Virus record (IMG/VR): IMGVR_UViG_2700989400_000004
Coordinates: 1-64,000 of that record
Length of the DNA stretch: 64,000 nucleotides
Reading direction: 5' to 3' (one strand)
Origin: a virus
Lineage: Duplodnaviria > Heunggongvirae > Uroviricota > Caudoviricetes
Shown here: one piece after another, positions 1 to 64,000 of the stretch
Position numbering within the stretch: the first letter of the stretch is position 1
Layout of the letters: every line of letters begins with the position of its first letter
Translations under genes and position numbers: made by a program
The notes under the pieces: model-generated
The model's input: the letters and a program-made list of their open reading frames with translations, nothing else
Database searches by the model: none
Told to the model about the DNA's origin: nothing

Positions 1-201
1 TCATCGTCTCGGTTTGTCCGGTTTCCGCCACTGATACGGCCTCACAACATCATGCTGGTGGCGTTCCTGTTGCAGCACAACGGAAACAGGCACTGAACAC
101 CTGTTAATTTTGCTTCGTGGCGGCTTGATTCCGGTAATGCTGCGGATCATCTCCAGCAAATCGGCTTCGGTGATGGTCATGGCTTTCCTGTCAGCACTCA
201 T
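1..201 (-). CDS. hypothetical small protein
   Basis: Complete 66-codon ORF with stop at 1-3; internal ATG (MTITEADLL) preceded by GGAAAG; no motif recognised. Confidence 0.25.
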   Translation of the reverse strand: MSADRKAMTITEADLLEMIRSITGIKPPRSKINRCSVPVSVVLQQERHQHDVVRPYQWRKPDKPRR

Positions 202-229
202 ATCACATTAATACGTTCATTACGATGGA

Positions 230-814
230 TTATCCCGTTTTAGTGACTAACCATTGCAGAATAACGATAATTAAATATGTTAATGTACCAGTTCCAAGAA
301 GTATTAATAATTGATAACAACGTAGAGCAATATTACTAATCGATTTTTGCATTACGATATTCACTAACTCAGCCACACACTCTTTAGATCTTATCGATAG
401 AATGCTTGGAACTTCTCTATTTATTGATAATATTTCACATTGAATAGACTCACCTGGTGCGAGGCTTTCAAGCCTGATAATATAGCGACCATCCTTTTCA
501 ATATTTTCTTCAACATGGTGGACAGGCCAAAAATTAATATGCATTGGCTTATAGTTAAAAACCAATGATATATTAGTAGCACTTTCTCGCCCTTCATTAA
601 CAAGAATAATCGATCGTGTATACACCAATTGTGAGTTAGATATTACTTCACCACTGGTGTCCCGTAATGGTTCATGAACAAGAAAAGTAAATCCATGCTG
701 ATAACCATAGGATAACTTTGCCTTGCTTTTAAATCTGTTATTCAGCATCCATGTAAAAATAGCAATAAAAAAAGAAAATATTTCTTTCCCATAAAGACTA
801 AAAAAACTCATCAC
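230..814 (-). CDS. hypothetical membrane protein with hydrophobic segments at both termini
   Basis: 194 aa ORF in markedly AT-rich DNA; hydrophobic N- and C-terminal stretches; no family recognised. Confidence 0.45.
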   Translation of the reverse strand: MMSFFSLYGKEIFSFFIAIFTWMLNNRFKSKAKLSYGYQHGFTFLVHEPLRDTSGEVISNSQLVYTRSIILVNEGRESATNISLVFNYKPMHINFWPVHHVEENIEKDGRYIIRLESLAPGESIQCEILSINREVPSILSIRSKECVAELVNIVMQKSISNIALRCYQLLILLGTGTLTYLIIVILQWLVTKTG

Positions 815-929
815 AAACTTCCCTCAGTAACCTGATTCTGTTGTTAAAGTTACCAGCACTATAGTCATTCATTCACATTGCGACAAGAAGGTTACAGCAC
901 GCTCAATCACACCTCAGAAAATCTTAGAG

Positions 930-1146
930 AAGGTTGACACACTTGACACTTTTCCGCGAAAAACCTTAACAAAACTTAGCATTTCTAAGCATGGCAACTT
1001 GACACTTTTCGCGATTTTTTCTGCTTTTTGATGTGGCAAACATGGCGCAAGACCAGTAATGACGGGGCTTACAGCGAGGTTGACACTTTTTCGTGTTCAG
1101 AGTGTAAAGTGTCAACCTTGCAAGCTGCTCAACTTGACACTTTTTG
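930..1146. repeat. cluster of TTGACAC(TTTT) repeats: five direct copies plus one inverted
   Basis: Direct copies near 933, 943, 999, 1080 and 1134; inverted GTGTCAA at 1110; seen directly in sequence. Confidence 0.6.
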
Positions 1147-1152
1147 CGGCCG

Positions 1153-1695
1153 TTAATGACCTGTTTTCTCCCATTCAGCCAGGGCGTTTAGTCCTGCCTC
1201 GCTCCATGATTCAAGTTCATCAGGATAATCACCTGCAACATAGCAGAGTTCACAGCGCAGCATACGAATTGCCAGCCTGGCATTACCCCGCAAATTGTAT
1301 TGTTCAAAGTAATGCTGTCCTTCATCATCCTCAAGGCAGATAGCACCATCATCAAGAAAGTGTGCTTCCCAGCCTAATTCCCCGGCTGCATCCTGCACAC
1401 ACTGCTTTATGTCATCGTCCGTTACTGGCGCAGGAATTTTACCGTCTCTGTCCCTGACAGCTTTCCAGAACTCGCCCCACGTCATTTCCAGCGTTCTCTC
1501 AGGCCACATTTCAGAAACAGTGTCTTTTCCCTGTGATGGTGGGCTGTTTCGCCACTCTGTCGCCTCCATATCAATTTTTTTACCCGACATGACCACCTCG
1601 CCTTTCTCGATCCAGTCGTAAACTGTCTGGCGGCTTACACCTTTGTATTTGGCGTATTCGGCTTTACTCATCAACATGTGGCTCACCTCATGCAT
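1153..1695 (-). CDS. helix-turn-helix DNA-binding protein (Nu1/excisionase-like N-terminal HTH)
   Basis: N-terminal MSKAEYAKYKGVSRQTVYDWIEKGEV resembles winged-HTH of small-terminase/excisionase-type proteins; start uncertain. Confidence 0.45.
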   Translation of the reverse strand: MHEVSHMLMSKAEYAKYKGVSRQTVYDWIEKGEVVMSGKKIDMEATEWRNSPPSQGKDTVSEMWPERTLEMTWGEFWKAVRDRDGKIPAPVTDDDIKQCVQDAAGELGWEAHFLDDGAICLEDDEGQHYFEQYNLRGNARLAIRMLRCELCYVAGDYPDELESWSEAGLNALAEWEKTGH

Positions 1696-1776
1696 ATACG
1701 ATAAACATTCACTTCATGCGAAAAAGGAATTCGTTGTGGGTATGGCGGAGAGGGGCAATCACCGCCCCTTGCGGAT

Positions 1777-2049
1777 TCAGTTACGCCAGGATGGCTGGCT
1801 AAGCGTGGTTTTCATTACATCGTTGACGACCTGTTTTACGATTTCTGTGTTGGCAGTCGTGCTTTCAACATCAACAAAACCATAATCGCCAATTTCCACC
1901 GTCAGAGATTCCAGTTTTTTCCCCAGCGCGTCTGGCAACTCTCCACTGAACCGGTGCTGAAGATTTTCCACCAGCAACGCCCTGAATGCCTCGCTGTTCT
2001 CTTTTTTCTGCCATAGCTGGCGTTTATCCACTCTGATATTTAATTTCAC
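1777..2049 (-). CDS. hypothetical acidic protein
   Basis: 90 aa ORF; start overlaps stop of upstream small gene (ATGA). Confidence 0.35.
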   Translation of the reverse strand: MKLNIRVDKRQLWQKKENSEAFRALLVENLQHRFSGELPDALGKKLESLTVEIGDYGFVDVESTTANTEIVKQVVNDVMKTTLSQPSWRN

Positions 2050-2213
2050 AGTCTCACCTCTTTAAGTGCCTTATCCATCAGTTGCCGGGCTATAACATGA
2101 ATTGACGGTGCCACACCAAGCACAGATTTCTGACGCTCTTCGTCCTGGATGCGTTGCAGGGCTTCGATCTGCCTCCGGGAAAGTAAAACTGGCTTTACTC
2201 CGTGATTTTTCAT
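2046..2213 (-). CDS. small ribbon-helix-helix-like protein
   Basis: 55 aa from internal ATG; beta-strand then two helices pattern (KPVLLS / RRQIEALQRI / APSIHVIARQLM). Confidence 0.35.
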   Translation of the reverse strand: MKNHGVKPVLLSRRQIEALQRIQDEERQKSVLGVAPSIHVIARQLMDKALKEVRL

Positions 2214-2302
2214 GATGATCCCTTCTGAATGACAATAATTGCAATTATTGCAATTATTGAAATGATACCAGAGACAATTGCAATAAATGAAACGAAAAGC
2301 AT
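2210..2302 (-). CDS. small hydrophobic peptide (30 aa)
   Basis: MLFVSFIAIVSGIISIIAIIAIIVIQKGSS; AAGGTTGG Shine-Dalgarno upstream; stop overlaps next start. Confidence 0.25.
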   Translation of the reverse strand: MLFVSFIAIVSGIISIIAIIAIIVIQKGSS

Positions 2303-2491
2303 CAATAAACCAACCTTCGGCACTGAATGCTCTGATTTTTCTGCAAAGGTATGGCAGATGTTGGTGCATGCAAACATAAAGGCAATAGCAGAAGAAGCTG
2401 CGGGGAGTGAAAAGGGGAAGTTTTTATAAATACACGATTGTCGCCTCACTGCAGGTTAACAGCCACAAGCTCCATGATAATAACTTGTTAA

Positions 2492-2815
2492 TTATTTCAT
2501 CAGATTTTTCATTATTTGCGCGATTGAGTACACAAGCAAAAACTCGGCAGCCGCAAGAGTATAAAAAACATAAATTCGCTTAGCCCACCGACGATGAAAG
2601 AACTCCTCAGCATGGCCGGATGTTCGAGATACAAGCCATGCACCTACTGCACACAGAGCAGGTGCAATGAGCACAGTTATAAACCAGATTGTGATGCCCA
2701 TCCCATGCCTACTGATAATAGCCATTGGTATTGCAAAAATGAATGTTAGAGCAGCATTAGCTAATAGAATATCTTTTAAAGTATTTTCAATTAGTTTTGC
2801 TAGATTATCTTTCAT
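2492..2815 (-). CDS. hypothetical multi-pass membrane protein
   Basis: 107 aa, several hydrophobic helices, AT-rich. Confidence 0.4.
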   Translation of the reverse strand: MKDNLAKLIENTLKDILLANAALTFIFAIPMAIISRHGMGITIWFITVLIAPALCAVGAWLVSRTSGHAEEFFHRRWAKRIYVFYTLAAAEFLLVYSIAQIMKNLMK

Positions 2816-2844
2816 CTAATCCCCCACGTTGAACATTAATATAT

Positions 2845-2865
2845 AAAAGCCCCTTACTAAGGGGC
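2845..2865 (-). terminator. rho-independent terminator after lipoprotein gene
   Basis: GCCCCTTA/TAAGGGGC stem followed by T-tract on minus strand. Confidence 0.55.
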
Positions 2866-2879
2866 TTTGCACGGATTGT

Positions 2880-4022
2880 TTAAAGGGAACTTTTTTTCGC
2901 CCCTTCAATTTCTGCCTGACAAATTTCGTCATTTGTAAATGAGTACTGCAGATAGACATATCCCTGAGTGGAATTGTTCGCTCTGGCCTCAATAGATATA
3001 GTATCAATATTGTTTTTTAATGGTATTTCTTTTGTTCCCTTCCATGTGGCAGATAAGAAGCGTTCTTTTTTGTTTAGCCCCCTCATCCAGTCCTGAGGAT
3101 CTTTCCAAATTGAACCAGCCAGCAAAAAGTCTGTAGTATCAGCCTTTCCATACAGAGAACTTAAAGAATTACTCAATTCTTCAAACTTTGATTTAAGAGC
3201 CAATCCATAGCTATCAGTATCAATATTTTTTCCTAAAGCCCGTATTTGACATAAACCAGCTTTCGGGGAGATCAGCAAACCATACATTTCAAAATCTGCG
3301 TTTTGCTTCGGTAATTTATCAGAAGTATACAGATTCACACTGTCTGGTAGTGGCTTGAGCTTAGCACCGATCATATCTTCGATGTTTTTCTGTGTAAGAC
3401 CGGCTTCTAAGCCAAACGGACCATCCGCTGGCGGGAGTAAAGGAAGTTGCTCTTGGGAATTTTTGGCTGTTACTTCCGTTTCAGTACTGTTTTTTGCGTC
3501 ATTAGCTTGTACTGATGCCAGCTTAACTTCAGCGAGGCCATACTTGGCTGTGAGGTACTTTTGCTGCAACATTGCCATGGTCTGCTCTTCAGTGGCAACA
3601 GTAGATAATTTTAGTACCTTTATCAGACCACCACTATACTGACGAGCATCAGCTTTGGCTTCGTTGATTTTTGCATCTAAGCTGTCAATTTCAGTTTTAA
3701 TTGAAGCCGCAAGCTCAGGATCAGGTTTTACTCCAGATACAACAACATCAATTTTGGCACCTGATTCAATAGCATTAATACGCTGTTCCAAAAGCGCTTT
3801 ATTAGTTCCTAATATTTCCAGTCTTGCTGTTGTCAGATTTTTTATCAACCCACCAGAAAACTGCTGGTCAACTTCCTTAGCTGCTGATATTTCACCTTCC
3901 GTTTGCGACAGTTCAGCTTTAAGAGCAGCTACTTCCTGTTTCTGTTCTGGAGTTAACTCTTCTGGCCCACATCCGGTTAACATTACTATACCGACTAATG
4001 TTGCAATTAAAGTTTTATTCAT
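2880..4022 (-). CDS. lipoprotein with repeated QxxSGGLIK motif
   Basis: Signal peptide plus lipobox LTGC; 380 aa; two copies of (Q/R)Q(F/Y)SGGLIK. Confidence 0.6.
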   Translation of the reverse strand: MNKTLIATLVGIVMLTGCGPEELTPEQKQEVAALKAELSQTEGEISAAKEVDQQFSGGLIKNLTTARLEILGTNKALLEQRINAIESGAKIDVVVSGVKPDPELAASIKTEIDSLDAKINEAKADARQYSGGLIKVLKLSTVATEEQTMAMLQQKYLTAKYGLAEVKLASVQANDAKNSTETEVTAKNSQEQLPLLPPADGPFGLEAGLTQKNIEDMIGAKLKPLPDSVNLYTSDKLPKQNADFEMYGLLISPKAGLCQIRALGKNIDTDSYGLALKSKFEELSNSLSSLYGKADTTDFLLAGSIWKDPQDWMRGLNKKERFLSATWKGTKEIPLKNNIDTISIEARANNSTQGYVYLQYSFTNDEICQAEIEGAKKSSL

Positions 4023-4156
4023 ATCCCTATTCCAAATGAAAATATTCAGATTAATCTTATCAGGAACCCAGATGCAATTGAATATTCATCTGCTCAGCAA
4101 CGTAGTAGATTTCCTCAGAAAGCATCAACAAAAAACCAAGAGAATCCCATCCTCTG

Positions 4157-4444
4157 TTACTGACTACAATTGTTCTTTTTTTGGTATTTCCTGAATGCCT
4201 CACCATTGGGCTGATGTAATCCCATCCCGGCATGTGCCCGGCTGATGGTTTCGCGCATCTCCCCGAAATTATCCTGCCTTGCTGGTGGGCGTGCTGCCTT
4301 GTGGATACATTCCGCGCGACGTTTTGCCGCCTGTTCCCGTGCCTTGTCATCATTCGCCAGCATGATGACCTCAGCCCACCGCGCCGCCGCTCTCCGGTAC
4401 AGTCCACGCGCTTCCAGTGCTTCCGCTTTGCTGTCGTGAATCAT
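4157..4444 (-). CDS. PerC family transcriptional activator
   Basis: 95 aa; N-terminal MIHDSKAEALEARGLYRRAAARWAEV typical of PerC-like proteins of P4-like elements. Confidence 0.6.
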   Translation of the reverse strand: MIHDSKAEALEARGLYRRAAARWAEVIMLANDDKAREQAAKRRAECIHKAARPPARQDNFGEMRETISRAHAGMGLHQPNGEAFRKYQKKNNCSQ

Positions 4445-4998
4445 GCGCCTGTTTTCTCCCTGGCTGCCCGGCGCTGGCGTTTGCGCTTCTCATTCAGCGC
4501 CATCAGCCGCATTTCTGCCTCGTTCTGTTTCTGTGGTGTCACCTCGCCGCACGGCTGGCCTTTCAGGTCATAGCGCACCCCACCAGCCATTAAGGCGCGG
4601 TAATAGCGCGGACACTGCGCATAAGATGCCAGCGTCGCACGTAATGCCCCTGGACCGAATGCCAGCCCCCTGACGGCGATATCCTGCATCAGGTCGTCGA
4701 ATATCCCCACCTTAAGTGGCTTCGGTGCTTCCCGGCTGAATAATTCAGGCCACAACTCAGTGAGACGGTTAACGCGCCTGCGGTTTTTGCGCTGGCGTTT
4801 GGTCATATGCCGCCACGGTGTCGCCCCTGTGGGCTTCTGCTGCGCTTTCTGGTTACCGGGCATCACTTTATGTGCCGATGTGGTTTTATCCTGCTTCTGT
4901 GCCGCCTGCGTCGTTTTCTGCGGCGTGCCGTAAATACCTTTCGGTTTTCTGTTAATGGTCAGTTTTGTCATGCTCTGCCCCATCATTGTTGCCGTCAT
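4441..4998 (-). CDS. ProQ/FinO-domain RNA chaperone-like protein
   Basis: LKVGIFDDL, RATLASYAQCPRYYRAL and RYDLKGQPCGEV align with the ProQ N-terminal domain (LKIGIFQDL, RSALRLYTSSWRYLYGV, RVDLDGNPCGEL). Confidence 0.6.
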   Translation of the reverse strand: MTATMMGQSMTKLTINRKPKGIYGTPQKTTQAAQKQDKTTSAHKVMPGNQKAQQKPTGATPWRHMTKRQRKNRRRVNRLTELWPELFSREAPKPLKVGIFDDLMQDIAVRGLAFGPGALRATLASYAQCPRYYRALMAGGVRYDLKGQPCGEVTPQKQNEAEMRLMALNEKRKRQRRAAREKTGA

Positions 4999-5149
4999 AT
5001 CGGCACGTAAAAATAAAACAGTCTCATTGTCAGTTACCTGTCAGCTTTTATGCCTTTTCCGGGTGGGATGGCTGACAGTAGTCAATCGTAATACAAAATT
5101 TGAACAACCTTTTTTTCTGTACTCTATAAGGCGTAAAAAAACATTTTTT

Positions 5150-5430
5150 ACCGGGATATCGGGATATAAACAAAAAAACCCCATTTATTTCATAGCGTTA
5201 TGTGATTTTTCATATCCCGCCATATCCCGGTAAGTTTTTTTTTGCTTATGCATCAATAAGATATTGCGGGATACATTCCGGGATACGGTTATTTTGTTTG
5301 TTTTACAACCACTCGTAAACCTAAATACCGGGATACGGCGGGATACAGCGGGATACGACAACAACACATAAATAACTGATATTTATGCAATATATTTTTC
5401 ATATCCCGATATCCCGCATATCCCGCGATT
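5150..5430. repeat. iteron cluster, about 12 copies of CGGGATA in both orientations (putative satellite replication origin)
   Basis: AT-rich 300 bp immediately 3' of the primase gene; direct and inverted CGGGATA/TATCCCG groups near 5152, 5210, 5265, 5330 and 5400. Confidence 0.6.
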
Positions 5431-5457
5431 TTTGACCCTCTGCGAGCGTAGGTTGTG

Positions 5458-7590
5458 CTATTCGTCTTCTGCCTGATCAATCAGCACGATAAATCGCTGC
5501 TGTGTTCCGTTAATCTTCACTGTTTTCGATGTCCAGCGACCAGGTTCTGCACAAACCAGCATTCCGGCTTCTTCCAGCGCCTGACACCCAAAGTTCCTGG
5601 ATATACCGCATAAAATTTCGCTATCAAACACTGACGGGATAATGTGATATTCGGGTTTTCCATCCTCACGCTTACCGCTGACAAGATAGCCTGCAAGATT
5701 GCTTATACGGGATGCATAGTGGTTATCCATATCCCCATTGCTTTTCCCGTAGGTATAAGGCTGAAAACGACTCAGGGCATGGCGCTGAATAAAGTCACGG
5801 GCGCGACTGATGACCTGATATTTTTCCCGGTTTTCCAGCCCGAAATCCTGTAGCCAGTCATCAAAAGCCCGTTGCGTTGCTTCCCGGCATTCTTCAGCTG
5901 TCCAGCCAGTAATTGCGGTGGCAAGCTCTCCGGCTGCATCCAGCATGGCGAATCGCGATGCCACTCGCCTTACCTGTGACGAGGCATTTTCAGGCAGATT
6001 TCCCAGCCAGGCATTTTCTTTATCTGAAGTGGTGTTGATAGCCAGCTCCTTGTGAGCGGATAACCAGCGCACCCACTCACGTCCCGCAGCGCCACAATAA
6101 TTTGATGAAAGTCGCTTTATGGCCCTGGCATGTTGATCACCATCGTCATAACCGTTAAACACCGTTGTATCGGTAAAGGGAATGCTTAGCAGTCGCACCA
6201 GTTGCCCTGCCTTTGGGGCAATTCCCCCTTTTAACAGGAAGGTTTCAAAATCTTCTTCTCCGGTGCTTAGTGCCGCTATTTTCCAGCGCATTACCGCACG
6301 ATTACCGCCGTCCTTGCGCCCCTGAATCCTGCCCACACCGTTAAACAGGCTGTAGGCGGATTGCGCAATGTCATTAACCCTTCCTCCCTGACCAATTTCA
6401 TCAATAGGGATAAAACCGTCATTACGTGCAGCTGCTTCCACTGTCAGCCCGTGCCGGGTGGCATCCCACGAGAGTTTAAGCATTTCAGGGTCGCCATAAA
6501 GGCTGGTGGCGGCCTCCACAGTCGTGGTTTTCCCCGCTGACGACTGCGCGAAAAGATGAATACCAAAACAACTACCACCCACAAGGGAATTTAGCGGGGC
6601 TGCCAGCCCGACCAGCACCCCAAGCATCATTGAGTGATTGCCACGCATCAGAGAAGCAACATTATTTCGCCATTCATGCACCGTGCCCCTGACAATATAG
6701 CCTTTGATGGCGGCAGATCCGCCGCAGAATGCTACGGGACGGTCAGGCACACCAATCACCTCGCCATCAGGCATAACATAGGCTCCACAATGCCAACCTG
6801 CTGTTGATGTGACCTCCCACACCGTGCGATCTCCATGACGTTGCAGGTATTCCGCCAGTTTGTTCAGTAAATGGGCACTGGTAGTGATTGCAACTCCCCG
6901 CCCACGTAATCGCGCCCATCCTGCGGGCATACCGATTTCATTGCGCGGCATCGCTTCGTAAATAATTTTTTGTGTCCCTTCCGGGATCATTTCAATGATC
7001 AGATACGCTTCCCTTCCGTCGTTACCAATACCTGCCGTGCGCATCCGGTCACTCAGCCAGGTTTCTTTATAATTCATCTCCTCTGCCCTGGTGTTGGGGA
7101 TTGGCTCGATATACCAGAGCGCCCCGTCTTTTTCGGTAATATGCGGTTTCATGGGGTCTGTTTTACCGGGTGATCCACCAGCTATTCCGATTCCTTCAGG
7201 AATGGTTTCCCCGCGCTCTGTCTGTTCGCGGATCCGTTGCAGGTAGTCGCGCCAGTTCTCCGGCTCCCGGTCGGTGATGCCTTTGTATAATTTCGCATCC
7301 TGTACGCCAGCCAGCGCCAGCTTTTCAGCGATAGCATTGATCTGGATTGGCTCTATCTCCCCCGCGATATAAACACGCGCAAAGCGGCGCTCATCGTCGA
7401 TAATGCGGATATTAGCCAGATCTGCCAGTTGCGTTGGCCCCAGGTAAACAGGTGGCACGTTATCGCCGTGTTTTCGTCCTTCGCTTTCAATCCAGTGTTG
7501 AGCATGGGCGTAAGCATCCGTCCCGGCAAAAATGATTACCTCGGTGAATTTATCCTTTGGCTGATATTTTAAATTCGGTGCGTTTTTCAC
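5458..7590 (-). CDS. primase/helicase replication protein (Toprim plus NTPase, P4 alpha-like)
   Basis: 710 aa; Walker A-like AQSSAGKTT; domain order typical of satellite primase-helicases. Confidence 0.8.
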   Translation of the reverse strand: MKNAPNLKYQPKDKFTEVIIFAGTDAYAHAQHWIESEGRKHGDNVPPVYLGPTQLADLANIRIIDDERRFARVYIAGEIEPIQINAIAEKLALAGVQDAKLYKGITDREPENWRDYLQRIREQTERGETIPEGIGIAGGSPGKTDPMKPHITEKDGALWYIEPIPNTRAEEMNYKETWLSDRMRTAGIGNDGREAYLIIEMIPEGTQKIIYEAMPRNEIGMPAGWARLRGRGVAITTSAHLLNKLAEYLQRHGDRTVWEVTSTAGWHCGAYVMPDGEVIGVPDRPVAFCGGSAAIKGYIVRGTVHEWRNNVASLMRGNHSMMLGVLVGLAAPLNSLVGGSCFGIHLFAQSSAGKTTTVEAATSLYGDPEMLKLSWDATRHGLTVEAAARNDGFIPIDEIGQGGRVNDIAQSAYSLFNGVGRIQGRKDGGNRAVMRWKIAALSTGEEDFETFLLKGGIAPKAGQLVRLLSIPFTDTTVFNGYDDGDQHARAIKRLSSNYCGAAGREWVRWLSAHKELAINTTSDKENAWLGNLPENASSQVRRVASRFAMLDAAGELATAITGWTAEECREATQRAFDDWLQDFGLENREKYQVISRARDFIQRHALSRFQPYTYGKSNGDMDNHYASRISNLAGYLVSGKREDGKPEYHIIPSVFDSEILCGISRNFGCQALEEAGMLVCAEPGRWTSKTVKINGTQQRFIVLIDQAEDE

Positions 7591-7877
7591 TTCTTACCTC
7601 CCGCAACCAACATTGCCCGGATTTTTTTAATATTCGAGGCTGCACGTCTTGCCACCGCCAATTGTTTGTTTTCCACCAGAATAAAATCACGCTCAAACTG
7701 ACGGCGCGGCATTACGCAGTCATATTCGTAAGCCTCACGGCGGTAGGTGATATTGCCTGGCGTAACGTGACGAATAACCACTCGTCCCCCACGTCTGGTG
7801 TCGCGGTAAATATCGCCAGAGCGAATTGCAGACCGAGAGAGGCCGCTGGCAGTAAAGCCAGAATTTTTCTTTTTCAT
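7587..7877 (-). CDS. hypothetical basic protein
   Basis: 96 aa ORF in operon with 4-nt overlaps. Confidence 0.4.
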   Translation of the reverse strand: MKKKNSGFTASGLSRSAIRSGDIYRDTRRGGRVVIRHVTPGNITYRREAYEYDCVMPRRQFERDFILVENKQLAVARRAASNIKKIRAMLVAGGKK

Positions 7878-7881
7878 GGTT

Positions 7882-8082
7882 TTATTTTCCTGTCAGCAGT
7901 TCCGGTTTTATTCCTGCACGAATACATAGTTCAGAAAAGCCTTCTACCGTACTTACAATTTCATTATTTCGCAGTCGGCATTGTGATTTCACTTTCCCTT
8001 TATCCAGGTAAACCAGTACGCGCCCGGTGAAATCATCTGGCACATTCAGGGTAATTGTCATTGTTGCTGGCTGATTACCCAT
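7882..8082 (-). CDS. hypothetical protein, one copy of FTGR...FSEL domain
   Basis: 66 aa; paralogous to the repeated domain in 8075..8440. Confidence 0.4.
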   Translation of the reverse strand: MGNQPATMTITLNVPDDFTGRVLVYLDKGKVKSQCRLRNNEIVSTVEGFSELCIRAGIKPELLTGK

Positions 8083-8440
8083 GACTTCCCCCCTGAATGA
8101 TCCGGTAATCGCAACGGGTCAGCAGTTCGCTAAATTCCGGCAGTGTTCCGAAACAGCAATCATCACGCAGCCGTTCGCGGGATACCTCGACGCCGTTTTC
8201 GTAGTGACTCACCATGCGTCCGGTAAAATGCAGATCATCATCGTGATGGTTCGTTAACGGCTTAATAAGTCGCGCACGTTCTGCCAGTTCCAGCAATGCT
8301 TCAACGCTTCCGGCAATTGCACCATCCGGCAGGTGATAATTACTTACCACGCGTCCATTCTCCACGTTAACCAGTAGCTGCTCGGTGAATTTCTCACGAA
8401 ACTGAATGCTGTTAAGGTCAGAAATTGACAGGTTATGCAT
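8075..8440 (-). CDS. hypothetical protein with two tandem FTGR...FSEL-type repeats
   Basis: 121 aa; internal duplication visible by eye. Confidence 0.45.
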   Translation of the reverse strand: MHNLSISDLNSIQFREKFTEQLLVNVENGRVVSNYHLPDGAIAGSVEALLELAERARLIKPLTNHHDDDLHFTGRMVSHYENGVEVSRERLRDDCCFGTLPEFSELLTRCDYRIIQGGSHG

Positions 8441-8798
8441 GGTGCACCTCCTGGCGAATACGGGCAGCGAATACCATCACGCAGCCATCAGGAGATTGCT
8501 GACGCGCTTCCTGTTCGCTGGTGGCCTCGATGTGAATTACGCGCGGTTGTGCTGTGCTCAGGGCGATAAAACGCCAGATAAAATTGTTCTCGCATTTCTG
8601 AATAAACAGCGTGTTTTCTTCGCGCCCTTTCCATGTTGCCGAGATATAGCCCATGTCATTGAGCATCTCGCAGGCATCAACCAGCGTATCAGCGGCTACG
8701 TGTACAGTGTTTTTACCGTCAGCTATGCAATCACGGTGCACCGCCAGGAAGGTGTATATAAATTTAGGGTGAGTTTGGGTATGCTGTGTTCCAGCCAT
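8433..8798 (-). CDS. hypothetical protein, first gene of leftward operon
   Basis: ATG at 8798 with GAGGT Shine-Dalgarno; 121 aa; same frame remains open upstream to 10019. Confidence 0.5.
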   Translation of the reverse strand: MAGTQHTQTHPKFIYTFLAVHRDCIADGKNTVHVAADTLVDACEMLNDMGYISATWKGREENTLFIQKCENNFIWRFIALSTAQPRVIHIEATSEQEARQQSPDGCVMVFAARIRQEVHHA

Positions 8799-8863
8799 AA
8801 TCGTTACCTCGTTTAACGGTTTGGTTAGACGCCCTGCATGTGTGCCACCACTGCGGGGCGTTG

Positions 8864-8898
8864 CTGTATATACACCACAATCATTAGTGTATATACAG
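8864..8898. promoter_or_regulatory. operator-like perfect inverted repeat CTGTATATACAC-N11-GTGTATATACAG
   Basis: 12-bp perfect arms seen directly; lies between divergent 8433..8798 (-) and 8989..9294 (+). Confidence 0.6.
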
Positions 8899-8988
8899 AT
8901 TAGATTTAAGTGTGCTACAGTGTCAAGTGTTTTATCAACACACCTTTTGGTGTAATGTGTACACACCTCAAAATAACCGGACATTCTG

Positions 8989-9294
8989 ATGGCAACAGGA
9001 AACATCAACAGCAGATCGCAAATGAAAAATATCCGCTTCCCCCATGATGTAATCGAGGAAATGGAAAATTCGAAAACGGAAGGGGAAACAATAGCCGCTT
9101 TCGTGATTACAGCCGTTCGCGGTGAAATCGCCCGCCGCCAGGCAGAAGGAAGCGGAGAAAATCCCCTGGTTTCTTCGCTCGATGCACTGGCGCAGGTGGA
9201 AAAAATCGGTGTCAAAGCAGCCGAGGAGATCGGGCAACTCGTCACCGTCGCGCGTGAAGAACTCCAGCGGCGCAAGGCCAAAGAACAGGAGTAA
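8989..9294 (+). CDS. putative Arc/Mnt-like ribbon-helix-helix regulator
   Basis: KNIRFPHDVIEEMEN...AAFVITAVRGEIARR resembles the Arc repressor fold pattern; conflicts with a long open frame on the opposite strand. Confidence 0.35.
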   Translation: MATGNINSRSQMKNIRFPHDVIEEMENSKTEGETIAAFVITAVRGEIARRQAEGSGENPLVSSLDALAQVEKIGVKAAEEIGQLVTVAREELQRRKAKEQE

Positions 9295-10011
9295 CCATCA
9301 CCAGCGCCGTGGTGTGAGGAACTACGGTGCATCGTTTTACAGGGCAGCGCCATGACCAACAAAGAATCAACCAATACACCATCACCGGCACGGAAAAGAC
9401 AGCGCAGAAAGATAGCGTACGAGCATGAGTCAGACAGATTCGCGCCCTGTGCGTTTATCCTTGAGAAATTCCTTAAAGAGTACAGGCGCACAAAAATGGG
9501 GTCGCATACCTGGAAAACATCGCGGCATGGCGATGTTAAAGAGCAGGAATAGCCCACCAGCAAGCCAGCATATTCACCATAATGACCCTCAGTTAAACCT
9601 AGAGTCATTGGTGCAAAGCTGACACATTGCCCACCAGCCGCAAATGTGGCATTGTTGGTGATGCGTTCAAGTATGTAGCTTTTCCACTGGCGGCTCTCTG
9701 CGGTCGCCTTTGTTTTATCCAGAACGAAATCAGACATCAGATTGATCAGCACCTGGCGACCTGACAAAATCGCATCAGTCGCGCCACCAGCAGTATTTTT
9801 TGCTTTCCGGACAGCTTGGCCAACTGCATTTTGCAGCAAAATATTCTGCATTTCTGGCTTACTGTGATAACAGTGATCAGCGCCTTCACTCTGTACGACC
9901 ACAACGCTATAATCTGCCTCGTAGACAGTAAGCAATATGGCGCAGTAAGCGACTTGTTCACAAAGGCGCTCCGGCAACGGGGCGCTTTTTCTTTTTGTAA
10001 CGGTCAGAGCA

Positions 10012-10812
10012 TTACACATGGCTGTTTTCCTCCATGCGACGGGCTAACCAACGCTGCGAAAGACGAATTAATTCAGCTTTCCGCTGGTGGTAGTCCTGGC
10101 CTAACTCAATCAGCGTGATATTGCTCTGCTCAAGGTAAGAAAGATGCTCAAGCTGCAACGTGCTCATGTGGTCGCGTGGTTCGCCTGTGATGCCGTTCGC
10201 CTGCGCCCACTGTTTTGCAGTCATGCCACCCAGCACGATACGCGCCAGCATATTGGCTTCCGTGGTGTAGTGGTGCTGTAGAGTGTTTTTACCCAGCTCA
10301 GCCCGGTACGCCTCCAGCGCGGCACACATTGGCTTAAAGTAGCTGGCAACTGTGATACGGGCTTTCAGTTCCCGGCGTAACACTGCGGAACGCACTGGCG
10401 CTACCTTGTGTAGCTCCTCCTCGCATTTGATAAAGTACTGACGAACGGCGCGGCCCTGTTCGGTGCGTTCGACCATCGCCAGTTCTTTCGCCATGTTCAC
10501 TGTGATGATGTACTCAAGAGCTGTTTGCTGGCGAGATTTTGCGCTCACCGGATCGGGTCGGCTCAAATATTCAACAACCTCATAATCCACGCCTTCCGTG
10601 AACCCGTATTCTTCAATGCGCCCCTTGATCCACGAACGGAAAACGCGCCCTACACCTAACGCCTTATGTAACGCTCTGGCGCTAACAATAGTGGTTTCAC
10701 GCCCACCAATAACGCCGGAAATAACCGGAATAATTTCAGCGAAATTTTGCAGATTCTGTTTTTCAGGCCGAACGAAGCCCCGCCCCTGTACAGGCGTATA
10801 TCCAGTATTCAT
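10012..10812 (-). CDS. phage antirepressor-like protein (Bro-N/AntA-type N-terminus)
   Basis: N-terminal IIPVISGVIGGRETTIVSARALHKALGV...EYGFTEGVDYEV. Confidence 0.6.
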   Translation of the reverse strand: MNTGYTPVQGRGFVRPEKQNLQNFAEIIPVISGVIGGRETTIVSARALHKALGVGRVFRSWIKGRIEEYGFTEGVDYEVVEYLSRPDPVSAKSRQQTALEYIITVNMAKELAMVERTEQGRAVRQYFIKCEEELHKVAPVRSAVLRRELKARITVASYFKPMCAALEAYRAELGKNTLQHHYTTEANMLARIVLGGMTAKQWAQANGITGEPRDHMSTLQLEHLSYLEQSNITLIELGQDYHQRKAELIRLSQRWLARRMEENSHV

Positions 10813-10864
10813 GGTTAAATCTCTGTATTAGTGGATGGGAGGCGGCTGTGTGCCGCCAGCCTGA

Positions 10865-11053
10865 TTAGTGAACTGCCTCGCGGCTGTCCTTCCATGCCAG
10901 AACTTCGGATAAAGACCAGCCAACGGAACGACCACCGAGTTTACGCCGTGATGGGAATTGTCCGGCTTTTTCCAGGCGGTAGCGGCATGAACGGCTCAGG
11001 CCTGTAAGTTGCTGACATTCTTTTTCACGTATAAAGCGATCTGTGCTTAACAC
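10865..11053 (-). CDS. alpA: AlpA family transcriptional regulator
   Basis: 62 aa; LTGLSRSCRYRLEKAGQFPSRRKLGGRSVGWSLSEVLAW is the AlpA-type HTH signature. Confidence 0.75.
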   Translation of the reverse strand: MLSTDRFIREKECQQLTGLSRSCRYRLEKAGQFPSRRKLGGRSVGWSLSEVLAWKDSREAVH

Positions 11054-11416
11054 AATTCCCCCTTTGTTGTTTCTTAAAGAGTCATTGGGTGGATTATTGG
11101 GTTGGGTCGGATTGTGTCAGGGTGTTTATGGAATGGCAAACACTGGTGGCGGTCGTTTTACAGAAGTGGGGTAATGAGAATAAAAACTTTTTTAATTCAT
11201 TGTGATGCAGTAGCGTAAAATTCTGTTTTTACGCCCTTTTTTACATGCTTTTAAGAGTGATTCGCCAATGTACAAAAAGCCAGTAAAACGACTGAAAATC
11301 AACTTTTTAGGGTGTCGGTCAGATGATAATCAAGTTTGTTCCAGATTGTTCGCCGTTGTTCGTCGTGGTGTCTCGTTGTTTCACGTTGTGTCCGTTCTGA
11401 AAAATCGCGAAAAAAA

Positions 11417-12667
11417 TTATATTTCTCTGGCTATTGGCAGTGTGGTTACGTTTTCGTGAGCACCTGCCAGTATCTCTAATCGCTCTGTCCACATATCCAG
11501 CGCGTTACGTTTCGCATCAATATAGCGGGAGTGGTTATAGACTCGTTGCATCCCTGGCATCTGGTGGGCGGTAAGTTGCTCGACAATATGCGGATCCACG
11601 CCTAAATCGTTCAGCATCGTGGTAAACGTGCGCCGTATATCGTGCAGGGACCAGTGAGGATGGTTTAATTTTTTGTGCGTAAATCTGCCGTATTGTGACA
11701 CGCTGGCTTCCTGTTTCAGTTCTCCGAGTAATAACCCTGTGTGCCTGTTCTGCTCCACCAGTTGCGTGACGAACGGCAAAATGCTTTCCGGTATTGGCCT
11801 GAATATGGCGACCTTCGTTTTGCTGTGTTCTTTCGGTACCGTCCAGAGCATTTCCTTAAAATCCCACTCCCTGATCTCCGACAGCCTCAGTTCTCCAGTT
11901 CGGCAGCCAAACACAATCAGGAGGCGGATTAGCGCGCTGTAGTAGGGCGGGAATATTTTTTTATCCAGCGCCTGTAATAATTCGCCCAGTTCTTTGTTAC
12001 TAAGCACGCGTTCGCTTATGCCTGGCTTTTTGCCAACGTCCACCACGTTGAGATCATCCAGAACGTTACTGACTGCGTAGCGACGTTTTCGGCAGAACTT
12101 AAGCGCCTGTTTACACGCCTGCATCATGTGACCAGACGTTACAGGGGATTTTTTGCGTATCCGGTCAAAACAGGCCAGCCAGTGACGTAACTCGCATTTA
12201 TCCAGTGGCATATTGCCAATATGCTGTATGACGTGATTATTCAGGCGGCTGTTCAGGGAGACGTAATCGACACGGTTTTCCTTTACGTGCATTTCCAGCC
12301 AGTAGCTGATCGCATCACCCACCGTTACCGGCTTTAGTGCTTCCTGTATGGAGTAATTAAGCTCATGGCGTGGATTTTTTCCTTCTGCCAGCCATGCGCG
12401 ACACTGTGCCGCTTTTTCCCTGGCTGCTTTCAGGCTCAGATCAGGATAATTTCCCAGCTTCAGGCGTTCCGGTGATACCAGGCGTCCAGCTCCTGCCCTG
12501 TAGGTGAAATACCAGGTTAACAAGCCGCTGGTGGAATGCCTGACGCTCAGGTTTCCACCGTCATTAAGAAATGTGGTTTTTGGGGCTGGTGTGCCGTTGA
12601 TTTTTCTTAGCTGTGTATCGCTCAGTTTGTTAAGTGCTCTGCTCATAATTTTGAATCCGGTCATCAC
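11417..12667 (-). CDS. int: tyrosine-type site-specific integrase (P4-like)
   Basis: 416 aa; N-terminal arm-binding-like domain and C-terminal catalytic region (HxxR...Y); start uncertain. Confidence 0.85.
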   Translation of the reverse strand: MMTGFKIMSRALNKLSDTQLRKINGTPAPKTTFLNDGGNLSVRHSTSGLLTWYFTYRAGAGRLVSPERLKLGNYPDLSLKAAREKAAQCRAWLAEGKNPRHELNYSIQEALKPVTVGDAISYWLEMHVKENRVDYVSLNSRLNNHVIQHIGNMPLDKCELRHWLACFDRIRKKSPVTSGHMMQACKQALKFCRKRRYAVSNVLDDLNVVDVGKKPGISERVLSNKELGELLQALDKKIFPPYYSALIRLLIVFGCRTGELRLSEIREWDFKEMLWTVPKEHSKTKVAIFRPIPESILPFVTQLVEQNRHTGLLLGELKQEASVSQYGRFTHKKLNHPHWSLHDIRRTFTTMLNDLGVDPHIVEQLTAHQMPGMQRVYNHSRYIDAKRNALDMWTERLEILAGAHENVTTLPIAREI

Positions 12668-12668
12668 A

Positions 12669-12692
12669 ATTAACTACACCATTAACTACACC
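12669..12692. repeat. tandem 12-bp direct repeat ATTAACTACACC x2 next to int start
   Basis: Seen directly; candidate arm-type or regulatory site. Confidence 0.5.
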
Positions 12693-12910
12693 GATCATTG
12701 CACAAGGGGGTACAACGTGGAACAAATTGGAACAAGAAAAATTGCAATGAGTTTAAAAATCAAAAACATAATGAACAACGTGGCACATTATGAAACAGCA
12801 AAAAACACTAATTTATAAAATCACGATATTAATAATGTAACTTATATTTTCGTGAAATCTGTCACTGAAGAAAATTGGCAACTAAAGGTTAAAACCGTTA
12901 TAACACAGTC

Positions 12911-13005
12911 ACCGGCGCAGAGGAGACAATGCCGGATTTAAGACGCGGATGCACTGCTGTGTGTACTGTAGAGTCTGGCGGATGTCGACAGACTCTATTT
13001 TTTTA
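12911..13005 (+). ncRNA. mcaS: McaS (IsrA) small regulatory RNA
   Basis: Matches recalled McaS sequence ACCGGCGCAGAGGAGACAAUGCCGGAUUUAAGACGCGGAUG..., ends in a GAGTCTG...CAGACTC hairpin plus U-tract, convergent with abgR as in K-12. Confidence 0.7.
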
Positions 13006-13012
13006 TGCAGTT

Positions 13013-13921
13013 TTAACTTTGCAGATAGCCGCATTCTCGCCGGAATTGCGTGATTAATGACGCGGTCAGTGGTGTCTGGCGACTATCACGCCGCTGAATC
13101 AAATAATAGGCCGCTTTCGGTAAAATTTCGCTAACCGGCAACATCACCAGCCCCTGTCCGTGCAAGGGATCGCAGCCCATTTCTTCAGGCAGTATGCTGA
13201 GAAAATCGCTTTTTGCCACCAGACTGATACAGGCTGAGAACGTCTCGCAGACTACACCGACCTGTGGCGTTTGCGCCTGATCGTCAAGCAATTCACTCAA
13301 CTGTTTGTAGTAGCTGCCGTGTGGCGTCGGCATTGTCCAGCTGTAATCCAGTAACTGTTTGATCGAACGGGCACCAATGGCGGGGTGTCCCGGGCGGCAA
13401 AAGATCGCGAATTGCTTTTCCAGTAATTTCTCAAAAGTAAATTCGTGGTCGTACGGTCCCTGATAATAGGTATTGATGGTGAAATCCAATTCTCCCTGAC
13501 GCAATTCATTAATCATCGACACCAGTTGCCCTTCCATAATGCGTACTTTTACCTGCGGATGCTGCTGATGAAAACGAGATATGACAGCTGGCATCAGACT
13601 GCGGGAAATACTGGCCCCCATGCCGATATTAATCTGCCCTGCCAGTTGCCCTTGTCGTTGGCGAATATCCTCTTGGGCTGCGCGCAGTTCTTCAAGAATA
13701 AGACTGGCGTGCTGATAAAAACTTTCACCGGCATCAGTTAACGTCACGCCTTTACTACGGCGAAAAAAGAGTTGCGCCGCTAATCCTTCTTCCAGCTCCT
13801 GAATAGATTTACTCAGTGCCGGTTGCGACATATTCAACATTCGGCTCGCTCCGCGAATGCTGCCCTGACGAGCCACTTCAACAAAAGCACGAATTTGATG
13901 AATTTTTACCTGAAAAGCCAT
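13013..13921 (-). CDS. abgR: LysR-family regulator AbgR
   Basis: 302 aa LysR-type HTH plus substrate domain; divergent from abgAB-abgT. Confidence 0.9.
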   Translation of the reverse strand: MAFQVKIHQIRAFVEVARQGSIRGASRMLNMSQPALSKSIQELEEGLAAQLFFRRSKGVTLTDAGESFYQHASLILEELRAAQEDIRQRQGQLAGQINIGMGASISRSLMPAVISRFHQQHPQVKVRIMEGQLVSMINELRQGELDFTINTYYQGPYDHEFTFEKLLEKQFAIFCRPGHPAIGARSIKQLLDYSWTMPTPHGSYYKQLSELLDDQAQTPQVGVVCETFSACISLVAKSDFLSILPEEMGCDPLHGQGLVMLPVSEILPKAAYYLIQRRDSRQTPLTASLITQFRRECGYLQS

Positions 13922-14096
13922 GACGCCACCGATAACCGTTATTTATCAGACCAAAGAAACTGGCATCTACTTTAATGCAGATGATTGTGTCAGGGTAATT
14001 TATGAACGGTTAAAACTGTGAAAAATCAGTTAGTGATAAGTAAAAACTATCGCTACGTGAACCGGGTCACACTTTTTACTGATGACGGGAAAGGTT

Positions 14097-15407
14097 ATGG
14101 AGTCTTTGAATCAATTTGTTAATTCGCTTGCCCCAAAATTATCGCACTGGCGACGTGATTTTCATCACTATGCAGAGTCTGGCTGGGTGGAATTCCGCAC
14201 TGCCACCCTTGTTGCGGAAGAATTGCAGCAGCTCGGCTATTCACTGGCGCTGGGCCGCGAAGTAGTTAATGAAAGTAGCCGGATGGGACTACCTGATGAA
14301 CTCACTCTACAACGCGAATTCGAGCGCGCTCGTCAACAGGGTGCGCTAGCACAATGGATTGCGGTTTTTGAAGGTGGTTTCACTGGTATCGTCGCCACCC
14401 TGGATACCGGTCGCCCCGGTCCGGTGATGGCTTTCCGTGTCGATATGGACGCGCTGGATCTCAGTGAAGAGCAGGATGTCAGCCATCGCCCCTACCGCGA
14501 CGGTTTTGCGTCATGTAACGCCGGAATGATGCATGCCTGTGGTCATGATGGACATACCGCCATTGGGCTTGGGCTGGCGCATACCCTTAAACAATTCGAG
14601 TCCGGACTACATGGCGTCATCAAACTGATTTTTCAGCCTGCAGAGGAAGGTACGCGTGGCGCGCGGGCGATGGTCGATGCAGGTGTCGTAGATGATGTTG
14701 ATTATTTTACTGCCGTGCACATTGGCACTGGCGTACCTGCGGGCACCGTGGTGTGCGGCAGTGATAATTTTATGGCAACCACCAAATTTGACGCGCACTT
14801 CACCGGTACCGCCGCTCACGCAGGCGCAAAACCAGAAGACGGTCACAATGCCTTGTTGGCGGCAGCACAAGCCACTCTTGCACTGCATGCAATCGCCCCG
14901 CACAGCGAAGGAGCTTCCAGAGTAAACGTGGGCGTTATGCAGGCAGGAAGCGGTCGTAACGTTGTTCCTGCCTCGGCGTTGCTGAAAGTGGAAACACGCG
15001 GGGCCAGCGACGTCATTAATCAATATGTTTTTGACCGTGCACAACAAGCGATTCAGGGCGCAGCAACCATGTATGGTGTCGGCGTTGAAACTCGTCTGAT
15101 GGGTGCAGCTACCGCCAGTTCTCCTTCGCCGCAATGGGTCGCATGGTTGCAAAGTCAGGCGGCTCAGGTCGCGGGGGTCAATCAGGCCATTGAACGTGTT
15201 GAAGCGCCTGCGGGTTCCGAAGATGCCACATTAATGATGGCCCGCGTGCAGCAACATCAAGGGCAAGCCTCCTACGTGGTGTTTGGCACACAGCTGGCGG
15301 CAGGTCATCACAACGAAAAATTCGATTTTGACGAGCAGGTTCTCGCTATTGCCGTCGAAACGCTGGCGCGCACCGCGCTCAATTTTCCCTGGACGCGAGG
15401 TATCTGA
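14097..15407 (+). CDS. abgA: p-aminobenzoyl-glutamate hydrolase subunit A (M20 peptidase)
   Basis: 436 aa from MESLNQ start; M20 family metal-binding motifs. Confidence 0.9.
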   Translation: MESLNQFVNSLAPKLSHWRRDFHHYAESGWVEFRTATLVAEELQQLGYSLALGREVVNESSRMGLPDELTLQREFERARQQGALAQWIAVFEGGFTGIVATLDTGRPGPVMAFRVDMDALDLSEEQDVSHRPYRDGFASCNAGMMHACGHDGHTAIGLGLAHTLKQFESGLHGVIKLIFQPAEEGTRGARAMVDAGVVDDVDYFTAVHIGTGVPAGTVVCGSDNFMATTKFDAHFTGTAAHAGAKPEDGHNALLAAAQATLALHAIAPHSEGASRVNVGVMQAGSGRNVVPASALLKVETRGASDVINQYVFDRAQQAIQGAATMYGVGVETRLMGAATASSPSPQWVAWLQSQAAQVAGVNQAIERVEAPAGSEDATLMMARVQQHQGQASYVVFGTQLAAGHHNEKFDFDEQVLAIAVETLARTALNFPWTRGI

Positions 15408-16852
15408 TGCAGGAAATCTATCGTTTTATCGACGATGCGATTGAAGCCGATCGCCAACGTTATACCGATATTGCCGATCAAATCTGGGATCATCCAGAAA
15501 CACGTTTTGAAGAGTTCTGGTCAGCGGAGCATCTGGCTTCGGCGCTGGAATCTGCAGGCTTCACCGTTACCCGCAACGTAGGCAATATCCCAAATGCCTT
15601 TATTGCTTCGTTTGGTCAAGGCAAACCGGTTATCGCCCTGCTGGGAGAATATGACGCCCTGGCAGGTTTAAGTCAGCAAGCAGGTTGCGCGCAACCTACA
15701 TCCGTGACGCCCGGTGAAAATGGTCACGGTTGCGGACACAATTTGCTGGGAACCGCCGCCTTTGCCGCTGCAATAGCCGTCAAGAAATGGCTGGAACAAT
15801 ATGGGCAAGGCGGCACAGTGCGCTTTTATGGTTGTCCTGGCGAAGAAGGCGGCTCGGGTAAAACGTTCATGGTCCGCGAGGGGGTATTTGATGATGTGGA
15901 TGCGGCACTCACCTGGCACCCGGAAGCCTTTGCCGGTATGTTCAATACACGCACGCTGGCAAACATTCAGGCATCATGGCGCTTTAAAGGGATCGCAGCA
16001 CATGCCGCGAATTCCCCTCATTTGGGACGCAGCGCCCTTGATGCCGTAACGTTGATGACCACTGGCACCAACTTCCTCAACGAACATATTATTGAAAAAG
16101 CGCGCGTACACTATGCCATCACAGATAGCGGCGGGATCTCGCCCAACGTGGTCCAGGCGCAGGCAGAAGTGCTTTATCTTATCCGTGCCCCCGAAATGAC
16201 CGACGTGCAGCATATTTATGATCGGGTCGCCAAAATCGCCGAATGTGCGGCATTGATGACCGAAACCACGGTTGAATGCCGCTTCGACAAAGCCTGTTCC
16301 AGTTATCTCCCGAATCGCACCTTAGAAAATGCCATGTACCATGCCCTATCCCATTTTGGTACCCCGGAATGGAACTCCGAAGAACTGGCTTTTGCGAAAC
16401 AAATTCAGGCTACGCTCACCCCCAACGATCGGCAAAACAGTCTGAATAATATCGCCGCAACCGGTGGCGAAAACGGCAAGGTTTTTGCACTACGTCATCG
16501 TGAAACGGTACTGGCGAATGAGGTCGCTCCATATGCCGCCACCGATAACGTGCTTGCGGCATCGACTGATGTCGGCGACGTCAGTTGGAAACTGCCTGTT
16601 GCCCAGTGTTTCAGCCCCTGTTTTGCCGTCGGTACACCGCTACATACGTGGCAACTGGTTAGCCAGGGGCGAACATCTATTGCTCATAAAGGAATGCTGC
16701 TGGCGGCGAAAACTATGGCAGCAACCACAGTCAATCTCTTCATTGATTCAGGGCTATTGCAAGAATGCCAACAAGAGCATCAGCAAGTTACGGACACGCA
16801 ACCGTATCACTGCCCTATCCCGAAAAACGTGACACCGTCACCTTTAAAATAA
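15407..16852 (+). CDS. abgB: p-aminobenzoyl-glutamate hydrolase subunit B (M20 peptidase)
   Basis: 481 aa; start overlaps abgA stop. Confidence 0.9.
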   Translation: MQEIYRFIDDAIEADRQRYTDIADQIWDHPETRFEEFWSAEHLASALESAGFTVTRNVGNIPNAFIASFGQGKPVIALLGEYDALAGLSQQAGCAQPTSVTPGENGHGCGHNLLGTAAFAAAIAVKKWLEQYGQGGTVRFYGCPGEEGGSGKTFMVREGVFDDVDAALTWHPEAFAGMFNTRTLANIQASWRFKGIAAHAANSPHLGRSALDAVTLMTTGTNFLNEHIIEKARVHYAITDSGGISPNVVQAQAEVLYLIRAPEMTDVQHIYDRVAKIAECAALMTETTVECRFDKACSSYLPNRTLENAMYHALSHFGTPEWNSEELAFAKQIQATLTPNDRQNSLNNIAATGGENGKVFALRHRETVLANEVAPYAATDNVLAASTDVGDVSWKLPVAQCFSPCFAVGTPLHTWQLVSQGRTSIAHKGMLLAAKTMAATTVNLFIDSGLLQECQQEHQQVTDTQPYHCPIPKNVTPSPLK

Positions 16853-16888
16853 CAACAACAACGCAAACACAACAACCGAGGAATGCCC

Positions 16889-18334
16889 ATGAGTATGTCA
16901 TCCATACCGTCGTCCTCCCAATCCGGGAAGCTCTATGGCTGGGTCGAAAGAATTGGTAACAAGGTTCCCCATCCTTTTTTGCTCTTTATCTATTTGATAA
17001 TCGTACTCATGGTGACGACGGCAATTTTGTCAGCCTTTGGCGTCAGTGCGAAAAACCCGACCGATGGTACGCCGGTGGTGGTGAAAAACCTGCTCAGTGT
17101 GGAAGGATTACACTGGTTTTTACCCAATGTGATTAAAAACTTTAGCGGTTTTGCTCCACTTGGAGCGATCCTGGCGCTGGTTTTAGGTGCCGGCCTAGCG
17201 GAGCGCGTCGGCTTACTGCCAGCGCTAATGGTTAAAATGGCATCGCATGTTAATGCCCGCTACGCCAGTTATATGGTGCTGTTTATTGCTTTTTTCAGCC
17301 ACATTTCTTCCGATGCGGCGTTAGTGATCATGCCACCGATGGGTGCGCTGATTTTTCTGGCGGTGGGCAGGCATCCAGTTGCAGGTTTACTGGCTGCCAT
17401 TGCAGGCGTAGGTTGCGGCTTTACGGCTAATTTACTGATTGTCACAACCGACGTGTTGCTGTCGGGGATCAGCACGGAAGCGGCGGCTGCGTTCAATCCG
17501 CAAATGCACGTCAGTGTAATTGATAACTGGTATTTTATGGCCAGCTCCGTAGTCGTACTGACGATTGTTGGCGGCCTGATAACCGACAAAATCATCGAGC
17601 CACGATTAGGTCAATGGCAGGGAAACAGCGATGAGAAACTGCAGACATTGACCGAAAGTCAGCGTTTTGGTTTACGCATAGCAGGTGTCGTATCGCTACT
17701 TTTTATTGCTGCGATCGCGCTGATGGTGATCCCGGAAAACGGGATATTGCGCGATCCGATTAATCACACCGTGATGCCATCACCCTTTATTAAAGGTATC
17801 GTGCCACTGATCATTCTTTTTTTCTTTGTTGTCTCGCTGGCTTATGGCATCGCTACCCGCACAATTCGACGTCAGGCGGATTTACCGCATTTAATGATTG
17901 AACCGATGAAAGAGATGGCGGGATTTATCGTGATGGTTTTTCCCCTCGCCCAATTTGTCGCCATGTTTAACTGGAGCAACATGGGGAAATTCATCGCCGT
18001 GGGGCTGACCGATATACTTGAAAGTTCAGGGCTTAGCGGCATCCCGGCGTTTGTCGGTCTGGCGTTGCTTTCCTCTTTCTTATGCATGTTTATTGCCAGC
18101 GGTTCCGCAATCTGGTCGATTCTGGCCCCCATTTTCGTACCAATGTTTATGCTACTTGGCTTTCACCCGGCATTTGCGCAAATCCTCTTTCGTATTGCCG
18201 ACTCATCCGTATTGCCTTTAGCGCCGGTATCTCCTTTTGTTCCACTGTTTCTTGGATTCCTGCAACGCTACAAACCAGACGCAAAACTGGGTACTTACTA
18301 TTCGTTAGTCTTGCCCTATCCGCTTATCTTTTGA
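16889..18334 (+). CDS. abgT: p-aminobenzoyl-glutamate transporter AbgT, apparently C-terminally shortened
   Basis: Polytopic AbgT-family protein; 481 aa from MSMSS start versus about 508 aa recalled for K-12; prophage DNA begins right after the stop. Confidence 0.85.
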   Translation: MSMSSIPSSSQSGKLYGWVERIGNKVPHPFLLFIYLIIVLMVTTAILSAFGVSAKNPTDGTPVVVKNLLSVEGLHWFLPNVIKNFSGFAPLGAILALVLGAGLAERVGLLPALMVKMASHVNARYASYMVLFIAFFSHISSDAALVIMPPMGALIFLAVGRHPVAGLLAAIAGVGCGFTANLLIVTTDVLLSGISTEAAAAFNPQMHVSVIDNWYFMASSVVVLTIVGGLITDKIIEPRLGQWQGNSDEKLQTLTESQRFGLRIAGVVSLLFIAAIALMVIPENGILRDPINHTVMPSPFIKGIVPLIILFFFVVSLAYGIATRTIRRQADLPHLMIEPMKEMAGFIVMVFPLAQFVAMFNWSNMGKFIAVGLTDILESSGLSGIPAFVGLALLSSFLCMFIASGSAIWSILAPIFVPMFMLLGFHPAFAQILFRIADSSVLPLAPVSPFVPLFLGFLQRYKPDAKLGTYYSLVLPYPLIF

Positions 18335-18432
18335 ATGGGTAGTTTATTGTAAAATATATTTATATTCAATGCGTTATGTTTTATTTTTGATTTTGATTTA
18401 TCAATTTGGTCACTATTTGGTACACAAAAAGA

Positions 18433-18452
18433 AACGAGGCGTTAGCCTCGTT
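18433..18452 (-). terminator. rho-independent terminator after tail fiber gene
   Basis: AACGAGGC/GCCTCGTT stem, T-rich run on minus strand. Confidence 0.5.
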
Positions 18453-18483
18453 TCGCGCGGCGATGTTCTTCGCACATCACCTT

Positions 18484-20568
18484 TTACTCTTCGCTTCCGG
18501 TCAACTGCTTAACAAGCGCAACCAGTTCGCTTACCTGATTTTCAAGCGCGGTAATGCGTGCATCTTGAGTAACTATGGCTATATCTTGATCCTTACATAC
18601 TCTGACGAGATATCCAACGATGCCGGAGTAATTAACACCCAAAACAATTTTTTCACCAGTAAGCACGGTGCCGTCACTTGTCGGTCCTGGCATCTCTTTT
18701 GTTATTGTTACTTCGCGAACTACTTGCGGCAATATCTTTTGCCATTCCTGTGCTATAACACCAGCGCACGCCCTATTATCACCAATAAAATTGAATGTAT
18801 ATCCGTTAACGTGCTGCAATAATTTTCTGGCCTCCTGTATTTCCATAATATTTTCTTTTTCATTTATATCTGATGTTTGTGTTAATTCTGAGCAGGAGAC
18901 TTTACCGGATGTGAAGATATCTGCGGTTGATGTTATTTTTTGTGAGAAGTTGGCTGTTGCTGTTACGTTCATTTTTCCAGCAAATACAGCGTTGGAGTCC
19001 GACTGAAGTTTTGTTTTTGCTCTTACTGTACCTGCGGTTATTGTTGTTGGCGATGATAACTGCTCCGCATAGGATTGCGCATTGGCTTCTGATTCTGCGG
19101 CTGCGGCTGCTGCTGCTGCTGCGTTTTCCGCTTCAGATGTTGCGGTGGCGGCACGCTCTTCAGCCAGCACGCTGTAACCCTCTGCAGCGTCTCTCGCGGC
19201 TATGGCTTCATCCCGCGCGCTGGTCGCTGTGTTAGCGGCGCTGGTCGCGGCGGTCGCGGCACTGGTAATGGTAGCCGCCTGTTCAGTTGCAGTGGTTGCC
19301 TGCGCCACTGCTTCATCGCGGGCCGCTTCAGTGGCGGTCTGCGCGGTCTGTGCCGCTTCTGCGGCTTGGGTGGCGGCGGTTGCTTTTTGGGTTGCTGTAT
19401 TTACGGCGGCTGATATCTTCGATTCGTCTATAGCAATACTACTAGCGCTTGCTTCCGCTGCTTCTGCGGCGGTTTCTGCGTCGTTTTTATGCTCAAGCGC
19501 TGCGGCGGCGGCAGTGGTTGCCTCATTCGCTTTTTGGGTCGCTGTGTTAGCGGCGCTGGTCGCGGCGGTCGCGGCACTGGTAATGGTAGCCGCCTGTTCA
19601 GTTGCAGTGGTTGCCTGCGCCACTGCTTCATCGCGGGCCGCTTCAGTGGCGGTCTGCGCGGTCTGTGCCGCTTCTGCGGCTTGGGTGGCGGCGGTTGCTT
19701 TTGCTGCCAGTTCTTTTTCATCGATAGCGATATTAGCGGCGGTTGTTTCTGCTGCTGCGGCTGCGGCTTCGGATTTCTCCGCTTCTTCCTTCGCATACAT
19801 GCGCAATTCATAAACAGCGGCACGATCTGCCGCTACGGCTTCGGCATCTGTATTGGCTGCTGCGGCGGCTTGGGTGGCGGCTGACGCCTGTTCAGTTGCT
19901 ACTGTTGCTCGTTCAGTTGCGACGACTGCTCTCGCGGTAGCTTCGTCGCGTGCTGCTTCGGTAGCAGTCTGCGCGGTCTGTGCGGCGGTGGCGGCATTGG
20001 TGGCGGTAGTAGCTTGTTCGGTCGCTACGGTTGCCTGTGTGGCGGCGGTGGCGGCTTGTTCACCAGCCAGCACGCTGTAACCTTCTGCGGCATCTTTCGC
20101 GGCAATAGCTTCATGCCGCGCGGCGGCGGTTGTTTCAACGTCTGCGGCGGTGGCGGCGGCGTTGGCGGTTGATTGCGCTGTTTCTGCCTGAATAGCGGTT
20201 AACAGTGCTTCTACCTGCGCGGCATCACCATAATTTTTCCAGTATTCAACGGCGGCATAGATCTCTGATTCCTGCCCGGTGAAATAGCGTAATGCTTCCG
20301 CTACGTCTTGCGCCAGCCCGTCAACTGAGATCGAATCGCACAGTAAAATACTGTAAGCAGTACCCGCCGGAATATCCGGTGATGCTGCCGGGGTTATAGA
20401 TAATTCCGTTTCACTGACAATTTCAGTGATGGAAAAGATCTGAATAGGGTCGCTTTTTACAATAACTGTGCACCCCACGCGGATCATGGATAAGGGTGCT
20501 TTAAAATTTGTACCCGTCCCGGTCAGCGTGTTACCGGATACGGCAATACTTCCAATGGTGTAGATCAT
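18484..20568 (-). CDS. side tail fiber protein with Ala/Thr-rich tandem repeats and C-terminal intramolecular-chaperone (S74-like) domain
   Basis: 694 aa; repeated ATQKATAATQAAEAAQTAQTATEAARDEA units; C-terminal SDINEKENI autoproteolysis-type motif. Confidence 0.7.
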   Translation of the reverse strand: MIYTIGSIAVSGNTLTGTGTNFKAPLSMIRVGCTVIVKSDPIQIFSITEIVSETELSITPAASPDIPAGTAYSILLCDSISVDGLAQDVAEALRYFTGQESEIYAAVEYWKNYGDAAQVEALLTAIQAETAQSTANAAATAADVETTAAARHEAIAAKDAAEGYSVLAGEQAATAATQATVATEQATTATNAATAAQTAQTATEAARDEATARAVVATERATVATEQASAATQAAAAANTDAEAVAADRAAVYELRMYAKEEAEKSEAAAAAAETTAANIAIDEKELAAKATAATQAAEAAQTAQTATEAARDEAVAQATTATEQAATITSAATAATSAANTATQKANEATTAAAAALEHKNDAETAAEAAEASASSIAIDESKISAAVNTATQKATAATQAAEAAQTAQTATEAARDEAVAQATTATEQAATITSAATAATSAANTATSARDEAIAARDAAEGYSVLAEERAATATSEAENAAAAAAAAAESEANAQSYAEQLSSPTTITAGTVRAKTKLQSDSNAVFAGKMNVTATANFSQKITSTADIFTSGKVSCSELTQTSDINEKENIMEIQEARKLLQHVNGYTFNFIGDNRACAGVIAQEWQKILPQVVREVTITKEMPGPTSDGTVLTGEKIVLGVNYSGIVGYLVRVCKDQDIAIVTQDARITALENQVSELVALVKQLTGSEE
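19226..19706. repeat. in-frame tandem duplication (315-bp period) inside tail fiber gene
   Basis: Near-identical about 165-bp segments at 19226-19392 and 19541-19706. Confidence 0.7.
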
Positions 20569-20608
20569 CGCAATGACTCCATTATGTTAATTAACGGAAT
20601 AATTCTAC

Positions 20609-20651
20609 CATTTTGTGATCTGCGTTGCATTTTATGCTTGCACAAAATGTA
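20609..20651. promoter_or_regulatory. palindromic element CATTTTGTG-N25-CACAAAATG upstream of tail fiber gene
   Basis: Perfect 9-bp inverted repeat enclosing TTTTGTGATCTGCGT; related copies upstream of L, tape measure and M. Confidence 0.5.
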
Positions 20652-20753
20652 TTTATTGATTTATGCCAATACAATAAATCATTTACAGTGAATGTAACTT
20701 GCCACAATTTATGATGTAAATTATTGGCGTAAAAATAAAAACAATGCATAAAA

Positions 20754-20771
20754 ACGGGGCTTATGCCCCGT
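20754..20771. terminator. bidirectional hairpin terminator between J and tail fiber
   Basis: ACGGGGC TTAT GCCCCGT flanked by T-tracts on both strands. Confidence 0.5.
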
Positions 20772-20778
20772 TTTATTT

Positions 20779-23700
20779 TTATGCTGTAGTTGATGCGCTA
20801 AATGATCCTGTTCCTCTTGATACTAGCATTGTCGGAGAATACAAAGCCATACAATATGAGTAGCCTTCTGATGCTGATGTTTGTGGGCAATATATTTCCC
20901 CGGTAATCCTTGATGTTGTTAAACCAGAAAAAGCGCATTGCACTGTTAATGTGCATCCACCATAAGGTACGTAGTATTGAATTGTTTTACTTTGACCTCC
21001 GCAACTAAACGTTACGTTATAAGTTGATCTATATTCACCAGATGTCAATGTAATCGTTGCCATAAGCATAACTGATTTCGTCAATGCACTGGTTGTGCTG
21101 TCGTTATATGTGATGGTTGCTTTATAACTTCCGTTATACCCAAGTACTCGATCTGGACCAACACCCATGTTAGCAACGTCACCAACAAATGATGTGGCTT
21201 CAACTACTCCCTTAAATTTACCGTCAGTTGCGTTAATAGTACCATTAAACACCCCAGAATTAGCGTATACCGTGCCGCGTACTGTTACGTTATTAAATTC
21301 AGCGTTACCATTCTTATTAATCATCCACCCGGCGGAACCGGAAACATAATTGGATGATTGGATTTGCTGCGCAATTTTTGCGGTAGTAATCGATGCGTCT
21401 TTAATAAACGCTTCGCGCACATACATTGCACCATTCGTAACATAGAAAGGTGTCGTATATGTGCCGTTTGCCGCCGTCATTAACACAAAGCGGTCAACAA
21501 GGAAAATGCACTGCGATTGTGTGCTTGTGCCGCTGCCAGTCAGGCCAAGCGAGATACCGGAAAAATATTTCATTCCGTTACTGTCTGCGGCGATCTTAAC
21601 GCTCCACGTTGCCGACATGTCTGATTCAAGGCTGGTGATAGCGGTTTTGTTTTCCTCAATTGATACTGATTGCCCCTCAATTGACGCCGTGATACTTTCG
21701 ATCTGTGTGGCGGTCGATTCCTGGTAAGACGTAAACGCTTCGCTCCACTCCGTAATCGACGCCTCGTTTGCTTCCAGTGATGCGCTAATCTGCGCAAACT
21801 GTGTAGCGTTGGCTTGTTCATGTGTGGCTAATGCCTGATCCACGCTGCTGATCGCTGATGAGATATCGCCGTCTACTTTCGCCTCAAGGTTATTGATGGA
21901 TTCAGCCGTGGATGATTCCAGATCGGTGATTGTCTGGTTGATCTCCGTTAAGCTGGCCTGGATATCCTCGTTTACCTGGCTTTCCAGTTTTTCGATTGAT
22001 TGGCTTGTTGAGCTTTCAAGCGTCGCGATGGTCTGCTGTAGTTCGGTTACGTTAGCGCTGATTTCGTCATTAACCTTGCTTTCAAGCGTGGTAAGCGCCT
22101 GCGCGGTCGCTTCCTTCTCTGTAGCAATAACTGAATCAATGCGCTCGATTTCCGCCTTCGTTTCTGCTTTCTGGTTTTTATATTGCGCCGTTAACGTGGT
22201 GCGGGTGCTGGTGTTAGCCAATGAGTTATTCATAAGCGCAATGGCTGCGTTTTGCAGGCTGGCGCGGGTCTGCATTAGCTCGTTTTCTTGCTCCGTCAAT
22301 TCTACGCTGATTTCGTTAATCTGGCTTTCATGCTCCCCGATCCCGTCCTCGTTGTTTTTTACACGTTCTTCCAGATCGGCGGTTGACTCCTTCAGGTCGG
22401 TAACAGCCTGGTCAATGTCTACCGTGGTTTGTTTCAGTTCTTCCACGTCACCCATTAAACCGCCTGTTACTTCGCCTATGGAGTCCTTGATCATGTTCTG
22501 GAATTGCTCGCCTTCCATAACTTCATTCAGCACGGCGTCTGTAATTTCCTCGAAGTTTTCGGAAGGTTTACCGCTGGCTTCGATAAAGTCAGATACACCG
22601 AAAGCGTTTTTTGTGCGCACGTAAACGTAATACGTATGGCCCGTTGCCATACCGCCGAAGGTCCATTGATACCCGCGCCCGGTGAATTGCGCTGATGTTG
22701 TTACCTGGCTGAAGTCAGTGATCTGGTTTTCTCCGGCATAATAGAATTCGTAACTGGTATCGGTCGTTAGCGTGGTGCTGCTGATCGGGTAAACAGTCGC
22801 CTGGAAAACACCTGGCACCCAATTAACGCCGACCGGGGCCGCTGGCGCACCAATCACCAGATCTACAATACTTTCCGCCCCCTTCATGCCAGTGTCATTA
22901 CGCCCGCGAATACCCAACGTGTAATTCCCTGCGTCGAGGCCATAAAATTCATAACGGTAATTCGTGGTTTCATAACTTGCCACCACGCGCCCGTCTGCGT
23001 TATATACGCGGATTTCGAAGGTCAGGGGATGCGTTGTTGTCTGCGTCTCCCAGGTGGCGCGGCATTGAACCGTTTCTGACCCAACGTTTACCACTTTCAA
23101 ATTTTCGATGTTCGGGACACGGAAGTGATTTAGCGTGTCGCTACTGATTTCGAAGATTGCGCCTTCATCGACTACCGCCTGTTTGTTCGGGTCGTGCTGC
23201 GCGGCTTCGATGGTGTATACGCTGTTATTTTCGGTTTCGGCTACGCTGGTGATCCGGCATAAAACGGGTTTTGCTGCTTCAGTGGATACAGCGAAAACGG
23301 TCCCGTTACGAATCCACGCCGGGGCCGCCGCTAAGGTGATCTCATTTCCATTCACCCCGGTGATCTGGTGTTTTTTAAATTTGCCATCACTATCGAGCAA
23401 GCTGATGGTGTCGCCTGCGGTGATGTATTCTGAATCAACCTTATCGACCGTTATCACCTTGCCATTGTTCGCCACGATACGACCGCCTAAACGAGCGCCC
23501 GCGCGGTTATTGTCGAGGATCTCGATGATATCCCCTGGTGTAAAGTGAATCGCGTCACGGGCCATTTTAAACGTGAATTTTGACGGCTCGCGTTTTGCTG
23601 TTTCTATCAGCCACTTGCCCGCGCGGTACGCTTGCCCGCGTGATGTGCACCCGAACGCCTCTAACGTGGTTTCGTTGTAACCATCACGGGCGATCAGTTC

Positions 23701-24960
23701 ATCGTCTGCTACATACTCTTTTGATTGCTCCCAGCCGTTCTTCGGGTCAGTCCAAGATACGATCACGGCGTTATAACATTCCGCACGGGCGATACTTGAA
23801 CGAGTAAACGCGCCATCAACGACATTTGCATTTGTAATAGTGGCGATCGGATCTTGTGGCGCATCGATCATCACCGTAAGGCGTTGTCCGTCCCATAGCG
23901 CCATACCTCTGAACATCCCGGCGATATTGTCCAGTAAGTCGCGGGCGCTCATCTGCTCTGTAATGTACGCATTAAGCGTAACGCGCGGCTCAAGGCCGCC
24001 GTAACCATCATTGACTAACTGGTCGCAGTATTGGGAAAGCGTATATAATGCGCCGTCATCAACATCAATATAGCCAGCATGACGGGCAAGGCCAAAACGC
24101 TCGTTTTTAACCAGATAACGGAAGATCCAAGCGGGGTTATTAGTGTACGCCTGCTTGAAGCCGCCAAGCCATAATCCTGAGTAAGTGCGCGTTTCCGGGT
24201 TGTAGTTATCAGGGATATCAACAATCAGCCCGCGGAGGTGATAAGTGCGGGTAGGCGTGTCAGCGTACTGATCATGGTCGATCACTGCGCCAGCTATAGC
24301 CGTGTGAGGGTAAGATAGGTTATCGTCGATAATTTCACTGTAACTATTCCATCGTGTATTGTTGTTCAATAAATCGCCAGTGCTATCGGGTGTAATACGA
24401 CGAACCCGAATATCGAACGGGCTTTCACTAGGTGCGCAAATAATATGAGACTCAAGATATTCACCGCTAATTTTACCGGTAATAGAAACGGCTTTAACAG
24501 GCGTCCATATCGTTGATGATGATGGTTTTACGTCAATCATCATCATAACGGTTGAATTGTATTGATTCCCTTCATCATCGCTTTCTACAAGAACATCCAC
24601 CCCAACATTCAACCTGACTCGCGTCACGTTGGGATCGGATACAGTGCGAACTAACGGGGTGTCGTGTGTTACCTCGGTGTTAACCATAACGGTCGATTCA
24701 ATAGCATTAAAACCATTGATCGGCGATTGGTTAAGTGTACCAGGACGCCAGGCGACACTAACGCCGGGGATACTGACATGACCCGCAGTATCCGTAATAG
24801 GTGTATCATTAAGCATCACGCAGTTCAACGGCGCGGCAGCATTAACCGGACCGTAGATCGGGCCTTCACTCAATATATCTAATACGCGATAAAACTGTTT
24901 ATGATACAAATTGTCATTAAGTAAATCTGGTGTGCTACCGCCACCACCACCACCGCCCAT
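20779..24960 (-). CDS. host specificity (central tail fiber) protein, lambda J-like
   Basis: 1393 aa; size, position after I/K/L and N-terminal conservation; divergent coiled-coil-rich C-terminal half. Confidence 0.8.
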   Translation of the reverse strand: MGGGGGGGSTPDLLNDNLYHKQFYRVLDILSEGPIYGPVNAAAPLNCVMLNDTPITDTAGHVSIPGVSVAWRPGTLNQSPINGFNAIESTVMVNTEVTHDTPLVRTVSDPNVTRVRLNVGVDVLVESDDEGNQYNSTVMMMIDVKPSSSTIWTPVKAVSITGKISGEYLESHIICAPSESPFDIRVRRITPDSTGDLLNNNTRWNSYSEIIDDNLSYPHTAIAGAVIDHDQYADTPTRTYHLRGLIVDIPDNYNPETRTYSGLWLGGFKQAYTNNPAWIFRYLVKNERFGLARHAGYIDVDDGALYTLSQYCDQLVNDGYGGLEPRVTLNAYITEQMSARDLLDNIAGMFRGMALWDGQRLTVMIDAPQDPIATITNANVVDGAFTRSSIARAECYNAVIVSWTDPKNGWEQSKEYVADDELIARDGYNETTLEAFGCTSRGQAYRAGKWLIETAKREPSKFTFKMARDAIHFTPGDIIEILDNNRAGARLGGRIVANNGKVITVDKVDSEYITAGDTISLLDSDGKFKKHQITGVNGNEITLAAAPAWIRNGTVFAVSTEAAKPVLCRITSVAETENNSVYTIEAAQHDPNKQAVVDEGAIFEISSDTLNHFRVPNIENLKVVNVGSETVQCRATWETQTTTHPLTFEIRVYNADGRVVASYETTNYRYEFYGLDAGNYTLGIRGRNDTGMKGAESIVDLVIGAPAAPVGVNWVPGVFQATVYPISSTTLTTDTSYEFYYAGENQITDFSQVTTSAQFTGRGYQWTFGGMATGHTYYVYVRTKNAFGVSDFIEASGKPSENFEEITDAVLNEVMEGEQFQNMIKDSIGEVTGGLMGDVEELKQTTVDIDQAVTDLKESTADLEERVKNNEDGIGEHESQINEISVELTEQENELMQTRASLQNAAIALMNNSLANTSTRTTLTAQYKNQKAETKAEIERIDSVIATEKEATAQALTTLESKVNDEISANVTELQQTIATLESSTSQSIEKLESQVNEDIQASLTEINQTITDLESSTAESINNLEAKVDGDISSAISSVDQALATHEQANATQFAQISASLEANEASITEWSEAFTSYQESTATQIESITASIEGQSVSIEENKTAITSLESDMSATWSVKIAADSNGMKYFSGISLGLTGSGTSTQSQCIFLVDRFVLMTAANGTYTTPFYVTNGAMYVREAFIKDASITTAKIAQQIQSSNYVSGSAGWMINKNGNAEFNNVTVRGTVYANSGVFNGTINATDGKFKGVVEATSFVGDVANMGVGPDRVLGYNGSYKATITYNDSTTSALTKSVMLMATITLTSGEYRSTYNVTFSCGGQSKTIQYYVPYGGCTLTVQCAFSGLTTSRITGEIYCPQTSASEGYSYCMALYSPTMLVSRGTGSFSASTTA

Positions 24961-24973
24961 AGTAACCCCCTTA

Positions 24974-25456
24974 TTAACTTACAACATCTAAGGCGTCTTT
25001 ATTATTGGTTGTGTCAATACCCAGGGAACCAACATTTGACCCTATTTTCATTTCACCCAATAAGATTGGAACGGGTCGCCCCTGGCCTACTCTGTTTTCT
25101 ACACTGGTGTAAGTGTTATTAGTGATGCGCCCATCCTGCGCACTTTCTGCTGATGTTTGCGGCTTCATGTTGCGATACATATAAATAGAATAAGCGACGC
25201 TCGCCACCGTAAGGCCAACCAAAAGCCAACCAACAAGACCAATCCCAGCTACCCCGCCCTCGATTAACGGCGCGATAATAATTGTCGTTCCGTCTGGATA
25301 TTTGTTATTAACAGCCACTACGCAATTTTTTTCATCACAATCCCTTCCTGCGATCCGCAATCGTAATGGCGTACCTAAAAATGCTCGCTTAAAATCCTGA
25401 TTTTGTGCAACCAGCAAGCGAAGTCCCTGCGCTGGTGTTTCGACATTTAGACACAT
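24974..25456 (-). CDS. tail assembly protein, lambda I-like
   Basis: Position and size; hydrophobic central segment; start from internal ATG. Confidence 0.65.
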   Translation of the reverse strand: MCLNVETPAQGLRLLVAQNQDFKRAFLGTPLRLRIAGRDCDEKNCVVAVNNKYPDGTTIIIAPLIEGGVAGIGLVGWLLVGLTVASVAYSIYMYRNMKPQTSAESAQDGRITNNTYTSVENRVGQGRPVPILLGEMKIGSNVGSLGIDTTNNKDALDVVS

Positions 25457-26178
25457 TTTGCTGTAATATCTTCGGAAATTGCCCGTAAATCTAAATCTGA
25501 GCATTTGTTATACCTCCATACTGAATGCATTTGCTTGATATACGCGGGGCGCATTTGCTCTCTACGACTTAACAAACCAGCGATATCGTGATGTAAAATA
25601 GTGTTATTGCCTAAATAAACCATTGCGTGGCACGGATCAGCGCCTTTAAACGGCTGCCTGATGATCACGTCCCCCGGCTGAATACTTTGCGCGTCAACCT
25701 GGAAAAACCCGTTTAACGGCAAGTTTTTTAAATACAGGTTTTCACCACGTAACCACCACCCATCAACGCTTTCGAAGTCAGGCAGATCCACACCGCAAAG
25801 GTGATAAGCATCCCGAAAAAGCGTGTAACAATCAGTTGTCCCGTATATGAATTTTCGGCCTAACAGGTGCGCCACCGGACGGAATTTTCTAATCTTCCCG
25901 CCGGAGTATAAGAACCACGGCAGCCCGGAAATAACTTGCCGTTGTCGATCTATTGCCGACAACACCGGAACATCATCAACGTGAGAGTGAAAAACGGCAG
26001 TTATAACTCCTAACTCGTCCGCCTTGATGTAATCGTCCGGCGAGATTTTGAAACTGTTGCGCGGCGTTTCTGACACGTTAGCGCACGGGTAAAAATACTC
26101 GTTATCTACTACTAATCCGCAGACTTCCTCAAACGGGTGAGCGGCGGCATAACGAGACATTAAATCTTCCATCACCAT
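25447..26178 (-). CDS. tail assembly protein, lambda K-like (MPN/JAB plus NlpC/P60-type)
   Basis: Start MVMEDLM with AGGGTGA Shine-Dalgarno; HSHxD-like metal-binding region. Confidence 0.7.
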   Translation of the reverse strand: MVMEDLMSRYAAAHPFEEVCGLVVDNEYFYPCANVSETPRNSFKISPDDYIKADELGVITAVFHSHVDDVPVLSAIDRQRQVISGLPWFLYSGGKIRKFRPVAHLLGRKFIYGTTDCYTLFRDAYHLCGVDLPDFESVDGWWLRGENLYLKNLPLNGFFQVDAQSIQPGDVIIRQPFKGADPCHAMVYLGNNTILHHDIAGLLSRREQMRPAYIKQMHSVWRYNKCSDLDLRAISEDITAKCV

Positions 26179-26180
26179 AA

Positions 26181-26885
26181 TCACCCTACCTTGCTGGAAC
26201 CAGGGAAACAGGCGATCGGTAGCGCTGCTGGACGCGGGAAACGTAAACGACAACCGCTTAGGCGGTGACTGCATCTATCTAAATTCAGATCATTGGTTGG
26301 TACATCCTTATCAGTAGCCACCGGACCGCCAGAATACATACATCCATCGCCCCTATATTGCCATTGACAAACATCCGCCAGGATAGTCCGGCCTGGGATA
26401 ATCGCTTTATCTGCGTCAATCGGCGTTGATAACTCATACTGAACCTGATCTGCTGTTTCTTCTGCCATTGCTTCAATGACGTAAAAAGATACAGCCTCAA
26501 TAGATGGATCTGCGTCTGGATTGCCGTTAGGGAAGTTAACGGCGTCCAGGTATTTAACCTCCACCTGGCGGCGCGTAACCTTCATTCCTCTAAGGTCGTT
26601 GAAATCGTTATTCATCCCCGTAATGAGTCCGCCGATATTGGCTACAGCCATTTGAGGACGTGAATAAACGCCCTCGTTTTTCATTTCGAAGCCAGTAGCC
26701 TCGATCGGGTAGCTGTTGTAAGTTAATCCCTTCCAGATAACCGGGCCGTAATAGCCATTCGCGCCGGAATGGAAGCGGATAACCTCGCCACCCAGGGGCG
26801 ACAAGTCCAGTTCGAACAAGTCAATCACCGCGCCCACACCAGCGTCCACGGAATCAATAATCATCTCTGTAGGTATATTGCGCAT
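26181..26885 (-). CDS. minor tail protein, lambda L-like
   Basis: Start MRNIPTEMII with AAGGTGA Shine-Dalgarno; position before K. Confidence 0.75.
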   Translation of the reverse strand: MRNIPTEMIIDSVDAGVGAVIDLFELDLSPLGGEVIRFHSGANGYYGPVIWKGLTYNSYPIEATGFEMKNEGVYSRPQMAVANIGGLITGMNNDFNDLRGMKVTRRQVEVKYLDAVNFPNGNPDADPSIEAVSFYVIEAMAEETADQVQYELSTPIDADKAIIPGRTILADVCQWQYRGDGCMYSGGPVATDKDVPTNDLNLDRCSHRLSGCRLRFPRPAALPIACFPGSSKVG

Positions 26886-26900
26886 TTTCTCACCTTCTGA

Positions 26901-26938
26901 TTTTGTGATCTGCGTCACGCTAAATCATACCAAAATGG
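26901..26938. promoter_or_regulatory. conserved TTTTGTGATCTGCGT...CAAAATG element upstream of L
   Basis: 15/15 identical core to the stf-upstream copy. Confidence 0.5.
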
Positions 26939-27014
26939 ATTGATCGCGGTTTATACAATATGTATATTTTACTCAAACGGAAGCACAGTTAACAAAATGG
27001 CGCGGAGGTGTGAG

Positions 27015-27170
27015 ATGGCTGATAAGGTGTGGAGGTTGAAGGTATTCCTGTCAGGTGGCAGGGAAATGACTGTAGCTCTGTATAAAGACGAAGGCGAGGC
27101 ACTGACTGACGCGCTATTACTCACTGAAGACGAACGCGTTTTGGGGTACAGAATCGAACCTGTCAAATGA
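27015..27170 (+). CDS. small hypothetical protein (antisense cassette)
   Basis: 51 aa with GGAGG Shine-Dalgarno. Confidence 0.3.
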   Translation: MADKVWRLKVFLSGGREMTVALYKDEGEALTDALLLTEDERVLGYRIEPVK

Positions 27171-27182
27171 GAGGTTAACGAA

Positions 27183-27530
27183 ATGCAAAAATATAGTCTT
27201 GATGTGTGGTTAAGTGGTTGCAAGGAGTGTTTCGGATTATTTGATAGCGAAGAGGCAGCTTTGGAAGAAGGAAGGATTCTTGAATGTAGTTTAGGCCATC
27301 CAGTGAAATATGCCGCTAATCCGGTGCAGATAATTGATGAGGTGGAAAACATGAACCCGAAAGATATTAACTTTAACGTCAATGTTGAATTTGCTGATTC
27401 TATGGATCAGTCTTGCCCTGGTGAAATACACGTAAAAGGTTTCCCGGCAGACGACATGAAAGCGAAACATGAATACGAAAAAGCGGCGAAAGATTTCTGC
27501 ATCGACAATCTGAGCGCGTTTAATAAATAA
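27183..27530 (+). CDS. hypothetical protein (antisense cassette)
   Basis: 115 aa ORF on strand opposite to tail operon. Confidence 0.45.
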   Translation: MQKYSLDVWLSGCKECFGLFDSEEAALEEGRILECSLGHPVKYAANPVQIIDEVENMNPKDINFNVNVEFADSMDQSCPGEIHVKGFPADDMKAKHEYEKAAKDFCIDNLSAFNK

Positions 27531-27539
27531 GGCGGCAAT

Positions 27540-27788
27540 ATGGCGCGGCGTAATCACGGGGATTATGTGTACACGTTGAAACAAGCCGCCCGCCTTATTG
27601 GCTATCATGAGCATGAATTTATTGATTTGCTGATTGAGCGCGGGATTCTGTACCAGGTTTGTTTAACGTTGTACCCAAAAGCTAAATACCTACAGGAAAA
27701 ATTATTCATCATCATGACGGATGAAAACCAAGTTAATCATTCATTCGTCACTGACAGGGGCGTTAATTATCTGCGTGATAACTTATAG
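27540..27788 (+). CDS. hypothetical protein (antisense cassette)
   Basis: 82 aa; tightly spaced after previous ORF. Confidence 0.4.
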   Translation: MARRNHGDYVYTLKQAARLIGYHEHEFIDLLIERGILYQVCLTLYPKAKYLQEKLFIIMTDENQVNHSFVTDRGVNYLRDNL

Positions 27789-27880
27789 GCGGTAATTATG
27801 GATGAAGTAATCGAAAATGTTTTGGTAGTGGCTGGCGCGATTGCCATCGTTTATGCCTTTCTGAATTAATGGGGTGAATC

Positions 27881-28018
27881 ATGAAAATTGAAGTTTTAGC
27901 ACTAATAGCAATGGGCTTGATAGTATTTGGCGTGCACGCTGCGGATTGGGACTGGTGCGCAATAGCTGAGAACATGGCGCACGCTCACCCAATAGGCTTG
28001 ATGCACATGAACTTCTAA
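27881..28018 (+). CDS. small protein with signal-peptide-like N-terminus
   Basis: 45 aa MKIEVLALIAMGLIVFGVHAADWDW... Confidence 0.25.
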   Translation: MKIEVLALIAMGLIVFGVHAADWDWCAIAENMAHAHPIGLMHMNF

Positions 28019-28022
28019 CACG

Positions 28023-28044
28023 AAAAACCCCGCTTCGGCGGGGT
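28023..28044 (-). terminator. hairpin terminator
   Basis: CCCCGC ttcg GCGGGG with T-tract on minus strand. Confidence 0.45.
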
Positions 28045-28062
28045 GTTATAGGTAGGTGAGAC

Positions 28063-28239
28063 ATGAAAGAAGGTGTGACTTATCAGCATGTGTATACATT
28101 TGAAATTTACCGCATATGTGATGGTTATGTTGAAGAGTATAAAATCTTCCCCCGTGGATACTGGAAGAGAGTTAAGATTTCTGTAAGGTTATTAAAGAAA
28201 ATGTTTAAAAGAGGATTAATTCAAGAAATTGATTTTTAG
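28063..28239 (+). CDS. small hypothetical protein
   Basis: 58 aa, followed by strong hairpin. Confidence 0.3.
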   Translation: MKEGVTYQHVYTFEIYRICDGYVEEYKIFPRGYWKRVKISVRLLKKMFKRGLIQEIDF

Positions 28240-28243
28240 TAAA

Positions 28244-28278
28244 CAATAAGGGGGTTACCCCCCTTATTGTTTTATTTG
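28244..28278 (+). terminator. rho-independent terminator (bidirectional)
   Basis: CAATAAGGGGG/CCCCCTTATTG stem plus T-tract. Confidence 0.55.
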
Positions 28279-28359
28279 TCGTGACGACTTTCTATTTCAT
28301 AGATGATCGCCATTCCTACCGCGATAATAAATACCATTACCAAGCCATCAACCAGCATA

Positions 28360-28545
28360 TTAAACGCCCTCAATCAAGAATAAATATTCCTTCCCTTCGT
28401 AAGATCTGCATCCCACATACCCGTCGCCGTAGTCATGCAGATACCAGGTGTTCCCCTTATCACTCACCACTGTGAGATTATCGATCTGGTAGTCTTCGAA
28501 TAGCGTAAATGATTCATCGCCAGTCTTAACGCACATCCCGTACAT
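28360..28545 (-). CDS. hypothetical small protein
   Basis: 61 aa ORF between M-like gene and antisense cassette. Confidence 0.3.
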   Translation of the reverse strand: MYGMCVKTGDESFTLFEDYQIDNLTVVSDKGNTWYLHDYGDGYVGCRSYEGKEYLFLIEGV

Positions 28546-28555
28546 ATTGCCCCCT

Positions 28556-28909
28556 TTAATTCATCACTTGCTCAAACATCGCGGTTAGCGTGAATACGGG
28601 GCCATCCTTCGTCATGTTCCATTTTCGGCAGACAAAAAGCCTTTGCACTCCATCCATCGACGGCGACCAGTAAAACGCCTCGACCGCGCCGCGCGCCCGT
28701 AAAAACGCCTCCGCCTGGATCGCTGGATTGCCAGCGTCACCGCATCCGGCGCTCGACCCCTTAAAAACCACGCTGTAATCGTCGAGCAAGGGATTAATCC
28801 CTTTAACCTGGCGTTGCTCATAGCCATCACCCAGCTTGACGACCGACACGTTCGGCTCCCTGGTTACGCTGTAGCTACGCTGCGGCGTCCAGGTAAACAC
28901 TTCCGGCAT
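28556..28909 (-). CDS. minor tail protein, lambda M-like
   Basis: 117 aa, position after tape measure. Confidence 0.5.
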   Translation of the reverse strand: MPEVFTWTPQRSYSVTREPNVSVVKLGDGYEQRQVKGINPLLDDYSVVFKGSSAGCGDAGNPAIQAEAFLRARGAVEAFYWSPSMDGVQRLFVCRKWNMTKDGPVFTLTAMFEQVMN

Positions 28910-28927
28910 AATTCCCCCTATAAATTA

Positions 28928-28971
28928 CATTTTGTATACATCTTTACGCGCTTCTACGCGAAAAATGAGAA
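28928..28971. promoter_or_regulatory. CATTTTGTA plus CGCGTA-N4-CGCGTA element upstream of M
   Basis: TACGCG direct repeat also present upstream of portal (42121-42140). Confidence 0.4.
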
Positions 28972-29078
28972 CTTCATCACAAGAATTATAACCAGTTTAC
29001 AAAATGGCTTCACACAGGACGCAACAAGATGTATACAGAAAGCAAGAAGAAAAGCAGTACCAACAAAGGAGGCCCAAG

Positions 29079-29246
29079 ATGAAACGCAACGATAAACACT
29101 ACGCGGTCGTAATGCTTAATAACGCATTTGAACAAGTAGAAGTGGCGATCGTTAAAGGCTTTGATGATGCATTCAAAATGGGCCAGTTCTACATGAACGT
29201 GAAGGAAAACGAATACCGGGATTTCTACCTGAAAGCGGTCAACTAA
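29079..29246 (+). CDS. small hypothetical protein (antisense cassette 2)
   Basis: 55 aa with AAGGAGG Shine-Dalgarno. Confidence 0.35.
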   Translation: MKRNDKHYAVVMLNNAFEQVEVAIVKGFDDAFKMGQFYMNVKENEYRDFYLKAVN

Positions 29247-29263
29247 GGATGATGGGGTGAGCT

Positions 29264-29518
29264 ATGAAACTGGTAGCGATTGATAAAAATTTGAAGGTAC
29301 AGAAAAACGCGCAGGACCGGATCATCAAAAAGGGTAAGGCTTTATTAAATGCTTTCCTGAAAAAAGAAGCTCACCCCAAAAAGTTACGCGATGGTTACGG
29401 TTATAAATTTGATATCAACCCCGATTGGCGGTTATTCAGCGATGATTTGAAGGTGTGGTTAATTATCGAGCATCATTATTATAATGTTAAATGTGGGGTT
29501 AAGGGGGCGCATAAATGA
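29264..29518 (+). CDS. hypothetical protein (antisense cassette 2)
   Basis: 84 aa; translationally coupled to following short ORFs. Confidence 0.4.
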   Translation: MKLVAIDKNLKVQKNAQDRIIKKGKALLNAFLKKEAHPKKLRDGYGYKFDINPDWRLFSDDLKVWLIIEHHYYNVKCGVKGAHK

Positions 29519-29752
29519 GATGGCGTGAATTACATAGCTACGGCATCCGGTTTTCCCTGGTTGTCCTGAAAGATTGGTTTAATCGCCAGGTGGCAAACGA
29601 TGCGTTAATCCCGTTTGCTGATAACAAGCCTTATAAGCGCGATGGGGTGAGATATGGAAGATGATAAATTTACATGGCGGGAGATCTGGAATATTTGGCA
29701 GGTAATTTTCGGAAGGGGATATATTGCGCGGAATGGTCGATTGTAGAGGTAA

Positions 29753-29935
29753 ATGATGATTATTCATGAAACGGAAGAATGTCGGCGGATTAATCTTAGT
29801 ATTGAGTATGACGAAAGATTATGGCTTGAAAGCGACTGCGAAATAATCGTAATAGACAAAAAGCAAGCCGCCGAACTGATAAGCGCATTACAGCTTTATG
29901 TAAACAACGAATTTAAAAATGACGAAGTTGAATAA
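29753..29935 (+). CDS. hypothetical protein (antisense cassette 2)
   Basis: 60 aa, followed by hairpin plus T-tract. Confidence 0.35.
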   Translation: MMIIHETEECRRINLSIEYDERLWLESDCEIIVIDKKQAAELISALQLYVNNEFKNDEVE

Positions 29936-29941
29936 AGAAAA

Positions 29942-29976
29942 CCCCCAGCTTTCGCCGGGGGTATTATTTTATTTTT
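29942..29976 (+). terminator. rho-independent terminator
   Basis: CCCCCAGC tttc GCCGGGGG then T-rich run. Confidence 0.5.
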
Positions 29977-32854
29977 TGCGCGGTTGTAACATGCCACCGG
30001 GGCGTGTGCTTTGTTCCCTAACTACCCCCATAGCCACGCGTTTCATTGTGTCTTCAAGTCTGCGGCTATCCTCATCACTAAAACCGTTTGTCGTTTGAAC
30101 GGTAATACTAACAGGCATGTTGATGCTGCCACCACCGCCCAAGTCGCGGTTAGGAGTAATACGCCCACCTTCACCGGGGATTATGTACTGTTTCCCGCCA
30201 GTAGTGGTAAACAGCTCCGGTTTACCGTGCTCACCAACCCTATAAAGATTGCCGCCATTAACCGCACCGCCGTTGTAGCGTCCGCCACCGAAAATGGACG
30301 TCGCCAGCGACATGATTGCAGACAATGCCGCCGCACCAGCCGCCGCCCAGCTACCGCCAGTTGCCGCCGCCGTCGCCGCCGCCGCCGGGGCCGCCGCCGC
30401 TGCAATCTGACCTTGCGCCGCTACCGCGCCCGCCGTGGTGCTGGCTTGCGTTGCCTTGCTCTGACTTTCCATCATGATTTGGTCGGCTATCCAGTTTGCT
30501 GCAATCTGAGATAAGCGGTTGCCTACCGTGCCGAGAATGTTGCTACCCAGGTTAGCAAACATCTCGCTTAGGGATTGTGTGCCGTTGAGCAATCCGGTAA
30601 TGGCGTTACCCATGCCGCTTGTTAAGCCGTTGACGCAATCGCCGATAAGCGCGTTAGTGTCGCTTTGCGCTTGCCATTGCTCCCACTTAAGCGCGGTTAG
30701 CTGTTGTTCATAGGCTAACTCTTCCATTTTCAATTGGGCCTGTGTAGCGCCTAAATCAGTGAGCATTTGCTTTCTGATAGTCCATTCATTTTGCAACTGC
30801 TGAATAGGGTCTACCTGGCCTTTTTTCTTGTCTTCATCAGAAACAAGGCTATCCCATTTGGCTTGTTGTTCTTCCTCGCGTAGCTGTTTCAGCGTGTCAG
30901 ACAACGCCTTGCTTGCGCCCTCCTTCGCGGCTGTATATTCCAGATAAGTGATCTTACCTTGCTTGTACGCTGCATCCAGGGCTTTTTGTTCTTCGCCAAG
31001 TTTACGCATAGCGGCGGCGTCTTTGTTGTACTGGTCGGAAATATTTAAGCCTTCATCGCCTAACTTATCCCAATCGGATTTTTTCGACTTCTTGCCCTTC
31101 CCGTCCTTGCCGCCACTGCCACCGCTGCCGCTTCCCGTTCCGGTTGGTTTCGGCGGAACATATGTACCATTAATACGGGCTTGTGCTTCGTCGGCTTTCT
31201 CGTTGGCTTTTTCAAGGTTTTTATTAGCCGTGTCTAACTTACCTTCTAAGGTCTTCTGAGTATCCCCGGCGACACCTAGCGCCGCTTTTGCAGGTCCGGC
31301 AATTTCTGGATCATCACTCTGCGCTAATTTTTCCAGGATGGCGCGGTTTTTCACCATGCGATCCAGTTCGGCTTTTGCCTTCCGGGCGTTTTCCTCAATG
31401 TCTTTGAGTTGTTTGTTTATCTCAATCAAAGCCGCTTCCAGTTCATTTTTGCTCATATCGTCGAACGACATAGCCAATTCGTCGATTTTGGCTTTTGCGT
31501 TGGCGGCTTTCTCTTCAGTGCTTTCCATGTTAAGGATAAGCGTACCCAGGCAGATCGCAGCGGTCATGATTGCGCCAGCGGGGCCACCAAGTAACCCTAA
31601 CGCGCCATTGAAGATCCGCATCCCGATGCTGGCGGCTTTTGCTGCTGTACCGGACGCAACGATTGCCGCGTTAGCCGTGGTGGCAGCGGTGCGCATAGTC
31701 GTGTAAGCGGCGGCGGTTTGCGCTTGCGCTACACGGAGGCGAGCAAGCGCGGCGGTGTGGGCGTTTGTACCCTGCGCGGCCTGGTAGTGGGCGCGGGCCT
31801 CCCCTTCTGCCTGCAATGCTGCTTTAAGTCCGGCGGCGGCTGTGTGTAGCTGCTGGCGTGCCAGGTTGGCTTCTGCTGCTGCCTGCTGCGCGGCGGCCTG
31901 TGCTGCTTTCTGGTTGGCGGCTGCCAGCCGGATGTTTTCCGCCGTTGCCTGGATGATGCCACCTAACGCCCGTCCACCCATTACAGCACCAAGTGCAATG
32001 GCGGAGGCGGTTACAACGTCCAGGTTTTCAGATAGGGTGATCAGCGTGCTGTTAAACGCGTTAATCCCGCTACGGATCACAGAGTTTTCACCAAAATACT
32101 TAGTCGCGTTGTTGGTGGCAACTGTGAAGGCATCCGACATAGTGATCGCCATATTGTCGAACTCTTTATCTACTTCGGACTTCATCGCCCGGACCGCTGC
32201 GATAATTATATCTTTCGTGATCTTGCCGTCCTTCGCCATTTCACGCAATGCGGTACTGGATACGCCCATTGATTTTGCGATACCTTCCGCCAGGCGTGGC
32301 GCGTTCTCCATTACGCTATTGAATTCATCGCCGCGCAATTCACCAGATCCCAAGGCCTGGGCCAATTGTCTGATCCCGCCTTCCATTTCGCTTGCGGATG
32401 CGCCGGACACCTGAAAGGATTTGTTAATCGTTTCCACGATGCTTGCCAGGTCACGCCCGCTTAGTCCGCTGTCACGCGTTGCGCGTTCCAATTTGGAGTA
32501 AAGCGCGGCGGTCGCATCCAGTGGTGACATTGATTTCTGTGCGGCCTTAAAAACCCGGTTTGTAACTTCTTCCAGTGATTCATTTGACCGGACGGAGTTA
32601 ACCAGCTTGTTGTTTACTTCTTGCCAGGCGTTGGCGTACTCAATGATCTTTCTTGTCACCAATGCCGCACCAACCGCGCGGGCAACCGTGGATAGGCTCG
32701 CCAGGGATTTACTTGCCTTATCAGCGGCGGTGTCTACCCGTTGCAGGTCTTTTTCCATCGCTCCGGTTGCCTTGTCTACTTCTTTCTGTGCAACCAGTAG
32801 CGATCCGGTTTTGGCGTCGATCGTGTATTCAATCGCGCCTACATTTTTAGCCAT
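29969..32854 (-). CDS. tail tape measure protein
   Basis: About 960 aa, coiled-coil rich, Gly/Ala-rich C-terminal region; start MAKNVGAIEY with GGAG Shine-Dalgarno. Confidence 0.85.
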   Translation of the reverse strand: MAKNVGAIEYTIDAKTGSLLVAQKEVDKATGAMEKDLQRVDTAADKASKSLASLSTVARAVGAALVTRKIIEYANAWQEVNNKLVNSVRSNESLEEVTNRVFKAAQKSMSPLDATAALYSKLERATRDSGLSGRDLASIVETINKSFQVSGASASEMEGGIRQLAQALGSGELRGDEFNSVMENAPRLAEGIAKSMGVSSTALREMAKDGKITKDIIIAAVRAMKSEVDKEFDNMAITMSDAFTVATNNATKYFGENSVIRSGINAFNSTLITLSENLDVVTASAIALGAVMGGRALGGIIQATAENIRLAAANQKAAQAAAQQAAAEANLARQQLHTAAAGLKAALQAEGEARAHYQAAQGTNAHTAALARLRVAQAQTAAAYTTMRTAATTANAAIVASGTAAKAASIGMRIFNGALGLLGGPAGAIMTAAICLGTLILNMESTEEKAANAKAKIDELAMSFDDMSKNELEAALIEINKQLKDIEENARKAKAELDRMVKNRAILEKLAQSDDPEIAGPAKAALGVAGDTQKTLEGKLDTANKNLEKANEKADEAQARINGTYVPPKPTGTGSGSGGSGGKDGKGKKSKKSDWDKLGDEGLNISDQYNKDAAAMRKLGEEQKALDAAYKQGKITYLEYTAAKEGASKALSDTLKQLREEEQQAKWDSLVSDEDKKKGQVDPIQQLQNEWTIRKQMLTDLGATQAQLKMEELAYEQQLTALKWEQWQAQSDTNALIGDCVNGLTSGMGNAITGLLNGTQSLSEMFANLGSNILGTVGNRLSQIAANWIADQIMMESQSKATQASTTAGAVAAQGQIAAAAAPAAAATAAATGGSWAAAGAAALSAIMSLATSIFGGGRYNGGAVNGGNLYRVGEHGKPELFTTTGGKQYIIPGEGGRITPNRDLGGGGSINMPVSITVQTTNGFSDEDSRRLEDTMKRVAMGVVREQSTRPGGMLQPRKK

Positions 32855-32869
32855 AGCGTTGATCTCCGT

Positions 32870-32930
32870 TTTTGTGATCTGTGTAACTATTTTATACAAA
32901 ATGGCTTTGCTTTAACGACTCCATTTTGTA
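32870..32930. promoter_or_regulatory. conserved TTTTGTGATCTGTGT element plus 10-bp inverted repeat TACAAAATGG/CCATTTTGTA upstream of tape measure
   Basis: Seen directly. Confidence 0.5.
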
Positions 32931-32984
32931 TAAAGAAGCCATAGGGAATAGGTAGTTAAACAAACAAGTTAAGTGGGGTGGGTT

Positions 32985-33167
32985 ATGAACGTATACGAAG
33001 CCATCAGAAATATTAGAAATATCGAGAAAAATGTAGGTAACGAGGCGGCGCAAGAAGAATGCAAAATGTACATGAAGAAGCTACCACGCCGTGAACAATT
33101 TGTTTTGGGTGGCCCTAGCCTAGCGATGGAATTCGCAAGATTAAGAAAAGAAATGCTCAATAACTAA
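32985..33167 (+). CDS. small hypothetical protein
   Basis: 60 aa with GGGGTGG Shine-Dalgarno. Confidence 0.3.
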   Translation: MNVYEAIRNIRNIEKNVGNEAAQEECKMYMKKLPRREQFVLGGPSLAMEFARLRKEMLNN

Positions 33168-33185
33168 TATTTAACTGGGTGAAAC

Positions 33186-33923
33186 ATGAAAAACGTAATT
33201 AAAGCGGCTCTTATTGGTGTTATGGCTTTCGGTCTTGTAGGTTGCGCACCTTCATATTCAGAGCAAGTAAAAGCAATAGAAAAAGGCGTGCTAATGCTGG
33301 ATAAAACGGGGGTTAACAAGGATGCATGGAAAGTAAAAGCAGATGATTATGTCGCCGATTGCAACAACCTTAAGAGATACAAAGGAAAAACAGGTGAAAC
33401 CGCCGTACTATTATGCGAACTAATCATCAAAGAAGATGAACTAACAGAAAGCGGACTATATACAAGCGCGGCTAACCTCGGCGTCGATATAGCGGGCCTT
33501 TATGATGTACTAAGTAATAAAAATTCAGCCGCTGCATTATCAGCCGAACGTGTAGCAAAACTTGTGATAAGTGCTAATAAGTCAGCATTTCGCAATAGAC
33601 AACAAGTTATAGAAAATGAATGCCGCGGCTTTATGGATAAAAACTTTAAAGGCTGGAGTGAGTTAAACCCTATAGATGACGAAATTTATAATAATTGCCG
33701 GAATGCCGCAATGTTCTCTGATGAAAGCAAAAACAGAATGGGGAGCATAATTTCTACAACGCTCGCATATAGAGTAAGACACCTCGATCAAAAAACAAAA
33801 ACAAATGTATTAACTAACGCATTCATAGCAGTTCAGGCAGGCTGGAGTATAGGGAATGGATATCACGCCGTAAAACCGACTCCGGCAGAACTACAAGCGA
33901 TTGCGCTACGCGATGCAAAGTGA
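33186..33923 (+). CDS. lipoprotein (moron, antisense to tail operon)
   Basis: Signal peptide plus lipobox LVGC; 245 aa; own terminator. Confidence 0.6.
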   Translation: MKNVIKAALIGVMAFGLVGCAPSYSEQVKAIEKGVLMLDKTGVNKDAWKVKADDYVADCNNLKRYKGKTGETAVLLCELIIKEDELTESGLYTSAANLGVDIAGLYDVLSNKNSAAALSAERVAKLVISANKSAFRNRQQVIENECRGFMDKNFKGWSELNPIDDEIYNNCRNAAMFSDESKNRMGSIISTTLAYRVRHLDQKTKTNVLTNAFIAVQAGWSIGNGYHAVKPTPAELQAIALRDAK

Positions 33924-33930
33924 CACAAAC

Positions 33931-33956
33931 GCCCGGTTAATTCCGGGCTTTTTTCT
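33931..33956 (+). terminator. rho-independent terminator
   Basis: GCCCGG ttaatt CCGGGC followed by TTTTTT. Confidence 0.6.
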
Positions 33957-34629
33957 GTTTTAATTTTTTCATTCTTTCCAGTGCCTTTCTTGCGGCCTGC
34001 ATCCCATCGTCATAAGCCTTTTTATCTATGGCGGCATCTGGTCGTCTTTTCTCGTTTTTCGCTTCTGGCGGCGTTTTAGCGCGTACAGCGGCCCTATATC
34101 CGGTCATGGTCATGGCCCATGCTTCTGATTCAGATAATCCCAGGTGAGCAACGGCGGAATAAACGTAATCAAGAACATCGAACGTTGATTTATATTCCCC
34201 TTCCTGCTTATCAGTTTGTTGTTTGCTGCCGGGAATATCACCGATTAAACCGTGGTACATGCAATGCTGCGCCAGCGTGATGACGTCCTGAGTTGGCAGC
34301 AAGCCAGGGCGTAAACGTAATTTACCCGCCGGAGTAAATCTACATTCGCCCACCAGCGGCCCTATTTCGCTTTCTGCGCATGATTTCAGGATGTGTATAG
34401 ACGTTTGCACCAGTTCACCATAACACCGCGCCAAAACCCGTTTACGAAGCTCTGGATCGGTAGGGAAGATCTTCGGATACCTTCCACCATGAACAATGGC
34501 AAAGTAGCGCACCAGTTCGGAATCATCACCGATCCGCGCCATAGCTGCGAAGGATGGATTAAATATATATGCGCGACCATCAACCTTAATTTCAAATTGT
34601 CCAGTTCGAACATGAATCATAATCATCAC
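33937..34629 (-). CDS. putative tail assembly chaperone
   Basis: Position between tail tube and tape measure; 230 aa. Confidence 0.4.
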   Translation of the reverse strand: MMIMIHVRTGQFEIKVDGRAYIFNPSFAAMARIGDDSELVRYFAIVHGGRYPKIFPTDPELRKRVLARCYGELVQTSIHILKSCAESEIGPLVGECRFTPAGKLRLRPGLLPTQDVITLAQHCMYHGLIGDIPGSKQQTDKQEGEYKSTFDVLDYVYSAVAHLGLSESEAWAMTMTGYRAAVRAKTPPEAKNEKRRPDAAIDKKAYDDGMQAARKALERMKKLKQKKARN

Positions 34630-34665
34630 CCTAAAAGAAAGGGGCCGTTTGGCCCCGTTGCGTTG

Positions 34666-35178
34666 TTATTCGACTGGTGTCTCTTGTTCAGTTCCGGCGT
34701 CTTCCTCTGCCGGGAGATCATCGACGGTTACTTGTCCGGCGCTGGAACATTCGATCGACCAGGTGCAAGCGTCATCATGCGGATCGTCTTCCTCAAAGTT
34801 GGTGCAAAGGAATGGACCCTCGGTCACGTCCACCGGGGAAACCATTTTCAACCACACATAAGGCTGTCCACCAGTGGCTTCGCCTGGATTAATGGTATGA
34901 CGTTTCAATGCCTTCTGGTTGTAGATCTCTTCGGTACGGGATACGCCATCACCGGAGAAAGAAACAGATTTGTAAGTTACCAATGATTCCTTAGTGTAAT
35001 CAGCGGATTTGTCAGCGGTGGCATCTGCGACTTCCCATTCGACGGAAAGCGTTTTACCGCGCATCATGCCAAGCTCTAAATAATCTTCATCCGCTGGCTT
35101 CGCGTTAGGGCAAGCAATAGCGAAAAACACCGCGACGTCGCGCCCTGTGAATGCGCCTTTCTGGCAAGTTGTAGACAT
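34666..35178 (-). CDS. putative major tail (tube) protein
   Basis: 170 aa; position in structural operon. Confidence 0.45.
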   Translation of the reverse strand: MSTTCQKGAFTGRDVAVFFAIACPNAKPADEDYLELGMMRGKTLSVEWEVADATADKSADYTKESLVTYKSVSFSGDGVSRTEEIYNQKALKRHTINPGEATGGQPYVWLKMVSPVDVTEGPFLCTNFEEDDPHDDACTWSIECSSAGQVTVDDLPAEEDAGTEQETPVE

Positions 35179-35191
35179 ATTCTTTTACCTC

Positions 35192-35578
35192 TTATCTAGA
35201 TATTATGGTTTGGAAAGCTACTGTGAATATATAGCGCCCTTCCTTCGTCATGATCGCCGGAATAGCACCAGTTGGTTTCATGTGAATAATTTTATCAGTT
35301 TTAAATTCAGTTAACATACTTTGCCGGATAGCATCGGCAAGGTCTTCCACTTCACTGATATTTTCATCATTGCGCGCGGAAATAACCAAGATGCGGAAAT
35401 AATCGCGGGTGATGGCTTCTTCCCCCGCCGCGCCGCCGTTTTGCTGGATAACGATATAACGGGCGTTATTTGTATCCGGGCGCTCATTCCAGAAACGGGC
35501 CTGCAAAATATAACCTTCATCATAGCCGTGGGACTGAATCCAACCCCTTATATTGTCGTAGACTTCGCTGCGTTTCAT
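35192..35578 (-). CDS. putative tail terminator/head-tail joining protein
   Basis: 128 aa; position. Confidence 0.4.
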   Translation of the reverse strand: MKRSEVYDNIRGWIQSHGYDEGYILQARFWNERPDTNNARYIVIQQNGGAAGEEAITRDYFRILVISARNDENISEVEDLADAIRQSMLTEFKTDKIIHMKPTGAIPAIMTKEGRYIFTVAFQTIISR

Positions 35579-36009
35579 ATTTGATAACCTCGCTCAATCT
35601 CTCGCGTAATTTCTCCTAAGTTTTCGTCAATGCCTTTGCGCAAGAATTCCGGCTCCGCGTTTGGATCCCAATATTCACCATTCCCCGTGCCGCCGCCGAA
35701 CTCCACCCCGTCACTAGTGCGCCCGAAGTTTTCGCGCGGCTGGCCTTTTAATTTACCCGGCATATCGTGCACCCATTCCGCATAGCGGGCCGTATATCCT
35801 AAGCGCAATTGCATTCCGGCGGGCGTGTTATCAATTTCCTGATATTGGCTATTGATTAAAAAACTGGTATCCACTGGCGTTAATAATGCCGCATATCCGC
35901 CGCCAATCATGCCTACACGCCATAAAACTTCGGCGGTTTTCTTATCGGCTATCTCTTTTAATTCTTGCTTTATACGCTCGCGTACACGCTTAACACCCTT
36001 AATAGGCAT
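35575..36009 (-). CDS. putative tail completion protein (HK97 gp10-like)
   Basis: 144 aa; position; 4-nt overlaps. Confidence 0.4.
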   Translation of the reverse strand: MPIKGVKRVRERIKQELKEIADKKTAEVLWRVGMIGGGYAALLTPVDTSFLINSQYQEIDNTPAGMQLRLGYTARYAEWVHDMPGKLKGQPRENFGRTSDGVEFGGGTGNGEYWDPNAEPEFLRKGIDENLGEITREIERGYQI

Positions 36010-36020
36010 AGAAAACCCCT

Positions 36021-36407
36021 TTAATATTTACTTTGCACGCTGTTACCTGTAATGATTTTATAATCCGGCGTGTCGTTAAACATGCTCATATCCCATTCAA
36101 CCACGCCTGAGATCTCATTCGCGCCAGCCTCAAGCGGATCAGAAAAAGCCGTGGTGTCACCTGGTGCAATCATCCACCCTTTCCGGGGCCGCTCCACTGG
36201 TTGCAGGTTGTAAAGCAGTTCGGTAAATATGACGTAACTGACATCGGTTTCACTCCCGCGCTCGTCTTCGTCTTTCCCTTCCGTCGCTGTCCAGGCGCAA
36301 TCAATCAGGTAAGGTTGCCCGTATACCTTCGAATTATTCCAATCGTCATAGGTTACGGGGTAAATGGTGGCTAACGCCTTATAACTAAATCGCGCGATCT
36401 TACTCAT
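36021..36407 (-). CDS. putative head closure protein
   Basis: 128 aa; position. Confidence 0.4.
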   Translation of the reverse strand: MSKIARFSYKALATIYPVTYDDWNNSKVYGQPYLIDCAWTATEGKDEDERGSETDVSYVIFTELLYNLQPVERPRKGWMIAPGDTTAFSDPLEAGANEISGVVEWDMSMFNDTPDYKIITGNSVQSKY

Positions 36408-36591
36408 AACCGTAACTCCATTTAATGACCTTCGGATGTGTTTTCGCCACGCGCGGGCAAAGAATTACCCATTGACCAGCATCATTGAGATAGGCGGCAA
36501 CCTGTCGCCCGGTGTCAGTCTTCACCCACACGCGGGTAAATAGCTTCGGTAATACAGGGTCCGGTAACGTTAGGTCGTTCCACATAGTCAC
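36400..36591 (-). CDS. hypothetical small structural-module protein
   Basis: 63 aa, overlaps neighbours. Confidence 0.3.
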   Translation of the reverse strand: MTMWNDLTLPDPVLPKLFTRVWVKTDTGRQVAAYLNDAGQWVILCPRVAKTHPKVIKWSYGYE

Positions 36592-36974
36592 ATCCTCCCG
36601 CTCTTACCAATCCAGATCCCGGCGTGCGCGGTGGCTTCAGGATCTGCCGGAATCAGTTCGGCTGTGCAATGGTACTTGTCAACGGAATAAAGCAACGTCC
36701 GCGCCGCTTTCAGTTTCTTGTTGAAATCGACATAGCGGTAGGACTGGCTTGCACCGTTCGGCCCTGTCTGTGAGGAAATATATTTATTCGCCTGCGTGAG
36801 TCCTAACAGGCCGATCAGATAAAGTTGTATTAGCGTTGCAGTGGAGGCTGGATAGTTGGCATCAAGACATTCATTAACGCTATTTGCCTGCTCCACCAGC
36901 AAAGATAAGATAATGTCCGGCAGGTCAATACCCTAGCTTTCAAGATATCCCCGCGCCTGTTCTGTCGTAACCAT
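36588..36974 (-). pseudogene. head-tail connector gene interrupted by in-frame amber (TAG) at codon 14
   Basis: ATG at 36974 with GGAG Shine-Dalgarno; MVTTEQARGYLES-TAG-GIDLPDIILSLLVEQ...; frame otherwise open to 36588. Confidence 0.45.
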
Positions 36975-36992
36975 TTTGTTTGCTCCACATAC

Positions 36993-37020
36993 AAAAAAAA
37001 TCCCCGGCATCGCGCCGGGG
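36993..37020 (-). terminator. rho-independent terminator after major capsid gene
   Basis: CCCCGGCGCGATGCCGGGG hairpin followed by T8 on minus strand. Confidence 0.6.
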
Positions 37021-37040
37021 AGTTACAGGAAACATTCAGA

Positions 37041-38090
37041 TTAATTGTGACCGTAAACGACACCGGAACGGCCCAGCATGTCGGAAGTGATTTGTAAACC
37101 TTCAGCCGACATAATGCGGAAGTTGTAGTTATCGGTCGGCATAAAGCGCGGCAGCGGTACTACACCAGTAGTCATACCGATCAGCGGGGTGACTACATCC
37201 TTGCGGCGCTGATAACCCAGGATCTCATTACCTTTCAGTGCGAAGGTCTGAGTAATTTCACCGACCGGGGCGAAAGGTTTGATAACATCCAGGACGCTAC
37301 CAACGATTGCACCGTTAACGATGTGCGGACGTGCCAGGTTAGCCATAATTTCAGGCGATACCCACAGACGATCATACTTAGCAACGAAGTTATTACGTGC
37401 CAGTACGCCGAACTCGCCAATGGTGAAGAAGTCGATCAGGTCTTCAAAGCCTGCGGTAGTCAGATCAATAGTCAGAGTAAGCTGTTGGGTGTTTTTGTGG
37501 TTTTTCATGCCCATTGCTTTATGACCATCGACAACGATACGCTCGTTACCGTTCAGGTAGAAGTCAACGCGTGCTTTGTTGAATTTTTTCAGTTTCAGGC
37601 GCTGGCTGTCCAGTGCAAGGTCAATCCCTACGGTATTCAGACCAGCGGCATGACGCCAGTTAACACCGTAACCCGCTGCGAACATCGGGATCGGGTCGCC
37701 ATCGCTGCCGTATTCGGTGTGGTCGAAACCGTGTGGTACTTGACCGTCCATAGACATTACGACTTCATCGTTAATGTCGCCTGCTACGCTGTACATTTTC
37801 AGCGTTTTACCGATAGGTAGCACGGTTTGTACAGCCATCAAGTCATTCACGATTTCAATACCGATCTCTTCGGTATTCAGTTCGATGATCTGGTTATCAA
37901 TTTCTTTCCAGAATTCCTTCTCGAAGCCGCCAACGGCGTTACAAGCCAGCATTTCAGCGGTCATGTTTGCTTTGTTAGCTGCAATCATGGCGTTATGCTG
38001 ATCGTTGAAGATGTTACGTTGCGCCCACAGTTCAGCCCAATGTGCCTGAAGGCGGCTATTAGCGGCTAAATTTTCTTTAGTAAAGTACAT
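37041..38090 (-). CDS. major capsid protein
   Basis: 349 aa; position after decoration/scaffold genes; strong terminator downstream. Confidence 0.7.
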   Translation of the reverse strand: MYFTKENLAANSRLQAHWAELWAQRNIFNDQHNAMIAANKANMTAEMLACNAVGGFEKEFWKEIDNQIIELNTEEIGIEIVNDLMAVQTVLPIGKTLKMYSVAGDINDEVVMSMDGQVPHGFDHTEYGSDGDPIPMFAAGYGVNWRHAAGLNTVGIDLALDSQRLKLKKFNKARVDFYLNGNERIVVDGHKAMGMKNHKNTQQLTLTIDLTTAGFEDLIDFFTIGEFGVLARNNFVAKYDRLWVSPEIMANLARPHIVNGAIVGSVLDVIKPFAPVGEITQTFALKGNEILGYQRRKDVVTPLIGMTTGVVPLPRFMPTDNYNFRIMSAEGLQITSDMLGRSGVVYGHN

Positions 38091-38108
38091 GTTTTTCCCC
38101 TTCTAAAA

Positions 38109-38480
38109 TTAAGCGACGCGGACGCGGACAAAATCAACGTCTTCTAAGGTGACGTTTTCCTGGCAGAAAGCTACGGTTACTTCGCCCAGCTTGATAGCCT
38201 GGTCTTTCACGTATTCACCAGCATCAAGGCGCATTGCGAACTCGCGACCTTCTTCCACGTAGTCAGCTACAACGGTTTCACCTGCTGCGATAGCATCGCC
38301 AATACCCTTACCTTCATGATATGCAGGGTTAACGATATACAGGCGGCCTGTTGCGTCGGTAGCGTTCATAAATACGCCATCAACCAGGGAAACCAGTTTA
38401 CCCGGTAAAACTTCCTCGCCTGCTGCGTAGGTTTCGGTAATGGATTTACCGTCAATATTTACACGACGAAAACGAAACAT
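38109..38480 (-). CDS. putative head decoration/cement protein
   Basis: 123 aa directly upstream of capsid gene. Confidence 0.4.
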   Translation of the reverse strand: MFRFRRVNIDGKSITETYAAGEEVLPGKLVSLVDGVFMNATDATGRLYIVNPAYHEGKGIGDAIAAGETVVADYVEEGREFAMRLDAGEYVKDQAIKLGEVTVAFCQENVTLEDVDFVRVRVA

Positions 38481-38496
38481 TGCGATCCCCTCTTAA

Positions 38497-39831
38497 TTAG
38501 AAATAGGTGTTAAAGTCTGGTACTTCGCCTTTTTTGCCTTCTTCAGCGGCATTGGTTGCCAGCGGCGCGGCTTTGCCCAGGTTTTTAAACATTTCTTCTA
38601 ACGCTTCACCACTCAAAGCATTAGCAACAATTTCGCCGTGAACTTTCATTACTGCGGCGCGTTTTTCTGCTTCTTTTTTATTTGCGTTTGCTGCGATCTC
38701 TTCTTTGATCGCTTTCTGGTTGGTCTGCAATTCTTCTACGCTTGCCTGTACTGGTTTTAATGCTTCCGCTACTGCATTAGCGATATTAGCGGCTAAGCCT
38801 TCGTTAATTTCTTTTACCAGATCGGCGCGTTCTTCAGGTGTTAAAGGCATATCGATTTCCTCTTTTTTATTAGCCTGGATTTTTTCTTTCAGGATAAACA
38901 AATCGGATAGGTGTTCGGCGAATTGAGTAAACCAGGATTTCGAATCCTCGTTAGTTTGCAGTTCGCCATCATTGAGAATTATTTTACCAGTCTGTTTTTT
39001 GTATGTGCAAACTTGAGCAATTTCACGTTGTTTTGCTTCATGATATACACCATCAACCAGGATGCCACCATCATAAGCACAATAAACATAGCTTACTTGT
39101 TCGTCATTGAAGTCATGAATATAAACATAGTCGGCGTCTTTATGTTTTTCTTGGAGCGCTGCGTAAAGCATTTTCTCTGTGGCACGATAGCTACCCTCCA
39201 TCATCGCTTTTTGTGTCAGCGGTCTGGCGGTTGCGGTATTAACCATCAGGCCAACCCCTTGTTCCGGGGATGCAGCGGGCGGCTCATGCAGTAAAATAGC
39301 GTCATGGTCGATCGACATAATTTTAACAACGCTGTCAGCACCCTGGGCTTTCATCTCTTCAGTAGCTGGCATACGTTGACGATATACGGCGACGGATGAC
39401 CAGATCGGCTCTTTGCTTTCGCCTTTCTCCAGTGCTTCCAGTCGGCTTAATAATTCGCGACCTTGTTCTGAATGGCTGGCGGTTTCCACGTCTACCCATT
39501 TTTCCACATAAACACGATTGCCGCGTAATTCAACGTTTCTGTTCCACGCTCCACAAAAACCCGTATTCAATCCTTCCGGGCTAAATGCGGATACAAATTT
39601 ACCGTCCACGGTAGGATGACCCAGCGGGGCAAGCGTTCCCTCCAGCGACTGGTAATTAGCGATAATTTCAGCTTCCGGGTAATATTCACGATTCATAACG
39701 ATGTTAAAGGGTAACGTGTAGGAAGGGACGACAATATGCTCTCTCCCGTTATACGTTTCCCGGCGGATTGTATTAGCGGTTAATTTGGTATTAACCTGAA
39801 TCAATTCTTTAGTCACGGTTTCTACTCCCAA
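38497..39831 (-). CDS. putative scaffolding protein
   Basis: 444 aa; coiled-coil Lys/Glu/Ala-rich C-terminal third. Confidence 0.45.
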   Translation of the reverse strand: MGVETVTKELIQVNTKLTANTIRRETYNGREHIVVPSYTLPFNIVMNREYYPEAEIIANYQSLEGTLAPLGHPTVDGKFVSAFSPEGLNTGFCGAWNRNVELRGNRVYVEKWVDVETASHSEQGRELLSRLEALEKGESKEPIWSSVAVYRQRMPATEEMKAQGADSVVKIMSIDHDAILLHEPPAASPEQGVGLMVNTATARPLTQKAMMEGSYRATEKMLYAALQEKHKDADYVYIHDFNDEQVSYVYCAYDGGILVDGVYHEAKQREIAQVCTYKKQTGKIILNDGELQTNEDSKSWFTQFAEHLSDLFILKEKIQANKKEEIDMPLTPEERADLVKEINEGLAANIANAVAEALKPVQASVEELQTNQKAIKEEIAANANKKEAEKRAAVMKVHGEIVANALSGEALEEMFKNLGKAAPLATNAAEEGKKGEVPDFNTYF

Positions 39832-40772
39832 TCTTCGCCATATTTAGCGTGCGCAACCTTATAGTTTTCTTGCGCCCGTTGTTTGATTCGGTTGTTTAAT
39901 ATATTACCGTCTTCATCCACCAATACGGTAATTGTGGTACATTTACAGTTAATGGAATTGGGGGAAATACTCCACCATTCGCGCTGTTGTTCGATGGTAT
40001 AAGTTTTCCCGTGTCGCTGTGCGTGAGTTAGGCGCGTCGTCGGTGATAATGCCGAAATATGCATTTGCATAGTGCGCAGATTAAATTCTTCTATTGCCGC
40101 TTCAGCTTCATCCATACGCGCTGTGCGTAACGCTGTGCATATTTCCGTTCGGGCAATACGTTTGCACCTGTATAGCGGCAATTGCGTTTCCTGCTGCAAT
40201 GTGCGCGCTATTTCCAGTGGATTTAAACCACGGGCCATCCCTTCGGTTAATCGCCGGGCCATATCCTTCTTGATCTGTGCTGTTAGCCCGCGCATTTCCT
40301 CAAATACACGGGTACGAACAAGGATCAGGCGCGTGCGGTAGGCTGTGCTGCTTAATACGTCCGCCACTTCAGGATAAGCCCTGGCATATGTGACCGACTG
40401 GTTAGCCAGGTTAGCATGTTCTTGTGACGTCCCGCGCTGATAAGCGACCTTCACATAGTTTTGCCAAAACCAAAATGAGTCAGGATCAGATAGTTCGAAT
40501 ATTTCATCAATCATCCCACCAGCATCATCAAGCAATGTTTGCAGTTCGTCCATGTATATTTGGAAGGTGTATTTCTTATTCAGTGACTTTTGCGCGGGTA
40601 TCTTGTCCAGGATGTCGATATAAGGTTGCGCCACTTTCTTTAAGCACGCCTTAAACCGCTTATCAGCCCCCGACCGTAACTTACCTGTCATGGTCGGGTC
40701 TTCGGTATTACTTGGCATTATTGCGGACGGCGGAATCTTTTTGATTATTTTCTTTATCTTCATCTTCATCAT
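39822..40772 (-). CDS. head morphogenesis protein (SPP1 gp7 / Mu F-like)
   Basis: Position after portal; start uncertain among three ATGs. Confidence 0.5.
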   Translation of the reverse strand: MMKMKIKKIIKKIPPSAIMPSNTEDPTMTGKLRSGADKRFKACLKKVAQPYIDILDKIPAQKSLNKKYTFQIYMDELQTLLDDAGGMIDEIFELSDPDSFWFWQNYVKVAYQRGTSQEHANLANQSVTYARAYPEVADVLSSTAYRTRLILVRTRVFEEMRGLTAQIKKDMARRLTEGMARGLNPLEIARTLQQETQLPLYRCKRIARTEICTALRTARMDEAEAAIEEFNLRTMQMHISALSPTTRLTHAQRHGKTYTIEQQREWWSISPNSINCKCTTITVLVDEDGNILNNRIKQRAQENYKVAHAKYGEDWE

Positions 40773-42111
40773 CCCCGTCTTTCTCTTCTTCCAGTTCTAC
40801 TTCCTGCGTTGGCCCTTCATATCCGGCAGCTTCGCGGATCTCTTCACCGTCGAATATTTGCTCCCCGGTGGCTAAGCACGCCTGATTGATTTGCGCCATC
40901 TTATGGGCCGCTTCCAGCATTTCAGCCTTAGTCATGGCGTTTAGGTCGTCCCATATCACTGATATGTCGGCAGGCATTGCAATCAAGCGAAGGTCAGCCA
41001 GCTTGCGGAATAGATCCTCAAGCTCCCCGCCGATTTCCTCGCGTCGGGTCATACAGCGATTGTTGAAATAGCGTAGATCTTCGGTTGATGCGCGTTCACC
41101 CTGCTGATTGCCAACCAGGATACGCGTCGGGATGTCGATACCAGCGGCTGCGGTTTGCAGGTTGACGTCATAGGTTGCAGTCGGATCAGGAACGGTTGTT
41201 ACCAGTGGATTGACGGTAGCGCCTTGTAACGCCATCATCACATCATTACCCTTATTGATTTCAGCGGTGGCCTCATTGAACTTCTCGCGTAGCTCTGTGA
41301 CGTCGCAATCATAGGTTGCAGCCAGGGACCGGAAATCAATCTCTTTATCGAACGAGATAGCCAGTTGACGCGCTGCGTTTTTCAGGAATGACTCACCGCT
41401 ACCACCTTCCACTTTCTCCAGTGAAACAAAGGCGTTGTAGGACGGCTCAAGAAAGGCTATGGCGTCTTCAGAATAGTCCCCGAAGATAAAAACCCGGTCT
41501 GCGTGAATCTTCCTGTTTACGGTCTTCCCGTTAATGCGTTCTTTGTACTCCCACCAGGTAGGCAGGCCATAGTTCGGCTCATCTGGATCTGCTTCGAAGT
41601 CTTTCGGTGTTAATGCACCAGCCCACACAGGCGTAAACTTCTCGATCGCTGTTCCCTTAGTTACGGGCTTATCCCACGGTTGGTTATCTTTGACGTGGAT
41701 TAATAGTCCGGCATAACGACCGATGAGGCGGCGACGGTCGCATTCTGAGATAGTGCGCCAAAAACGATTATCAAATTGCTTTTTAATCGCCTTTTCCCAG
41801 GGTGTTTCTTTTTCGGCGCGTTCATCTTCCGTCCCCTCGATGATAACCGGGGATGTGCGCCAGCAAGTGGTAATTATCTTTTCGATGGCCCCGTGAGCGA
41901 TGCCACCGCGACGGTACAGCTTATATAAATCGGTGTAGGTGATTTCTTCTTTGAATCCGTATTCACTCCATGCTGCGTTACGTTTCGCATCAATACCCAT
42001 TGAGAATGGATGCGCGGCAGCATAGCGGGTCATGGCTGCATGACGTTGTGATAATGCAGCATTGACCGCCAATTCAAGGTTTGAAGGCATAATGTTTACT
42101 CCTGAATACAT
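40708..42111 (-). CDS. portal protein
   Basis: 467 aa; acidic C-terminal tail; position after large terminase. Confidence 0.75.
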   Translation of the reverse strand: MYSGVNIMPSNLELAVNAALSQRHAAMTRYAAAHPFSMGIDAKRNAAWSEYGFKEEITYTDLYKLYRRGGIAHGAIEKIITTCWRTSPVIIEGTEDERAEKETPWEKAIKKQFDNRFWRTISECDRRRLIGRYAGLLIHVKDNQPWDKPVTKGTAIEKFTPVWAGALTPKDFEADPDEPNYGLPTWWEYKERINGKTVNRKIHADRVFIFGDYSEDAIAFLEPSYNAFVSLEKVEGGSGESFLKNAARQLAISFDKEIDFRSLAATYDCDVTELREKFNEATAEINKGNDVMMALQGATVNPLVTTVPDPTATYDVNLQTAAAGIDIPTRILVGNQQGERASTEDLRYFNNRCMTRREEIGGELEDLFRKLADLRLIAMPADISVIWDDLNAMTKAEMLEAAHKMAQINQACLATGEQIFDGEEIREAAGYEGPTQEVELEEEKDGDDEDEDKENNQKDSAVRNNAK

Positions 42112-42167
42112 GTTTACGCGTTGCTACGCGGAAAATAGAAAAATTCGTGAGGATTGTGAGGCAGATT

Positions 42168-43652
42168 TTAAAATCCGCGTAGGCGCTTGGGTAACATAAG
42201 GCCCATCGCCTGGGGTTGGCTCAATTCAGTGATACCCCACACCATCGCGTCGAGTCGGTCCGGGGATTTTTTAGCGGTAGCTGGCACGTATTCCATCATT
42301 TGATTTTCCAGCATGTACAGGCTGCCTGTGTGGGCCACCCTTCCTTGTGCATACAGTGCTGATATTGGCTCGGCGCGGGCGAATTTACCCTTGCTTGCGT
42401 GCACCTTAACAATGCGGCCCTTGAATCCGGCGTTACGTAGCGTGGCCTCTGCCATTTCGCCGCCCTGGTTGGTTTCGATAACTATCGCGTCAGCTTCATG
42501 GATGTTGTAAGCGTTCATTGAGGCTTGCGCCCATTCGTTAGGAGACATGCGGCCTGAGTAGTCACCGTCTACAGAATACTGAGCGTGCTTACCGCCACCA
42601 TAAGCGGAACACGCCACGATCCCGGTTTCGTCAGACTCATCAGATGATGTTGTTGCCGGGTCGATTGCTATCACCGTGCGGATCTTGTCCTGCGTTATCT
42701 GCATCCGGTGCGCGGCGGTTATCATCACTTCCGACCACAATGCGCCCTCTTGATCGAACTTGCGCGGACGCTGCATATATTGAGCTTCGAATGTTCGGCG
42801 ATGTGATTTAAGAGTTGATTCATCTTTATCACTATGCTTATGCAACCATAGCCAGCCGTCCGGCAGGTTGTGAGGAACAGGAATAGCGAATTCGTTTTCC
42901 GGGTATAGATCCCAATAGTCAAGACTGTTGTCGATCTTCACTGGCAGGCAAAGGTGATGCCATTTCTCACCACTACCGCCACGTAACAGGTAGCCGGACA
43001 AATCATCGTAGTGGATGCGCTGCATAATGACGATAACTGGCGTTGTTTGCACAGCCAGACGTGAAGCAAGCGTATCGTTGTAGTTGGTGTTAACTTTATT
43101 CCGCATCACATCAGAGTAAGCGTCAGCGGGCTTTAATGGGTCGTCGATAATCATCGCGCCGTTAAAGCCTGGCTCCATGTAACCAGCACGAAAACCCGTA
43201 ATCTGACCGTGTGACGATGCGGCATATACCCCGCCGCCATATTCCGTCCACCACATTGATTTGGAATTGGCGTCATTACGGATCCTCATGGGCCATAATT
43301 TCTGGTACTCCTGCGAACAAATCATGTTTCTGACTGTCGAGGAATTGAGTAACGCAAGATTGTCAGAATAGGAAACGTGAAGAAATCGTGTGCGGGGACT
43401 TATTGCGAGGGACCGCGCCATCATGTTGATTGTTGCGATCGCGGTTTTACCATACCCTGGGGGAATGTTAATGATGAGGCGGGTAATTTCACCATTAATA
43501 ACACGTTGTAGCGCATCATGGATGGCTATTTGATGGCCTGATATTAACATCTTCGCGCCGTTTGCCTGCTTGTAGAAATAACGGTTGAAGAACAGGCCAT
43601 CGTTTTCGCATTTTGACTGAATAACCTCTTCTTTGATGGTCAACATAATCAC
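42168..43652 (-). CDS. terminase large subunit
   Basis: 494 aa; Walker A PPGYGKT; C-terminal nuclease-type acidic residues. Confidence 0.85.
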   Translation of the reverse strand: MIMLTIKEEVIQSKCENDGLFFNRYFYKQANGAKMLISGHQIAIHDALQRVINGEITRLIINIPPGYGKTAIATINMMARSLAISPRTRFLHVSYSDNLALLNSSTVRNMICSQEYQKLWPMRIRNDANSKSMWWTEYGGGVYAASSHGQITGFRAGYMEPGFNGAMIIDDPLKPADAYSDVMRNKVNTNYNDTLASRLAVQTTPVIVIMQRIHYDDLSGYLLRGGSGEKWHHLCLPVKIDNSLDYWDLYPENEFAIPVPHNLPDGWLWLHKHSDKDESTLKSHRRTFEAQYMQRPRKFDQEGALWSEVMITAAHRMQITQDKIRTVIAIDPATTSSDESDETGIVACSAYGGGKHAQYSVDGDYSGRMSPNEWAQASMNAYNIHEADAIVIETNQGGEMAEATLRNAGFKGRIVKVHASKGKFARAEPISALYAQGRVAHTGSLYMLENQMMEYVPATAKKSPDRLDAMVWGITELSQPQAMGLMLPKRLRGF

Positions 43653-44134
43653 ACCTCATTTTCTACTTCCTGGACGATGCGGGCGATCTCTTCTTTCGTG
43701 ATTTCAATCTGGACGGGCGCTTCTTCCTTGTTGCCGACGATCTCCTGTGTGACGCGTTCGCCGTATTTGCGCGACTGAAGTTTTGCCAGTAGCCACTTGC
43801 GCGTTTCAATCATTAGTTGGTGGCGTCGCAACTGATCTTTATCTGCGTTCTCTGCTGCATCAGCCAGATCGATGATTTCATCAGCCAATACCTCGAAGCC
43901 GATCTCCTTCGCGCGCGCGTACATGATCGAGAATTCCGGTACATCCCTAAACCATTTCAGGATTGTTGAACGGGTAGGCATACCAGGCATTTTCGAAATT
44001 TTATTAATACTCTGACCATCCGCCACCAGTTCACATATTTCTAACGCTTTTTCTTCTGTATAACCATGCGGACGGCCCACCCTTTTTGCGGCTGGCCTTT
44101 TATCGTCAGCTTTTGCCTTTTTAGTGCGGACCAT
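43649..44134 (-). CDS. terminase small subunit (HTH)
   Basis: 161 aa; N-terminal HTH; 4-nt overlap with large subunit. Confidence 0.6.
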   Translation of the reverse strand: MVRTKKAKADDKRPAAKRVGRPHGYTEEKALEICELVADGQSINKISKMPGMPTRSTILKWFRDVPEFSIMYARAKEIGFEVLADEIIDLADAAENADKDQLRRHQLMIETRKWLLAKLQSRKYGERVTQEIVGNKEEAPVQIEITKEEIARIVQEVENEV

Positions 44135-44224
44135 AATTCACCTCTCAATATCTAATGATGATATATACGCAACCCACACAACTTGCGCAGTATGTTAAAA
44201 CTTCCAACCAGTCGAATAGCTCTT

Positions 44225-45082
44225 TCATTGTTTACCCTTGAATCTCTGTTTTGCTTCTTTGTAAATAAGCCCGGTAATCATTACGATCACGTATACGCAT
44301 AACAGTAACGCGGCAATAAGCACGCATGAGCAAACTAAGAACATTAACAGATCGATGAATTCAAACATAATTATCCCTTTACGTAATCGAAAACGCCCAG
44401 ATAATAATGACGATAGCCAAAACCATATAGATAAAATCTGACTCTCTCATCTTTTTAACCCTCGATAAAAATCAACGGCAATAACTACAACTACAGCCAC
44501 CAGCAATAGCATTTCATATGCGTTCATTGACACTACCTATAACCAGACCAATGATTATGATTATGGCGACAATGCCTAACATCATTCCGCACATAATCGC
44601 CAGTAATTCGAATATATCCATACTGTCACCTATGGGCGATCTCTGAACATCGCATAGAAAAACCATATAACAATCGCCAGAATAACCAGCGGTATTAACT
44701 CATAGAATGGGCCGTACATAAATTCACCTATACAACATTCTTCCACCAGAAATAGATAATGACGGCGACCAACGACCACCAGATGAGATCGTAAATATTC
44801 ATGGTGAATACCTTTAGCTTTCAATGAATATCATGATCGCCAGCCATACAGCGACGCAGGCAGAAAGGATAATGAGCTGGTCAATCATATTGTCACCCAT
44901 CTAATATTTGCTCTTTACGGTTATCAGTACGGCGATAACAAAGCCAACCAGAAATATAGATATACCTATTAATCCGGCGATGGTGCTATCGTCCATAATC
45001 AACCTACGGGCCATTTTGGGGAAAACATTACAATCGCAGTTGCAGCCGCGCCGATAAATACACCTAGCAGGAAAGTAAACAT
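44225..45082 (-). other. tandem array of nine tiny hydrophobic peptide ORFs (22-47 aa each)
   Basis: Individual ORFs 44999..45082, 44901..44996, 44814..44900, 44728..44802, 44630..44719, 44514..44621, 44447..44527, 44379..44450, 44225..44368; most have Shine-Dalgarno or overlapping stop/start; no longer ORF on either strand. Confidence 0.45.
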
Positions 45083-45084
45083 AA

Positions 45085-45627
45085 TCACCCCCGTTTAAAG
45101 CTCATAACGCGCGGCACAAGCGCTTCTTTTGCTTTCGGCTTACGTTTGCCTTTCTTCGCGGTTTTTTCTTCTTCCTTCGGCTGTTCTGCCTGTTCTAATG
45201 CCTGCTCAACGACTTCAGCCGCCTGCATTGCTGCAACCTGTGCTTCGTTTGATTCTGCCAGGATAGGGAAAAATGCATCAAAGATGCGGCCTACCATGTA
45301 AGCGTAAGTCTCATTCGCCGGATGAGATGGATCAGTGGTAGCCACGACGCCTACATCGCTTAAAACGTGAAATGTCGTGTGCGCCGCTTCATGTACCAGC
45401 GTTCCTAACTCATTGTCGAATACTGCGATCACGTAGAAGTTACCGCCTTTCTCACCAGTGCAAGTAAGCGTCAATCCTCCTGCCAGTTCGAAATCAGGCT
45501 CAATTGGAATTCCTGCCTTTTCGCAAAATTCATAAAACATCTCGCGGGTCGGGCAAAAGAAAACGGTTGTATGCTCAAAGAGCGGTACTTTGAATTGAGG
45601 CAATTTAATGCCTTTAGCCTTAGCCAT
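45085..45627 (-). CDS. hypothetical protein with HEAAH (HExxH) motif
   Basis: 180 aa; LVHEAAHTTFHVL; Lys-rich C-terminus. Confidence 0.4.
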   Translation of the reverse strand: MAKAKGIKLPQFKVPLFEHTTVFFCPTREMFYEFCEKAGIPIEPDFELAGGLTLTCTGEKGGNFYVIAVFDNELGTLVHEAAHTTFHVLSDVGVVATTDPSHPANETYAYMVGRIFDAFFPILAESNEAQVAAMQAAEVVEQALEQAEQPKEEEKTAKKGKRKPKAKEALVPRVMSFKRG

Positions 45628-45912
45628 CAGAATAATCTCCTATTCTGAAAAATATAACCCCCGCAAAACTCGACACCGCAGGGAGTGAAAACAGCTATAA
45701 AACACTGAAAACGGCGCTTCATCAGTACCGTTTCCAGAATTTTATAAAATTGGTGAATGGCGCTTTCTTCTACCCAGGTAGCGCCGACCTGTCAATGGGA
45801 TGGATGATCCGGTATTACGTGTTTTCGACTATTCCGCCGTCGCTCGCGGGAAGGATTGGCCCGGTTATGGCTGGCTGGCAGAAACGGCGACACGTCCACG
45901 CACTGCCTGTAT

Positions 45913-46215
45913 TTACTCCGCGATCTTACCGATCTTGCTCATCTTCCACTCGTTCCCATGATGGCAATTACATGGCTTGTGTATTGACCGGACTGTTTCG
46001 AATTTCTCATTAATGATGTATGCCTCCGCATGTTCAGGAATATCCACCGTCGCCCAGCCGCCGTGCTCGTCCAGTACGCCCTTAACCTTCATTTGATATT
46101 TGCCAAAAACGTTTTCTTTTATTACGGAAAATGAAGGTGATAACTCAAAGTAATCCTCACTTTCTTTTAAAATTGTGTCGGTATGTTCTTTAACAATTAA
46201 TTTCAGGAATAGCAT
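45913..46215 (-). CDS. hypothetical protein
   Basis: 100 aa ORF after spanin genes. Confidence 0.35.
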   Translation of the reverse strand: MLFLKLIVKEHTDTILKESEDYFELSPSFSVIKENVFGKYQMKVKGVLDEHGGWATVDIPEHAEAYIINEKFETVRSIHKPCNCHHGNEWKMSKIGKIAE

Positions 46216-46224
46216 AATCTACCT

Positions 46225-46707
46225 CTATTTCTGTCTTGTGCATTGTGTTCGTATGTAGTTTTGTAGTTCAGTTATTTTTGCATCTTTCTGTGCTAACCCT
46301 TCTCTGAGGGATAGATAATTTGATTGAGCGCTGGCAGTAGGTCTACAGGTGGCTCCATCAATGCGGCCGGTGGTTCCGGCGGGATCGGACACTCGCACAG
46401 GTATTGCGTTGACGTGCAACCGGATAGCACCGCTATCAATACCAGCACGCAGATCAGCAATGTCGGACCTGATAGCTTTAATTTCATCGTGATACCTCTT
46501 ATCAAGTTTTGACAGTTCGGCGTTTCGCTCCTTCATTTGCTGTATGGTGTTACTCGCTGTTTTTAATGCGCCTTGCGTCGTCGTTAGTTCTTCCTGTAAG
46601 CGCGTTACAGCTCCCTGTGTCTGACATAGTGCAGCGGTAAGCCCGACGATAATGCAAACAACCACGGCGATGATTAACGCCTTTATCTTGTCCACGTTTC
46701 CCCCCAT
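46225..46707 (-). CDS. i-spanin (Rz-like)
   Basis: N-terminal TM then coiled-coil periplasmic domain; follows endolysin. Confidence 0.6.
46293..46487 (-). CDS. o-spanin (Rz1-like lipoprotein) embedded in Rz
   Basis: Lipobox LSGC, Pro-rich; embedded in +1 frame of Rz. Confidence 0.55.
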   Translation of the reverse strand: MKLKLSGPTLLICVLVLIAVLSGCTSTQYLCECPIPPEPPAALMEPPVDLLPALNQIIYPSEKG

Positions 46708-47174
46708 TCACAAACGGCATATTCAACATCACGGCGGTTAATTAACCCTTGCCATTTCTGACCACCAGCATAAATCCAGCGTTTAAGCTGTGCGCACGCT
46801 TCTGATTTCTTGCCGTCATTGAGTAGTTTTAATAAGGTTGATGTTTTGAAGTTGGTAGCGCCTACGTTATAGGCGAACGAGTAAAGCGCGGCGCGGGTAA
46901 AGTCGGAGATTTCTACCTTGATATAAGGGTCAATAGCTTTCGCCACCTTGTGAAGATCTTTATTAAGCAATGCCTCACATTCTGCCGGGGTGTAAGTCTT
47001 GCCTAGCATAATGTCTTTTCCGGTGTGACCTGCGCATACGGTCCAGACACCAATAACATCACGGTATGGCTTGTATTCCACGCCCTCCAGCGGTTTAATC
47101 ATCACGGCAGCAATTGCTATTGCCCCACCCGCCGCAGCCGCCAGAATCTGGCGTTTTAGCGTTTTGCTAATCAT
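46683..47174 (-). CDS. SAR endolysin (phage lysozyme)
   Basis: 163 aa; N-terminal signal-anchor-release-type hydrophobic segment followed by lysozyme-like domain. Confidence 0.75.
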
Positions 47175-47440
47175 AACTTATTCATCTCCAGGTTGTGCCT
47201 TTCCTGTTCGCGCTTGTTCTCCTGTCGCTTGTAGTACCAATTAACCGCGAATGTGCCTATCGTGCACCCGATACCAACTATCACGGCTATGTCATTCAGG
47301 GATAAACCGCCAATTATGGTTGTCAGAATACCAGCTACATAGCTTGCGGCCTCCCTTGTTCGCGTGATTAACGTGGCGATCATTAATACCCCCAACAAAA
47401 CAAAAACCCGGCGCGGGGCCGGGTGGATACAATTTCGCAT
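47171..47440 (-). CDS. holin
   Basis: 89 aa, two hydrophobic helices, charged C-terminus, immediately upstream of endolysin. Confidence 0.55.
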
Positions 47441-47502
47441 TGTTAGGAAATATTTTAATCCGTTTGTTTAATCCATACAAATATGGCTTACATCTTCCTT
47501 TC

Positions 47503-47676
47503 TATAAGGTCGTTATCCAGTAATAAACGCATGTTATCGCGACGCATACTACTTACTTTCCAATACTGGTCACTTAGTGTCTTTATGAAAATTTTGTCAC
47601 CTTTTACCATATATGCAATCGAGTGATATTTATGGATATATACACCATCTTCGATCTCATTCATAAATCACCAACC
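47503..47676 (-). CDS. hypothetical small protein
   Basis: 57 aa; ATGA overlap with upstream ORF. Confidence 0.3.
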
Positions 47677-47858
47677 TTAATCCAGAATCCGCGCTTAATC
47701 GCCCTGATGATAACTTTTGTTGTCCCACGGAAAGGCGGTTCAATCCACGGCTCAAACTTATAAAGTCGCGTCAAAACGTGTTCACCCTCAAGGCGATAAT
47801 AAGCGCGTGTAATCAACGATTGATATACGCCGTCATATTTATGGTCGCTATTTCTCAT
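47661..47858 (-). CDS. hypothetical small protein
   Basis: Q-to-lysis island ORF. Confidence 0.3.
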   Translation of the reverse strand: MRNSDHKYDGVYQSLITRAYYRLEGEHVLTRLYKFEPWIEPPFRGTTKVIIRAIKRGFWIKVGDL

Positions 47859-48051
47859 TTTTGCGTTCCTTAATGGCTCTTTTGATCTGCGTGCGCGTGG
47901 CATCGACGAGAGCGATAAACACCGCTATAGGCCAAAAAGGGATGAGCCCTCCACGGTCGAGATCGTTACTTGTGATGAAACAAGCCATCAGGATAGCGCC
48001 AGCGATATAAAGGAGAACTACCGCCAGGATAAGCAATTCAATCATTCTCAC
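47848..48051 (-). CDS. hypothetical membrane protein
   Basis: 67 aa, two hydrophobic helices. Confidence 0.35.
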   Translation of the reverse strand: MRMIELLILAVVLLYIAGAILMACFITSNDLDRGGLIPFWPIAVFIALVDATRTQIKRAIKERKNEK

Positions 48052-48154
48052 CCCCTAAGCGTTGATATATTTCCTCTGCATCCTCCCCGCGCTCAAAGCA
48101 AAAGTTTTCAAATAGCCGCCAGTATTCAGCAAACGCTGATAAATTAGTCATTGT

Positions 48155-48508
48155 TTATTCTCCTTCGTAAAAAGTCGTCACCAGTTCGGCATCAATTAAG
48201 GTGTTATGTTCTACCCAAACCCCGTGGCGCATTGCGAAAGCTATCTCACCAGCTATTTTTCGCCACATAGGAATAGATTCATCAAAATATGTTTTTTCCA
48301 ATTCCTCATTGTATGTCAATTCGCAAAACCGACCACGATTAACATCTTCAATCACGCGGGAGTACTCGCCATCAAACCTACTAACTCCGCGCCATAGTTT
48401 GATCACAACCATAATTAAACTCCGTTTGATGGGGCCATCCGGCCCCGTGGTAAATTTATATTCGTTACAAGTTGTGCGGCAAAACATCCGGTCAAAATAG
48501 CTTTCCAT
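48155..48508 (-). CDS. hypothetical protein
   Basis: 117 aa island ORF. Confidence 0.35.
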   Translation of the reverse strand: MESYFDRMFCRTTCNEYKFTTGPDGPIKRSLIMVVIKLWRGVSRFDGEYSRVIEDVNRGRFCELTYNEELEKTYFDESIPMWRKIAGEIAFAMRHGVWVEHNTLIDAELVTTFYEGE

Positions 48509-48759
48509 CAGAAAACCCCTTTATAATCGACCGTGTATTTCGCTATCAGGTTCCAATCGCAATAATTAAGCATGTCGCGCGGTTGCCAGCCTTTCATGCC
48601 AACCGCCCGCCGCGCAGCGTGGCGGCGATAATCGTCATTAAGATCCGCAATGCACCACGGCTGGAGTACAAACATATAATTGGCCTCATTAATCAGGATA
48701 GCTACCCGTTTCCCTGTTGCCTTATCTTTTGCCCTGAAATAATTCACTTTCACTTTCAT
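48508..48759 (-). CDS. hypothetical protein
   Basis: 83 aa island ORF. Confidence 0.35.
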   Translation of the reverse strand: MKVKVNYFRAKDKATGKRVAILINEANYMFVLQPWCIADLNDDYRRHAARRAVGMKGWQPRDMLNYCDWNLIAKYTVDYKGVF

Positions 48760-48971
48760 TTTAATACCTCGTCGATCAGCATTTCTTCTTCCAGGTTAGC
48801 CGGACGTTTACGGAATATCCCGGCGAAGACAAGATCTTCCAGTAGGTCTTTGCGCTTAAATAACCATTCCTTCATTATTACCCCGTCATCGCTGCGATAT
48901 ACGACGCCGTTTTTCAGAAAATAAAAAGTATGGGTATTCGTCTGAAGGTATAAGTCTTCGTAAACGTCCAT
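48756..48971 (-). CDS. hypothetical protein
   Basis: 71 aa island ORF. Confidence 0.3.
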   Translation of the reverse strand: MDVYEDLYLQTNTHTFYFLKNGVVYRSDDGVIMKEWLFKRKDLLEDLVFAGIFRKRPANLEEEMLIDEVLK

Positions 48972-48975
48972 GATA

Positions 48976-49203
48976 TTAACCCTCGACTACTTGCAGCCCA
49001 CGCCCCTTGTCGCCCACGAAGTCGCCCAAGCTGAACGTGTACGACCACGCCGGATTGATATAATTTTCATCAGCACCGTGAGCAATAAGGTCTTTACCCA
49101 AAATGACGCAGGTCACATCATCAGAGTGAATAACGTCTACCGTTTCACCGACTACGCGTTTTAATGACGGGTATCCGTGATCGTGCAAAAACTTAACCTT
49201 CAT
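48976..49203 (-). CDS. hypothetical protein (N-terminus duplicated at 49385-49452)
   Basis: 75 aa; MKVKFLHDHGYPS start region repeated nearly identically 260 bp upstream. Confidence 0.35.
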   Translation of the reverse strand: MKVKFLHDHGYPSLKRVVGETVDVIHSDDVTCVILGKDLIAHGADENYINPAWSYTFSLGDFVGDKGRGLQVVEG

Positions 49204-49375
49204 TATCCACCCCGTCTTTTTTGATTATTTTTCGAATCCCTTCAAAAATTTCCACGCTTGAGCTATCTATAATCATTTTTACATGTGGGTTATAGCGTTC
49301 CGATAGGTATTTTTGTATGTTTTCAATAGATTTAATAAACATCCGATCTTCATCTTTAGTAAAATTACTGTTCAT
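49193..49375 (-). CDS. hypothetical protein
   Basis: 60 aa island ORF. Confidence 0.3.
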   Translation of the reverse strand: MNSNFTKDEDRMFIKSIENIQKYLSERYNPHVKMIIDSSSVEIFEGIRKIIKKDGVDNEG

Positions 49376-49451
49376 AATTCAATCTCCTAGCGGTCAATGC
49401 TTATTAAAAAATTCAATGATGGGTAGCCGTGATCGTGCAAGAATTTAACTT

Positions 49452-49739
49452 TCATATTTCTTTCTCTTGTAAGACCAACAATACCGCCAGCATTTCCCCG
49501 TCATGTAATGGGTCTGGAATAGCAAAAAATATGTCGCTGTTTCTGTCCGGCACTACAACGCGCATATTTCCTTGTTTGTCTTCATGAACAAACCACGGCT
49601 TTTCGTGTGGCTCAAACATACCAAAAAGCAATTTAAGATCTATTTCTTCGCCCTTCGTGAATAACGATACATCCGTTGTGGCGATAACTAACGCTTTCTT
49701 GTCTGCCATTTTCTTCGCTCTCATTACTCTGTATCCCAT
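49452..49739 (-). CDS. hypothetical protein
   Basis: 95 aa island ORF. Confidence 0.35.
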   Translation of the reverse strand: MGYRVMRAKKMADKKALVIATTDVSLFTKGEEIDLKLLFGMFEPHEKPWFVHEDKQGNMRVVVPDRNSDIFFAIPDPLHDGEMLAVLLVLQEKEI

Positions 49740-49954
49740 CGTTCAATACTGATTAAAAAGTCCCGGATAGCGTGGCGCTCGTCTCGCGTAGGTTTGCGCT
49801 TCCGGTAAATTTTAAAATCAAACCATTCTTTTTCTTGTTCGAAATCCAGATCGTAAGCAAGCGCCTCAATATATCCGCATTCGTGATACTGGTACGCTAC
49901 GCCAGCACGAACAAAAAAGCGGGTTTTATCCCGCTTATGCTCATAGATACGCAT
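49724..49954 (-). CDS. hypothetical protein
   Basis: 76 aa island ORF. Confidence 0.3.
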   Translation of the reverse strand: MRIYEHKRDKTRFFVRAGVAYQYHECGYIEALAYDLDFEQEKEWFDFKIYRKRKPTRDERHAIRDFLISIERWDTE

Positions 49955-49964
49955 ATTTCCCCCG

Positions 49965-50195
49965 CTATGCAGTCGTGTAGCTGTCTACTAACTTCTCATC
50001 CTTCATTCTGGCAAGCTGGCTAATATTCATCGTGTAGCCGCCATCAGAGAAAAGCCACTCCGCCGCCTTGCGACGAAAAGTAGTATCATCATGGTTGCGC
50101 GTCCATGTGGCGATCACCACGCGCTTTCCGTCAGTGGCAAACATAGATAATTCATTATCAACTACGTCGATAGCCTGCCAGATTTTTAGCTCCAT
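49965..50195 (-). CDS. hypothetical protein
   Basis: 76 aa island ORF. Confidence 0.3.
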   Translation of the reverse strand: MELKIWQAIDVVDNELSMFATDGKRVVIATWTRNHDDTTFRRKAAEWLFSDGGYTMNISQLARMKDEKLVDSYTTA

Positions 50196-50551
50196 GATTT
50201 ATCCCCGTAAATTTTGAATAATTCCTGTGCTTCCTGATCTTCGAATAACTTCATATGCAGATCATGCAGGCGTCGCATTGTGCGGAAGCGTGGTCTGAAT
50301 TCTTGACTTCGTTTAATGCATTTACCACCTATTGAGTAAATATGTCCGTATGAATACCATCTGTTACCTACCCAAATTTGATATTCTTCACCATCATAGT
50401 TAATTTTGATTGTAAACTCGTCAACCTCCATTATTAATCCTTTATCGAGGATATCATTTAACATATCATCCCATTCTTTGAGAAATGGCTGTTGATAGAA
50501 ACCGAAAAGTGTATTTGCAGCGTGGCAAAGGTAATCAAGGATTATTTGCAT
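50186..50551 (-). CDS. hypothetical protein
   Basis: 121 aa island ORF. Confidence 0.35.
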   Translation of the reverse strand: MQIILDYLCHAANTLFGFYQQPFLKEWDDMLNDILDKGLIMEVDEFTIKINYDGEEYQIWVGNRWYSYGHIYSIGGKCIKRSQEFRPRFRTMRRLHDLHMKLFEDQEAQELFKIYGDKSWS

Positions 50552-50555
50552 ATTA

Positions 50556-50774
50556 TCACCACATCATATAGTAAACGTTATCATCAGCTAATGCGTCGGC
50601 GTCTTCCTGCGTCATGTGCCGCGCTTCCAGAAAGAAATCATCATCATGCCATTCACTAACAAGCATACGCGCCCATTTACGGCGGCGTCGCTTATTGCGT
50701 CGCAGATCATCAAAAGCCATTAATGCTTTGTCGTATGCCCTTACAAGGCGCTTACGGTTACTTTTCATTTTCAC
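50556..50774 (-). CDS. hypothetical basic protein
   Basis: 72 aa, Arg/Lys-rich. Confidence 0.3.
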   Translation of the reverse strand: MKMKSNRKRLVRAYDKALMAFDDLRRNKRRRRKWARMLVSEWHDDDFFLEARHMTQEDADALADDNVYYMMW

Positions 50775-51069
50775 CTCTCAACATCCAATTTCTGTCACAT
50801 TTAATTGCGAATACCTTAACAGGATCAGGGCCGAATAATGGATGAGTGATAGTTTTTACTTCGTACCCAAAATAAGGAAGGTTAATAATCCTGTGTTTTT
50901 CGTGGTTGGCAGGGTATCCCCATTTAATAATCAGGCGTTCATATTCCCGCCCTTCAAGACGTTTACGCCAATAGTCATTATAAAGCCGGTATTCCTCCAC
51001 CTTCTTTCCAGTCCATATGGCGTGAAAGTATTCACCTTTCAGATTCAAATGTAGGTCTTTACTTGCCAT
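50758..51069 (-). CDS. hypothetical protein
   Basis: 103 aa island ORF. Confidence 0.35.
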   Translation of the reverse strand: MASKDLHLNLKGEYFHAIWTGKKVEEYRLYNDYWRKRLEGREYERLIIKWGYPANHEKHRIINLPYFGYEVKTITHPLFGPDPVKVFAIKCDRNWMLRGENEK

Positions 51070-51331
51070 CGCTATGATCCTGTAAACAGTCGTTATAGCC
51101 TTCTATATATCCGGTTAATCCGGTGTTACTCACTGACCATTCAGCCGTCCGGCGCTTGATGGCCTCGTCCATCGTGATTTCACCTTTGCGATGACATCCG
51201 GCATCAATATAGCGGTTAACAACCGAAGATAGCCGCCCGCGTAGCTGTTGTGTTCCGGCGTAATATCGGGCCGTATCCGCAAGCTCGTTAATCAACTGGC
51301 GGTAAATATGTTCTTTTAATTTAGGCTTCAT
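51059..51331 (-). CDS. hypothetical protein
   Basis: About 90 aa from internal ATG. Confidence 0.3.
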   Translation of the reverse strand: MKPKLKEHIYRQLINELADTARYYAGTQQLRGRLSSVVNRYIDAGCHRKGEITMDEAIKRRTAEWSVSNTGLTGYIEGYNDCLQDHSDGK

Positions 51332-51521
51332 TATCGTCACCCCGCTTGTAAATTTTGACAGGCTTAATAGGGATGGCGGGCAATTCGCCTTCATTTAATG
51401 CGCTTGCCATACCCAATATTAAACGCGCTTCCGCACCAGTGACTTTCTTACACCATGCGCCGCCTTTTTTATCTTGAAATAAGATAACAGCAAACTGATC
51501 GTTTATTTCCAGCTTATCCAT
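51321..51521 (-). CDS. hypothetical small protein immediately downstream of Q
   Basis: 66 aa; may instead be leader of late transcript. Confidence 0.25.
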   Translation of the reverse strand: MDKLEINDQFAVILFQDKKGGAWCKKVTGAEARLILGMASALNEGELPAIPIKPVKIYKRGDDNEA

Positions 51522-52249
51522 TATTCACCCCGTGTAACTCGTTTAATTTCGCTTTCAGCGCGGGCCTCTTCTTTGAATAGCTCAGCTATGGCGTCTTCAT
51601 AGAAAACCCGGTATTTCTTCCACCATGTTGATCGGCTTACCGGAAAAACAAGCTGATTAACCGCCTGCCGGACGAGATCTACAGGGAAACGCGAGTACCC
51701 GCGCCCGCCGCAATGCTGGCACGTTTTGAATACTGGCATTTCCGCCGCTTCGCTGGCTGTTTTATCCGGTACTTCGCCGCGCCCCTTGCACCGCTGGCAA
51801 TGGTTTTTAACGTAGCCTTTGCCGCCGCACCGTGCGCAAATTGTTGATGTGTATTCGCATTCATGGTGAGGTAAAAGCCCGTTACCGCCGCACTTAGGGC
51901 AAACTTTTTCGGTCGCCGCACTCTGGCAATAATCCCGAAACGCGAAAACGGCAACAAGAATAATAAGTCCATTGCGCTGATCCTCGTTTAACTCCATCAC
52001 GTATTCGTAATCTTTTGCCATCGATTTTAAGCGGTCTATAAGCAACGACACGGCTTTATTTTTTTCAGCTTGCGATAGCTCCATCTTTCCCAAAAAAGCG
52101 CTATAACCCAGTGTTACGCGCGATTGCGCCATACCCGCAGCGGTTAGCGCATCCGTTGTATTAAGCGCATCCGGGGACGTGCCCCGGCTTTCATCTGATA
52201 ATCGCGGTGATTTGGGAAAGTGGAATTTCAGAATGGATTCTAAATTCAT
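51521..52249 (-). CDS. late-gene antitermination protein Q (lambda Q family)
   Basis: N-terminal MNLESILKFHFPKSPRLSDE...AAGMAQS closely parallels recalled lambda Q N-terminus; CxxC zinc-binding pairs. Confidence 0.75.
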   Translation of the reverse strand: MNLESILKFHFPKSPRLSDESRGTSPDALNTTDALTAAGMAQSRVTLGYSAFLGKMELSQAEKNKAVSLLIDRLKSMAKDYEYVMELNEDQRNGLIILVAVFAFRDYCQSAATEKVCPKCGGNGLLPHHECEYTSTICARCGGKGYVKNHCQRCKGRGEVPDKTASEAAEMPVFKTCQHCGGRGYSRFPVDLVRQAVNQLVFPVSRSTWWKKYRVFYEDAIAELFKEEARAESEIKRVTRGE

Positions 52250-52464
52250 TATTTGCCCCCGTAACGCGCTGCCAGTCGTTTACGATCAGAAATAGACTGG
52301 ACTAACTTTCTCTCAAGCTCTTTCAGTGCTAGCAATTCGCGCATGTGAAAAGCCTGGATTTGTCGGACCGTCTCTAAATCATGCTCGTCGCGCTGAATAC
52401 CTATTTGCAGATCTTTAATTTCGTTTTTCATTGTCACCCCACATATTAGTCGCGTATTCGTCAA
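52249..52464 (-). CDS. hypothetical small protein
   Basis: 71 aa between RusA and Q. Confidence 0.3.
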   Translation of the reverse strand: MTNTRLICGVTMKNEIKDLQIGIQRDEHDLETVRQIQAFHMRELLALKELERKLVQSISDRKRLAARYGGK

Positions 52465-52834
52465 TATCCGGTAGTAGGTCGCCGCGTTCGCGGATCTTAA
52501 TAAACAAGCGCCCGCCTTTTACCTTCCGGCAGCGGACAATTTTTATTGAGTCGATTTGCCCGTCATCCTTCCAGAATCCGGCATAAGTAAGGCTGTCAAA
52601 AAGGCATTTAGGGATATTGTCCAGATCTCTGATCCGGTTATCCGGCGGCGCGGCATAAATGGCGATTGCCAGTCGGCAAGATAGGTTAATGTTTAAATTT
52701 AATAGCTCGATGATGTCTCTTACTTGTTCCCTGTATTCCTTCCCCACTTTGCTGATATAGTGAAAACCGCGCGAATGTCGGTAATAGCGGTTATTCGACG
52801 GCGGGTAAGGCAGGCTAAAAGAATATTCATTCAT
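52415..52834 (-). CDS. rusA: Holliday junction resolvase RusA
   Basis: SLPYPPSNNRYYRHSRG...RDLDNIPKCLFDSLTYAGFWKDDGQI matches recalled RusA signature. Confidence 0.8.
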   Translation of the reverse strand: MNEYSFSLPYPPSNNRYYRHSRGFHYISKVGKEYREQVRDIIELLNLNINLSCRLAIAIYAAPPDNRIRDLDNIPKCLFDSLTYAGFWKDDGQIDSIKIVRCRKVKGGRLFIKIRERGDLLPDIDEYATNMWGDNEKRN

Positions 52835-53436
52835 GCTGCCTTTCTCCTTAAGGCGTCCAATTTAGCCTGATAGATGTTTATTAGCTCCTTACATTCTGCG
52901 ATCGTCCATTTATGCGTATCATTGTTGTTTTCCAGTGCTACCACCCTTGCGAGGCCAATTTTTCGAATCAGTGCCGGGCGATACCCTCCTATGTTTCCGT
53001 CTAATGTCTGGTTGCAGTGCCTGCATTGTTTATGGCAATTATCCTCGTTAAAGCGAAGGTGTCCTGCGGCGGCAACCGTCCTGTAATGGCCCGCATCCCA
53101 CCCGCATTGCTCACCGTAGTAAGTCCCGCAGGATATACACGGCAAGCGCGCGTCACGTTCGCGGATATAGGCGTTGAATACGTTTTGAACTTGCTTGATC
53201 CAGTAGCTGCGCGGATTTAACTGTTTCCGCTTCCGGTTGCGTTCTTCCCGCTGGCTATCGCGGCGTTTCTTCCGTTCCATCGCCTTCATAGCCTTTTCAC
53301 GGTCGCGGCATAGCTGATCAAACTTCAGTTCTTCCAGACATTCATCGCTGCACCACGTCTGATTGTGATATTTAGGCTCAAAAAAAACGCCGCAGCACTT
53401 GCAACGGCGTCTTATGGGTTTTTTAGGGTTTTGCAT
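52831..53436 (-). CDS. NinG/Rap-like recombination protein
   Basis: Cys-rich N-terminus and HYRTVAAAGHLRFNE...CHKQCRHCN; start at internal ATG. Confidence 0.6.
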   Translation of the reverse strand: MQNPKKPIRRRCKCCGVFFEPKYHNQTWCSDECLEELKFDQLCRDREKAMKAMERKKRRDSQREERNRKRKQLNPRSYWIKQVQNVFNAYIRERDARLPCISCGTYYGEQCGWDAGHYRTVAAAGHLRFNEDNCHKQCRHCNQTLDGNIGGYRPALIRKIGLARVVALENNNDTHKWTIAECKELINIYQAKLDALRRKAA

Positions 53437-53790
53437 AAAATCCACCCCAATTATTTTCGATTTTCGATTTCGTTCGGCTTTGCGGCGGCTCCGGCCCTTA
53501 GCCAATGATCTACGCATTTGTTGCACTCGTTACAGTCTCCTTTGTTTGGGTTACACAAATTGCACATTGCCCGCATTACGCATTCGCGCTCGTAGTCGTC
53601 ATGCCACGCATACCTGTCATCGTTCATAATTTGATCTCCTTCTGTTAGGCGATGTGTTTCCGCATTTCAGCGGGGCCGGATTTTTAAAGAGCATTTCGTT
53701 TGATTGCAGTATACAAAATGGATGCACCTGGACAAAGTAAAAAGCGCCATTATGTGACGCTAATCACACAATGACGCCATTTTGTAAACT

Positions 53791-54555
53791 TTAGTCCGGT
53801 AAAACGCGGTTAAGCGTCGTCCGCGTGATGGCCCGGTCGTTAGCCAGGAATACAGCACGGGCGAAGCCGCGCGGCGTTAGTGAGCGGATCATCTTAGTGC
53901 GCTTCGACTTTCCGCCTAACTTCGCGTGCTGCTTACTGTCTTCCCATTCATCCGGCATTGGTACAGGCCGGAATAGCGGCTGCTTAAATCCATTCCCACA
54001 CCAAATACATGTTTTCTTCGTGTAGGCGTCGCGGGCGGCGATGTATTCCGGGAAAGCGGGATGTTTATCATCTTCCGGCAGGTAGCCACCATAAGCGCAC
54101 GGATTGAAGATAAAATCCGGTTTACGCCATAACGTTGATAGTGCGCCTACCGGATTTTCTACCATCCACGGCACGTTATACATATTCGCCAGTTTTTCTA
54201 CCAGTTTTGCGTTATGCGCCGCCTTCACCTGGAAGTCAGGGTCTTTTTTCCGTTTATCAGCGAACCAGCGAGCGCCTGAAACGGCGAGATTGTCGCATGG
54301 AGGAAAGCCCAGGATAATGTCAGGATCTGGATATACAGACAATTCAGGGGAGAACATTACCAGGAAATGGCTATCAATCCAGACATTGACATATTCAATA
54401 TTGGGATGAATTATTTTTACCCCGTCATAATCCCCGTGATTAGCGCCGTCATAGTTGAAGCAATAACATTTATAACCAGCGTCCGCCCAATCTTTAACGG
54501 CGTACCCGCTGCCGTCATATAGCGACCACACCACCCAATTTCTAAGCCCGCTCAT
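53791..54555 (-). CDS. putative DNA (cytosine-5)-methyltransferase-like protein
   Basis: Motif I-like SLYDGSGYA, motif IV-like GFPPCDNLAVSG, motif VI-like MVENPVG; short (254 aa). Confidence 0.5.
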   Translation of the reverse strand: MSGLRNWVVWSLYDGSGYAVKDWADAGYKCYCFNYDGANHGDYDGVKIIHPNIEYVNVWIDSHFLVMFSPELSVYPDPDIILGFPPCDNLAVSGARWFADKRKKDPDFQVKAAHNAKLVEKLANMYNVPWMVENPVGALSTLWRKPDFIFNPCAYGGYLPEDDKHPAFPEYIAARDAYTKKTCIWCGNGFKQPLFRPVPMPDEWEDSKQHAKLGGKSKRTKMIRSLTPRGFARAVFLANDRAITRTTLNRVLPD

Positions 54556-55055
54556 TTTCTACCCTCAAACGTGAAATAGCGGCGCATGATGATAGTAATC
54601 ACCGTTACCGCTGCCATTTTTGAGATAAATTGCATAGCTGATATTTCCGGCATAAATGCCATAAACGATAGCGTTGGGAAAATTAACGCATCACCTATGG
54701 CGGACGCTATATTTGCAGGCCATCGTTTTGAATCAAAGTCACCAGGCAAAACCCGGTAAACGCCGCCAGAAATAAGCGCACCGGAAACAACCGCGACAAA
54801 TGACGCGATCGCCACCATTCCGGCATCGTAATTTATCAGCACAGTGATTGCGCCAGCGGCGGCGCATGTTGTAGCCGACCATTTCAGGCCGCCGTCATAT
54901 AACAGGAAGTCACGGATCATCATATTGACACACACAGCGGCTACCGTGGTGATCGGAATTACCCACGGGCCGCAATGGTTAACAATAAGATTGATGATCA
55001 CGAAAACGGCGACATAAACGCAGGCTAATAACCTGTCAATTGTCACCCTTTCCAT
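54552..55055 (-). CDS. integral membrane protein (possible VUT/YhhQ-like fold, weak)
   Basis: About 167 aa, multiple hydrophobic helices. Confidence 0.4.
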   Translation of the reverse strand: MERVTIDRLLACVYVAVFVIINLIVNHCGPWVIPITTVAAVCVNMMIRDFLLYDGGLKWSATTCAAAGAITVLINYDAGMVAIASFVAVVSGALISGGVYRVLPGDFDSKRWPANIASAIGDALIFPTLSFMAFMPEISAMQFISKMAAVTVITIIMRRYFTFEGRK

Positions 55056-55557
55056 TTTTATGATACCCCGCCGCGCGTAATAGTGATTCGTTGTCAAACT
55101 TCACATCAAGCCGATTAATAATCTCACCACCGTTAAACATCACAGTTGGGATTGTCCCTGGTGCAATAGATGGCTCTGGTCCAGCAAGATCAGCAAAAGT
55201 TTTCTTCAATCCACCGATAGGGAGATCAAAAACGCCCTGTTTTTTCTTTTGTTCTTCCTCCCGCTCCGTTAATATTTGCTCCGCTTTTAGCGCGTTGTAG
55301 CTAATCAAATCAATTAGCGTGTCTGTCGGATCGCTATTATTGCTCAAAATAGCTTCTAATCGCGCCTCCTTGAGACAAATTAGTAGATCCCATACATCAA
55401 GCGGGGTTAAATTTGCCCCCTTCTTAGCGTTGTAAATAGCGGCTATTTTTGGCGCTGATTTTTCCTCTTTTTTGTCGTATCCGTTTTGCTTACCTCTTTG
55501 CTCTATGGTTTCCGCCGCAAGTCTCAATAAATCTGTTGCCTTAGTCATTATTTGCAC
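55036..55557 (-). CDS. hypothetical protein
   Basis: 173 aa between Dam and membrane protein. Confidence 0.4.
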   Translation of the reverse strand: MQIMTKATDLLRLAAETIEQRGKQNGYDKKEEKSAPKIAAIYNAKKGANLTPLDVWDLLICLKEARLEAILSNNSDPTDTLIDLISYNALKAEQILTEREEEQKKKQGVFDLPIGGLKKTFADLAGPEPSIAPGTIPTVMFNGGEIINRLDVKFDNESLLRAAGYHKNGKGDN

Positions 55558-56029
55558 CTCTTGCGTATAGCTCTTTACGTGTTATCTGCGTGAAAATACA
55601 TTCATGTTTGCACCGTGGATGCCAGATCAAGAACAAGCTCCCTTTATTGTTTCCGCTTGCTGGCTTACCCGTCGCAGCATTAATAAACGCCAGCCGCCCG
55701 CGCGTGATTAAGCGACATTCGCTTGCCGTCTCCAGGCCGTTCATAAACCAGTTAACAGAGATATCAGCGGGCAACAACATTACACAGCCAATATGATTTC
55801 GGTGATGTTCCATCGCTGCCTTATCTACGAATGGCCCCGGATTCGAATATGGCGGATTAAGCCAGACATATTCACCAGGCATTGCTACCGCTCCCCACGG
55901 ATAATGGAGTGTGTCCATCTCTTCGGTTATATATCGCGGAACTAATGCGTTTGCCTTGTTTGCCGCCACATCCGCGACGAATTCGAATTCACGGTCCATT
56001 CCTCTAAAACGGGTTTTGGCGTTTGCCAT
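55541..56029 (-). CDS. phage-type DNA N-6-adenine methyltransferase (Dam family)
   Basis: VWLNPPYS catalytic motif and GCVMLLPADISVNWF...GRLAF. Confidence 0.7.
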   Translation of the reverse strand: MANAKTRFRGMDREFEFVADVAANKANALVPRYITEEMDTLHYPWGAVAMPGEYVWLNPPYSNPGPFVDKAAMEHHRNHIGCVMLLPADISVNWFMNGLETASECRLITRGRLAFINAATGKPASGNNKGSLFLIWHPRCKHECIFTQITRKELYARGANND

Positions 56030-56088
56030 AAGTCCTTTATTTCTTTTGGCGTATGGCTTCCGCCGTAATCATTTTTCATTACGCCCCC

Positions 56089-56436
56089 TTAGAAATAATC
56101 CTGATCTGCTCCCCAGCGGTTATTCAGATATCCCACCAACCACACAAAACGCTCAATACTGATTAGCGGGGCGACCTTGCGATAATGCTTATCTAATATC
56201 AGCCGCGTGGCTTTATCGCTATATCCGTTTCTTTCTACCTCTGCTTTGCAGGCAGAAAGCGCCGCGCGTGCGGCAGTTTTTACGGCGTTGAATTGCGGCT
56301 CTGACAGGTTGAATAAAGCCATATAATCACCACGGATCATCTCAATAAGTCGAGGCCACCCAGAAAAAACCCACGAAAACACTAAAAGCGAATAGCACGC
56401 GTATACCCAAAAGCAATTCCGCCCACGACTGAACAT
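56089..56436 (-). CDS. hypothetical protein
   Basis: ORF in early leftward operon; start uncertain. Confidence 0.3.
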   Translation of the reverse strand: MFSRGRNCFWVYACYSLLVFSWVFSGWPRLIEMIRGDYMALFNLSEPQFNAVKTAARAALSACKAEVERNGYSDKATRLILDKHYRKVAPLISIERFVWLVGYLNNRWGADQDYF

Positions 56437-56563
56437 CAGGAAGCGACCATGTGATAAACATTGCGCCGACGATCAGGACGGCAATAACAACGGCGCACGC
56501 CAGGAAAAATAAAAGCGCGGCTGAAAGCCACGCCCCAAAAAAGTGAAACACTTCTCTTAACAT
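56342..56563 (-). CDS. hypothetical membrane protein
   Basis: 73 aa, two hydrophobic helices. Confidence 0.3.
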   Translation of the reverse strand: MLREVFHFFGAWLSAALLFFLACAVVIAVLIVGAMFITWSLPDVQSWAELLLGIRVLFAFSVFVGFFWVASTY

Positions 56564-56767
56564 TTAAACGTCCTCAATTACCCCGCCTTTCACGCGTTCT
56601 TTAATATCCCATACGTGAGGCTTACACATTTCTTGATAATAGTGATCCGGCCTGCTGCCGAAATACCATTTGCCATCCATATAAAAATAAACGCCCGAAA
56701 AATTACCAGGTGCGGCCTTTGTTGCTGCTTCTGGAATTTTCCATTCTCTGTAGTGTTTAAACTTCAT
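56564..56767 (-). CDS. hypothetical protein
   Basis: 67 aa. Confidence 0.3.
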   Translation of the reverse strand: MKFKHYREWKIPEAATKAAPGNFSGVYFYMDGKWYFGSRPDHYYQEMCKPHVWDIKERVKGGVIEDV

Positions 56768-56960
56768 ACATTAACACCGCCTTTTTAAGTTCGCTTAATT
56801 CAAAGTGCATCAAGCGAAAATGCTGTACACCGCCAACAATACTGACCTGATAAATATCACCAACGCAGTTATAGTAATAACAACCCAATTGACCGATTCC
56901 GGCTAATTTAGCGTTATCCGGTATCATGTATTCGCCAACCTTTTTCATATTCAGCCTCAC
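56757..56960 (-). CDS. hypothetical protein
   Basis: 67 aa. Confidence 0.3.
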   Translation of the reverse strand: MRLNMKKVGEYMIPDNAKLAGIGQLGCYYYNCVGDIYQVSIVGGVQHFRLMHFELSELKKAVLMYEV

Positions 56961-57058
56961 AAATATTTTTCAATCACCCAGCGGAGAAACAAACCAACCG
57001 CCACGATCCCCCAGCAACAAACCATGAAGTAAAACTCGGCCTCATTCGCACTCATTCC

Positions 57059-57545
57059 TTACCTCCCGTGGTTTTCATGATACCCGTACTCGATTTCAGC
57101 TTTACGCCTCGCTTCGATCGCTTCATCTATGCTATCTGAGTAGCATAGATATTTTTTCTTTCCGTCAACGGTAATATAAGATCTCCATTTCTGAGTTAAT
57201 TTATCCCAATAAACACCCGTGCATCCAGAAGTGTTATTTTTCTGCTTAGCTCTATTCTTTGCGTTTTCCTGTCTCGTCACTATTCGAAGGTTATCAAGCC
57301 TATTATTAAGGCGATTATGTCTATATGGTCTATTTGATAGCCTTCCGGGATTGGGCCGTTGTGCATCTCCCATATTATCCTGTGAACGCAATACCTTTTC
57401 CCGCAAAACATAAACCCCTGTACCCACCCTCATACAGAGTACTCCCTGCTACGTCTCCGGCTTTAACCCTGAAACCAGTAGGTTTCTTCCAAATTAGATT
57501 GACTCCGTCGTAATAAAACCACTCTCGCCAGTCAATAGCGTCCAT
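57059..57545 (-). pseudogene. HNH homing endonuclease (HNH plus AP2-like domain) disrupted by two frameshifts
   Basis: Frame 1 MDAIDW...GYRGLCFAGK; frame 3 RYCVHRIIWEMHNGPIPEGYQIDHID; frame 2 NRLNNRLDNLRIVTRQEN...GVYWDK...EEAIEARRKAEIEYG; shifts near GGAAAAGG and GACATAATC. Confidence 0.6.
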
Positions 57546-57635
57546 TGTGTTTTCCCTCTTCCCAAGCGAAATACCCGACAAAACCAACCAGAACAATCAA
57601 CCAGCAAGCCAGGATTAAATCAATCAGCCACATGA

Positions 57636-57875
57636 TTAAGCCTCCATAACCGCGTAATCGAAGCGCCCTAAATACATCTCGATGCCGATCATCTCGACGC
57701 CCTGGACGTCCGCGCCCCATACAGTTACGTGATAAGCGTCCTCCCGCCATTGTTCATGGCTTAGCACTTCGTTTGCTGGATATTTCCGCCCCGCGACGTA
57801 AGCGCCCGGACCTACGCCACCTTCTACGCAATACAGCATGATCTGGTTTTCCATATCGCACCTCGTTAATAGCAA
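57636..57875 (-). CDS. hypothetical protein
   Basis: 79 aa ORF; start uncertain. Confidence 0.3.
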   Translation of the reverse strand: MLLTRCDMENQIMLYCVEGGVGPGAYVAGRKYPANEVLSHEQWREDAYHVTVWGADVQGVEMIGIEMYLGRFDYAVMEA

Positions 57876-58048
57876 ACTGCGTACATACAGATCCCGTTGT
57901 TAAAGGCTTTGATGATCATGTCGATGACCATGTAAACGAGCATTACAGCCGCCGCTGGGACAAGGATCGCGAATAGTCCGCCTAACGTGCGCTCAATAAT
58001 GAAATGCGGGTTTACTTTGCTTTTGTGGTTACGTTCAAAGTTTGTCAT
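57866..58048 (-). CDS. hypothetical small membrane protein
   Basis: 60 aa, hydrophobic. Confidence 0.3.
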   Translation of the reverse strand: MTNFERNHKSKVNPHFIIERTLGGLFAILVPAAAVMLVYMVIDMIIKAFNNGICMYAVCY

Positions 58049-58147
58049 CTTCCCGCCCTCCGTGCTGTATACCTTTCGACTTCAGTTTACAAAACGGATA
58101 CAGCGGGACAATACAAAATGTATATTTATGTGATCGGTATCACGCGA

Positions 58148-58768
58148 TTAATGCAGTACACGTTTTTCCGGGTGAGGCATTGGCTGTGCACGTTTCCGCG
58201 CTTCATTCAGCACTGACGCCACCGCCCGGACGCCAAAATCATTAGCCCGCATATCATTGCCGACCATCTCGCCATAAATAAGCGGCATAAATTGCCTTGC
58301 GTTATCCTCGATGTGTCCATTTTCAACCGCTTTCTGAAGTACGCCAGCCTCAAGGATATCGCGCATCAGTTCACGGATTGTATATAATGAAGCACTACCC
58401 ATCGCCCCTTCGCCCAGCGGGACAATCACCGCGCTACCATATGCAAGCGGATCCAGTTCTTCCGGTACTGGTACACGTCCAAAATCTTCTTCCATGCGTT
58501 TTACGAAAGTAAGGCAGAAGACGTAACGCGCTACCGATGTTTTCTCTTCCGCATTCAAAGATACGTAATCGCGCATTGACGCATCCATTACAAGATCAGC
58601 AATTTGTAGCGCCAGGTTTAAATCCCCGTCATACACGCCCGCGTCCATATCTTTAATGACTTCGTGGTAGTTCTTTGTTTCCACTTCATGAAAACATGCG
58701 TCCTCTGTGTAGCGAGTGATTAACATGCCTTCGCTGCCAAGTGAATAAGCTGTTTTGATGTCGTTCAT
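58148..58768 (-). CDS. hypothetical protein
   Basis: About 206 aa from internal ATG. Confidence 0.4.
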   Translation of the reverse strand: MNDIKTAYSLGSEGMLITRYTEDACFHEVETKNYHEVIKDMDAGVYDGDLNLALQIADLVMDASMRDYVSLNAEEKTSVARYVFCLTFVKRMEEDFGRVPVPEELDPLAYGSAVIVPLGEGAMGSASLYTIRELMRDILEAGVLQKAVENGHIEDNARQFMPLIYGEMVGNDMRANDFGVRAVASVLNEARKRAQPMPHPEKRVLH

Positions 58769-58779
58769 GATATTTATCC

Positions 58780-59112
58780 TTATAACGGGTGATGCCATCG
58801 CATTTCAGTTTCTGAATTAAACGGGATACCTTCGCTTGAAAGGAATAAATCACGCTCCCGTTTCAGTTCTTCCGGGCTTATTTCTATTTCATCAATCTGA
58901 CCGAACGATCCCGGCATCATTCTTTTTAAATCAGATAGCGGACGCATAAGGCCGCAACCGCGTAACAGCATATCGACCGCGAATTGTCTACGTCCGGCGG
59001 CGTCATTAAAGCGCCGTGCCCAGGGCACAACCACGATCCGGCGTTCGAATTCGATAAATAGTGATAGCTTGTTTGTTTCGCTATCATATGCTTTATGGAA
59101 TTTAATTTTCAT
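58780..59112 (-). CDS. hypothetical protein
   Basis: 110 aa. Confidence 0.35.
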   Translation of the reverse strand: MKIKFHKAYDSETNKLSLFIEFERRIVVVPWARRFNDAAGRRQFAVDMLLRGCGLMRPLSDLKRMMPGSFGQIDEIEISPEELKRERDLFLSSEGIPFNSETEMRWHHPL

Positions 59113-59293
59113 TTAACACCTCGACGTATTGCTCAAGATGCCATTTACCCACCTCGTCGTCTTCTTCATCAAATAATGTTACTTGACCCCCTGGCCCGAA
59201 AGAAAAGGCAGCGACAATAAATTTATAGCCATACCACGTGCGGATCTTTTCGCCGCCTTTCAGGTCTTTAACTTTCACTAATTTTATAGCCAT
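59102..59293 (-). CDS. hypothetical protein
   Basis: 63 aa. Confidence 0.3.
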   Translation of the reverse strand: MAIKLVKVKDLKGGEKIRTWYGYKFIVAAFSFGPGGQVTLFDEEDDEVGKWHLEQYVEVLNEN

Positions 59294-59559
59294 ACGCCAA
59301 ACATCCCATTCAATCCGGCGAACAACTGCCGCCAGTGGTCTTCAACATAAGCCCGGAAAGGCTTAACGCGAACATTGCGGGCCTTCAGCGTGATACTGTC
59401 AAAATAACGCGGCTCGATCAGCGTACCATCAAGGTATTGAACGAGGATCGGGCGCTCAAAGTCGCTACATGTTTTATTCAGCACGACCAGACCGGGGTCA
59501 CTACGATATGCGGGCAAAACAACGAGATCACCCGCCTTTGCATCCCATAACATCATCAC
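59284..59559 (-). CDS. hypothetical protein
   Basis: 91 aa. Confidence 0.35.
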   Translation of the reverse strand: MMMLWDAKAGDLVVLPAYRSDPGLVVLNKTCSDFERPILVQYLDGTLIEPRYFDSITLKARNVRVKPFRAYVEDHWRQLFAGLNGMFGVWL

Positions 59560-59675
59560 ATCACCCCTTTACCAATAAGGCCAATCACCGCCGCCAGTGC
59601 GCCACAAAAGACAACCGTAAACAGGAAGCAAATAACGCAAAACGCGACCGTTACAATATCCTTACTGACTTTCAT
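59559..59675 (-). CDS. small hydrophobic peptide (38 aa)
   Basis: MKVSKDIVTVAFCVICFLFTVVFCGALAAVIGLIGKGVM. Confidence 0.3.
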
Positions 59676-59683
59676 AATTAGCC

Positions 59684-59797
59684 TCACATATTAGTAATCA
59701 GTTTGATGATCGCCACCGTAATATAAAGCGATACGCTGAGATACAGCACCGCCACCGCTACCGCCGCCAGCAATGCGGCAATTTTTGCGAGATTCAT
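59684..59797 (-). CDS. small hydrophobic peptide (37 aa)
   Basis: MNLAKIAALLAAVAVAVLYLSVSLYITVAIIKLITNM with GGAGGG Shine-Dalgarno. Confidence 0.35.
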   Translation of the reverse strand: MNLAKIAALLAAVAVAVLYLSVSLYITVAIIKLITNM

Positions 59798-60246
59798 TTG
59801 CCACCCTCCGCTATGAATTTATCAAGCCATTTATTATTCGCCAGGCGTTCGGCATCTTCGCCAAATGATTTACGGTCGCTTAATTCCTGGCGCGTTGGAA
59901 AATTCCAGTGGTCATGCCAACCCGCAGACGTTTCGAATTCATATAAGCCGCCGCTAAAAGTAACAAGCTCGTCAGCACCGTCGGGTATTTCTTTATCGAC
60001 TTCTTTATCTTCGATCATGATTGACACCTCATTAATCGTTAATAACCTGGCCCATACGCCCGCGATATTTGCGCATACGTGGATCGACATATTCAGGCCA
60101 ATGCATATCCTGTTTTCTTTGCAGTGGGTAAAAACTTGCCTGCCAGTTGTCGAACCATATTTGCTTTGCGTACAGGTCACTAAATCTTTTCGCCATCCGT
60201 TCAGCCGAACTACCAGCAATAAAAAACCCGCGATCGATTTGATCAC
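59794..60246 (-). CDS. hypothetical protein
   Basis: ORF; start uncertain. Confidence 0.3.
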   Translation of the reverse strand: MIKSIAGFLLLVVRLNGWRKDLVTCTQSKYGSTTGRQVFTHCKENRICIGLNMSIHVCANIAGVWARLLTINEVSIMIEDKEVDKEIPDGADELVTFSGGLYEFETSAGWHDHWNFPTRQELSDRKSFGEDAERLANNKWLDKFIAEGGK

Positions 60247-60376
60247 GGGCTTCTTTCAATACTTGCTCTTTTGTTCGTGGTGGCGGCGGCGGTTTTAAAT
60301 AATCGCCCATCACTAACCTATCGATTCTAAAACGGGATATCTGGATCGAAATCATCCGGCGGCGGATAGTTTCCAT
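60032..60376 (-). CDS. hypothetical protein
   Basis: ORF with polyproline stretch; start uncertain. Confidence 0.3.
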   Translation of the reverse strand: METIRRRMISIQISRFRIDRLVMGDYLKPPPPPRTKEQVLKEARDQIDRGFFIAGSSAERMAKRFSDLYAKQIWFDNWQASFYPLQRKQDMHWPEYVDPRMRKYRGRMGQVIND

Positions 60377-60740
60377 TATTGTTTTGCGGTTGCGCTTTCT
60401 GCTGCTGGCCTTGCTGCTGGCCCTGTTGGTTAACGTTCATGAATTCAAACTCACTAACCACCACTTCTACCGCAGTCCCCTTCGTGCCGTCATTCCGGTC
60501 ATATTGCCGAACATCCAGGCGACCGCTTACAACAATTTTTCCACCCTTGCGGATATGTGGCGCTAATTTTTCCGCACGCTCACCAAATACCAGACAAGTG
60601 ATCCACATTACCCGCTTATTATCACCGTAGCCATTCGTTACAGCTAACGGGAAGTTACCGATCGCTTTACCGTTTTGCGTGTAGCGGACTTCCATGTCAT
60701 TTCCGATATTCCCGCCCAGCGTAATTGAATTTAAACTCAT
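60327..60740 (-). CDS. ssb: single-stranded DNA-binding protein
   Basis: OB-fold N-terminal region, Gln/Gly-rich linker, acidic C-terminal DDFDPDIPF tail. Confidence 0.85.
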   Translation of the reverse strand: MSLNSITLGGNIGNDMEVRYTQNGKAIGNFPLAVTNGYGDNKRVMWITCLVFGERAEKLAPHIRKGGKIVVSGRLDVRQYDRNDGTKGTAVEVVVSEFEFMNVNQQGQQQGQQQKAQPQNNNGNYPPPDDFDPDIPF

Positions 60741-61381
60741 TAACCCATCTCCCCGTTAAGCTCTGATTTTCTGATCTGGTATACGTCGCTTGCTTTCTGT
60801 CGTTGCTCTGAATTTTCAGGTAATAACTTCCAGCATTTAGCAAAAATATCTTTAAGCGCTTTTTCGTCCGGCGCTTTCGATGCTGCATCACAGAAACGCG
60901 CTAATACTTCATCAGGATTTGGCGGCGCTTTCGGCTGCTGTGGTTGTTGTTTTGGCGGGTTTTTCTGCTGTCGCGGCTGTTGTCCTGTCTGCTTAGCGTA
61001 AGCATCAGTATCTAAATCTTTCGCGTCATCAATACAGAACAAGCCGTTTAAAGCATATTTTCGCGCGTAACTTGATGTCGCCCCTGTTAACTGGCCCGCC
61101 GTCATGCCCTTTTGCTCTTTTTCCTCCCTGGCGAACGCAGTAGCTGAGATTGAATCTTCACCGTCGCTTAGTGTCGCCGTAGCTTTCACATAATAGCGAT
61201 CACCAATCAGGACAATTTCATCACTAACCATTAATGTGACGTTTTGAAGCAGTGGCTTGACAGCCTCTAAAATATCCTCAGCCGACCTATAGCTATAGCC
61301 ACCGAATTTATTGTATTGCCCTTTTGGCGCGTTCAGTGTTTGCTGAATCGTCCACAGTTTTTTGTGTAACTCTGTTTTCAC
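60740..61381 (-). CDS. putative single-strand annealing protein (Erf-like)
   Basis: 213 aa; position next to ssb; Gln/Pro-rich C-terminal linker. Confidence 0.5.
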   Translation of the reverse strand: MKTELHKKLWTIQQTLNAPKGQYNKFGGYSYRSAEDILEAVKPLLQNVTLMVSDEIVLIGDRYYVKATATLSDGEDSISATAFAREEKEQKGMTAGQLTGATSSYARKYALNGLFCIDDAKDLDTDAYAKQTGQQPRQQKNPPKQQPQQPKAPPNPDEVLARFCDAASKAPDEKALKDIFAKCWKLLPENSEQRQKASDVYQIRKSELNGEMG

Positions 61382-61530
61382 TATTTGATCTCCTTCGCTG
61401 TTAACACTACGTATAAGGCTTTATTCGCGGCGCTCCACATTTCGGCATCGTGAAGCATTTCCGCTACTGCCAGTTTGAATTGAAGCGCCTGAATAACCAT
61501 AATGTCACCTCCGATTGTATACATTTTGTA

Positions 61531-61821
61531 TTAATGGTATCGAACTTTATCTAACGGGATCTCCCAAAGCTGGCGCGGCTGCGTTGCGTGGAAGTAGTTG
61601 CCGCTTTCATTTTCCTGATACCATTTTGTCGCGCCCTTGCGACGTTCTTTAACGCTATTTGATTTGCATCTTTCCTCATTTGCAAAGCGAATAGCTTTTT
61701 CCACTTTATCAATCTTCTGTATGTGCGGGCCTTCGTCTTGTTCGGCTGCCCGCTTCATCCGGCGGCGCTTCCGTGCATTTAATTTGCTCTCACAGTTACC
61801 GTAAATGATCTTCGCATTCAT
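61531..61821 (-). CDS. putative N-like antitermination protein (arginine-rich motif)
   Basis: NARKRRRMKRAAEQ near N-terminus resembles N-protein arginine-rich motifs; first gene downstream of repressor. Confidence 0.4.
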   Translation of the reverse strand: MNAKIIYGNCESKLNARKRRRMKRAAEQDEGPHIQKIDKVEKAIRFANEERCKSNSVKERRKGATKWYQENESGNYFHATQPRQLWEIPLDKVRYH

Positions 61822-62266
61822 AATCTTTTCTCCTTAGTTAAAATCATGTTTGCTACATTTCAGTAGCGACCAGATTGTTAAAGAGAATGGCTTAACATCG
61901 TTCAACTAATCCCGCAATCATCGCCGTTTCCGGTGTGACACCACTCAATCCAAGTGATCTGACTCGTCGCCTTGCGTGCGGTTTCGTGGGGGATGTAACG
62001 CTTTAAACACCCCATGCGCCTTGTTATCAGTGCCGCTTTCGGTCCCACATCGGGGAGTTACTCCACGGTTGACAAGGTGTTAAGCCTGATTTTTAAAGTG
62101 CCTGGAAGGTGTTTTTGTTTCCTGTCTCCTTCCTTTGACTCGCAATATACGCCCTGTGATATGTCGAGTCAATCCATTTTGTATACTTTTTTAAAATATT
62201 TTCTATCTCATTGATATTTAAATGATAAAACCCGTTCTCGGTTTACATTTTGGTGCTTTCTGGGCA

Positions 62267-62289
62267 AAGAAAAGCCGCCATCCGGCGGC
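62267..62289 (-). terminator. rho-independent terminator after repressor gene
   Basis: GCCGCC atcc GGCGGC with T-tract on minus strand. Confidence 0.55.
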
Positions 62290-62295
62290 TAATGT

Positions 62296-62943
62296 TTATG
62301 GCAGATTTACGATCTTCGCGTCCACCACCACGCCAATAATTTTTGATTCAGGATTTAGCGGGATTGGTGGATACAACGGATTAAGCGAACGTAAAAGCCT
62401 TTGACCTCCATCAATAATCAACTGTTTAAACGTCGGCGTTTGCCCTTCCTCCAATTGGGCTATAACCAGTTTGCCGTCAATAGCTGGCGCGTGTGGATCA
62501 ACAAGTATCATCGTTCCCGCCGGGATGCTCAATCCTTGCGGCGCGTTCATCGATTCACCTTTTGCAACCAGCCAATAACTATCATCCGAACAAATCACGC
62601 TAGTGTTAACGTGCGGTAATGATGCGCGTTTTGCTTCTTCCATGTAGTTTCCTGCGTCTTTCCAGTCAATCACCGGATAACGCCCTACGTCGAGCGGTGG
62701 CGCTCCCGGCAGTGTATTAGAAAGTGAATCATCAATAACCATCCCATCATGTGTGACCGTAAACTGCCGACGACCAAGCGCCCGCATGATCCGCGCAATA
62801 TCTTCCAGGTTAGGCTCACGACGACCATTTAGCCAGTGTGATAAGCCGCCCTTTGTGATCCCCATGAGATCCGCCAATGAATCCTGGCTCATACCTTGCG
62901 CCCGCATGAGTTGTTTAGCTAAGTCATACCATTTTGTTTTCAT
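62296..62943 (-). CDS. cI-like repressor (HTH plus S24 LexA-like peptidase domain)
   Basis: N-terminal HTH; C-terminal GESM (Ser) and K dyad typical of LexA/cI autocleavage domain. Confidence 0.8.
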   Translation of the reverse strand: MKTKWYDLAKQLMRAQGMSQDSLADLMGITKGGLSHWLNGRREPNLEDIARIMRALGRRQFTVTHDGMVIDDSLSNTLPGAPPLDVGRYPVIDWKDAGNYMEEAKRASLPHVNTSVICSDDSYWLVAKGESMNAPQGLSIPAGTMILVDPHAPAIDGKLVIAQLEEGQTPTFKQLIIDGGQRLLRSLNPLYPPIPLNPESKIIGVVVDAKIVNLP

Positions 62944-63028
62944 GTCGCTACCCTATCGCCCTAAAAAGTTTGATGCAAGTCACAAAATGTATTTTTCAAG
63001 TCTTGACCTAAAAACGCCATTCTGTAAA

Positions 63029-63067
63029 CTTGCAGACAAGGTAAAGCCAGACTTGCAAGGATGCAAG
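63029..63067. promoter_or_regulatory. operator-like repeats in divergent immunity promoter region
   Basis: ACTTGCAGACAAGG and CTTGCA agga TGCAAG palindrome between repressor and rightward genes. Confidence 0.4.
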
Positions 63068-63250
63068 AAAAAAGATAAGGGAATAGCACAAAAAGGCGCA
63101 TACCTTAAAAGCTCTTTAAAAACCCGGTGTCGCTGCGAAGCGAAAAACAAATATCACGCAACGGCGGGATCTGTTGAGCGGTCAATCACTGCTATCTAAT
63201 GCTAATGGGATACCCGCCCGCGCGTTCATTTTAACCATAGGAGAAAAATC

Positions 63251-63506
63251 AATGAGTATGCACATGATGACTGAAGCCTGGAAAGTGGAACTTAACAGCC
63301 CGATTCAAAAACTTGTCTTAATGGCTTTGGCTGAAAAGGCGGATAACCGCCGCCACGCCAGGGTGTCACACCAAGAAATCGCAAAAATGTGTGAACTTCC
63401 TGTAAATACGGTAATGGTTGCTATCGACGGATTAACGCACAAAGGATTTATTTGTAACCCTTACCCGGTAAATGACGTTTACCTGGTAATGCTGCCGGAG
63501 GAATGA
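63251..63506 (+). CDS. small DNA-binding regulator (Cro/CII-position)
   Basis: 85 aa with AGGAGA Shine-Dalgarno; first gene of rightward operon. Confidence 0.45.
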
Positions 63507-63509
63507 TCC

Positions 63510-64000
63510 ATGAAGTGGTTTAAGCATGATAGCGATGCGAACCGCGATGAAAAACTTCAAAACGTTTTGCTCGATTATGGTCTGGAAGGATACGGTCTTT
63601 ATTGGTACTGCCTCGAACTAATCACTTATGACGTAGATCAGCATAATCTCACTTTCGACCTTCGACATGACGCGAGAATCATCGCGCGAAATGTCGGTTC
63701 GACTGAAAAACGTGTAGAAGAAATGATGAAATACTTCATCGAAATTGGTTTATTTGAATGTTCTCAAGGCCATATAACATGCTTAAAGTTATTGAAAAGG
63801 CTGGACCAATCAATGACTTCTAAGAGTGGTTACAGAGCTGCTATAAATGCAGCAAAAGAACAATTCAAATTAGAAAAGTTAATCAACCCAACGCCAAAAG
63901 GTCATGATAGGGTCATGACCGGGTCATGGCAGGGTCATGAATTAGAATTAGAAGAAGAATTAGAAGAAGAAATAGAAAAAGATATATACACTTCGTGTAT
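63510..64000 (+). CDS. replication initiation/replisome organizer protein (partial, continues past window)
   Basis: GGAGG Shine-Dalgarno; N-terminal MKWFKHDSDANRDEKL typical of phage replisome-organizer N-domains; contains iterons. Confidence 0.6.
   Translation, partial: MKWFKHDSDANRDEKLQNVLLDYGLEGYGLYWYCLELITYDVDQHNLTFDLRHDARIIARNVGSTEKRVEEMMKYFIEIGLFECSQGHITCLKLLKRLDQSMTSKSGYRAAINAAKEQFKLEKLINPTPKGHDRVMTGSWQGHELELEEELEEEIEKDIYTSC
63900..63940 (+). repeat. four direct GGTCATG(A) iterons at about 11-bp spacing inside replication gene (putative ori)
   Basis: Copies at 63900, 63911, 63922 and 63933. Confidence 0.55.

Follow-up and report, generated by a model that had tools for sequence, protein, structure and literature searches.

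A probable intact Gram-negative PICI in the smrA-mcaS spacer of Escherichia coli

Background

Criteria for membership of the Gram-negative PICIs were set out by Fillol-Salom et al. 2018 (PMC6092414), including an origin in which an AT-rich region has a set of iterons on each side (Fig. 2 legend). The closest described system by chromosomal position is EcCIEC2733.1, an E. coli PICI of 10.5 kb located between lysR/abgR and smrA. It has the att core ACATTATTAATATCGTGA, and it encodes RppC (PDB 6HN7) for cos-type hijacking. Two other relatives have been experimentally validated. EcCIMP1, from E. coli MP1, is 20 kb long, occupies a tRNA-Thr site, carries P22-like ejection-protein genes, and uses the P22-like phage Kapi1, a headful packager, as its helper. 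The capsid-forming PICIs of the EcCIEDL933 or O-island 51 type are found at ycfD(roxA)-phoQ in O157:H7 and encode TerS, TerL, HNH, portal, protease, capsid, and connector proteins. In the scheme of SatelliteFinder (PMC10085698, de Sousa et al. 2023), PICIs are classed by five components (int, regulator, pri-rep, a capsid-morphogenesis gene, and terS), Type A having all 5 and Type B having 4.

Here, we analyzed a window of 64,000 nucleotides (positions 1 to 64,000 of the IMG/VR record IMGVR_UViG_2700989400_000004), in which a P4-like or PICI-like satellite had been proposed beside mcaS. We conclude, with a probability of about 0.82, that the element between smrA and mcaS is an intact Gram-negative PICI of ~13.25 kb. 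This assignment rests on two copies of att, arm sites, intact open reading frames, and the architecture of the origin, as well as on homology with validated PICIs and a pattern of presence and absence in the population that includes module swapping. The novelty is low, since the att core and the site were already given for EcCIEC2733.1 (PMC6092414, Table S1). The kind of element and its insertion site are both published, so that the island adds a member to a known family and for the most part bears out what was already known.

Integration site and ends of the element

The element interrupts the smrA-mcaS spacer a short distance upstream of the McaS sRNA gene, and its target is not a tRNA. The sRNA gene (mcaS, 12911-13006, + strand; Rfam RF00115, 118 bits) is a flanking host gene outside the element, and in K-12 it adjoins smrA, as stated in the original prediction. 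The absence of a tRNA near the integrase gene, also pointed out there, extends to the whole window when searched with ARAGORN. Comparison with the uninterrupted locus of K-12, which had been suggested as a check, defined the attachment repeats: aligning this empty locus to strain 442/2 gave a 20-bp overlap and a 16-bp direct repeat at the junctions, TCACGATATT(A/T)ATAAT. The attR core, TCACGATATTAATAAT, is at 12821-12836 (no strand), is identical to the attB of K-12, and lies 75-90 bp upstream of mcaS (-90 to -75). An attachment site had indeed been expected in or near the sRNA locus, but the right end had been put at 12700, short of this core. The search for the other end left of the window was also successful: the attL core, TCACGATATTTATAAT, is found ~411-426 bp to the left of window position 1 (11574-11589 in L001) and shows one mismatch with attR in 16 core positions. 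From core to core, the element of strain 442/2 measures 13,252 bp, which falls within the PICI range of about 12-15 kb. Read as its reverse complement, the repeat core equals the one listed for EcCIEC2733.1 at 'lysR-smrA' (Fillol-Salom 2018, Table S1). Hence, the site is a known PICI attC.

A repeat search (family D1) revealed arm-type integrase sites between int and attR (12668-12736), in the form of a tandem AACTACACC-ATT-AACTACACC with conserved flanking bases. A 69-nt direct copy of this region, 78% identical, is present just inside attL (11655-11723 in L001). A circular PICI captured as a 10.8-kb record has the same arm sites around its attP core, and the predicted attP of our element shares its layout, the arm sites being ~90-95 and ~137-144 bp from the core on each side. 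On the mcaS side of attR there is a CRP-like palindrome (12852-12865), and the mcaS promoter from -90 downstream, this palindrome included, appears unchanged by the insertion. The upstream context of mcaS, which encodes a CRP-controlled sRNA of biofilm and motility, is now the outward-facing end of the integrase gene.

Gene content and organization

All the genes listed in the original prediction (int, alpA, antirepressor-like, primase/helicase with iterons, ProQ/FinO-like, PerC, and cargo) are present. Its description of a co-oriented train holds for the backbone, where every gene is on the - strand and the integrase, alpA, and primase genes follow the PICI order. It does not hold for a YlcI/YnfO-family gene (8989-9294) and the small open reading frame after it (9352-9552), both on the + strand, the former having its own terminator-like hairpins. 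The tyrosine integrase (409 aa, 11417-12646, - strand) has the Pfam domains Arm-DNA-bind_3, Phage_int_M, and Phage_integrase and is annotated as such in the RefSeq record of 442/2. It is followed on the same strand by the AlpA regulator (62 aa, 10865-11053; PF05930, E=3e-18) and by an AntA/AntB antirepressor-family protein (10012-10812; PF08346, E=2e-23).

The + strand unit is closed by a hairpin resembling an intrinsic terminator (9962-9989), with a 12-bp stem and a T-run. The YlcI/YnfO-like protein was identified by NCBIfam (NF041551, 64 bits), by the RefSeq annotation, and by comparison with YlcI of K-12, and its N-terminus looks like a ribbon-helix-helix. In the gap between this gene and icd, inverted TGTATATACA repeats (8865-8897) form a candidate operator. 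The Icd-like gene itself (121 aa, 8433-8798, - strand; NCBIfam NF033153) starts with ATG after a GAGGT Shine-Dalgarno sequence. We observed that a stop-free frame of ~415 codons leads into icd: the frame is open upstream to 10019, giving a 528-aa open reading frame from the ATG at this position, and the hairpin at 9962-9989, read on the - strand, encodes the conserved 'KSAPLPERL' of this frame. We considered this long frame as an ordinary protein gene and rejected it for the flanking parts, where codon-position GC is flat and there is no third-position substitution bias; the wider sampling of the icd region comprised three related loci only.

Downstream of icd on the - strand, we found a 121-aa phrog_340-family protein (8075-8440), its 66-aa paralogue (7882-8082), and a 96-aa homologue (DUF4222, PF13973; 7587-7877) of RgdR, a protein described in PMC3378721. 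The homologue has SGD where the RGD motif is expected; the 99-aa protein of O157 has RGD at positions 20-22. The 710-aa DUF927 primase/helicase (5458-7590, - strand; PF06048, E=2e-40; phrog_1139 DNA primase, E=2e-84) is a putative replication initiator. Next to it is the predicted origin (5145-5430), with (C/T)GGGATA(T/C) iterons in both orientations arranged in two clusters (5145-5233/5260-5357 and 5400-5430) around an AT-rich spacer. The 7-mers TATCCCG/CGGGATA are concentrated there, 12 of the 22 in the window being inside 5152-5425, directly after the primase gene. The element thus has two iteron sets with an AT-rich middle beside pri-rep, the arrangement of Gram-negative PICI origins.

Both rgdR and perC, accessory genes typical of PICIs, are found in the element. 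The PerC-family regulator (4157-4444, - strand; PF06069, E=1e-31) is encoded beside a ProQ/FinO-domain protein (4441-4971, - strand; PF04352, E=3e-23). Further on are the genes of a 380-aa lipoprotein (2880-4022, - strand; lipobox LTG-C18) and of a 107-aa membrane protein (2492-2815). The conserved last backbone gene encodes a 174-aa protein that combines a winged HTH with a dsRBD-like C-terminal domain (1153-1677, - strand), and beside it lies an array in which the motif TTGACAC(T)TTT occurs six times, once in inverted orientation (934-1148). The distal end is a variable slot (1-811, - strand) with a 193-aa membrane protein (230-811) and a 59-aa protein (1-180), neither of which has family hits. 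In sister elements this slot carries known defence genes, and it is occupied by an AAA ATPase and DUF4435 in E. coli 55989 and by DUF4747 and another gene in K99B. A search of our cargo with PADLOC returned no defence system besides a weak match to the C-terminus of AntA.

Distribution and mobility

Of 5426 complete E. coli genomes, about 3830 have an empty smrA-mcaS site, whereas just 85 records have it split. The five occupied examples that we inspected (the element of the window and of 442/2, L003, L004, L017, and the remnant L018) are all PICI-type and none is a prophage. The integrase is at least 95% identical in 76 genomes, and the three such copies inspected (L003, L004, and L017) all occupy the smrA-mcaS site, which holds three other backbone variants. 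In 55989 and K99B, a core 98% identical to ours is inserted at tRNA-Thr and joined to another int/alpA module. PICI satellites thus use short non-tRNA intergenic targets, and their integration modules are swapped. There were no matches in phage collections, and those in plasmids were partial (81-86%), with no full-length match among 72,556 plasmids.

A prophage had been noticed 6 kb away, across the abg locus, and proposed as a helper. It is real, and its start can now be placed at 18333, inside abgT, 5.5 kb from attR. The prophage, described there as full, extends beyond the window on its right side; its terminase is of the Sf6 (pac) type. The island and the prophage have in common one 21-nt chance match (blastn, tblastx), and related strains carry the island alone or the prophage alone. 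As they share no sequence and occur independently, nothing links the prophage to the island, and its role as helper has no support either way.

Life cycle and alternative explanations

The element would have entered the smrA-mcaS spacer when its arm-binding tyrosine integrase recombined a 16-18 bp attP core with the identical stretch of the chromosome. If it behaves like its homologues EcCICFT073, EcCIEDL933, and EcCIMP1, alpA would then be switched on by a helper phage, and AlpA would drive excision and the leftward operon (antA, icd, rgdR-like, primase). The DUF927 primase/helicase would fire the adjacent iteron origin, and the replicated DNA may enter helper-derived particles. Helper dependence, induction through AlpA, and packaging are thus inferred from the relatives of the element.

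The original prediction left open whether the satellite is P4-like or PICI-like, and it is the second form that stands. P4 relatives likewise encode AlpA and an arm-type integrase, together with an Icd-like gene and a primase that has its origin next to it. Furthermore, a typical P4-like element scores as Type C PICI in SatelliteFinder (PMC10085698), the ambiguous class in which our element would fall by component count, as it holds three of the five components (int, AlpA, and pri-rep). Yet no open reading frame of the element matches Psu, Delta, or Sid in Pfam, PHROGs, or NCBIfam, and a search for the P2/P4 cos with up to 5 mismatches gave a single chance-level hit. PerC, RgdR, and AntA are PICI hallmarks, and the att site is catalogued as a PICI site. 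A P4-like satellite using a P2-type helper is therefore already largely refuted, and we give it a negligible chance. It is also highly improbable that the element moves without a helper phage, for example as a mobilizable island or a phage-plasmid-like replicon. Its own replicon (primase plus iterons), its ProQ/FinO-domain protein, from a family often linked to plasmid biology, and the assembly of a relative as a free 10.8-kb circle would fit such a lifestyle. Nevertheless, we found no relaxase, oriT, partition, or conjugation genes in the element, plasmids lack full-length copies of it, and its closest characterized relatives are helper-dependent PICIs.

A PICI-derived island that is now immobile, either domesticated or decaying and kept for its cargo, is somewhat less improbable but still unlikely. 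None of the backbone open reading frames is truncated, and att cores and arm sites are present at both ends. Unrelated hosts and countries have yielded near-identical copies, among them those of 99.5% identity in a yak strain and in a human strain from Brazil. The same core with a different integrase at thrW points to recent movement and recombination. A degraded remnant without a second att site, or a conserved non-mobile island, had been named as outcomes that would overturn the satellite proposal. Neither fits the data: there is an attL copy, both ends have matching arm-type repeats, and the site is mostly empty. Hence, an intact PICI remains our preferred reading.

Packaging

No open reading frame of the element matches capsid, portal, tail, terminase-large, holin, or lysin families in Pfam, PHROGs, or NCBIfam. 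We found neither a capsid-morphogenesis gene nor the module of capsid-forming PICIs (TerS, TerL, HNH, portal, protease, major capsid, connectors), and the sole TerS-like signal is a weak N-terminal HTH match over 39 residues (phrog_57, E=1e-5). Searches for lambda cosN, lambda cosQ, and P2 cos covered the element in full, with its portion outside the window on the left, and gave chance-level hits only (at least 3 mismatches). We also rejected a cos captured together with the YlcI-like gene: the ylcI-nohD spacer of DLP12, which has a perfect cosN, shows no similarity to window 8400-9700. No Rpp homologue was identified: phmmer searches against PDB returned no Rpp match for either the 174-aa protein or the DUF1441 protein that the L003 element encodes, and fold searches matched a generic wHTH domain only. 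Rpp-type redirection, with RppA/B/C and a lambda-like cosN/cosQ in the island, is thus not seen here.

Judging from its sequence, the element seems to be without any of the packaging devices known so far (cos, Rpp, TerS, capsid genes). For the packaging of elements with this backbone, the conserved HTH-plus-array module is a concrete candidate. It is the last backbone module and is conserved in primase-bearing satellites of Escherichia, Pantoea, and Serratia: the TTGACAC(T)TTT array is kept in three other loci (L004, L007, L008) and found as AAAGTGTCAA in Pantoea and Serratia. We tentatively suggest, while regarding it as doubtful, that the 174-aa winged-HTH/dsRBD-like protein and the AAAGTGTCAA array may be an undescribed packaging-specificity module. 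It would be a functional analogue of Rpp/TerS plus cosB/pac in PICIs without cos, Rpp, TerS, or capsid genes, perhaps acting through pac helpers like the adjacent Sf6-type prophage.

Comparison with known systems

Besides an arm-type integrase, P4 and the element have in common an AlpA-type regulator, icd, and a primase next to its origin. In contrast to P4, the element has no psu-delta-sid operon and no P2-type cos, and it has PerC, RgdR, and AntA. EcCIEC2733.1, compared by its published description and att core, shares the chromosomal site and is also a Gram-negative PICI carrying rgdR, but our element is longer and has no cosN and no Rpp homologue by sequence. The resemblance to EcCIMP1 is in gene content (int, AlpA, AntA, DUF4222, Icd-like, DUF927 primase, and PerC), with identities of 59% for AntA, 43% for the primase, and 48% for PerC. 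Both are without cos. However, the integrases differ, the DUF4222 gene precedes icd in EcCIMP1 and follows it in our element, and EcCIMP1 lacks the 174-aa HTH protein and the 380-aa protein.

The EcCIEDL933 type shares the layout of the regulatory region, down to the long open frame and the YlcI-like gene on the opposite strand. Identities reach 98% for AlpA, 88% for the 121-aa phrog_340-family protein, 74% for Icd, 65% for the integrase, and 51% for RgdR. The two differ in their sites and in the packaging and capsid genes of the O157 element, of which ours has none. The highest similarity is with the element found at tRNA-Thr (thrW) in E. coli 55989, O104:H4, and K99B. It is 98% identical in nucleotides over window 932-10812, and all its backbone proteins and most of its cargo proteins are 99-100% identical to ours. 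It differs by its tRNA target, its integrase, its alpA (37% identity), an extra gene beside int, and the content of the distal slot.

Gene content of the island

Domain and family searches recovered each gene of the predicted satellite train. On the minus strand, domain searches identified a tyrosine integrase with an Arm-DNA-bind_3 domain (11417-12646), AlpA (10865-11053; PF05930, E=3e-18), an AntA/AntB protein (10012-10812), a DUF4222 protein (7587-7877), a ProQ/FinO protein (4441-4971), and PerC (4157-4444). Family searches added, on the same strand, an Icd-like protein at the distal end of an ORF at 8433-10019, two phrog_340 proteins (8075-8440 and 7882-8082; PHROGs), and a DUF927 primase/helicase (5458-7590; phrog_1139, E=2e-84). 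Several further minus-strand ORFs have no annotation. The original prediction described the train as co-oriented, which holds for these minus-strand genes, but not for a YlcI/YnfO-family gene at 8989-9294 (RefSeq annotation; NCBIfam, 64 bits) and the small ORF that follows it, both on the plus strand. The iterons expected after the primase are also present: the window has 22 copies of the 7-mer TATCCCG/CGGGATA, 12 of them packed into the 274 bp (5152-5425) that follow directly on the primase stop codon. These 12 occur in either orientation and form two clusters flanking AT-rich DNA.

The DUF4222 protein is a homologue of RgdR, the DUF4222 protein of the O157 element (a capsid-forming PICI at ycfD-phoQ, EcCIEDL933 type). 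It is 51% identical to the O157 copy and has SGD at the position of the RGD motif of that protein. RgdR is ECs1581, a protein of 99 aa with RGD at residues 20-22, and R20C in this motif is one of the six differences in the ED1a variant, a form unable to activate type III secretion (PMC3378721). The element also encodes a 380-aa lipoprotein (2880-4022), whose family keeps a constant length of 376-380 aa in many Enterobacterales. A relative in Enterobacter hormaechei again lies directly downstream of a PICI-type primase (L014-L016, 6001-7140), and the C-terminal domain of the lipoprotein had no recognisable fold match.

Integration site upstream of mcaS

The island lies next to mcaS (12911-13006, plus strand; Rfam, 118 bits for a gathering score of 42), as anticipated, and ARAGORN found no tRNA or tmRNA across the 64 kb of the window, where none had been visible within 250 bp of int. 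In K-12, smrA and mcaS adjoin, in line with the original prediction. Positions 1-18332 of the window differ from E. coli 442/2 (NZ_CP076282; 99.8% identity) by 26 mismatches and a single 5-bp indel between alpA and int, and we read the DNA left of position 1 from the 442/2 record (L001), where smrA ends around 560 bp further left.

To define the ends of the element, the empty smrA-mcaS-abgR locus of K-12 was aligned to 442/2. This gave two blocks overlapping by 20 bp in K-12, and a base-by-base comparison of the junctions identified the common repeat TCACGATATT(A/T)ATAAT, the integration core containing TCACGATATTAATAAT. The attR copy (window 12821-12836) is identical to the K-12 attB. It covers positions -90 to -75 from the mcaS 5' end, so that the 16-bp core repeat is indeed near the sRNA locus, where an attachment site had been suspected. 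The second end was found left of the window, around 411-426 bp away: attL (L001 11574-11589) has one mismatch to attR, and the element is thus not a remnant deprived of its second att site. From core to core it measures 13,252 bp. A 69-nt direct repeat lies just inside each end (from window 12668 and from L001 11655), its first 26 nt, AATTAACTACACCATTAACTACACCG, being identical. Arm-type sites are expected to look like this where the integrase carries an arm-binding domain.

The DNA that stays on the mcaS side includes a CRP-like palindrome, GTGAAATCTGTCAC (12852-12865), and everything downstream of it. As McaS is activated by cAMP-CRP (PMC4152358), the sRNA's own promoter appears, from its sequence, to be untouched by the insertion.

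The site has been described before. The 10.5-kb EcCIEC2733.1 has the att core ACATTATTAATATCGTGA at "lysR-smrA" (Fillol-Salom et al. 2018, Table S1, PMC6092414), one of eight E. coli PICI attC sites in that study. This sequence is the reverse complement of our repeat with 2 nt added to it, and the gene named lysR there is abgR. RppC, for which a structure has been solved (PMC6739421), comes from EcCIEC2733.1 as well.

Distribution and exchange of modules

Among 5426 complete E. coli genomes, the smrA-mcaS spacer is intact and empty in around 3830 and is split in two places in 85 records, which argues against a conserved non-mobile island. In around 1456 genomes (UTI89-type), an AraC-family gene takes the place of the smrA side, and only the mcaS-proximal 62% of the spacer is matched, at around 88% identity. 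Integrases at least 95% identical to that of the island occur in 76 genomes.

The site hosts different elements sharing one integration module. One of them carries a protease/capsid fusion gene, DUF1441, and SSB (L003), another a RepA helicase with lytic-transglycosylase cargo (L004), and a third is a shortened form of the present element (L017). Conversely, positions 932-10812 of the window are 98% identical to an element of E. coli 55989, of the O104:H4 lineage, and of K99B, which targets a tRNA-Thr next to proA and has another integrase and alpA. The distal slot is variable (window 1-931; 3657-5613 in 55989, L007; 3177-4669 in K99B, L008). It holds a 193-aa membrane protein here, DUF4747 and another gene in K99B, and in 55989 an AAA ATPase with DUF4435, a pair that we take to be PARIS-like.

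A complete L003-type PICI (int, AlpA, Icd, RgdR-type, primase, protease/capsid fusion, DUF1441) was found as NZ_CP148328.1, a circular "plasmid" of 10,790 bp deposited as non-mobilisable. It closes on an attP whose core, ATGATAGTTAT, is the published cspD-clpS PICI core, and hence is probably an excised satellite circle. Its attP carries the arm sites of the present element on both flanks of the core, at distances of around 95 bp and around 137 bp. When the ends of our element are joined in silico, the predicted attP has these sites at 90 and 144 bp from its core. The layouts are alike and the cores differ; the family thus retains a single attP architecture with a variable core. The 26-mer CGGTGTAGTTAATGGTGTAGTTAATT, which Fillol-Salom 2018 (Table S1) gives as the "att core" of EcCIDI14, is the arm-type site here (window 12668-12693; L001 11655-11680). 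Since it lies inside both ends of our element and of the circular one, it is probably, judging from its position, an arm site rather than a crossover core.

Transcription units

The icd gene probably starts at the ATG at 8798, which has a GAGGT Shine-Dalgarno. Before this start the same frame contains no stop for 415 codons, giving the 528-codon ORF at 8433-10019 (minus strand). The open frame runs antisense to the YlcI-like gene and to a plus-strand terminator-like hairpin (9962-9989). Comparable open runs occur in E. coli relatives (320, 364, and 401 codons), E. ruysiae (223), and Klebsiella (267), and none was found in the Pectobacterium relative. Proteins of 435-533 aa annotated as "Icd-like" make up over 1400 clusters in databases. 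Codon-position GC is flat along the frame, amino acid identity (72%) is lower than nucleotide identity (83%), and substitutions outside the YlcI overlap fall about equally on the three codon positions (13/19/23 and 23/16/19). Hence, the frame appears to have been maintained free of stops, with no selection on the encoded protein. The peptide KSAPLPERL, common to the frames of all four compared elements, is just the hairpin at 9962-9989 read backwards. In P4, translation of the leader ORFs kil and eta protects the transcript from Rho termination. By analogy, translation of the long frame would shield the alpA-driven transcript from Rho until icd and the primase.

The plus-strand unit (8865-9989) converges on alpA-antA. 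It comprises inverted TGTATATACA repeats, the YlcI/YnfO-like gene with a ribbon-helix-helix-like N-terminus, the small ORF, and two terminator-like hairpins, and may be a repressor-type switch. Gram-negative PICIs, by contrast, have been described as unidirectionally transcribed, and no master repressor is known for them.

Possible helper and packaging

Beyond 18332 the window departs from 442/2, where the prophage is absent. The prophage, which is inserted in the 3' end of abgT, starts at 18333 and continues past the right edge at 64000. It has an S74-chaperone tail fibre (18484-20568), an Sf6-type TerS (43649-44134; PF20901), a CI-type repressor (62296-62943), tail genes, TerL, portal, Q antiterminator, and ERF recombinase; by gene content, it combines lambdoid regulation and a head of the headful type. 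It had been proposed as a possible helper. No sequence common to prophage and island was found. The island occurs alone in 442/2, the prophage alone in RM9245, and the two together in E21845/O/A. Adjacency does not count as evidence that the prophage helps the island; of the 17 prophages resident in EDL933, none was the helper of EcCIEDL933.

The lambda cosN had no match within 2 mismatches in the element, and 3-mismatch matches were at chance level. Sequence searches with the 174-aa winged-HTH protein (1153-1677, minus strand) gave no Rpp homologue, and in fold searches its C-terminal domain is dsRBD-like and differs in this from RppC, whose domain is helical. Beside its gene, an array at 934-1148 holds six of the 12 TTGACAC(T)TTT motifs of the window and is kept in the sister elements. 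Homologues in Pantoea and Serratia (46-59% identical) are the last backbone gene of primase-bearing elements and are followed by AAAGTGTCAA motifs, every 7-mer copy of each 14.5-kb locus lying in that gap. The gene-plus-motif pair closes these satellite-like elements (Pantoea L020, 7001-7770; Serratia L022, 7001-7675). The protein and the TTGACAC array form a conserved protein-plus-site module, for which packaging, regulation, and excision are candidate roles.

Relation to known satellites

The satellite reading stands as a PICI, given the gene order, att site, iteron origin, and homology to validated PICIs. At the sequence level, the element has the features by which Fillol-Salom et al. recognise Gram-negative PICIs: gene order, a size in the 12-15 kb range, the absence of structural and lysis genes, a PICI-specific att site, a two-set iteron origin, and rgdR with perC. 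The P4-like label of the original prediction was dropped, because the psu, delta, and sid families and the P2 cos are absent. No structural or lysis genes were found among the ORFs of the element, which, unlike the O157 element, has no capsid genes and is not itself a capsid-forming PICI. Of the five components in the SatelliteFinder definition (the tool itself was not run), only int, AlpA, and pri-rep are present, corresponding to "Type C", a class that its authors treat as ambiguous (PMC10085698).

Two validated PICIs are directly homologous to the element. EcCIMP1, the PICI of E. coli MP1, resembles our element in AntA (59% identical), primase (43%), and PerC (48%), and the O157 element (O-island 51/EcCIEDL933 type) does so in AlpA (98%), the phrog_340-family 121-aa protein (88%), Icd (74%), and Int (65%). 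As alpA is needed for helper-dependent induction in EcCIMP1 and EcCIEDL933-type relatives, the induction step is, by analogy, very probably common to our element and these validated PICIs. The element and its att site fall in an already published PICI family.

Follow-up and report, generated by a model that had tools for sequence, protein, structure and literature searches.

Gene content and mosaic layout of the satellite end

The window, a stretch of 64 kb, carries a 13-kb PICI-like phage satellite in E. coli that is inserted between smrA and abgR and flanked by 69-nt imperfect direct repeats lying 12,964 bp apart. The satellite gene set comprises int, alpA, antA, an Icd-like gene, DUF4222, a DUF927 primase, ProQ/FinO and PerC, and no structural genes are present on the island. 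The region described here is the int-distal third of this element, in which every gene is on the minus strand. All the ORFs listed in an initial annotation exist, including one of 30 aa, but the region is a mosaic and not the single cargo block that was envisaged there.

The borders within the mosaic were defined by pairwise blastn of the window against six sister islands, which revealed two indels, at 182-930 and 2294-4142. The genes for a 193-aa membrane protein (p193), a 107-aa membrane protein (tm107) and a 380-aa lipoprotein have GC contents of 0.325, 0.389 and 0.401, respectively, compared with an island mean of 0.473, whereas those for an RHH-like 55-aa protein, a 90-aa protein and an HTH protein lie near that mean at 0.47-0.49. 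The AT richness ascribed to the whole block is therefore a property of the first three genes only, and it is these three that fit the earlier picture of a satellite with variable cargo, the other three being core genes. Comparison with a Citrobacter sister island showed third-position-biased substitution in all six, indicating that they are real genes. The region consists of three units, a core late (packaging-type) operon, a lipoprotein cassette and a 3'-end hotspot cassette, and we consider it probable that a mosaic satellite end, made of a packaging-type operon and two envelope-exclusion moron cassettes, is the best overall explanation. The initial annotation is partly confirmed in its observations and partly supported in its interpretation.

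The core late operon and its repeat array

Between the two cassettes lies a core late operon of ordinary GC, in which a promoter/operator region is followed by the genes for the RHH-like, 90-aa and HTH proteins. The first gene of the operon (2046-2213) encodes the RHH-like 55-aa protein, which is basic (pI 10.5), belongs to the satellite core and is 43-100% identical over 30 distinct satellite contexts, always downstream of pri/perC; since it has no Pfam match and no PDB sequence match, its RHH fold is a prediction. The stop of this gene overlaps the start of the translationally coupled 90-aa gene (1777-2049) as GTGA. The 90-aa protein had been called acidic, a description that its 13 D+E versus 13 K+R and pI of 6.6 do not bear out. 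Its family is tiny (9 matches), and the gene is under purifying selection, with 18 synonymous versus 3 nonsynonymous changed codons. The gene order RHH, 90-aa, HTH is found in E. coli, Citrobacter (90-aa protein 97% identical) and Serratia (65%). Two of the sister islands (L006 and L007) retain the RHH and HTH genes without the 90-aa gene. In islands other than this one, the gene after the RHH gene differs, with either NUDIX and DUF2213 or a 106-aa protein of no relation in its place; RHH and HTH are retained across islands, and what lies between them is exchanged.

The upstream region of the operon (2214-2330, minus strand) contains three ATTGCAAT palindromes (2238-2245, 2247-2254 and 2277-2284) and the 30-aa ORF (2210-2302), whose stop overlaps the 55-aa start as ATGA. 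Together, the peptide, the RHH-like protein and the 90-aa protein had been interpreted as a coupled trio forming a toxin-antitoxin or small abortive-infection module, with either the hydrophobic peptide or the 90-aa protein as its toxin and the RHH-like protein as antitoxin and autorepressor. The ATGA and GTGA overlaps do couple the ORFs here, the 55-aa protein is basic with a beta-alpha-alpha-like pattern, read directly from its sequence, that is typical of RHH antitoxins, and the palindromes are a possible operator for autoregulation. Across 30 related upstream regions, however, no reading frame is conserved for the 30-aa ORF, and its start, frame or stop is lost in related elements, even in the Citrobacter island whose RHH-like protein is 93% identical; what is conserved is DNA, namely GTTTCAT..TTGCAAT and a TATAAT-like -10. 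We therefore rejected the ORF as a peptide, and from its conserved motifs the region looks like a promoter/operator. The swapped partners of the RHH gene also argue against such a module, as does the HTH gene, which always follows the 90-aa gene, itself of core-gene GC. Searches of Pfam, NCBIfam and PADLOC matched none of these proteins to a model for a toxin, an antitoxin or a defence system, and Rfam returned no antisense RNA. The trio is thus not supported as a toxin-antitoxin or abortive-infection module, and we regard this reading as very unlikely.

The last gene of the operon (1153-1677, or to 1695 with a product of 174-180 aa) encodes an acidic HTH protein of 174 aa (pI 4.6) at a small-terminase/Rpp position. 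This gene and the 338-bp intergenic region beyond it fall within the coordinates of the initial annotation but were left out of it. The protein matches HTH_17 (E 1.6e-4) and, over residues 4-45, PHROG 57, a terminase small subunit (E 3e-6). The E. coli sister islands L002-L007, whose neighbouring genes differ, encode it at 88-91% identity, and its identity is 79-80% in a few IMG/VR contigs, 74% in Citrobacter and 55% in Serratia. In a Hafnia satellite, the gene at the equivalent place is a true Terminase_2. Judged by this distribution of homologues, the HTH gene is a core satellite gene.

The 338-bp intergenic region harbours an array (932-1150) of five exact AAAGTGTCAA 10-mers, at 943-1143, and one GTGTCAA, a candidate packaging or operator site. 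No further exact copy of AAAGTGTCAA occurs elsewhere in the 64-kb window. The array persists with 6-7 copies in every E. coli and Citrobacter sister island, and in Serratia it is down to one exact GTGTCAA and one near-copy. The array is probably a packaging site, as predicted from its context: the HTH protein, whose N-terminus resembles small-terminase and excisionase DNA-binding domains, would bind the repeats directly after its gene, and the array would mark satellite DNA for packaging by a helper phage, much as Rpp/cosB or TerS/pac do. Since no sequence similarity could be detected between the HTH protein and the PDB chains of RppC or lambda TerS, and a lambda-type cosN is not present, the case for a packaging role is built on position, a weak N-terminal HTH match and the adjacent repeats.

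The 3'-end cassette and the lipoprotein cassette

The att-proximal flank of the 3' hotspot is a conserved 59-aa ORF (1-180, minus strand), 84-88% identical at the protein level in four sister islands (L003 and L005-L007) and 75% in L004. In these same four islands, blastn homology covers 1-181 and then 931 onward, with about 73 bp between, so that the 59-aa ORF directly adjoins the repeat array; relative to this empty slot the p193 cassette (182-930, minus strand) is an insertion of 0.75 kb with a single protein gene, which has 32.5% GC. A promoter-like site, TTGTCG-17-TATAGT (858-886, minus strand), was identified by consensus scan upstream of p193 within the cassette, and TATAGT is found upstream of the Citrobacter copy too. 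The gene (230-811, with a 194-aa reading to 814) had been described as encoding a protein with terminal hydrophobic segments, in agreement with the AF2 model (pLDDT 96.7), which has a helix at 2-26, a beta-sandwich at 33-141 and a helix at 160-192. The second, C-terminal helix is a TM helix and, from positive-inside statistics, the beta-sandwich is probably on the cytoplasmic side. The family comprises 547 cluster representatives at E<=1e-3 and has no match in Pfam or PADLOC. An unrelated Hafnia satellite has a homologue at its 3' end and an inovirus prophage has one at its end; others belong to two P2-like phages or form a chromosomal islet, and this spread suggests that p193 is a mobile moron.

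In sister islands the p193 slot is empty or filled with PARIS, IetAS or bSEFIR. Thus, O104:H4 HUSEC2011 has AriA/AriB at this place (E 5e-43 and 4e-22), a Serratia satellite has IetA/IetS (E 1e-75 and 8e-43), and in the Citrobacter island bSEFIR (E 1e-113) adjoins a p193 homologue. The slot is the known PICI 3'-end immune hotspot.

The second cassette (2294-4142, minus strand), holding the lipoprotein and tm107 genes, is a 1.85-kb indel downstream of pri/perC that is missing from one sister island, DE17 (L005). There, blastn homology runs over 931-2293 and picks up again at 4143, and the annotation places the RHH gene directly after perC. Three hydrophobic segments in the hydropathy profile of tm107 (2492-2815) agree with its earlier description as a membrane protein. 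It had also been given a terminator context of its own, but the only clear intrinsic terminator, a hairpin at 2846-2868 (minus strand; 10-bp stem with 5 G-C pairs, then a T-rich tail), lies in the gap between the lipoprotein and tm107 genes and does not follow the latter. The tm107 protein is 71% identical in Citrobacter, with third-position bias, and is found only beside lipoprotein copies that are at least 92% identical, not with the 64-88% homologues. The lipoprotein (2880-4022) had been noted for internal repeats, and these were recovered with a score of 76 compared with 27 +/- 5 in shuffles. Its parts are a lipobox with Cys18, two helical-hairpin repeats, a disordered linker and a C-terminal alpha/beta domain modelled by AF2 with a pLDDT of about 90. 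In the alignment, the L-T-G-C lipobox, present in 38 homologues, and a C-terminal Cys pair are invariant. Foldseek relates the C-terminal fold to a 182-aa lipoprotein of Erwinia phage Midgardsormr38 (E 1.5e-6).

More than 318 homologues of the lipoprotein, none with a Pfam domain, are spread across Enterobacterales. The 50 IMG/VR contigs that carry it include other satellites, where it lies between pri and the RHH gene, a lambdoid prophage, where it is just upstream of the tape-measure gene, and a Mu-like prophage, where it is just upstream of the endolysin; by their placement these homologues appear to be accessory genes (morons). In diverged satellite lineages the lipoprotein is 64% identical and occupies the same place downstream of pri, while pri itself is only 40-49% identical. 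This kept position makes the lipoprotein look more semi-core than free cargo, and it would suit a role of the lipoprotein, with or without tm107, and of the 90-aa protein in the life cycle of the satellite itself rather than in general defence, be it helper interference, control of lysis timing or release, or a superinfection exclusion of helpers that protects the lysogen-satellite pair. PICI interference and packaging genes are located after ori/pri (PMC6739421; PMC11773190), and the prophage homologues adjoin a tape-measure gene or an endolysin. Against such a role, DE17 retains perC and the RHH, 90-aa and HTH genes without the cassette, although this island may not be fully intact since its ProQ gene and one hypothetical gene have frameshifts. 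The Enterobacter copy of the lipoprotein lies in an island remnant without satellite genes, and both the AT richness of the cassette and the terminator that sets it apart from the late operon point to a unit acquired on its own. We consider a life-cycle role improbable.

Being variable, AT-rich and in accessory positions, p193, tm107 and the lipoprotein are supported as cargo. The lipoprotein cassette, placed between perC and the late operon, encodes a lipoprotein that faces the periplasm together with a three-TM protein, and the 3'-end cassette, with its own promoter-like site, a two-helix membrane protein with a probably cytoplasmic beta-sandwich. Both would be morons expressed from the resident island and would act at the cell envelope, excluding competing phages or aborting their infection, the lipoprotein by hindering entry in the periplasm and p193 by sensing or blocking phage at the inner membrane. 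None of the cargo proteins matched Pfam, NCBIfam or PADLOC, the last being a defence predictor of the kind that the initial annotation had suggested, or showed homology to known defence or exclusion proteins, and known defence systems were seen in the 3' slot and none in the lipoprotein slot. From genomic context, an anti-phage function for at least one cassette is a tentative proposal, to which we give slightly less than an even chance.

All three products are envelope proteins, and they could also be host-fitness or virulence cargo unrelated to phages, conferring for example serum resistance, adhesion or envelope-stress tolerance, like the lysogenic-conversion lipoproteins of the lambda Bor/Iss type. 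PICIs and prophages do carry virulence morons, the lipoprotein cassette adjoins the PerC and ProQ/FinO regulators, and the block occurs in pathogens (O104:H4, APEC, ETEC) and also in commensals. The homologues extend to environmental genera (Pantoea, Rahnella, Xenorhabdus, Hafnia) and are not pathogen-specific, the slot of p193 is also that of PARIS, IetAS and bSEFIR, and the predicted cytoplasmic beta-sandwich of p193 speaks against a surface role. We judge this alternative unlikely.

Comparison with known systems

Immune hotspots of PICIs have been located downstream of pri and at both the 5' and the 3' end (He et al. 2024, PMC11364771, citing earlier work of the same laboratory). The satellite described here is the same type of element (int, alpA, pri), two of the positions match, the cassettes are polymorphic in presence and absence, and PARIS, IetAS and bSEFIR occupy the 3' slot of sister elements; the difference is that the cassette proteins match no known defence family. 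The late operon resembles the Rpp-cosB system of EcCICFT073 (PMC6739421) in that an E. coli PICI encodes, close to its 3' end, a small protein with an N-terminal HTH (TerS/MerR/excisionase type) whose gene adjoins an array of short repeated sites. It differs in that the HTH protein is acidic and 174 aa long, compared with 144-153 aa for Rpp (PMC6739421), and in that neither a PDB match to RppC/lambda TerS nor a lambda-type cosN is found. With a small RHH-like protein that is basic, a translationally coupled small ORF after its gene and palindromes before it, the operon recalls type II toxin-antitoxin systems with RHH antitoxins; here, however, the partner gene of the RHH is not conserved, there is no match to a toxin family, and the RHH gene is the first of a longer operon ending in the HTH/repeat module.

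Turning to the cargo, HK97 gp15 is an inner-membrane exclusion protein of a temperate phage. SieA of P22 is another (PMC10883804). Like both, p193 is the small, membrane-embedded product of a single-gene moron at prophage or satellite ends, but it is built from an N-terminal helix, a beta-sandwich of about 110 aa and a C-terminal TM helix and has no sequence relation to them. By tblastn, neither p193 nor the lipoprotein had a match in the INPHARED phage collection, and thus the search revealed no kinship with the phage-borne Tai proteins; phi80 presumably belongs to the collection searched.

Cor of phi80/N15 and Llp of T5 are prophage superinfection-exclusion lipoproteins. Ltp of TP-J34 is also a superinfection-exclusion lipoprotein, with tandem helical repeat domains behind its lipid anchor (PMC3952083). 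The 380-aa lipoprotein has no sequence similarity to any INPHARED phage protein, is far larger than these three and carries an additional alpha/beta domain at its C-terminus. It is like them in being a lipoprotein on a mobile element, with a moron-like spread in temperate phages and satellites, and shares with Ltp the tandem helical repeats behind the lipid anchor (PMC3952083).

The satellite island and its mosaic cargo

The island in the first 12.7 kb of the window is 100% identical to that of E. coli strain 357900, which lies between smrA and abgR. This 13-kb island lies between two imperfect direct repeats of 69 nt, spaced 12,964 bp apart: the right one is at 12619-12687, and the left one falls outside the window, 345 bp before its start. 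All genes of the island are on the minus strand. RefSeq annotation of the identical island, together with Pfam, gave an integrase, a helix-turn-helix (HTH) regulator in the AlpA position, an AntA antirepressor, an Icd-like gene and DUF4222, as well as a DUF927 primase (5458-7590), ProQ/FinO (4441-4998) and PerC (4157-4444; Pfam E 1e-31), after which comes the block under study; no structural or lysis genes were found in the island. We assigned to the PICIs att-bounded islands of ~10-20 kb that encode an integrase, an AlpA-family regulator and a primase and are devoid of virion structural and lysis genes. The integrase, the HTH gene in the alpA position, antA, the DUF927 primase, ProQ and PerC between the 69-nt repeats bear out the satellite identity proposed in the initial annotation, and by its gene set the island is classed as a Gram-negative PICI-type satellite.

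Every ORF listed in the initial annotation of the block is present. The 193/194-aa ORF with terminal segments (p193; 230-811/814, minus strand) has helices at both ends in its AlphaFold model, the 380-aa lipoprotein (2880-4022) has an L-T-G-C lipobox and internal repeats (repeat score of 76 versus 27 ± 5 in shuffles), and the 107-aa membrane protein (2492-2815) has three hydrophobic segments. The overlap of stops and starts claimed for the 30-aa peptide (2210-2302), the 55-aa RHH-like protein (2046-2213) and the 90-aa protein (1777-2049) holds for the last two, whose ORFs share GTGA; the frame of the 30-aa ORF is not conserved. The 90-aa protein, described as acidic, is neutral (pI 6.6). AT richness is a property of three genes only (GC of 0.325, 0.389 and 0.401, against 0.473 for the island), whereas the RHH, 90-aa and HTH genes are at 0.47-0.49, and the clear terminator at 2846-2868 precedes the 107-aa gene instead of following it. 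The middle of the block also contains two features missing from the initial annotation, an HTH gene of 174-180 aa (1153-1677/1695) and a repeat-bearing spacer of 338 bp. Substitutions relative to the Citrobacter sister island are biased to the third codon position in all six genes (82 synonymous and 28 nonsynonymous changed codons in the lipoprotein gene, 18 and 3 in the 90-aa gene), and these are therefore real genes. As the initial annotation had also noted, none of the proteins it listed matches a recognised family: Pfam, NCBIfam, PHROGs and PADLOC searches of all ORFs returned only generic HTH and PerC/ProQ matches, and no PADLOC 2.0 defence-protein HMM matched any of the six proteins, the sole match in that scan being mad1 (E 7e-4), which hit a generic HTH in a protein outside the six, the 180-aa one (1153-1695).

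By megablast, positions 1-4500 were matched in 219 of 5,426 complete E. coli genomes, and some 100 of the 219, including O104:H4 HUSEC2011, have 932-4500 at 95-97% identity, a figure estimated from an evenly spaced sample of the match ranking. Pairwise blastn against six sister islands revealed two clean indels. The first, 182-930, carries the p193 gene and a promoter-like site and is replaced by ~73 bp in four islands (L003, DE17, ETEC1748 and RM9088) between conserved flanks, a 59-aa ORF at 1-180 and a repeat array starting at 931. The second, 2294-4142, comprises the lipoprotein gene, the terminator and the 107-aa gene and is missing in DE17, where perC directly precedes the RHH gene. Both cassettes are thus present, absent or replaced between conserved flanks, as expected of hotspot cargo. 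An imperfect 16-17-nt direct repeat (192-207 and 895-911) flanks the p193 cassette, and it is statistically weak, with an equal score in 16 of 1000 shuffles.

The core between the cassettes is itself variable in one interval. The RHH protein persists at 43-100% identity in 30 contexts, and so does the HTH protein, with identities of 88-91% in the E. coli sister islands (L002-L007), falling to 79-80% in a few IMG/VR contigs and to 74% and 55% in Citrobacter and Serratia, respectively. The interval separating their genes holds the 90-aa gene in the window island, DE17, Citrobacter and Serratia, NUDIX and DUF2213 in its place in ETEC1748, and in RM9088 a gene in the NUDIX position (annotated as hypothetical), DUF2213, a frameshifted hypothetical gene and a lytic transglycosylase. 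It forms a third variable slot, within the late operon (4008-5328 of the ETEC1748 locus and 7007-11073 of the RM9088 locus), and one lytic transglycosylase is of 687 aa. The window HTH allele is ~90% identical to those of L002-L004, three of the sister islands, whose RHH, 90-aa, 107-aa and lipoprotein products are 100% identical to those of the window; this difference points to recombination, with a breakpoint between the 90-aa gene and the HTH gene. GC composition agrees with the division into core and cargo, and there is good support for an architecture in which a core late operon is flanked by two cargo cassettes, each in a recognised satellite hotspot.

Other features of the island and its surroundings were also observed. 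Between ProQ and the primase lies an AT-rich spacer (4999-5457, GC 0.383) in which ATTTTTCATATCCCG is repeated at 5205-5219 and 5394-5408, and this spacer is a candidate replication origin. Two circular PLSDB 'plasmids' of 12-18 kb (NZ_CP148430.1 and NZ_CP146545.1) carry satellite-type genes, AlpA in one and AntA, the DUF927 primase, PerC and an integrase in the other, and both have the RHH gene. Excised satellites assembled as circles are the probable explanation. Prophage tail genes start ~6 kb beyond the island (18484-24960). The prophage, at about 18-64 kb, encodes a 694-aa tail-fibre-like protein with Ala/Thr-rich repeats (GC 0.60, strong AT skew), together with one of 1393 aa that, from its translation alone, reads as a lambda-J-like host-specificity protein, and it is a possible helper for the satellite.

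The putative late-operon promoter and the proposed toxin-antitoxin trio

Upstream of the RHH gene, conservation is at the DNA level, with a GTTTCAT..TTGCAAT element and a TATAAT-like -10, and distant elements have a CTG-N9/10-CAG box between the -10 and the RHH Shine-Dalgarno. Most of these boxes are CTG-N9-CAG, and two loci (L024, ~1400-1450, and L059, ~7280-7330) have CTG-N10-CAG, which is LexA-box-like and recalls the LexA-controlled packaging operon of SaPIs; the box is absent from the window's copy. Across 30 upstream regions no reading frame is conserved. The frame of the 30-aa ORF has neither start nor stop in DE17, a different frame is open in ETEC1748 and RM9088, the ORF is broken in Citrobacter, where the RHH protein is 93% identical, and more distant satellites often have no ORF at this position. 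The 64-kb window has five ATTGCAAT palindromes, three of them within the supposed peptide gene. We read 2214-2330 as the putative promoter/operator of the late operon, and the 30-aa "peptide" is probably a by-product of AT-rich repeats, as is the plus-strand ORF at 2229-2429, a 66-aa hypothetical protein in RefSeq (WP_057697092.1) that overlaps the promoter/operator and for which the gene calls of the Citrobacter locus have no gene. The region is better annotated as a promoter than as either ORF.

The peptide, the RHH-like protein and the 90-aa protein had been likened to toxin-antitoxin or small abortive-infection layouts. We considered a type I toxin or other small hydrophobic peptide, for which there is no conserved ORF across the 30 upstream regions and no Rfam family within 1-5500, and a type II pair of an RHH antitoxin with a co-occurring toxin, for which the partner gene varies, RHH homologues elsewhere preceding NUDIX/DUF2213 or an unrelated 106-aa ORF. 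The 90-aa protein matched no toxin family in Pfam, PADLOC or NCBIfam, and comparison of the RHH protein with PDB sequences gave chance or coiled-coil matches only. Since the peptide falls away, the RHH gene can occur without its 90-aa neighbour and nothing toxin-like was matched, the toxin-antitoxin or abortive-infection reading fails its defining tests.

Cargo of the 3' slot and the lipoprotein cassette

The 3' slot that holds p193 is a defence hotspot, since known systems share it in sister elements. PADLOC models identified PARIS in the slot of HUSEC2011 (AriA 5e-43, AriB 4e-22), IetAS in that of a Serratia satellite (1e-75 and 8e-43) and, in Citrobacter, bSEFIR (1e-113) adjoining a p193 homologue. 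Their location matches the published positions of PICI immune systems, which are found at the 5' or 3' ends and in an accessory region downstream of pri (PMC11364771).

The AlphaFold model of p193 (pLDDT 96.7) consists of a helix (2-26), a beta-sandwich (33-141) and a second helix (160-192). A profile search gathered 547 cluster representatives at E<=1e-3, nearly all of 180-210 aa; none of 94 diverse members matched PADLOC, and one had a weak Pfam match (CM2, E 0.004). In an unrelated Hafnia satellite a homologue occupies the 3' end, right after a Terminase_2 gene; two P2-like phages have one near the integrase or the genome end, and an inovirus prophage has one at its end. Another is beside a capsid-bearing element, and one forms a lone islet in Serratia; two of the contexts examined are on contigs under 1 kb. 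Yersinia phage vB_YenM_324, through p193, gave the only phage match among the proteins other than the lipoprotein, and a narrow p193 alignment found a single species in the genome collection.

The signal peptide of the lipoprotein reads MNKTLIATLVGIVMLTGC, and its lipobox conforms to [LVI][ASTVI][GAS]C, with G17, C18 and G19 invariant in 38 homologues; the glycine at +2 suggests sorting to the outer membrane. In the AlphaFold model, Cys18 is followed by two helical hairpins, a disordered linker (164-191) and a C-terminal alpha/beta domain (195-380, pLDDT about 90) with two invariant cysteines that fit a periplasmic disulfide. More than 318 homologues of about 380 aa are spread across Enterobacterales, none with a Pfam domain, and single-sequence or profile searches of the PDB gave chance or coiled-coil matches only. 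No match was found in 50,697 phage records by tblastn at E<=0.01, so that, in the records searched, the protein lacks sequence similarity to Cor/Llp-type exclusion lipoproteins and to Tai; in a Foldseek search of viral models, the C-terminal domain matched that of a lipoprotein of 182 aa from Erwinia phage Midgardsormr38 (E 1.5e-6). Homologues of 41-48% identity occur in prophages: in a lambdoid one the gene is part of a moron cluster that directly precedes the tape-measure gene, and in a Mu-like one it directly precedes the endolysin. The 107-aa protein occurs only alongside lipoprotein copies that are >=92% identical.

By analogy with Cor, Llp and Ltp, a role in periplasmic exclusion is a reasonable guess for the lipoprotein. 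A homologue directly follows the primase in Enterobacter hormaechei satellites, another (64% identity) separates pri from the RHH gene in a further lineage of satellites, and one persists in an island remnant of E. bugandensis. However, that the gene stays downstream of pri across diverged satellites would also allow it a part in the life cycle of the satellite. The known defence systems were seen in the 3' slot; for the lipoprotein slot the one analogue is the published position of Tai, downstream of pri.

From this context an anti-phage function of the cargo is plausible, and the cargo proteins are new to annotation databases, while hotspot cargo in satellites is already known. A more specific proposal, which we hold tentatively and as somewhat short of probable, is that p193 represents a large family, so far unannotated, of membrane-anchored anti-phage proteins encoded by single genes and that the lipoprotein is a second new family blocking periplasmic entry. 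In this proposal p193 would place a predicted cytoplasmic beta-sandwich clamped between two transmembrane helices, and it would spread as a moron among satellites, P2-like phages and inoviruses. Satellite hotspots are a productive source of new anti-phage genes, and the 0.75-kb p193 cassette and the 1.85-kb lipoprotein cassette are two compact, clonable candidates from uncharacterised widespread families, in positions where validated PARIS, IetAS, bSEFIR and Tai occur in related elements. The p193 cassette, with a single gene and a confident model, is the most attractive experimental target.

The HTH protein and its repeat array

The 174-aa HTH protein (1153-1677) is acidic (pI 4.6). Its residues 4-45 matched PHROG 57, terminase small subunit (E 3e-6), and matches of the N-terminus to HTH_17/excisionase models were weak (Pfam HTH_17 scored 22.3 bits against a cutoff of 27). 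The stop codon is followed at once, at 932-1150, by five exact copies of AAAGTGTCAA within 200 bp; no exact copy exists elsewhere in the 64 kb, and the chance expectation is ~0.1. All E. coli and Citrobacter islands keep the array, with 6-7 copies, whereas Serratia has a reduced version of it, and the pairing of HTH gene and array is retained in all sister islands. Arm sites of the integrase or Xis were rejected as an explanation of the array because it is 0.6-1.5 kb from the att core.

Because of its position, the HTH type and the adjacent repeats, we lean slightly towards the view that the HTH protein and the array work like a packaging-specificity module, in which the repeats could take the role of cosB or pac. 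A late operon of RHH, variable slot, HTH and repeat array is defined for a common E. coli satellite lineage, found in ~100 of 5,426 complete genomes including O104:H4, and its packaging would differ from the described Rpp/cos type. RppC structures are in the PDB (6HLK and 6HN7; PMC6739421), and the HTH protein had no PDB match in single-sequence (E<=1) or profile (E<=10) searches that included these chains; GGGCGGCGACCT, the lambda-like cosN, is absent from the whole island within 2 mismatches. Judged by these comparisons, the HTH protein is not a member of the Rpp family. Among known modules, Rpp-cosB of EcCICFT073 (PMC6739421) comes closest: it is alike in its position at the 3' end after ori/pri but differs in the size of the protein, in its relation to RppC and in the lambda-type cosN that the present island lacks. 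We propose the HTH gene and its array as a candidate packaging-specificity module distinct from Rpp/cos.

Follow-up and report, generated by a model that had tools for sequence, protein, structure and literature searches.

A predicted small-terminase-type DNA-binding protein and a conserved repeat array at the distal end of a PICI-type satellite of Escherichia coli

The island and its distal end

At its start, the window, that is, the whole stretch of 64,000 bp that was analysed, has the same sequence as the chromosome of E. coli strain 357900, where the element in question is inserted between smrA and mcaS/abgR. A perfect direct repeat of 26 nt bounds an island of 12,964 bp, and the locus described here is the distal end of this PICI-type phage satellite in the E. 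coli chromosome. The island genes encode a tyrosine integrase, an AlpA-like HTH protein, an AntA/B antirepressor, an Icd-like protein, DUF4222, DUF927, ProQ/FinO and PerC proteins and a run of unknown proteins, after which the island ends with a gene for a 174-aa protein, a repeat array and two small unknown genes. The features of the island outside the gene-array unit are as follows.

12619–12687, no strand: att repeat AATTAACTACACCATTAACTACACCG..., with its partner 345 nt before the window start (direct-repeat search)
11368–12597, minus strand: tyrosine integrase of the satellite (annotation, L001 26569–27798)
10811–10999, minus strand: AlpA-like small HTH regulator (annotation, L001 26012–26200)
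5458–7590, minus strand: DUF927 primase-helicase, the satellite replicase (Pfam/PHROGs)
5148–5430, no strand: CGGGATAT iteron/A-tract array directly after the primase gene, likely the satellite replication origin
230–814, minus strand: variable cargo gene of 194 aa without family match (ORF; different genes are found here in other islands)
1–201, minus strand: second cargo ORF of 66 aa

All features by which a PICI is recognised (integrase, AlpA-type regulator, primase, att repeats and a size of ~10–20 kb) were found in the island, in agreement with the original prediction of a satellite element. No virion structural genes were annotated or matched (Pfam/PHROGs) among the island genes checked. 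The layout is that of Gram-negative PICI satellites (PMC6092414; 10.1101/2022.07.18.500453), in which the distal position ahead of the variable 3′ cargo is where packaging genes are kept (PMC11364771). The 174-aa gene and the array form the last core unit ahead of this cargo, and judged from gene order this is the place of the packaging functions in PICIs. Behind the array, the cargo varies between islands; at the border of the module it includes, among others, a PARIS-like AAA + DUF4435 pair (HUSEC2011) and a DUF4747 pair.

The packaging set of a complete prophage next to the island is not of the lambda type; it comprises a TerS of 364 aa, a DUF4055 portal and a capsid of the P22 type. Neither a cluster of the repeat motif nor any similarity to the 174-aa protein was detected in this prophage, and it was rejected as helper on these grounds.

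The 174-aa protein and the repeat array

The last core gene is transcribed towards the array, with its stop codon followed by 7 nt and then by the first site. The elements of this unit are listed below.

1153–1677, minus strand: gene of the 174-aa protein (ORF, RefSeq, family N-terminus, Shine-Dalgarno)
931–1146, 215 bp, no strand: cis block with six sites, a cosB-like array (sharp edges and conservation)
1134–1144, plus strand: site 1, nearest to the gene, TTGACACTTTT, on the gene strand AAAAGTGTCAA (11–23 nt past the stop codon in other genera too)
1105–1115, minus strand: site 2, inverted copy TTGACACTTTA, forming an inverted repeat with site 3 (the order +,−,+ is kept in relatives)
1080–1090, plus strand: site 3 (motif scan and relatives)
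1053–1076, no strand: spacer element CCAGTAATGACGGGGCTTACAGCG between sites 3 and 4, a candidate cut site or host-factor site (conservation)
999–1009, plus strand: site 4 (motif scan and relatives)
943–953, plus strand: site 5 (motif scan and relatives)
934–940, plus strand: site 6, core only, overlapping the flank of site 5 (motif scan)

The start of the gene was assigned from the invariant N-terminus of the family (MLMSKAEY), from the RefSeq protein of 174 aa and from a Shine-Dalgarno sequence GAGGTG before the ATG at 1677. The array is located 3′ of the gene and not upstream of it. The original prediction had assumed a length of 180 aa, which had to be reduced. It had also described five direct TTGACAC(TTTT) repeats. 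These five are real, four of them with the TTTT extension, and a sixth, inverted copy had been missed.

An AlphaFold model (AF2) with a pLDDT of 87.5 divides the protein into a winged HTH of the Nu1/Xis type (residues 1–44), a disordered linker (45–60) and an alpha/beta C-terminal domain (61–170), the latter modelled with confidence. Pfam returned HTH_17 alone and below threshold. In PHROGs, residues 4–45 aligned with phrog_57 ‘terminase small subunit’ (3e-6) and excisionase families came next, and Foldseek identified mycobacteriophage Xis and BldC as the best matches of the N-terminal head. Together with the modelled fold, these matches supported the Nu1/excisionase-like HTH proposed at the outset. 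Since the match is confined to residues 4–45, the protein does not qualify as a small terminase in the sense of a full-length phrog_57 protein with adjacent terL, and no large-terminase gene was found in the island. Within the family, the first 40 residues, with VSRQTVYDW among them, hardly vary, the remaining protein being divergent. The C-terminal domain showed no similarity to TerS, RppC or any solved fold or viral model fold compared and is, as far as sequence and model can tell, an orphan fold. A tblastn search of the 174-aa protein against 50,697 phage records gave zero matches.

The 64-kb window contains 12 copies of TTGACAC, compared to 6.55 expected from shuffles, and half of the 12 are packed into the 207 bp between 934 and 1140, starting at 934, 943, 999, 1080 and 1134 on the plus strand and occupying 1109–1115 on the minus strand. 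About 0.02 copies are expected per span of this length, and a Poisson estimate for six copies is ~1e-13 per span. With the TTTT extension, the four plus-strand copies read TTGACACTTTT and the inverted copy TTGACACTTTA; together, those at 1080 and 1109 make up an inverted repeat of 16 nt with 94% complementarity. Read on the gene strand, the full site comprises ~12 nt, A4-5 GTGTCAA(C/G). The GC content of the array, 39–47%, does not make it AT-rich.

The block has sharp edges, as matches to the region in E. coli genomes start at window position 931/932 and stop at 1146. Across 33 distinct relatives, identity to the window was 98% at motif positions, 88% between the motifs and 37% in the downstream flank. 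The core of the spacer, CGYCATTACTGG, is retained in the arrays of E. coli, E. ruysiae, Raoultella and Pantoea. Over 1050–1077 the spacer agrees at 26 of 28 positions with the spacer of a RepFIB/P1-like oriR, which is present in more than 400 plasmids; this RepFIB/P1-like element is missing from many arrays of the family. An Rfam search of the array returned zero family matches, which ruled out a known RNA gene, and integrase arm or excisionase sites were ruled out by the distance of ~1.3 kb between array and att repeat.

Using the protein as query, the array was found after the gene in 17 enterobacterial loci (Escherichia, Rouxiella, Raoultella, Buttiauxella, Pantoea, Pseudocitrobacter, Lelliottia and Enterobacter), the proteins being as little as 37% identical. 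With Klebsiella and Serratia included, the pair is present in at least 10 enterobacterial genera, the Klebsiella and Pantoea satellites having the same pattern with the variant TTTACAC. The site order +,−,+,gap,+,+ is kept across genera, and the motif is nearly absent from the rest of the 20-kb loci. In three loci (L006, L009 and L016), cargo is inserted between gene and array; a DUF5681 gene that follows the Klebsiella arrays has no annotated PHROGs function. The replicases next to the module are of different kinds, namely DUF927 in the window and elsewhere a 601-aa ‘DNA primase family’ protein, a RepA-type helicase and P4-alpha-like D5 primases. Among 5,426 complete E. coli genomes, 166 contain the module. 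By these sequence comparisons, protein and sites are a conserved pair.

cosB-type sites in related satellites and the search for a cut site

Scanning viral contigs for the inverted motif pair yielded satellites and, in addition, loci with the array upstream of a gene. In L100, the gene downstream of the array encodes a full-length phrog_57 small terminase (2.7e-23) of the DUF1441/Nu1 type with the recognition helix VTRQTIYDW, 40% identical to TerS of Serratia phage BZS1 and Citrobacter phage phiNP. The corresponding genes of L092, L050, L104 and the E. coli hpt island L155 encode proteins of 186–209 aa with the helix SRQALY(S/T/N)W; in the E. coli and L092-type proteins, the first ~90 residues are TerS-like. 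Profile comparison by hhalign connected the head of the 174-aa protein with both kinds, giving a probability of 95% for the DUF1441/Nu1-type TerS head of L100 and of 95.7% for the L092 protein.

The five loci (L100, L092, L104, L050 and L155) have one layout, in which cosQ GGGTCCTTCC is followed after ~20 nt by cosN GGGCATTGCGCGCC and after a further ~40 nt by the repeats and the start codon. For phage BZS1, GCATTGCGCGCC is annotated as the left cohesive end, and the cosN GGGCATTGCGCGCC of these loci matches it. The repeats consist of many TTGACAC, TTTACAC and TTGACAG copies in both orientations. In all five loci the motif thus occupies the position of cosB, the array of small-terminase R sites.

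The genes downstream of these five TTGACAC cos loci share the helix (S/T)RQxxYxW with the 174-aa protein. TerS of BZS1 and phiNP has the helix SRKTVTxW, and the repeats at the same position after homologous cosQ and cosN read GGTAACA. An E. coli prophage (DUF1441 TerS, gpA, gpW, portal) combines the helix NRKTISRW with ~10 copies of TGTCCCA in an otherwise homologous cos. By this covariation of helix and repeat, TTGACAC is an R-type (cosB) site of the related cos regions, presumably read by the helix which they have in common with the 174-aa protein. No TTGACAC-type cos was found beside a large-terminase gene, all of them being located in satellites or islands, and by this distribution the specificity for the site looks private to satellites.

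A close counterpart is a family of satellite proteins of 195 aa (P0263, e.g. in L155), which is associated with the same DNA motif and occupies the same end position in DUF927/PerC satellites as the 174-aa gene. Its helix is nearly identical, reading SRQALYNW compared to SRQTVYDW in the 174-aa protein, and the C-terminal parts of the two families are unrelated. Upstream of its gene, the 195-aa family has a cosQ and a cosN of the helper type, both complete, whereas the satellites with the 174-aa gene have none.

A paired cosQ and cosN of the lambda or BZS1 type was absent from the island and from 76 loci with the 174-aa gene, and a P2-type cos was not found in the window. With cosN nicking site and cosQ both lacking, the region is not a cos of the lambda type. 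Local alignments of the spacer between sites 3 and 4 with phage cosQ-cosN were no better than those of shuffled sequence. For this reason a cos in the spacer, suggested by the likeness by eye of ACTGGTCTTGCGCC to ACGGGCATTGCGCGCC of the BZS1 and E. coli cosN, was not accepted. A hairpin upstream of the gene, GGGGCGGTGATTGCCCC, lies ~90 nt before the start codon and agrees with lambda cosN at 8 of 12 positions; having no cosQ and not being conserved outside Escherichia, it was discarded as a cos candidate. When the window array and the Lelliottia-type spacer were compared by blastn with the 50,697 phage records, no cos-region matches were obtained, which ruled out mimicry of a helper cos, and the spacers were shared by none of the phages. 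Of the cos-type array of small-terminase sites in the original prediction, the type of site was supported by the motif at the cosB position of relatives, but the cosN and cosQ that a cos would comprise are missing from the island and the 76 loci.

Proposed role and comparison with known systems

We consider it very likely that the 174-aa protein binds the six sites and that both were derived from small-terminase/cosB systems. Physical binding, terminase contact and the position of the cut are features that we infer, and the following course of events would connect them. The small-terminase-type (Nu1/Rpp-like) winged HTH would bind the six A4-5GTGTCAA(C/G) sites, and on the 215-bp array the protein would assemble into a nucleoprotein complex that corresponds to that of cosB in lambda-like phages. 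The C-terminal domain would then dock onto the terminase of a helper phage, a contact we purely infer, since this domain resembles no known fold. By docking, satellite DNA would be chosen for packaging over helper DNA, as by Rpp in EcCICFT073. The DNA might be cut between site 3 and site 4, where the conserved spacer lies, in a layout like that of SPP1 pac, or non-specifically by a headful mechanism. Because cosQ and cosN are absent, the helper is probably not lambda-like.

On balance, we favour the view that gene and array are a packaging-specificity module of this satellite family, comparable to Rpp or to a satellite TerS. The packaging-redirection module of the original prediction accordingly stands with respect to the terminase-type head and the R-type sites; beyond the DNA-binding head, the protein belongs neither to Rpp nor to TerS. 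Protein and array probably represent an undescribed packaging route for PICI islands, and none of four protein accessions was mentioned in the literature searched. A more far-reaching version, which we put forward tentatively, is that the 174-aa family represents a third type of packaging adaptor in satellites, not described before, and that the array of six sites with its central spacer is a self-contained, pac-like site which operates without a helper cosN. Such an adaptor would have kept the private satellite head and R site (xTGACAC), as in the 195-aa family, and its orphan C-terminal domain would capture a non-lambda, possibly headful, terminase.

Several other explanations have to be weighed against a role in packaging. 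The protein might be an excisionase- or MerR-type regulator coating the array cooperatively, which would then serve as an operator or insulator between the late operon and the defence cargo, with transcription being repressed, activated or insulated there and no part played in packaging. We regard this as clearly less probable but as a fair alternative: the array does separate the last core gene from the cargo, the closest structures of the head (Xis and BldC) are binders of direct-repeat arrays, the best of the promoter-like sites for the cargo gene (886–858, minus strand) is found just past the array and a cut site was not found. On the other side, the cargo of L006, L009 and L016 lies between gene and array and the array is thus not consistently upstream of it; moreover, the array is conserved, but the cargo and its promoter are not. 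With six sites and a conserved spacer in 215 bp, the block is also much larger than an operator, and in relatives the motif clearly takes the cosB position. Even less probable is that the array is a cosB which lost cosQ and cosN, acting as a sponge that competes with TTGACAC-cosB satellites of the 195-aa family for redirected terminase, or having no function at all. Such a decoy or relic would be in line with TTGACAC cos regions being found in satellites and islands only, never beside a large-terminase gene, and with an island of the same site specificity that has no cut site. The pair is nevertheless kept across genera at 37–90% protein identity with motif positions at 98%, a conservation that speaks for purifying selection acting on a function which the pair has in its own right, and six sites together with an orphan C-terminal domain predicted at high confidence are not expected of a relic.

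An origin of replication, with the repeats as iterons bound by the satellite initiator, was suggested by the iteron-like arrangement of short direct and inverted repeats and by the 28-nt spacer stretch, of which 26 positions match a RepFIB/P1-like oriR spacer that lies between iterons and GATC repeats. PICI origins are found directly after the primase gene, where this island has its separate iteron/A-tract array (5148–5430). The module remains unchanged beside four unrelated replicases, its 39–47% GC is not the AT-rich composition of an origin, and many arrays of the family do without the P1-like element. Replication iterons, which we regard as very improbable, were rejected on account of the replicase-independent module and the separate ori-like array; the block does not belong to the iteron origins. 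Stacked sigma-70 promoters of a downstream membrane protein gene, which the original prediction had offered alongside operators, were abandoned as scarcely credible. Each copy does contain the consensus hexamer TTGACA as a potential −35 element for neighbouring genes, but no copy has an acceptable −10 element at 16–18 nt and a promoter scan of 931–1146 was empty. Furthermore, five of the six copies face away from the supposed target and are directed into the convergent gene at its 3′ end, the cargo differs between islands, and the conserved unit A4-5GTGTCAA(C/G) is longer than the hexamer.

Many enterobacterial PICIs are without a recognisable packaging module, and the locus offers a concrete candidate consisting of one protein, a 215-bp block and a 12-nt site. 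EcCIMP1 was classed by its authors as ‘Type C’, a class described as abundant (PMC11773190). If the 174-aa family is indeed a separate class of adaptor, this would explain how abundant PICIs without Rpp, TerS or cos are mobilised. The comparison of families suggests a modular scheme, in which the DNA-binding head and the R site may stay private to satellites and the C-terminal part may be exchanged to suit the terminases of different helpers. As the module marks the border of a hotspot for defence genes, PARIS-like and other cargo included, it also bears on the spread of such genes.

Among known systems, Rpp of EcCICFT073 is similar in being a small PICI protein, encoded at the distal end of the island, that has a winged HTH of the TerS kind and a site specificity of its own (PMC6739421; PMC9026076), and an N-terminal winged HTH like that of TerS is likewise present in the 174-aa protein. 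A specificity private to the satellite is also the logic of the Rpp system, in which the PICI retains the cosQ and cosN of the helper and has its own cosB (PMC6739421). The C-terminus of RppC (65–139) is composed of three helices for dimerisation as a coiled coil (PMC6739421). Rpp proteins comprise 135–153 aa and end in this three-helix coiled coil, whereas the protein described here has 174 aa and an alpha/beta orphan domain in place of the RppC-type domain. The Rpp gene lies downstream of cosQ-cosN and a single R3 site, with its start ~100 nt from the cohesive end; in our island, six sites lie downstream of the gene, and neither cosQ nor cosN is present. Homology to RppA, RppB or RppC was not evident from sequence: hhalign of the 174-aa family profile against RppA (c1503 region, CFT073 genome) gave a weak match to the head with a probability of 26% over 30 residues, and RppC was not retrieved when the PDB was searched by sequence and by profile. 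R3-PICI was proposed at bp 48–65 of the EcCICFT073 cos1-rppA region (Murialdo & Feiss 2022, PMC9026076). At the published coordinates, the CFT073 genome reads AGGTGACACCACCACCAC, which includes GTGACAC, identical to TTGACAC at six of seven positions. The likeness of the proposed R3-PICI AGGTGACACC to the array motif GGTTGACAC is a lead rather than a test.

The lambda-type Nu1/cosB system and the DUF1441/phrog_57 TerS proteins of BZS1, phiNP and E. coli prophages have the same kind of DNA-binding head, and they also resemble the present pair in having several short R sites in both orientations and a helix that covaries with the repeat. The 174-aa protein, which matches over residues 4–45, differs from these TerS proteins in being without their oligomerisation and TerL-binding parts; a large terminase is not adjacent, and the array is not located beside a cosN. 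To our knowledge, an array downstream of the gene is the opposite of every known TerS or Rpp arrangement.

In SPP1, pac consists of pacL, pacC and pacR and is bound by G1P, and SaPIs use a TerS/pac system. The island shares with them small-terminase sites that flank a central spacer and a specificity factor encoded by the satellite; the 174-aa protein has no homology to the TerS of SPP1 or SaPI. Finally, BldC coats direct repeats cooperatively, and both Xis and BldC bind arrays of direct repeats. Structurally, the N-terminal domain matches these proteins best, and their sites are repeated head-to-tail as well. BldC and Xis, however, are regulators or excisionases of a single domain, whereas the head described here is joined to a second domain, stands in the context of a satellite and is associated with sites homologous to R sites.

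Hairpin, repeat arrays and borders of the island

Features in the window, inside the island and at its border
1751-1767 (minus): a hairpin of sequence GGGGCGGTGATTGCCCC, located approximately 90 nt 5′ of the start of the 174-aa gene
5148-5430, both orientations: dense CGGGATAT/ATATCCCG repeat array with A-tracts, directly 3′ of the DUF927 primase gene
12911-13006: gene for the small RNA McaS/IsrA, approximately 220 nt past the att repeat

Comparison of the hairpin GGGGCGGTGATTGCCCC with lambda cosN yielded matches at 8 of 12 positions. No cosQ accompanies the hairpin, and its conservation was not found beyond Escherichia; it probably represents the terminator-like end of the gene upstream of the 174-aa gene. 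Within the array of TTGACAC-type sites, positions 1050-1077 of the window are identical at 26 of 28 positions to the RepFIB/P1-like oriR spacer, which separates iterons from GATC 7-mers and is carried by more than 400 plasmids and phage-plasmids. The replication origin of the satellite is probably the repeat array behind the primase gene.

At the border, the att repeat (12619-12687) contains a doubled ATTAACTACACC motif and is followed by the McaS/IsrA gene, so that the island lies between smrA and mcaS. The neighbour of the island in E. coli strain 357900, at the Rac site, is a complete prophage of lambdoid type (locus L160, 8287-12477, outside the window). Besides a packaging set of headful type, it carries genes for enterotoxin and for a subtilase-type AB5 toxin (eplA).

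Gene neighbourhoods of related modules

The site behind the array was observed to be a cargo hotspot (L043, 6657-8613; L148, 17991-19483; L042, 7119-8726), which in locus L016 (11121-14054) is located before the array. In the O104:H4 strain HUSEC2011 the cargo is an AAA ATPase and DUF4435 pair (PARIS-like); further cargo comprises a DUF4747 pair, a pair of 332 and 571 aa and additional pairs of unknown proteins.

Relatives of the module in Klebsiella (L038-L041) and Pantoea (L034-L037) reside in satellites bearing baseplate and tail genes (Dit_like, Pam3_gp18, spike). The Klebsiella satellites are inserted within prophage head genes, and are thus helper-embedded, with a DUF5681 gene after the array. 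Modules combining cos with the HTH gene were found between tail-fibre-assembly and sheath genes (L092, 8600-11300) and adjoining a VgrG gene (L104, 3500-8200). In Lelliottia (L018, 8165-9361), the same DNA-binding head is fused to a 398-aa protein, again with a VgrG gene nearby.

TTGACAC sites in cos-bearing satellites

Among phages with DUF1441-type TerS, the short cosB repeat is lineage-specific, with units of TGTCCCA (about 10 copies) or GGTAACA. The GGTAACA repeats of phiNP and BZS1 run on into terS, there coding for GNxQGN peptide repeats.

cosB repeat regions of DUF1441-type lineages
L152, 3730-4000: E. coli prophage
L149, 2880-3260: phiNP
L150, 1-240: BZS1

The E. coli hpt island L155 (9700-10588) and six further satellites (L092, L104, L050, L126, L133 and L138) share their exact cosQ and cosN with lambdoid prophages that have DUF1441-TerS/gpA. 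Unlike these helper-identical elements, their cosB consists of about eight TTGACAC/TTGACAG sites, followed by the gene for a 195-aa protein of which the N-terminal ~90 residues are TerS-like. This cos together with the 195-aa protein looks like an undescribed analogue of the PICI packaging-redirection protein Rpp for the DUF1441-TerS/gpA helper group.
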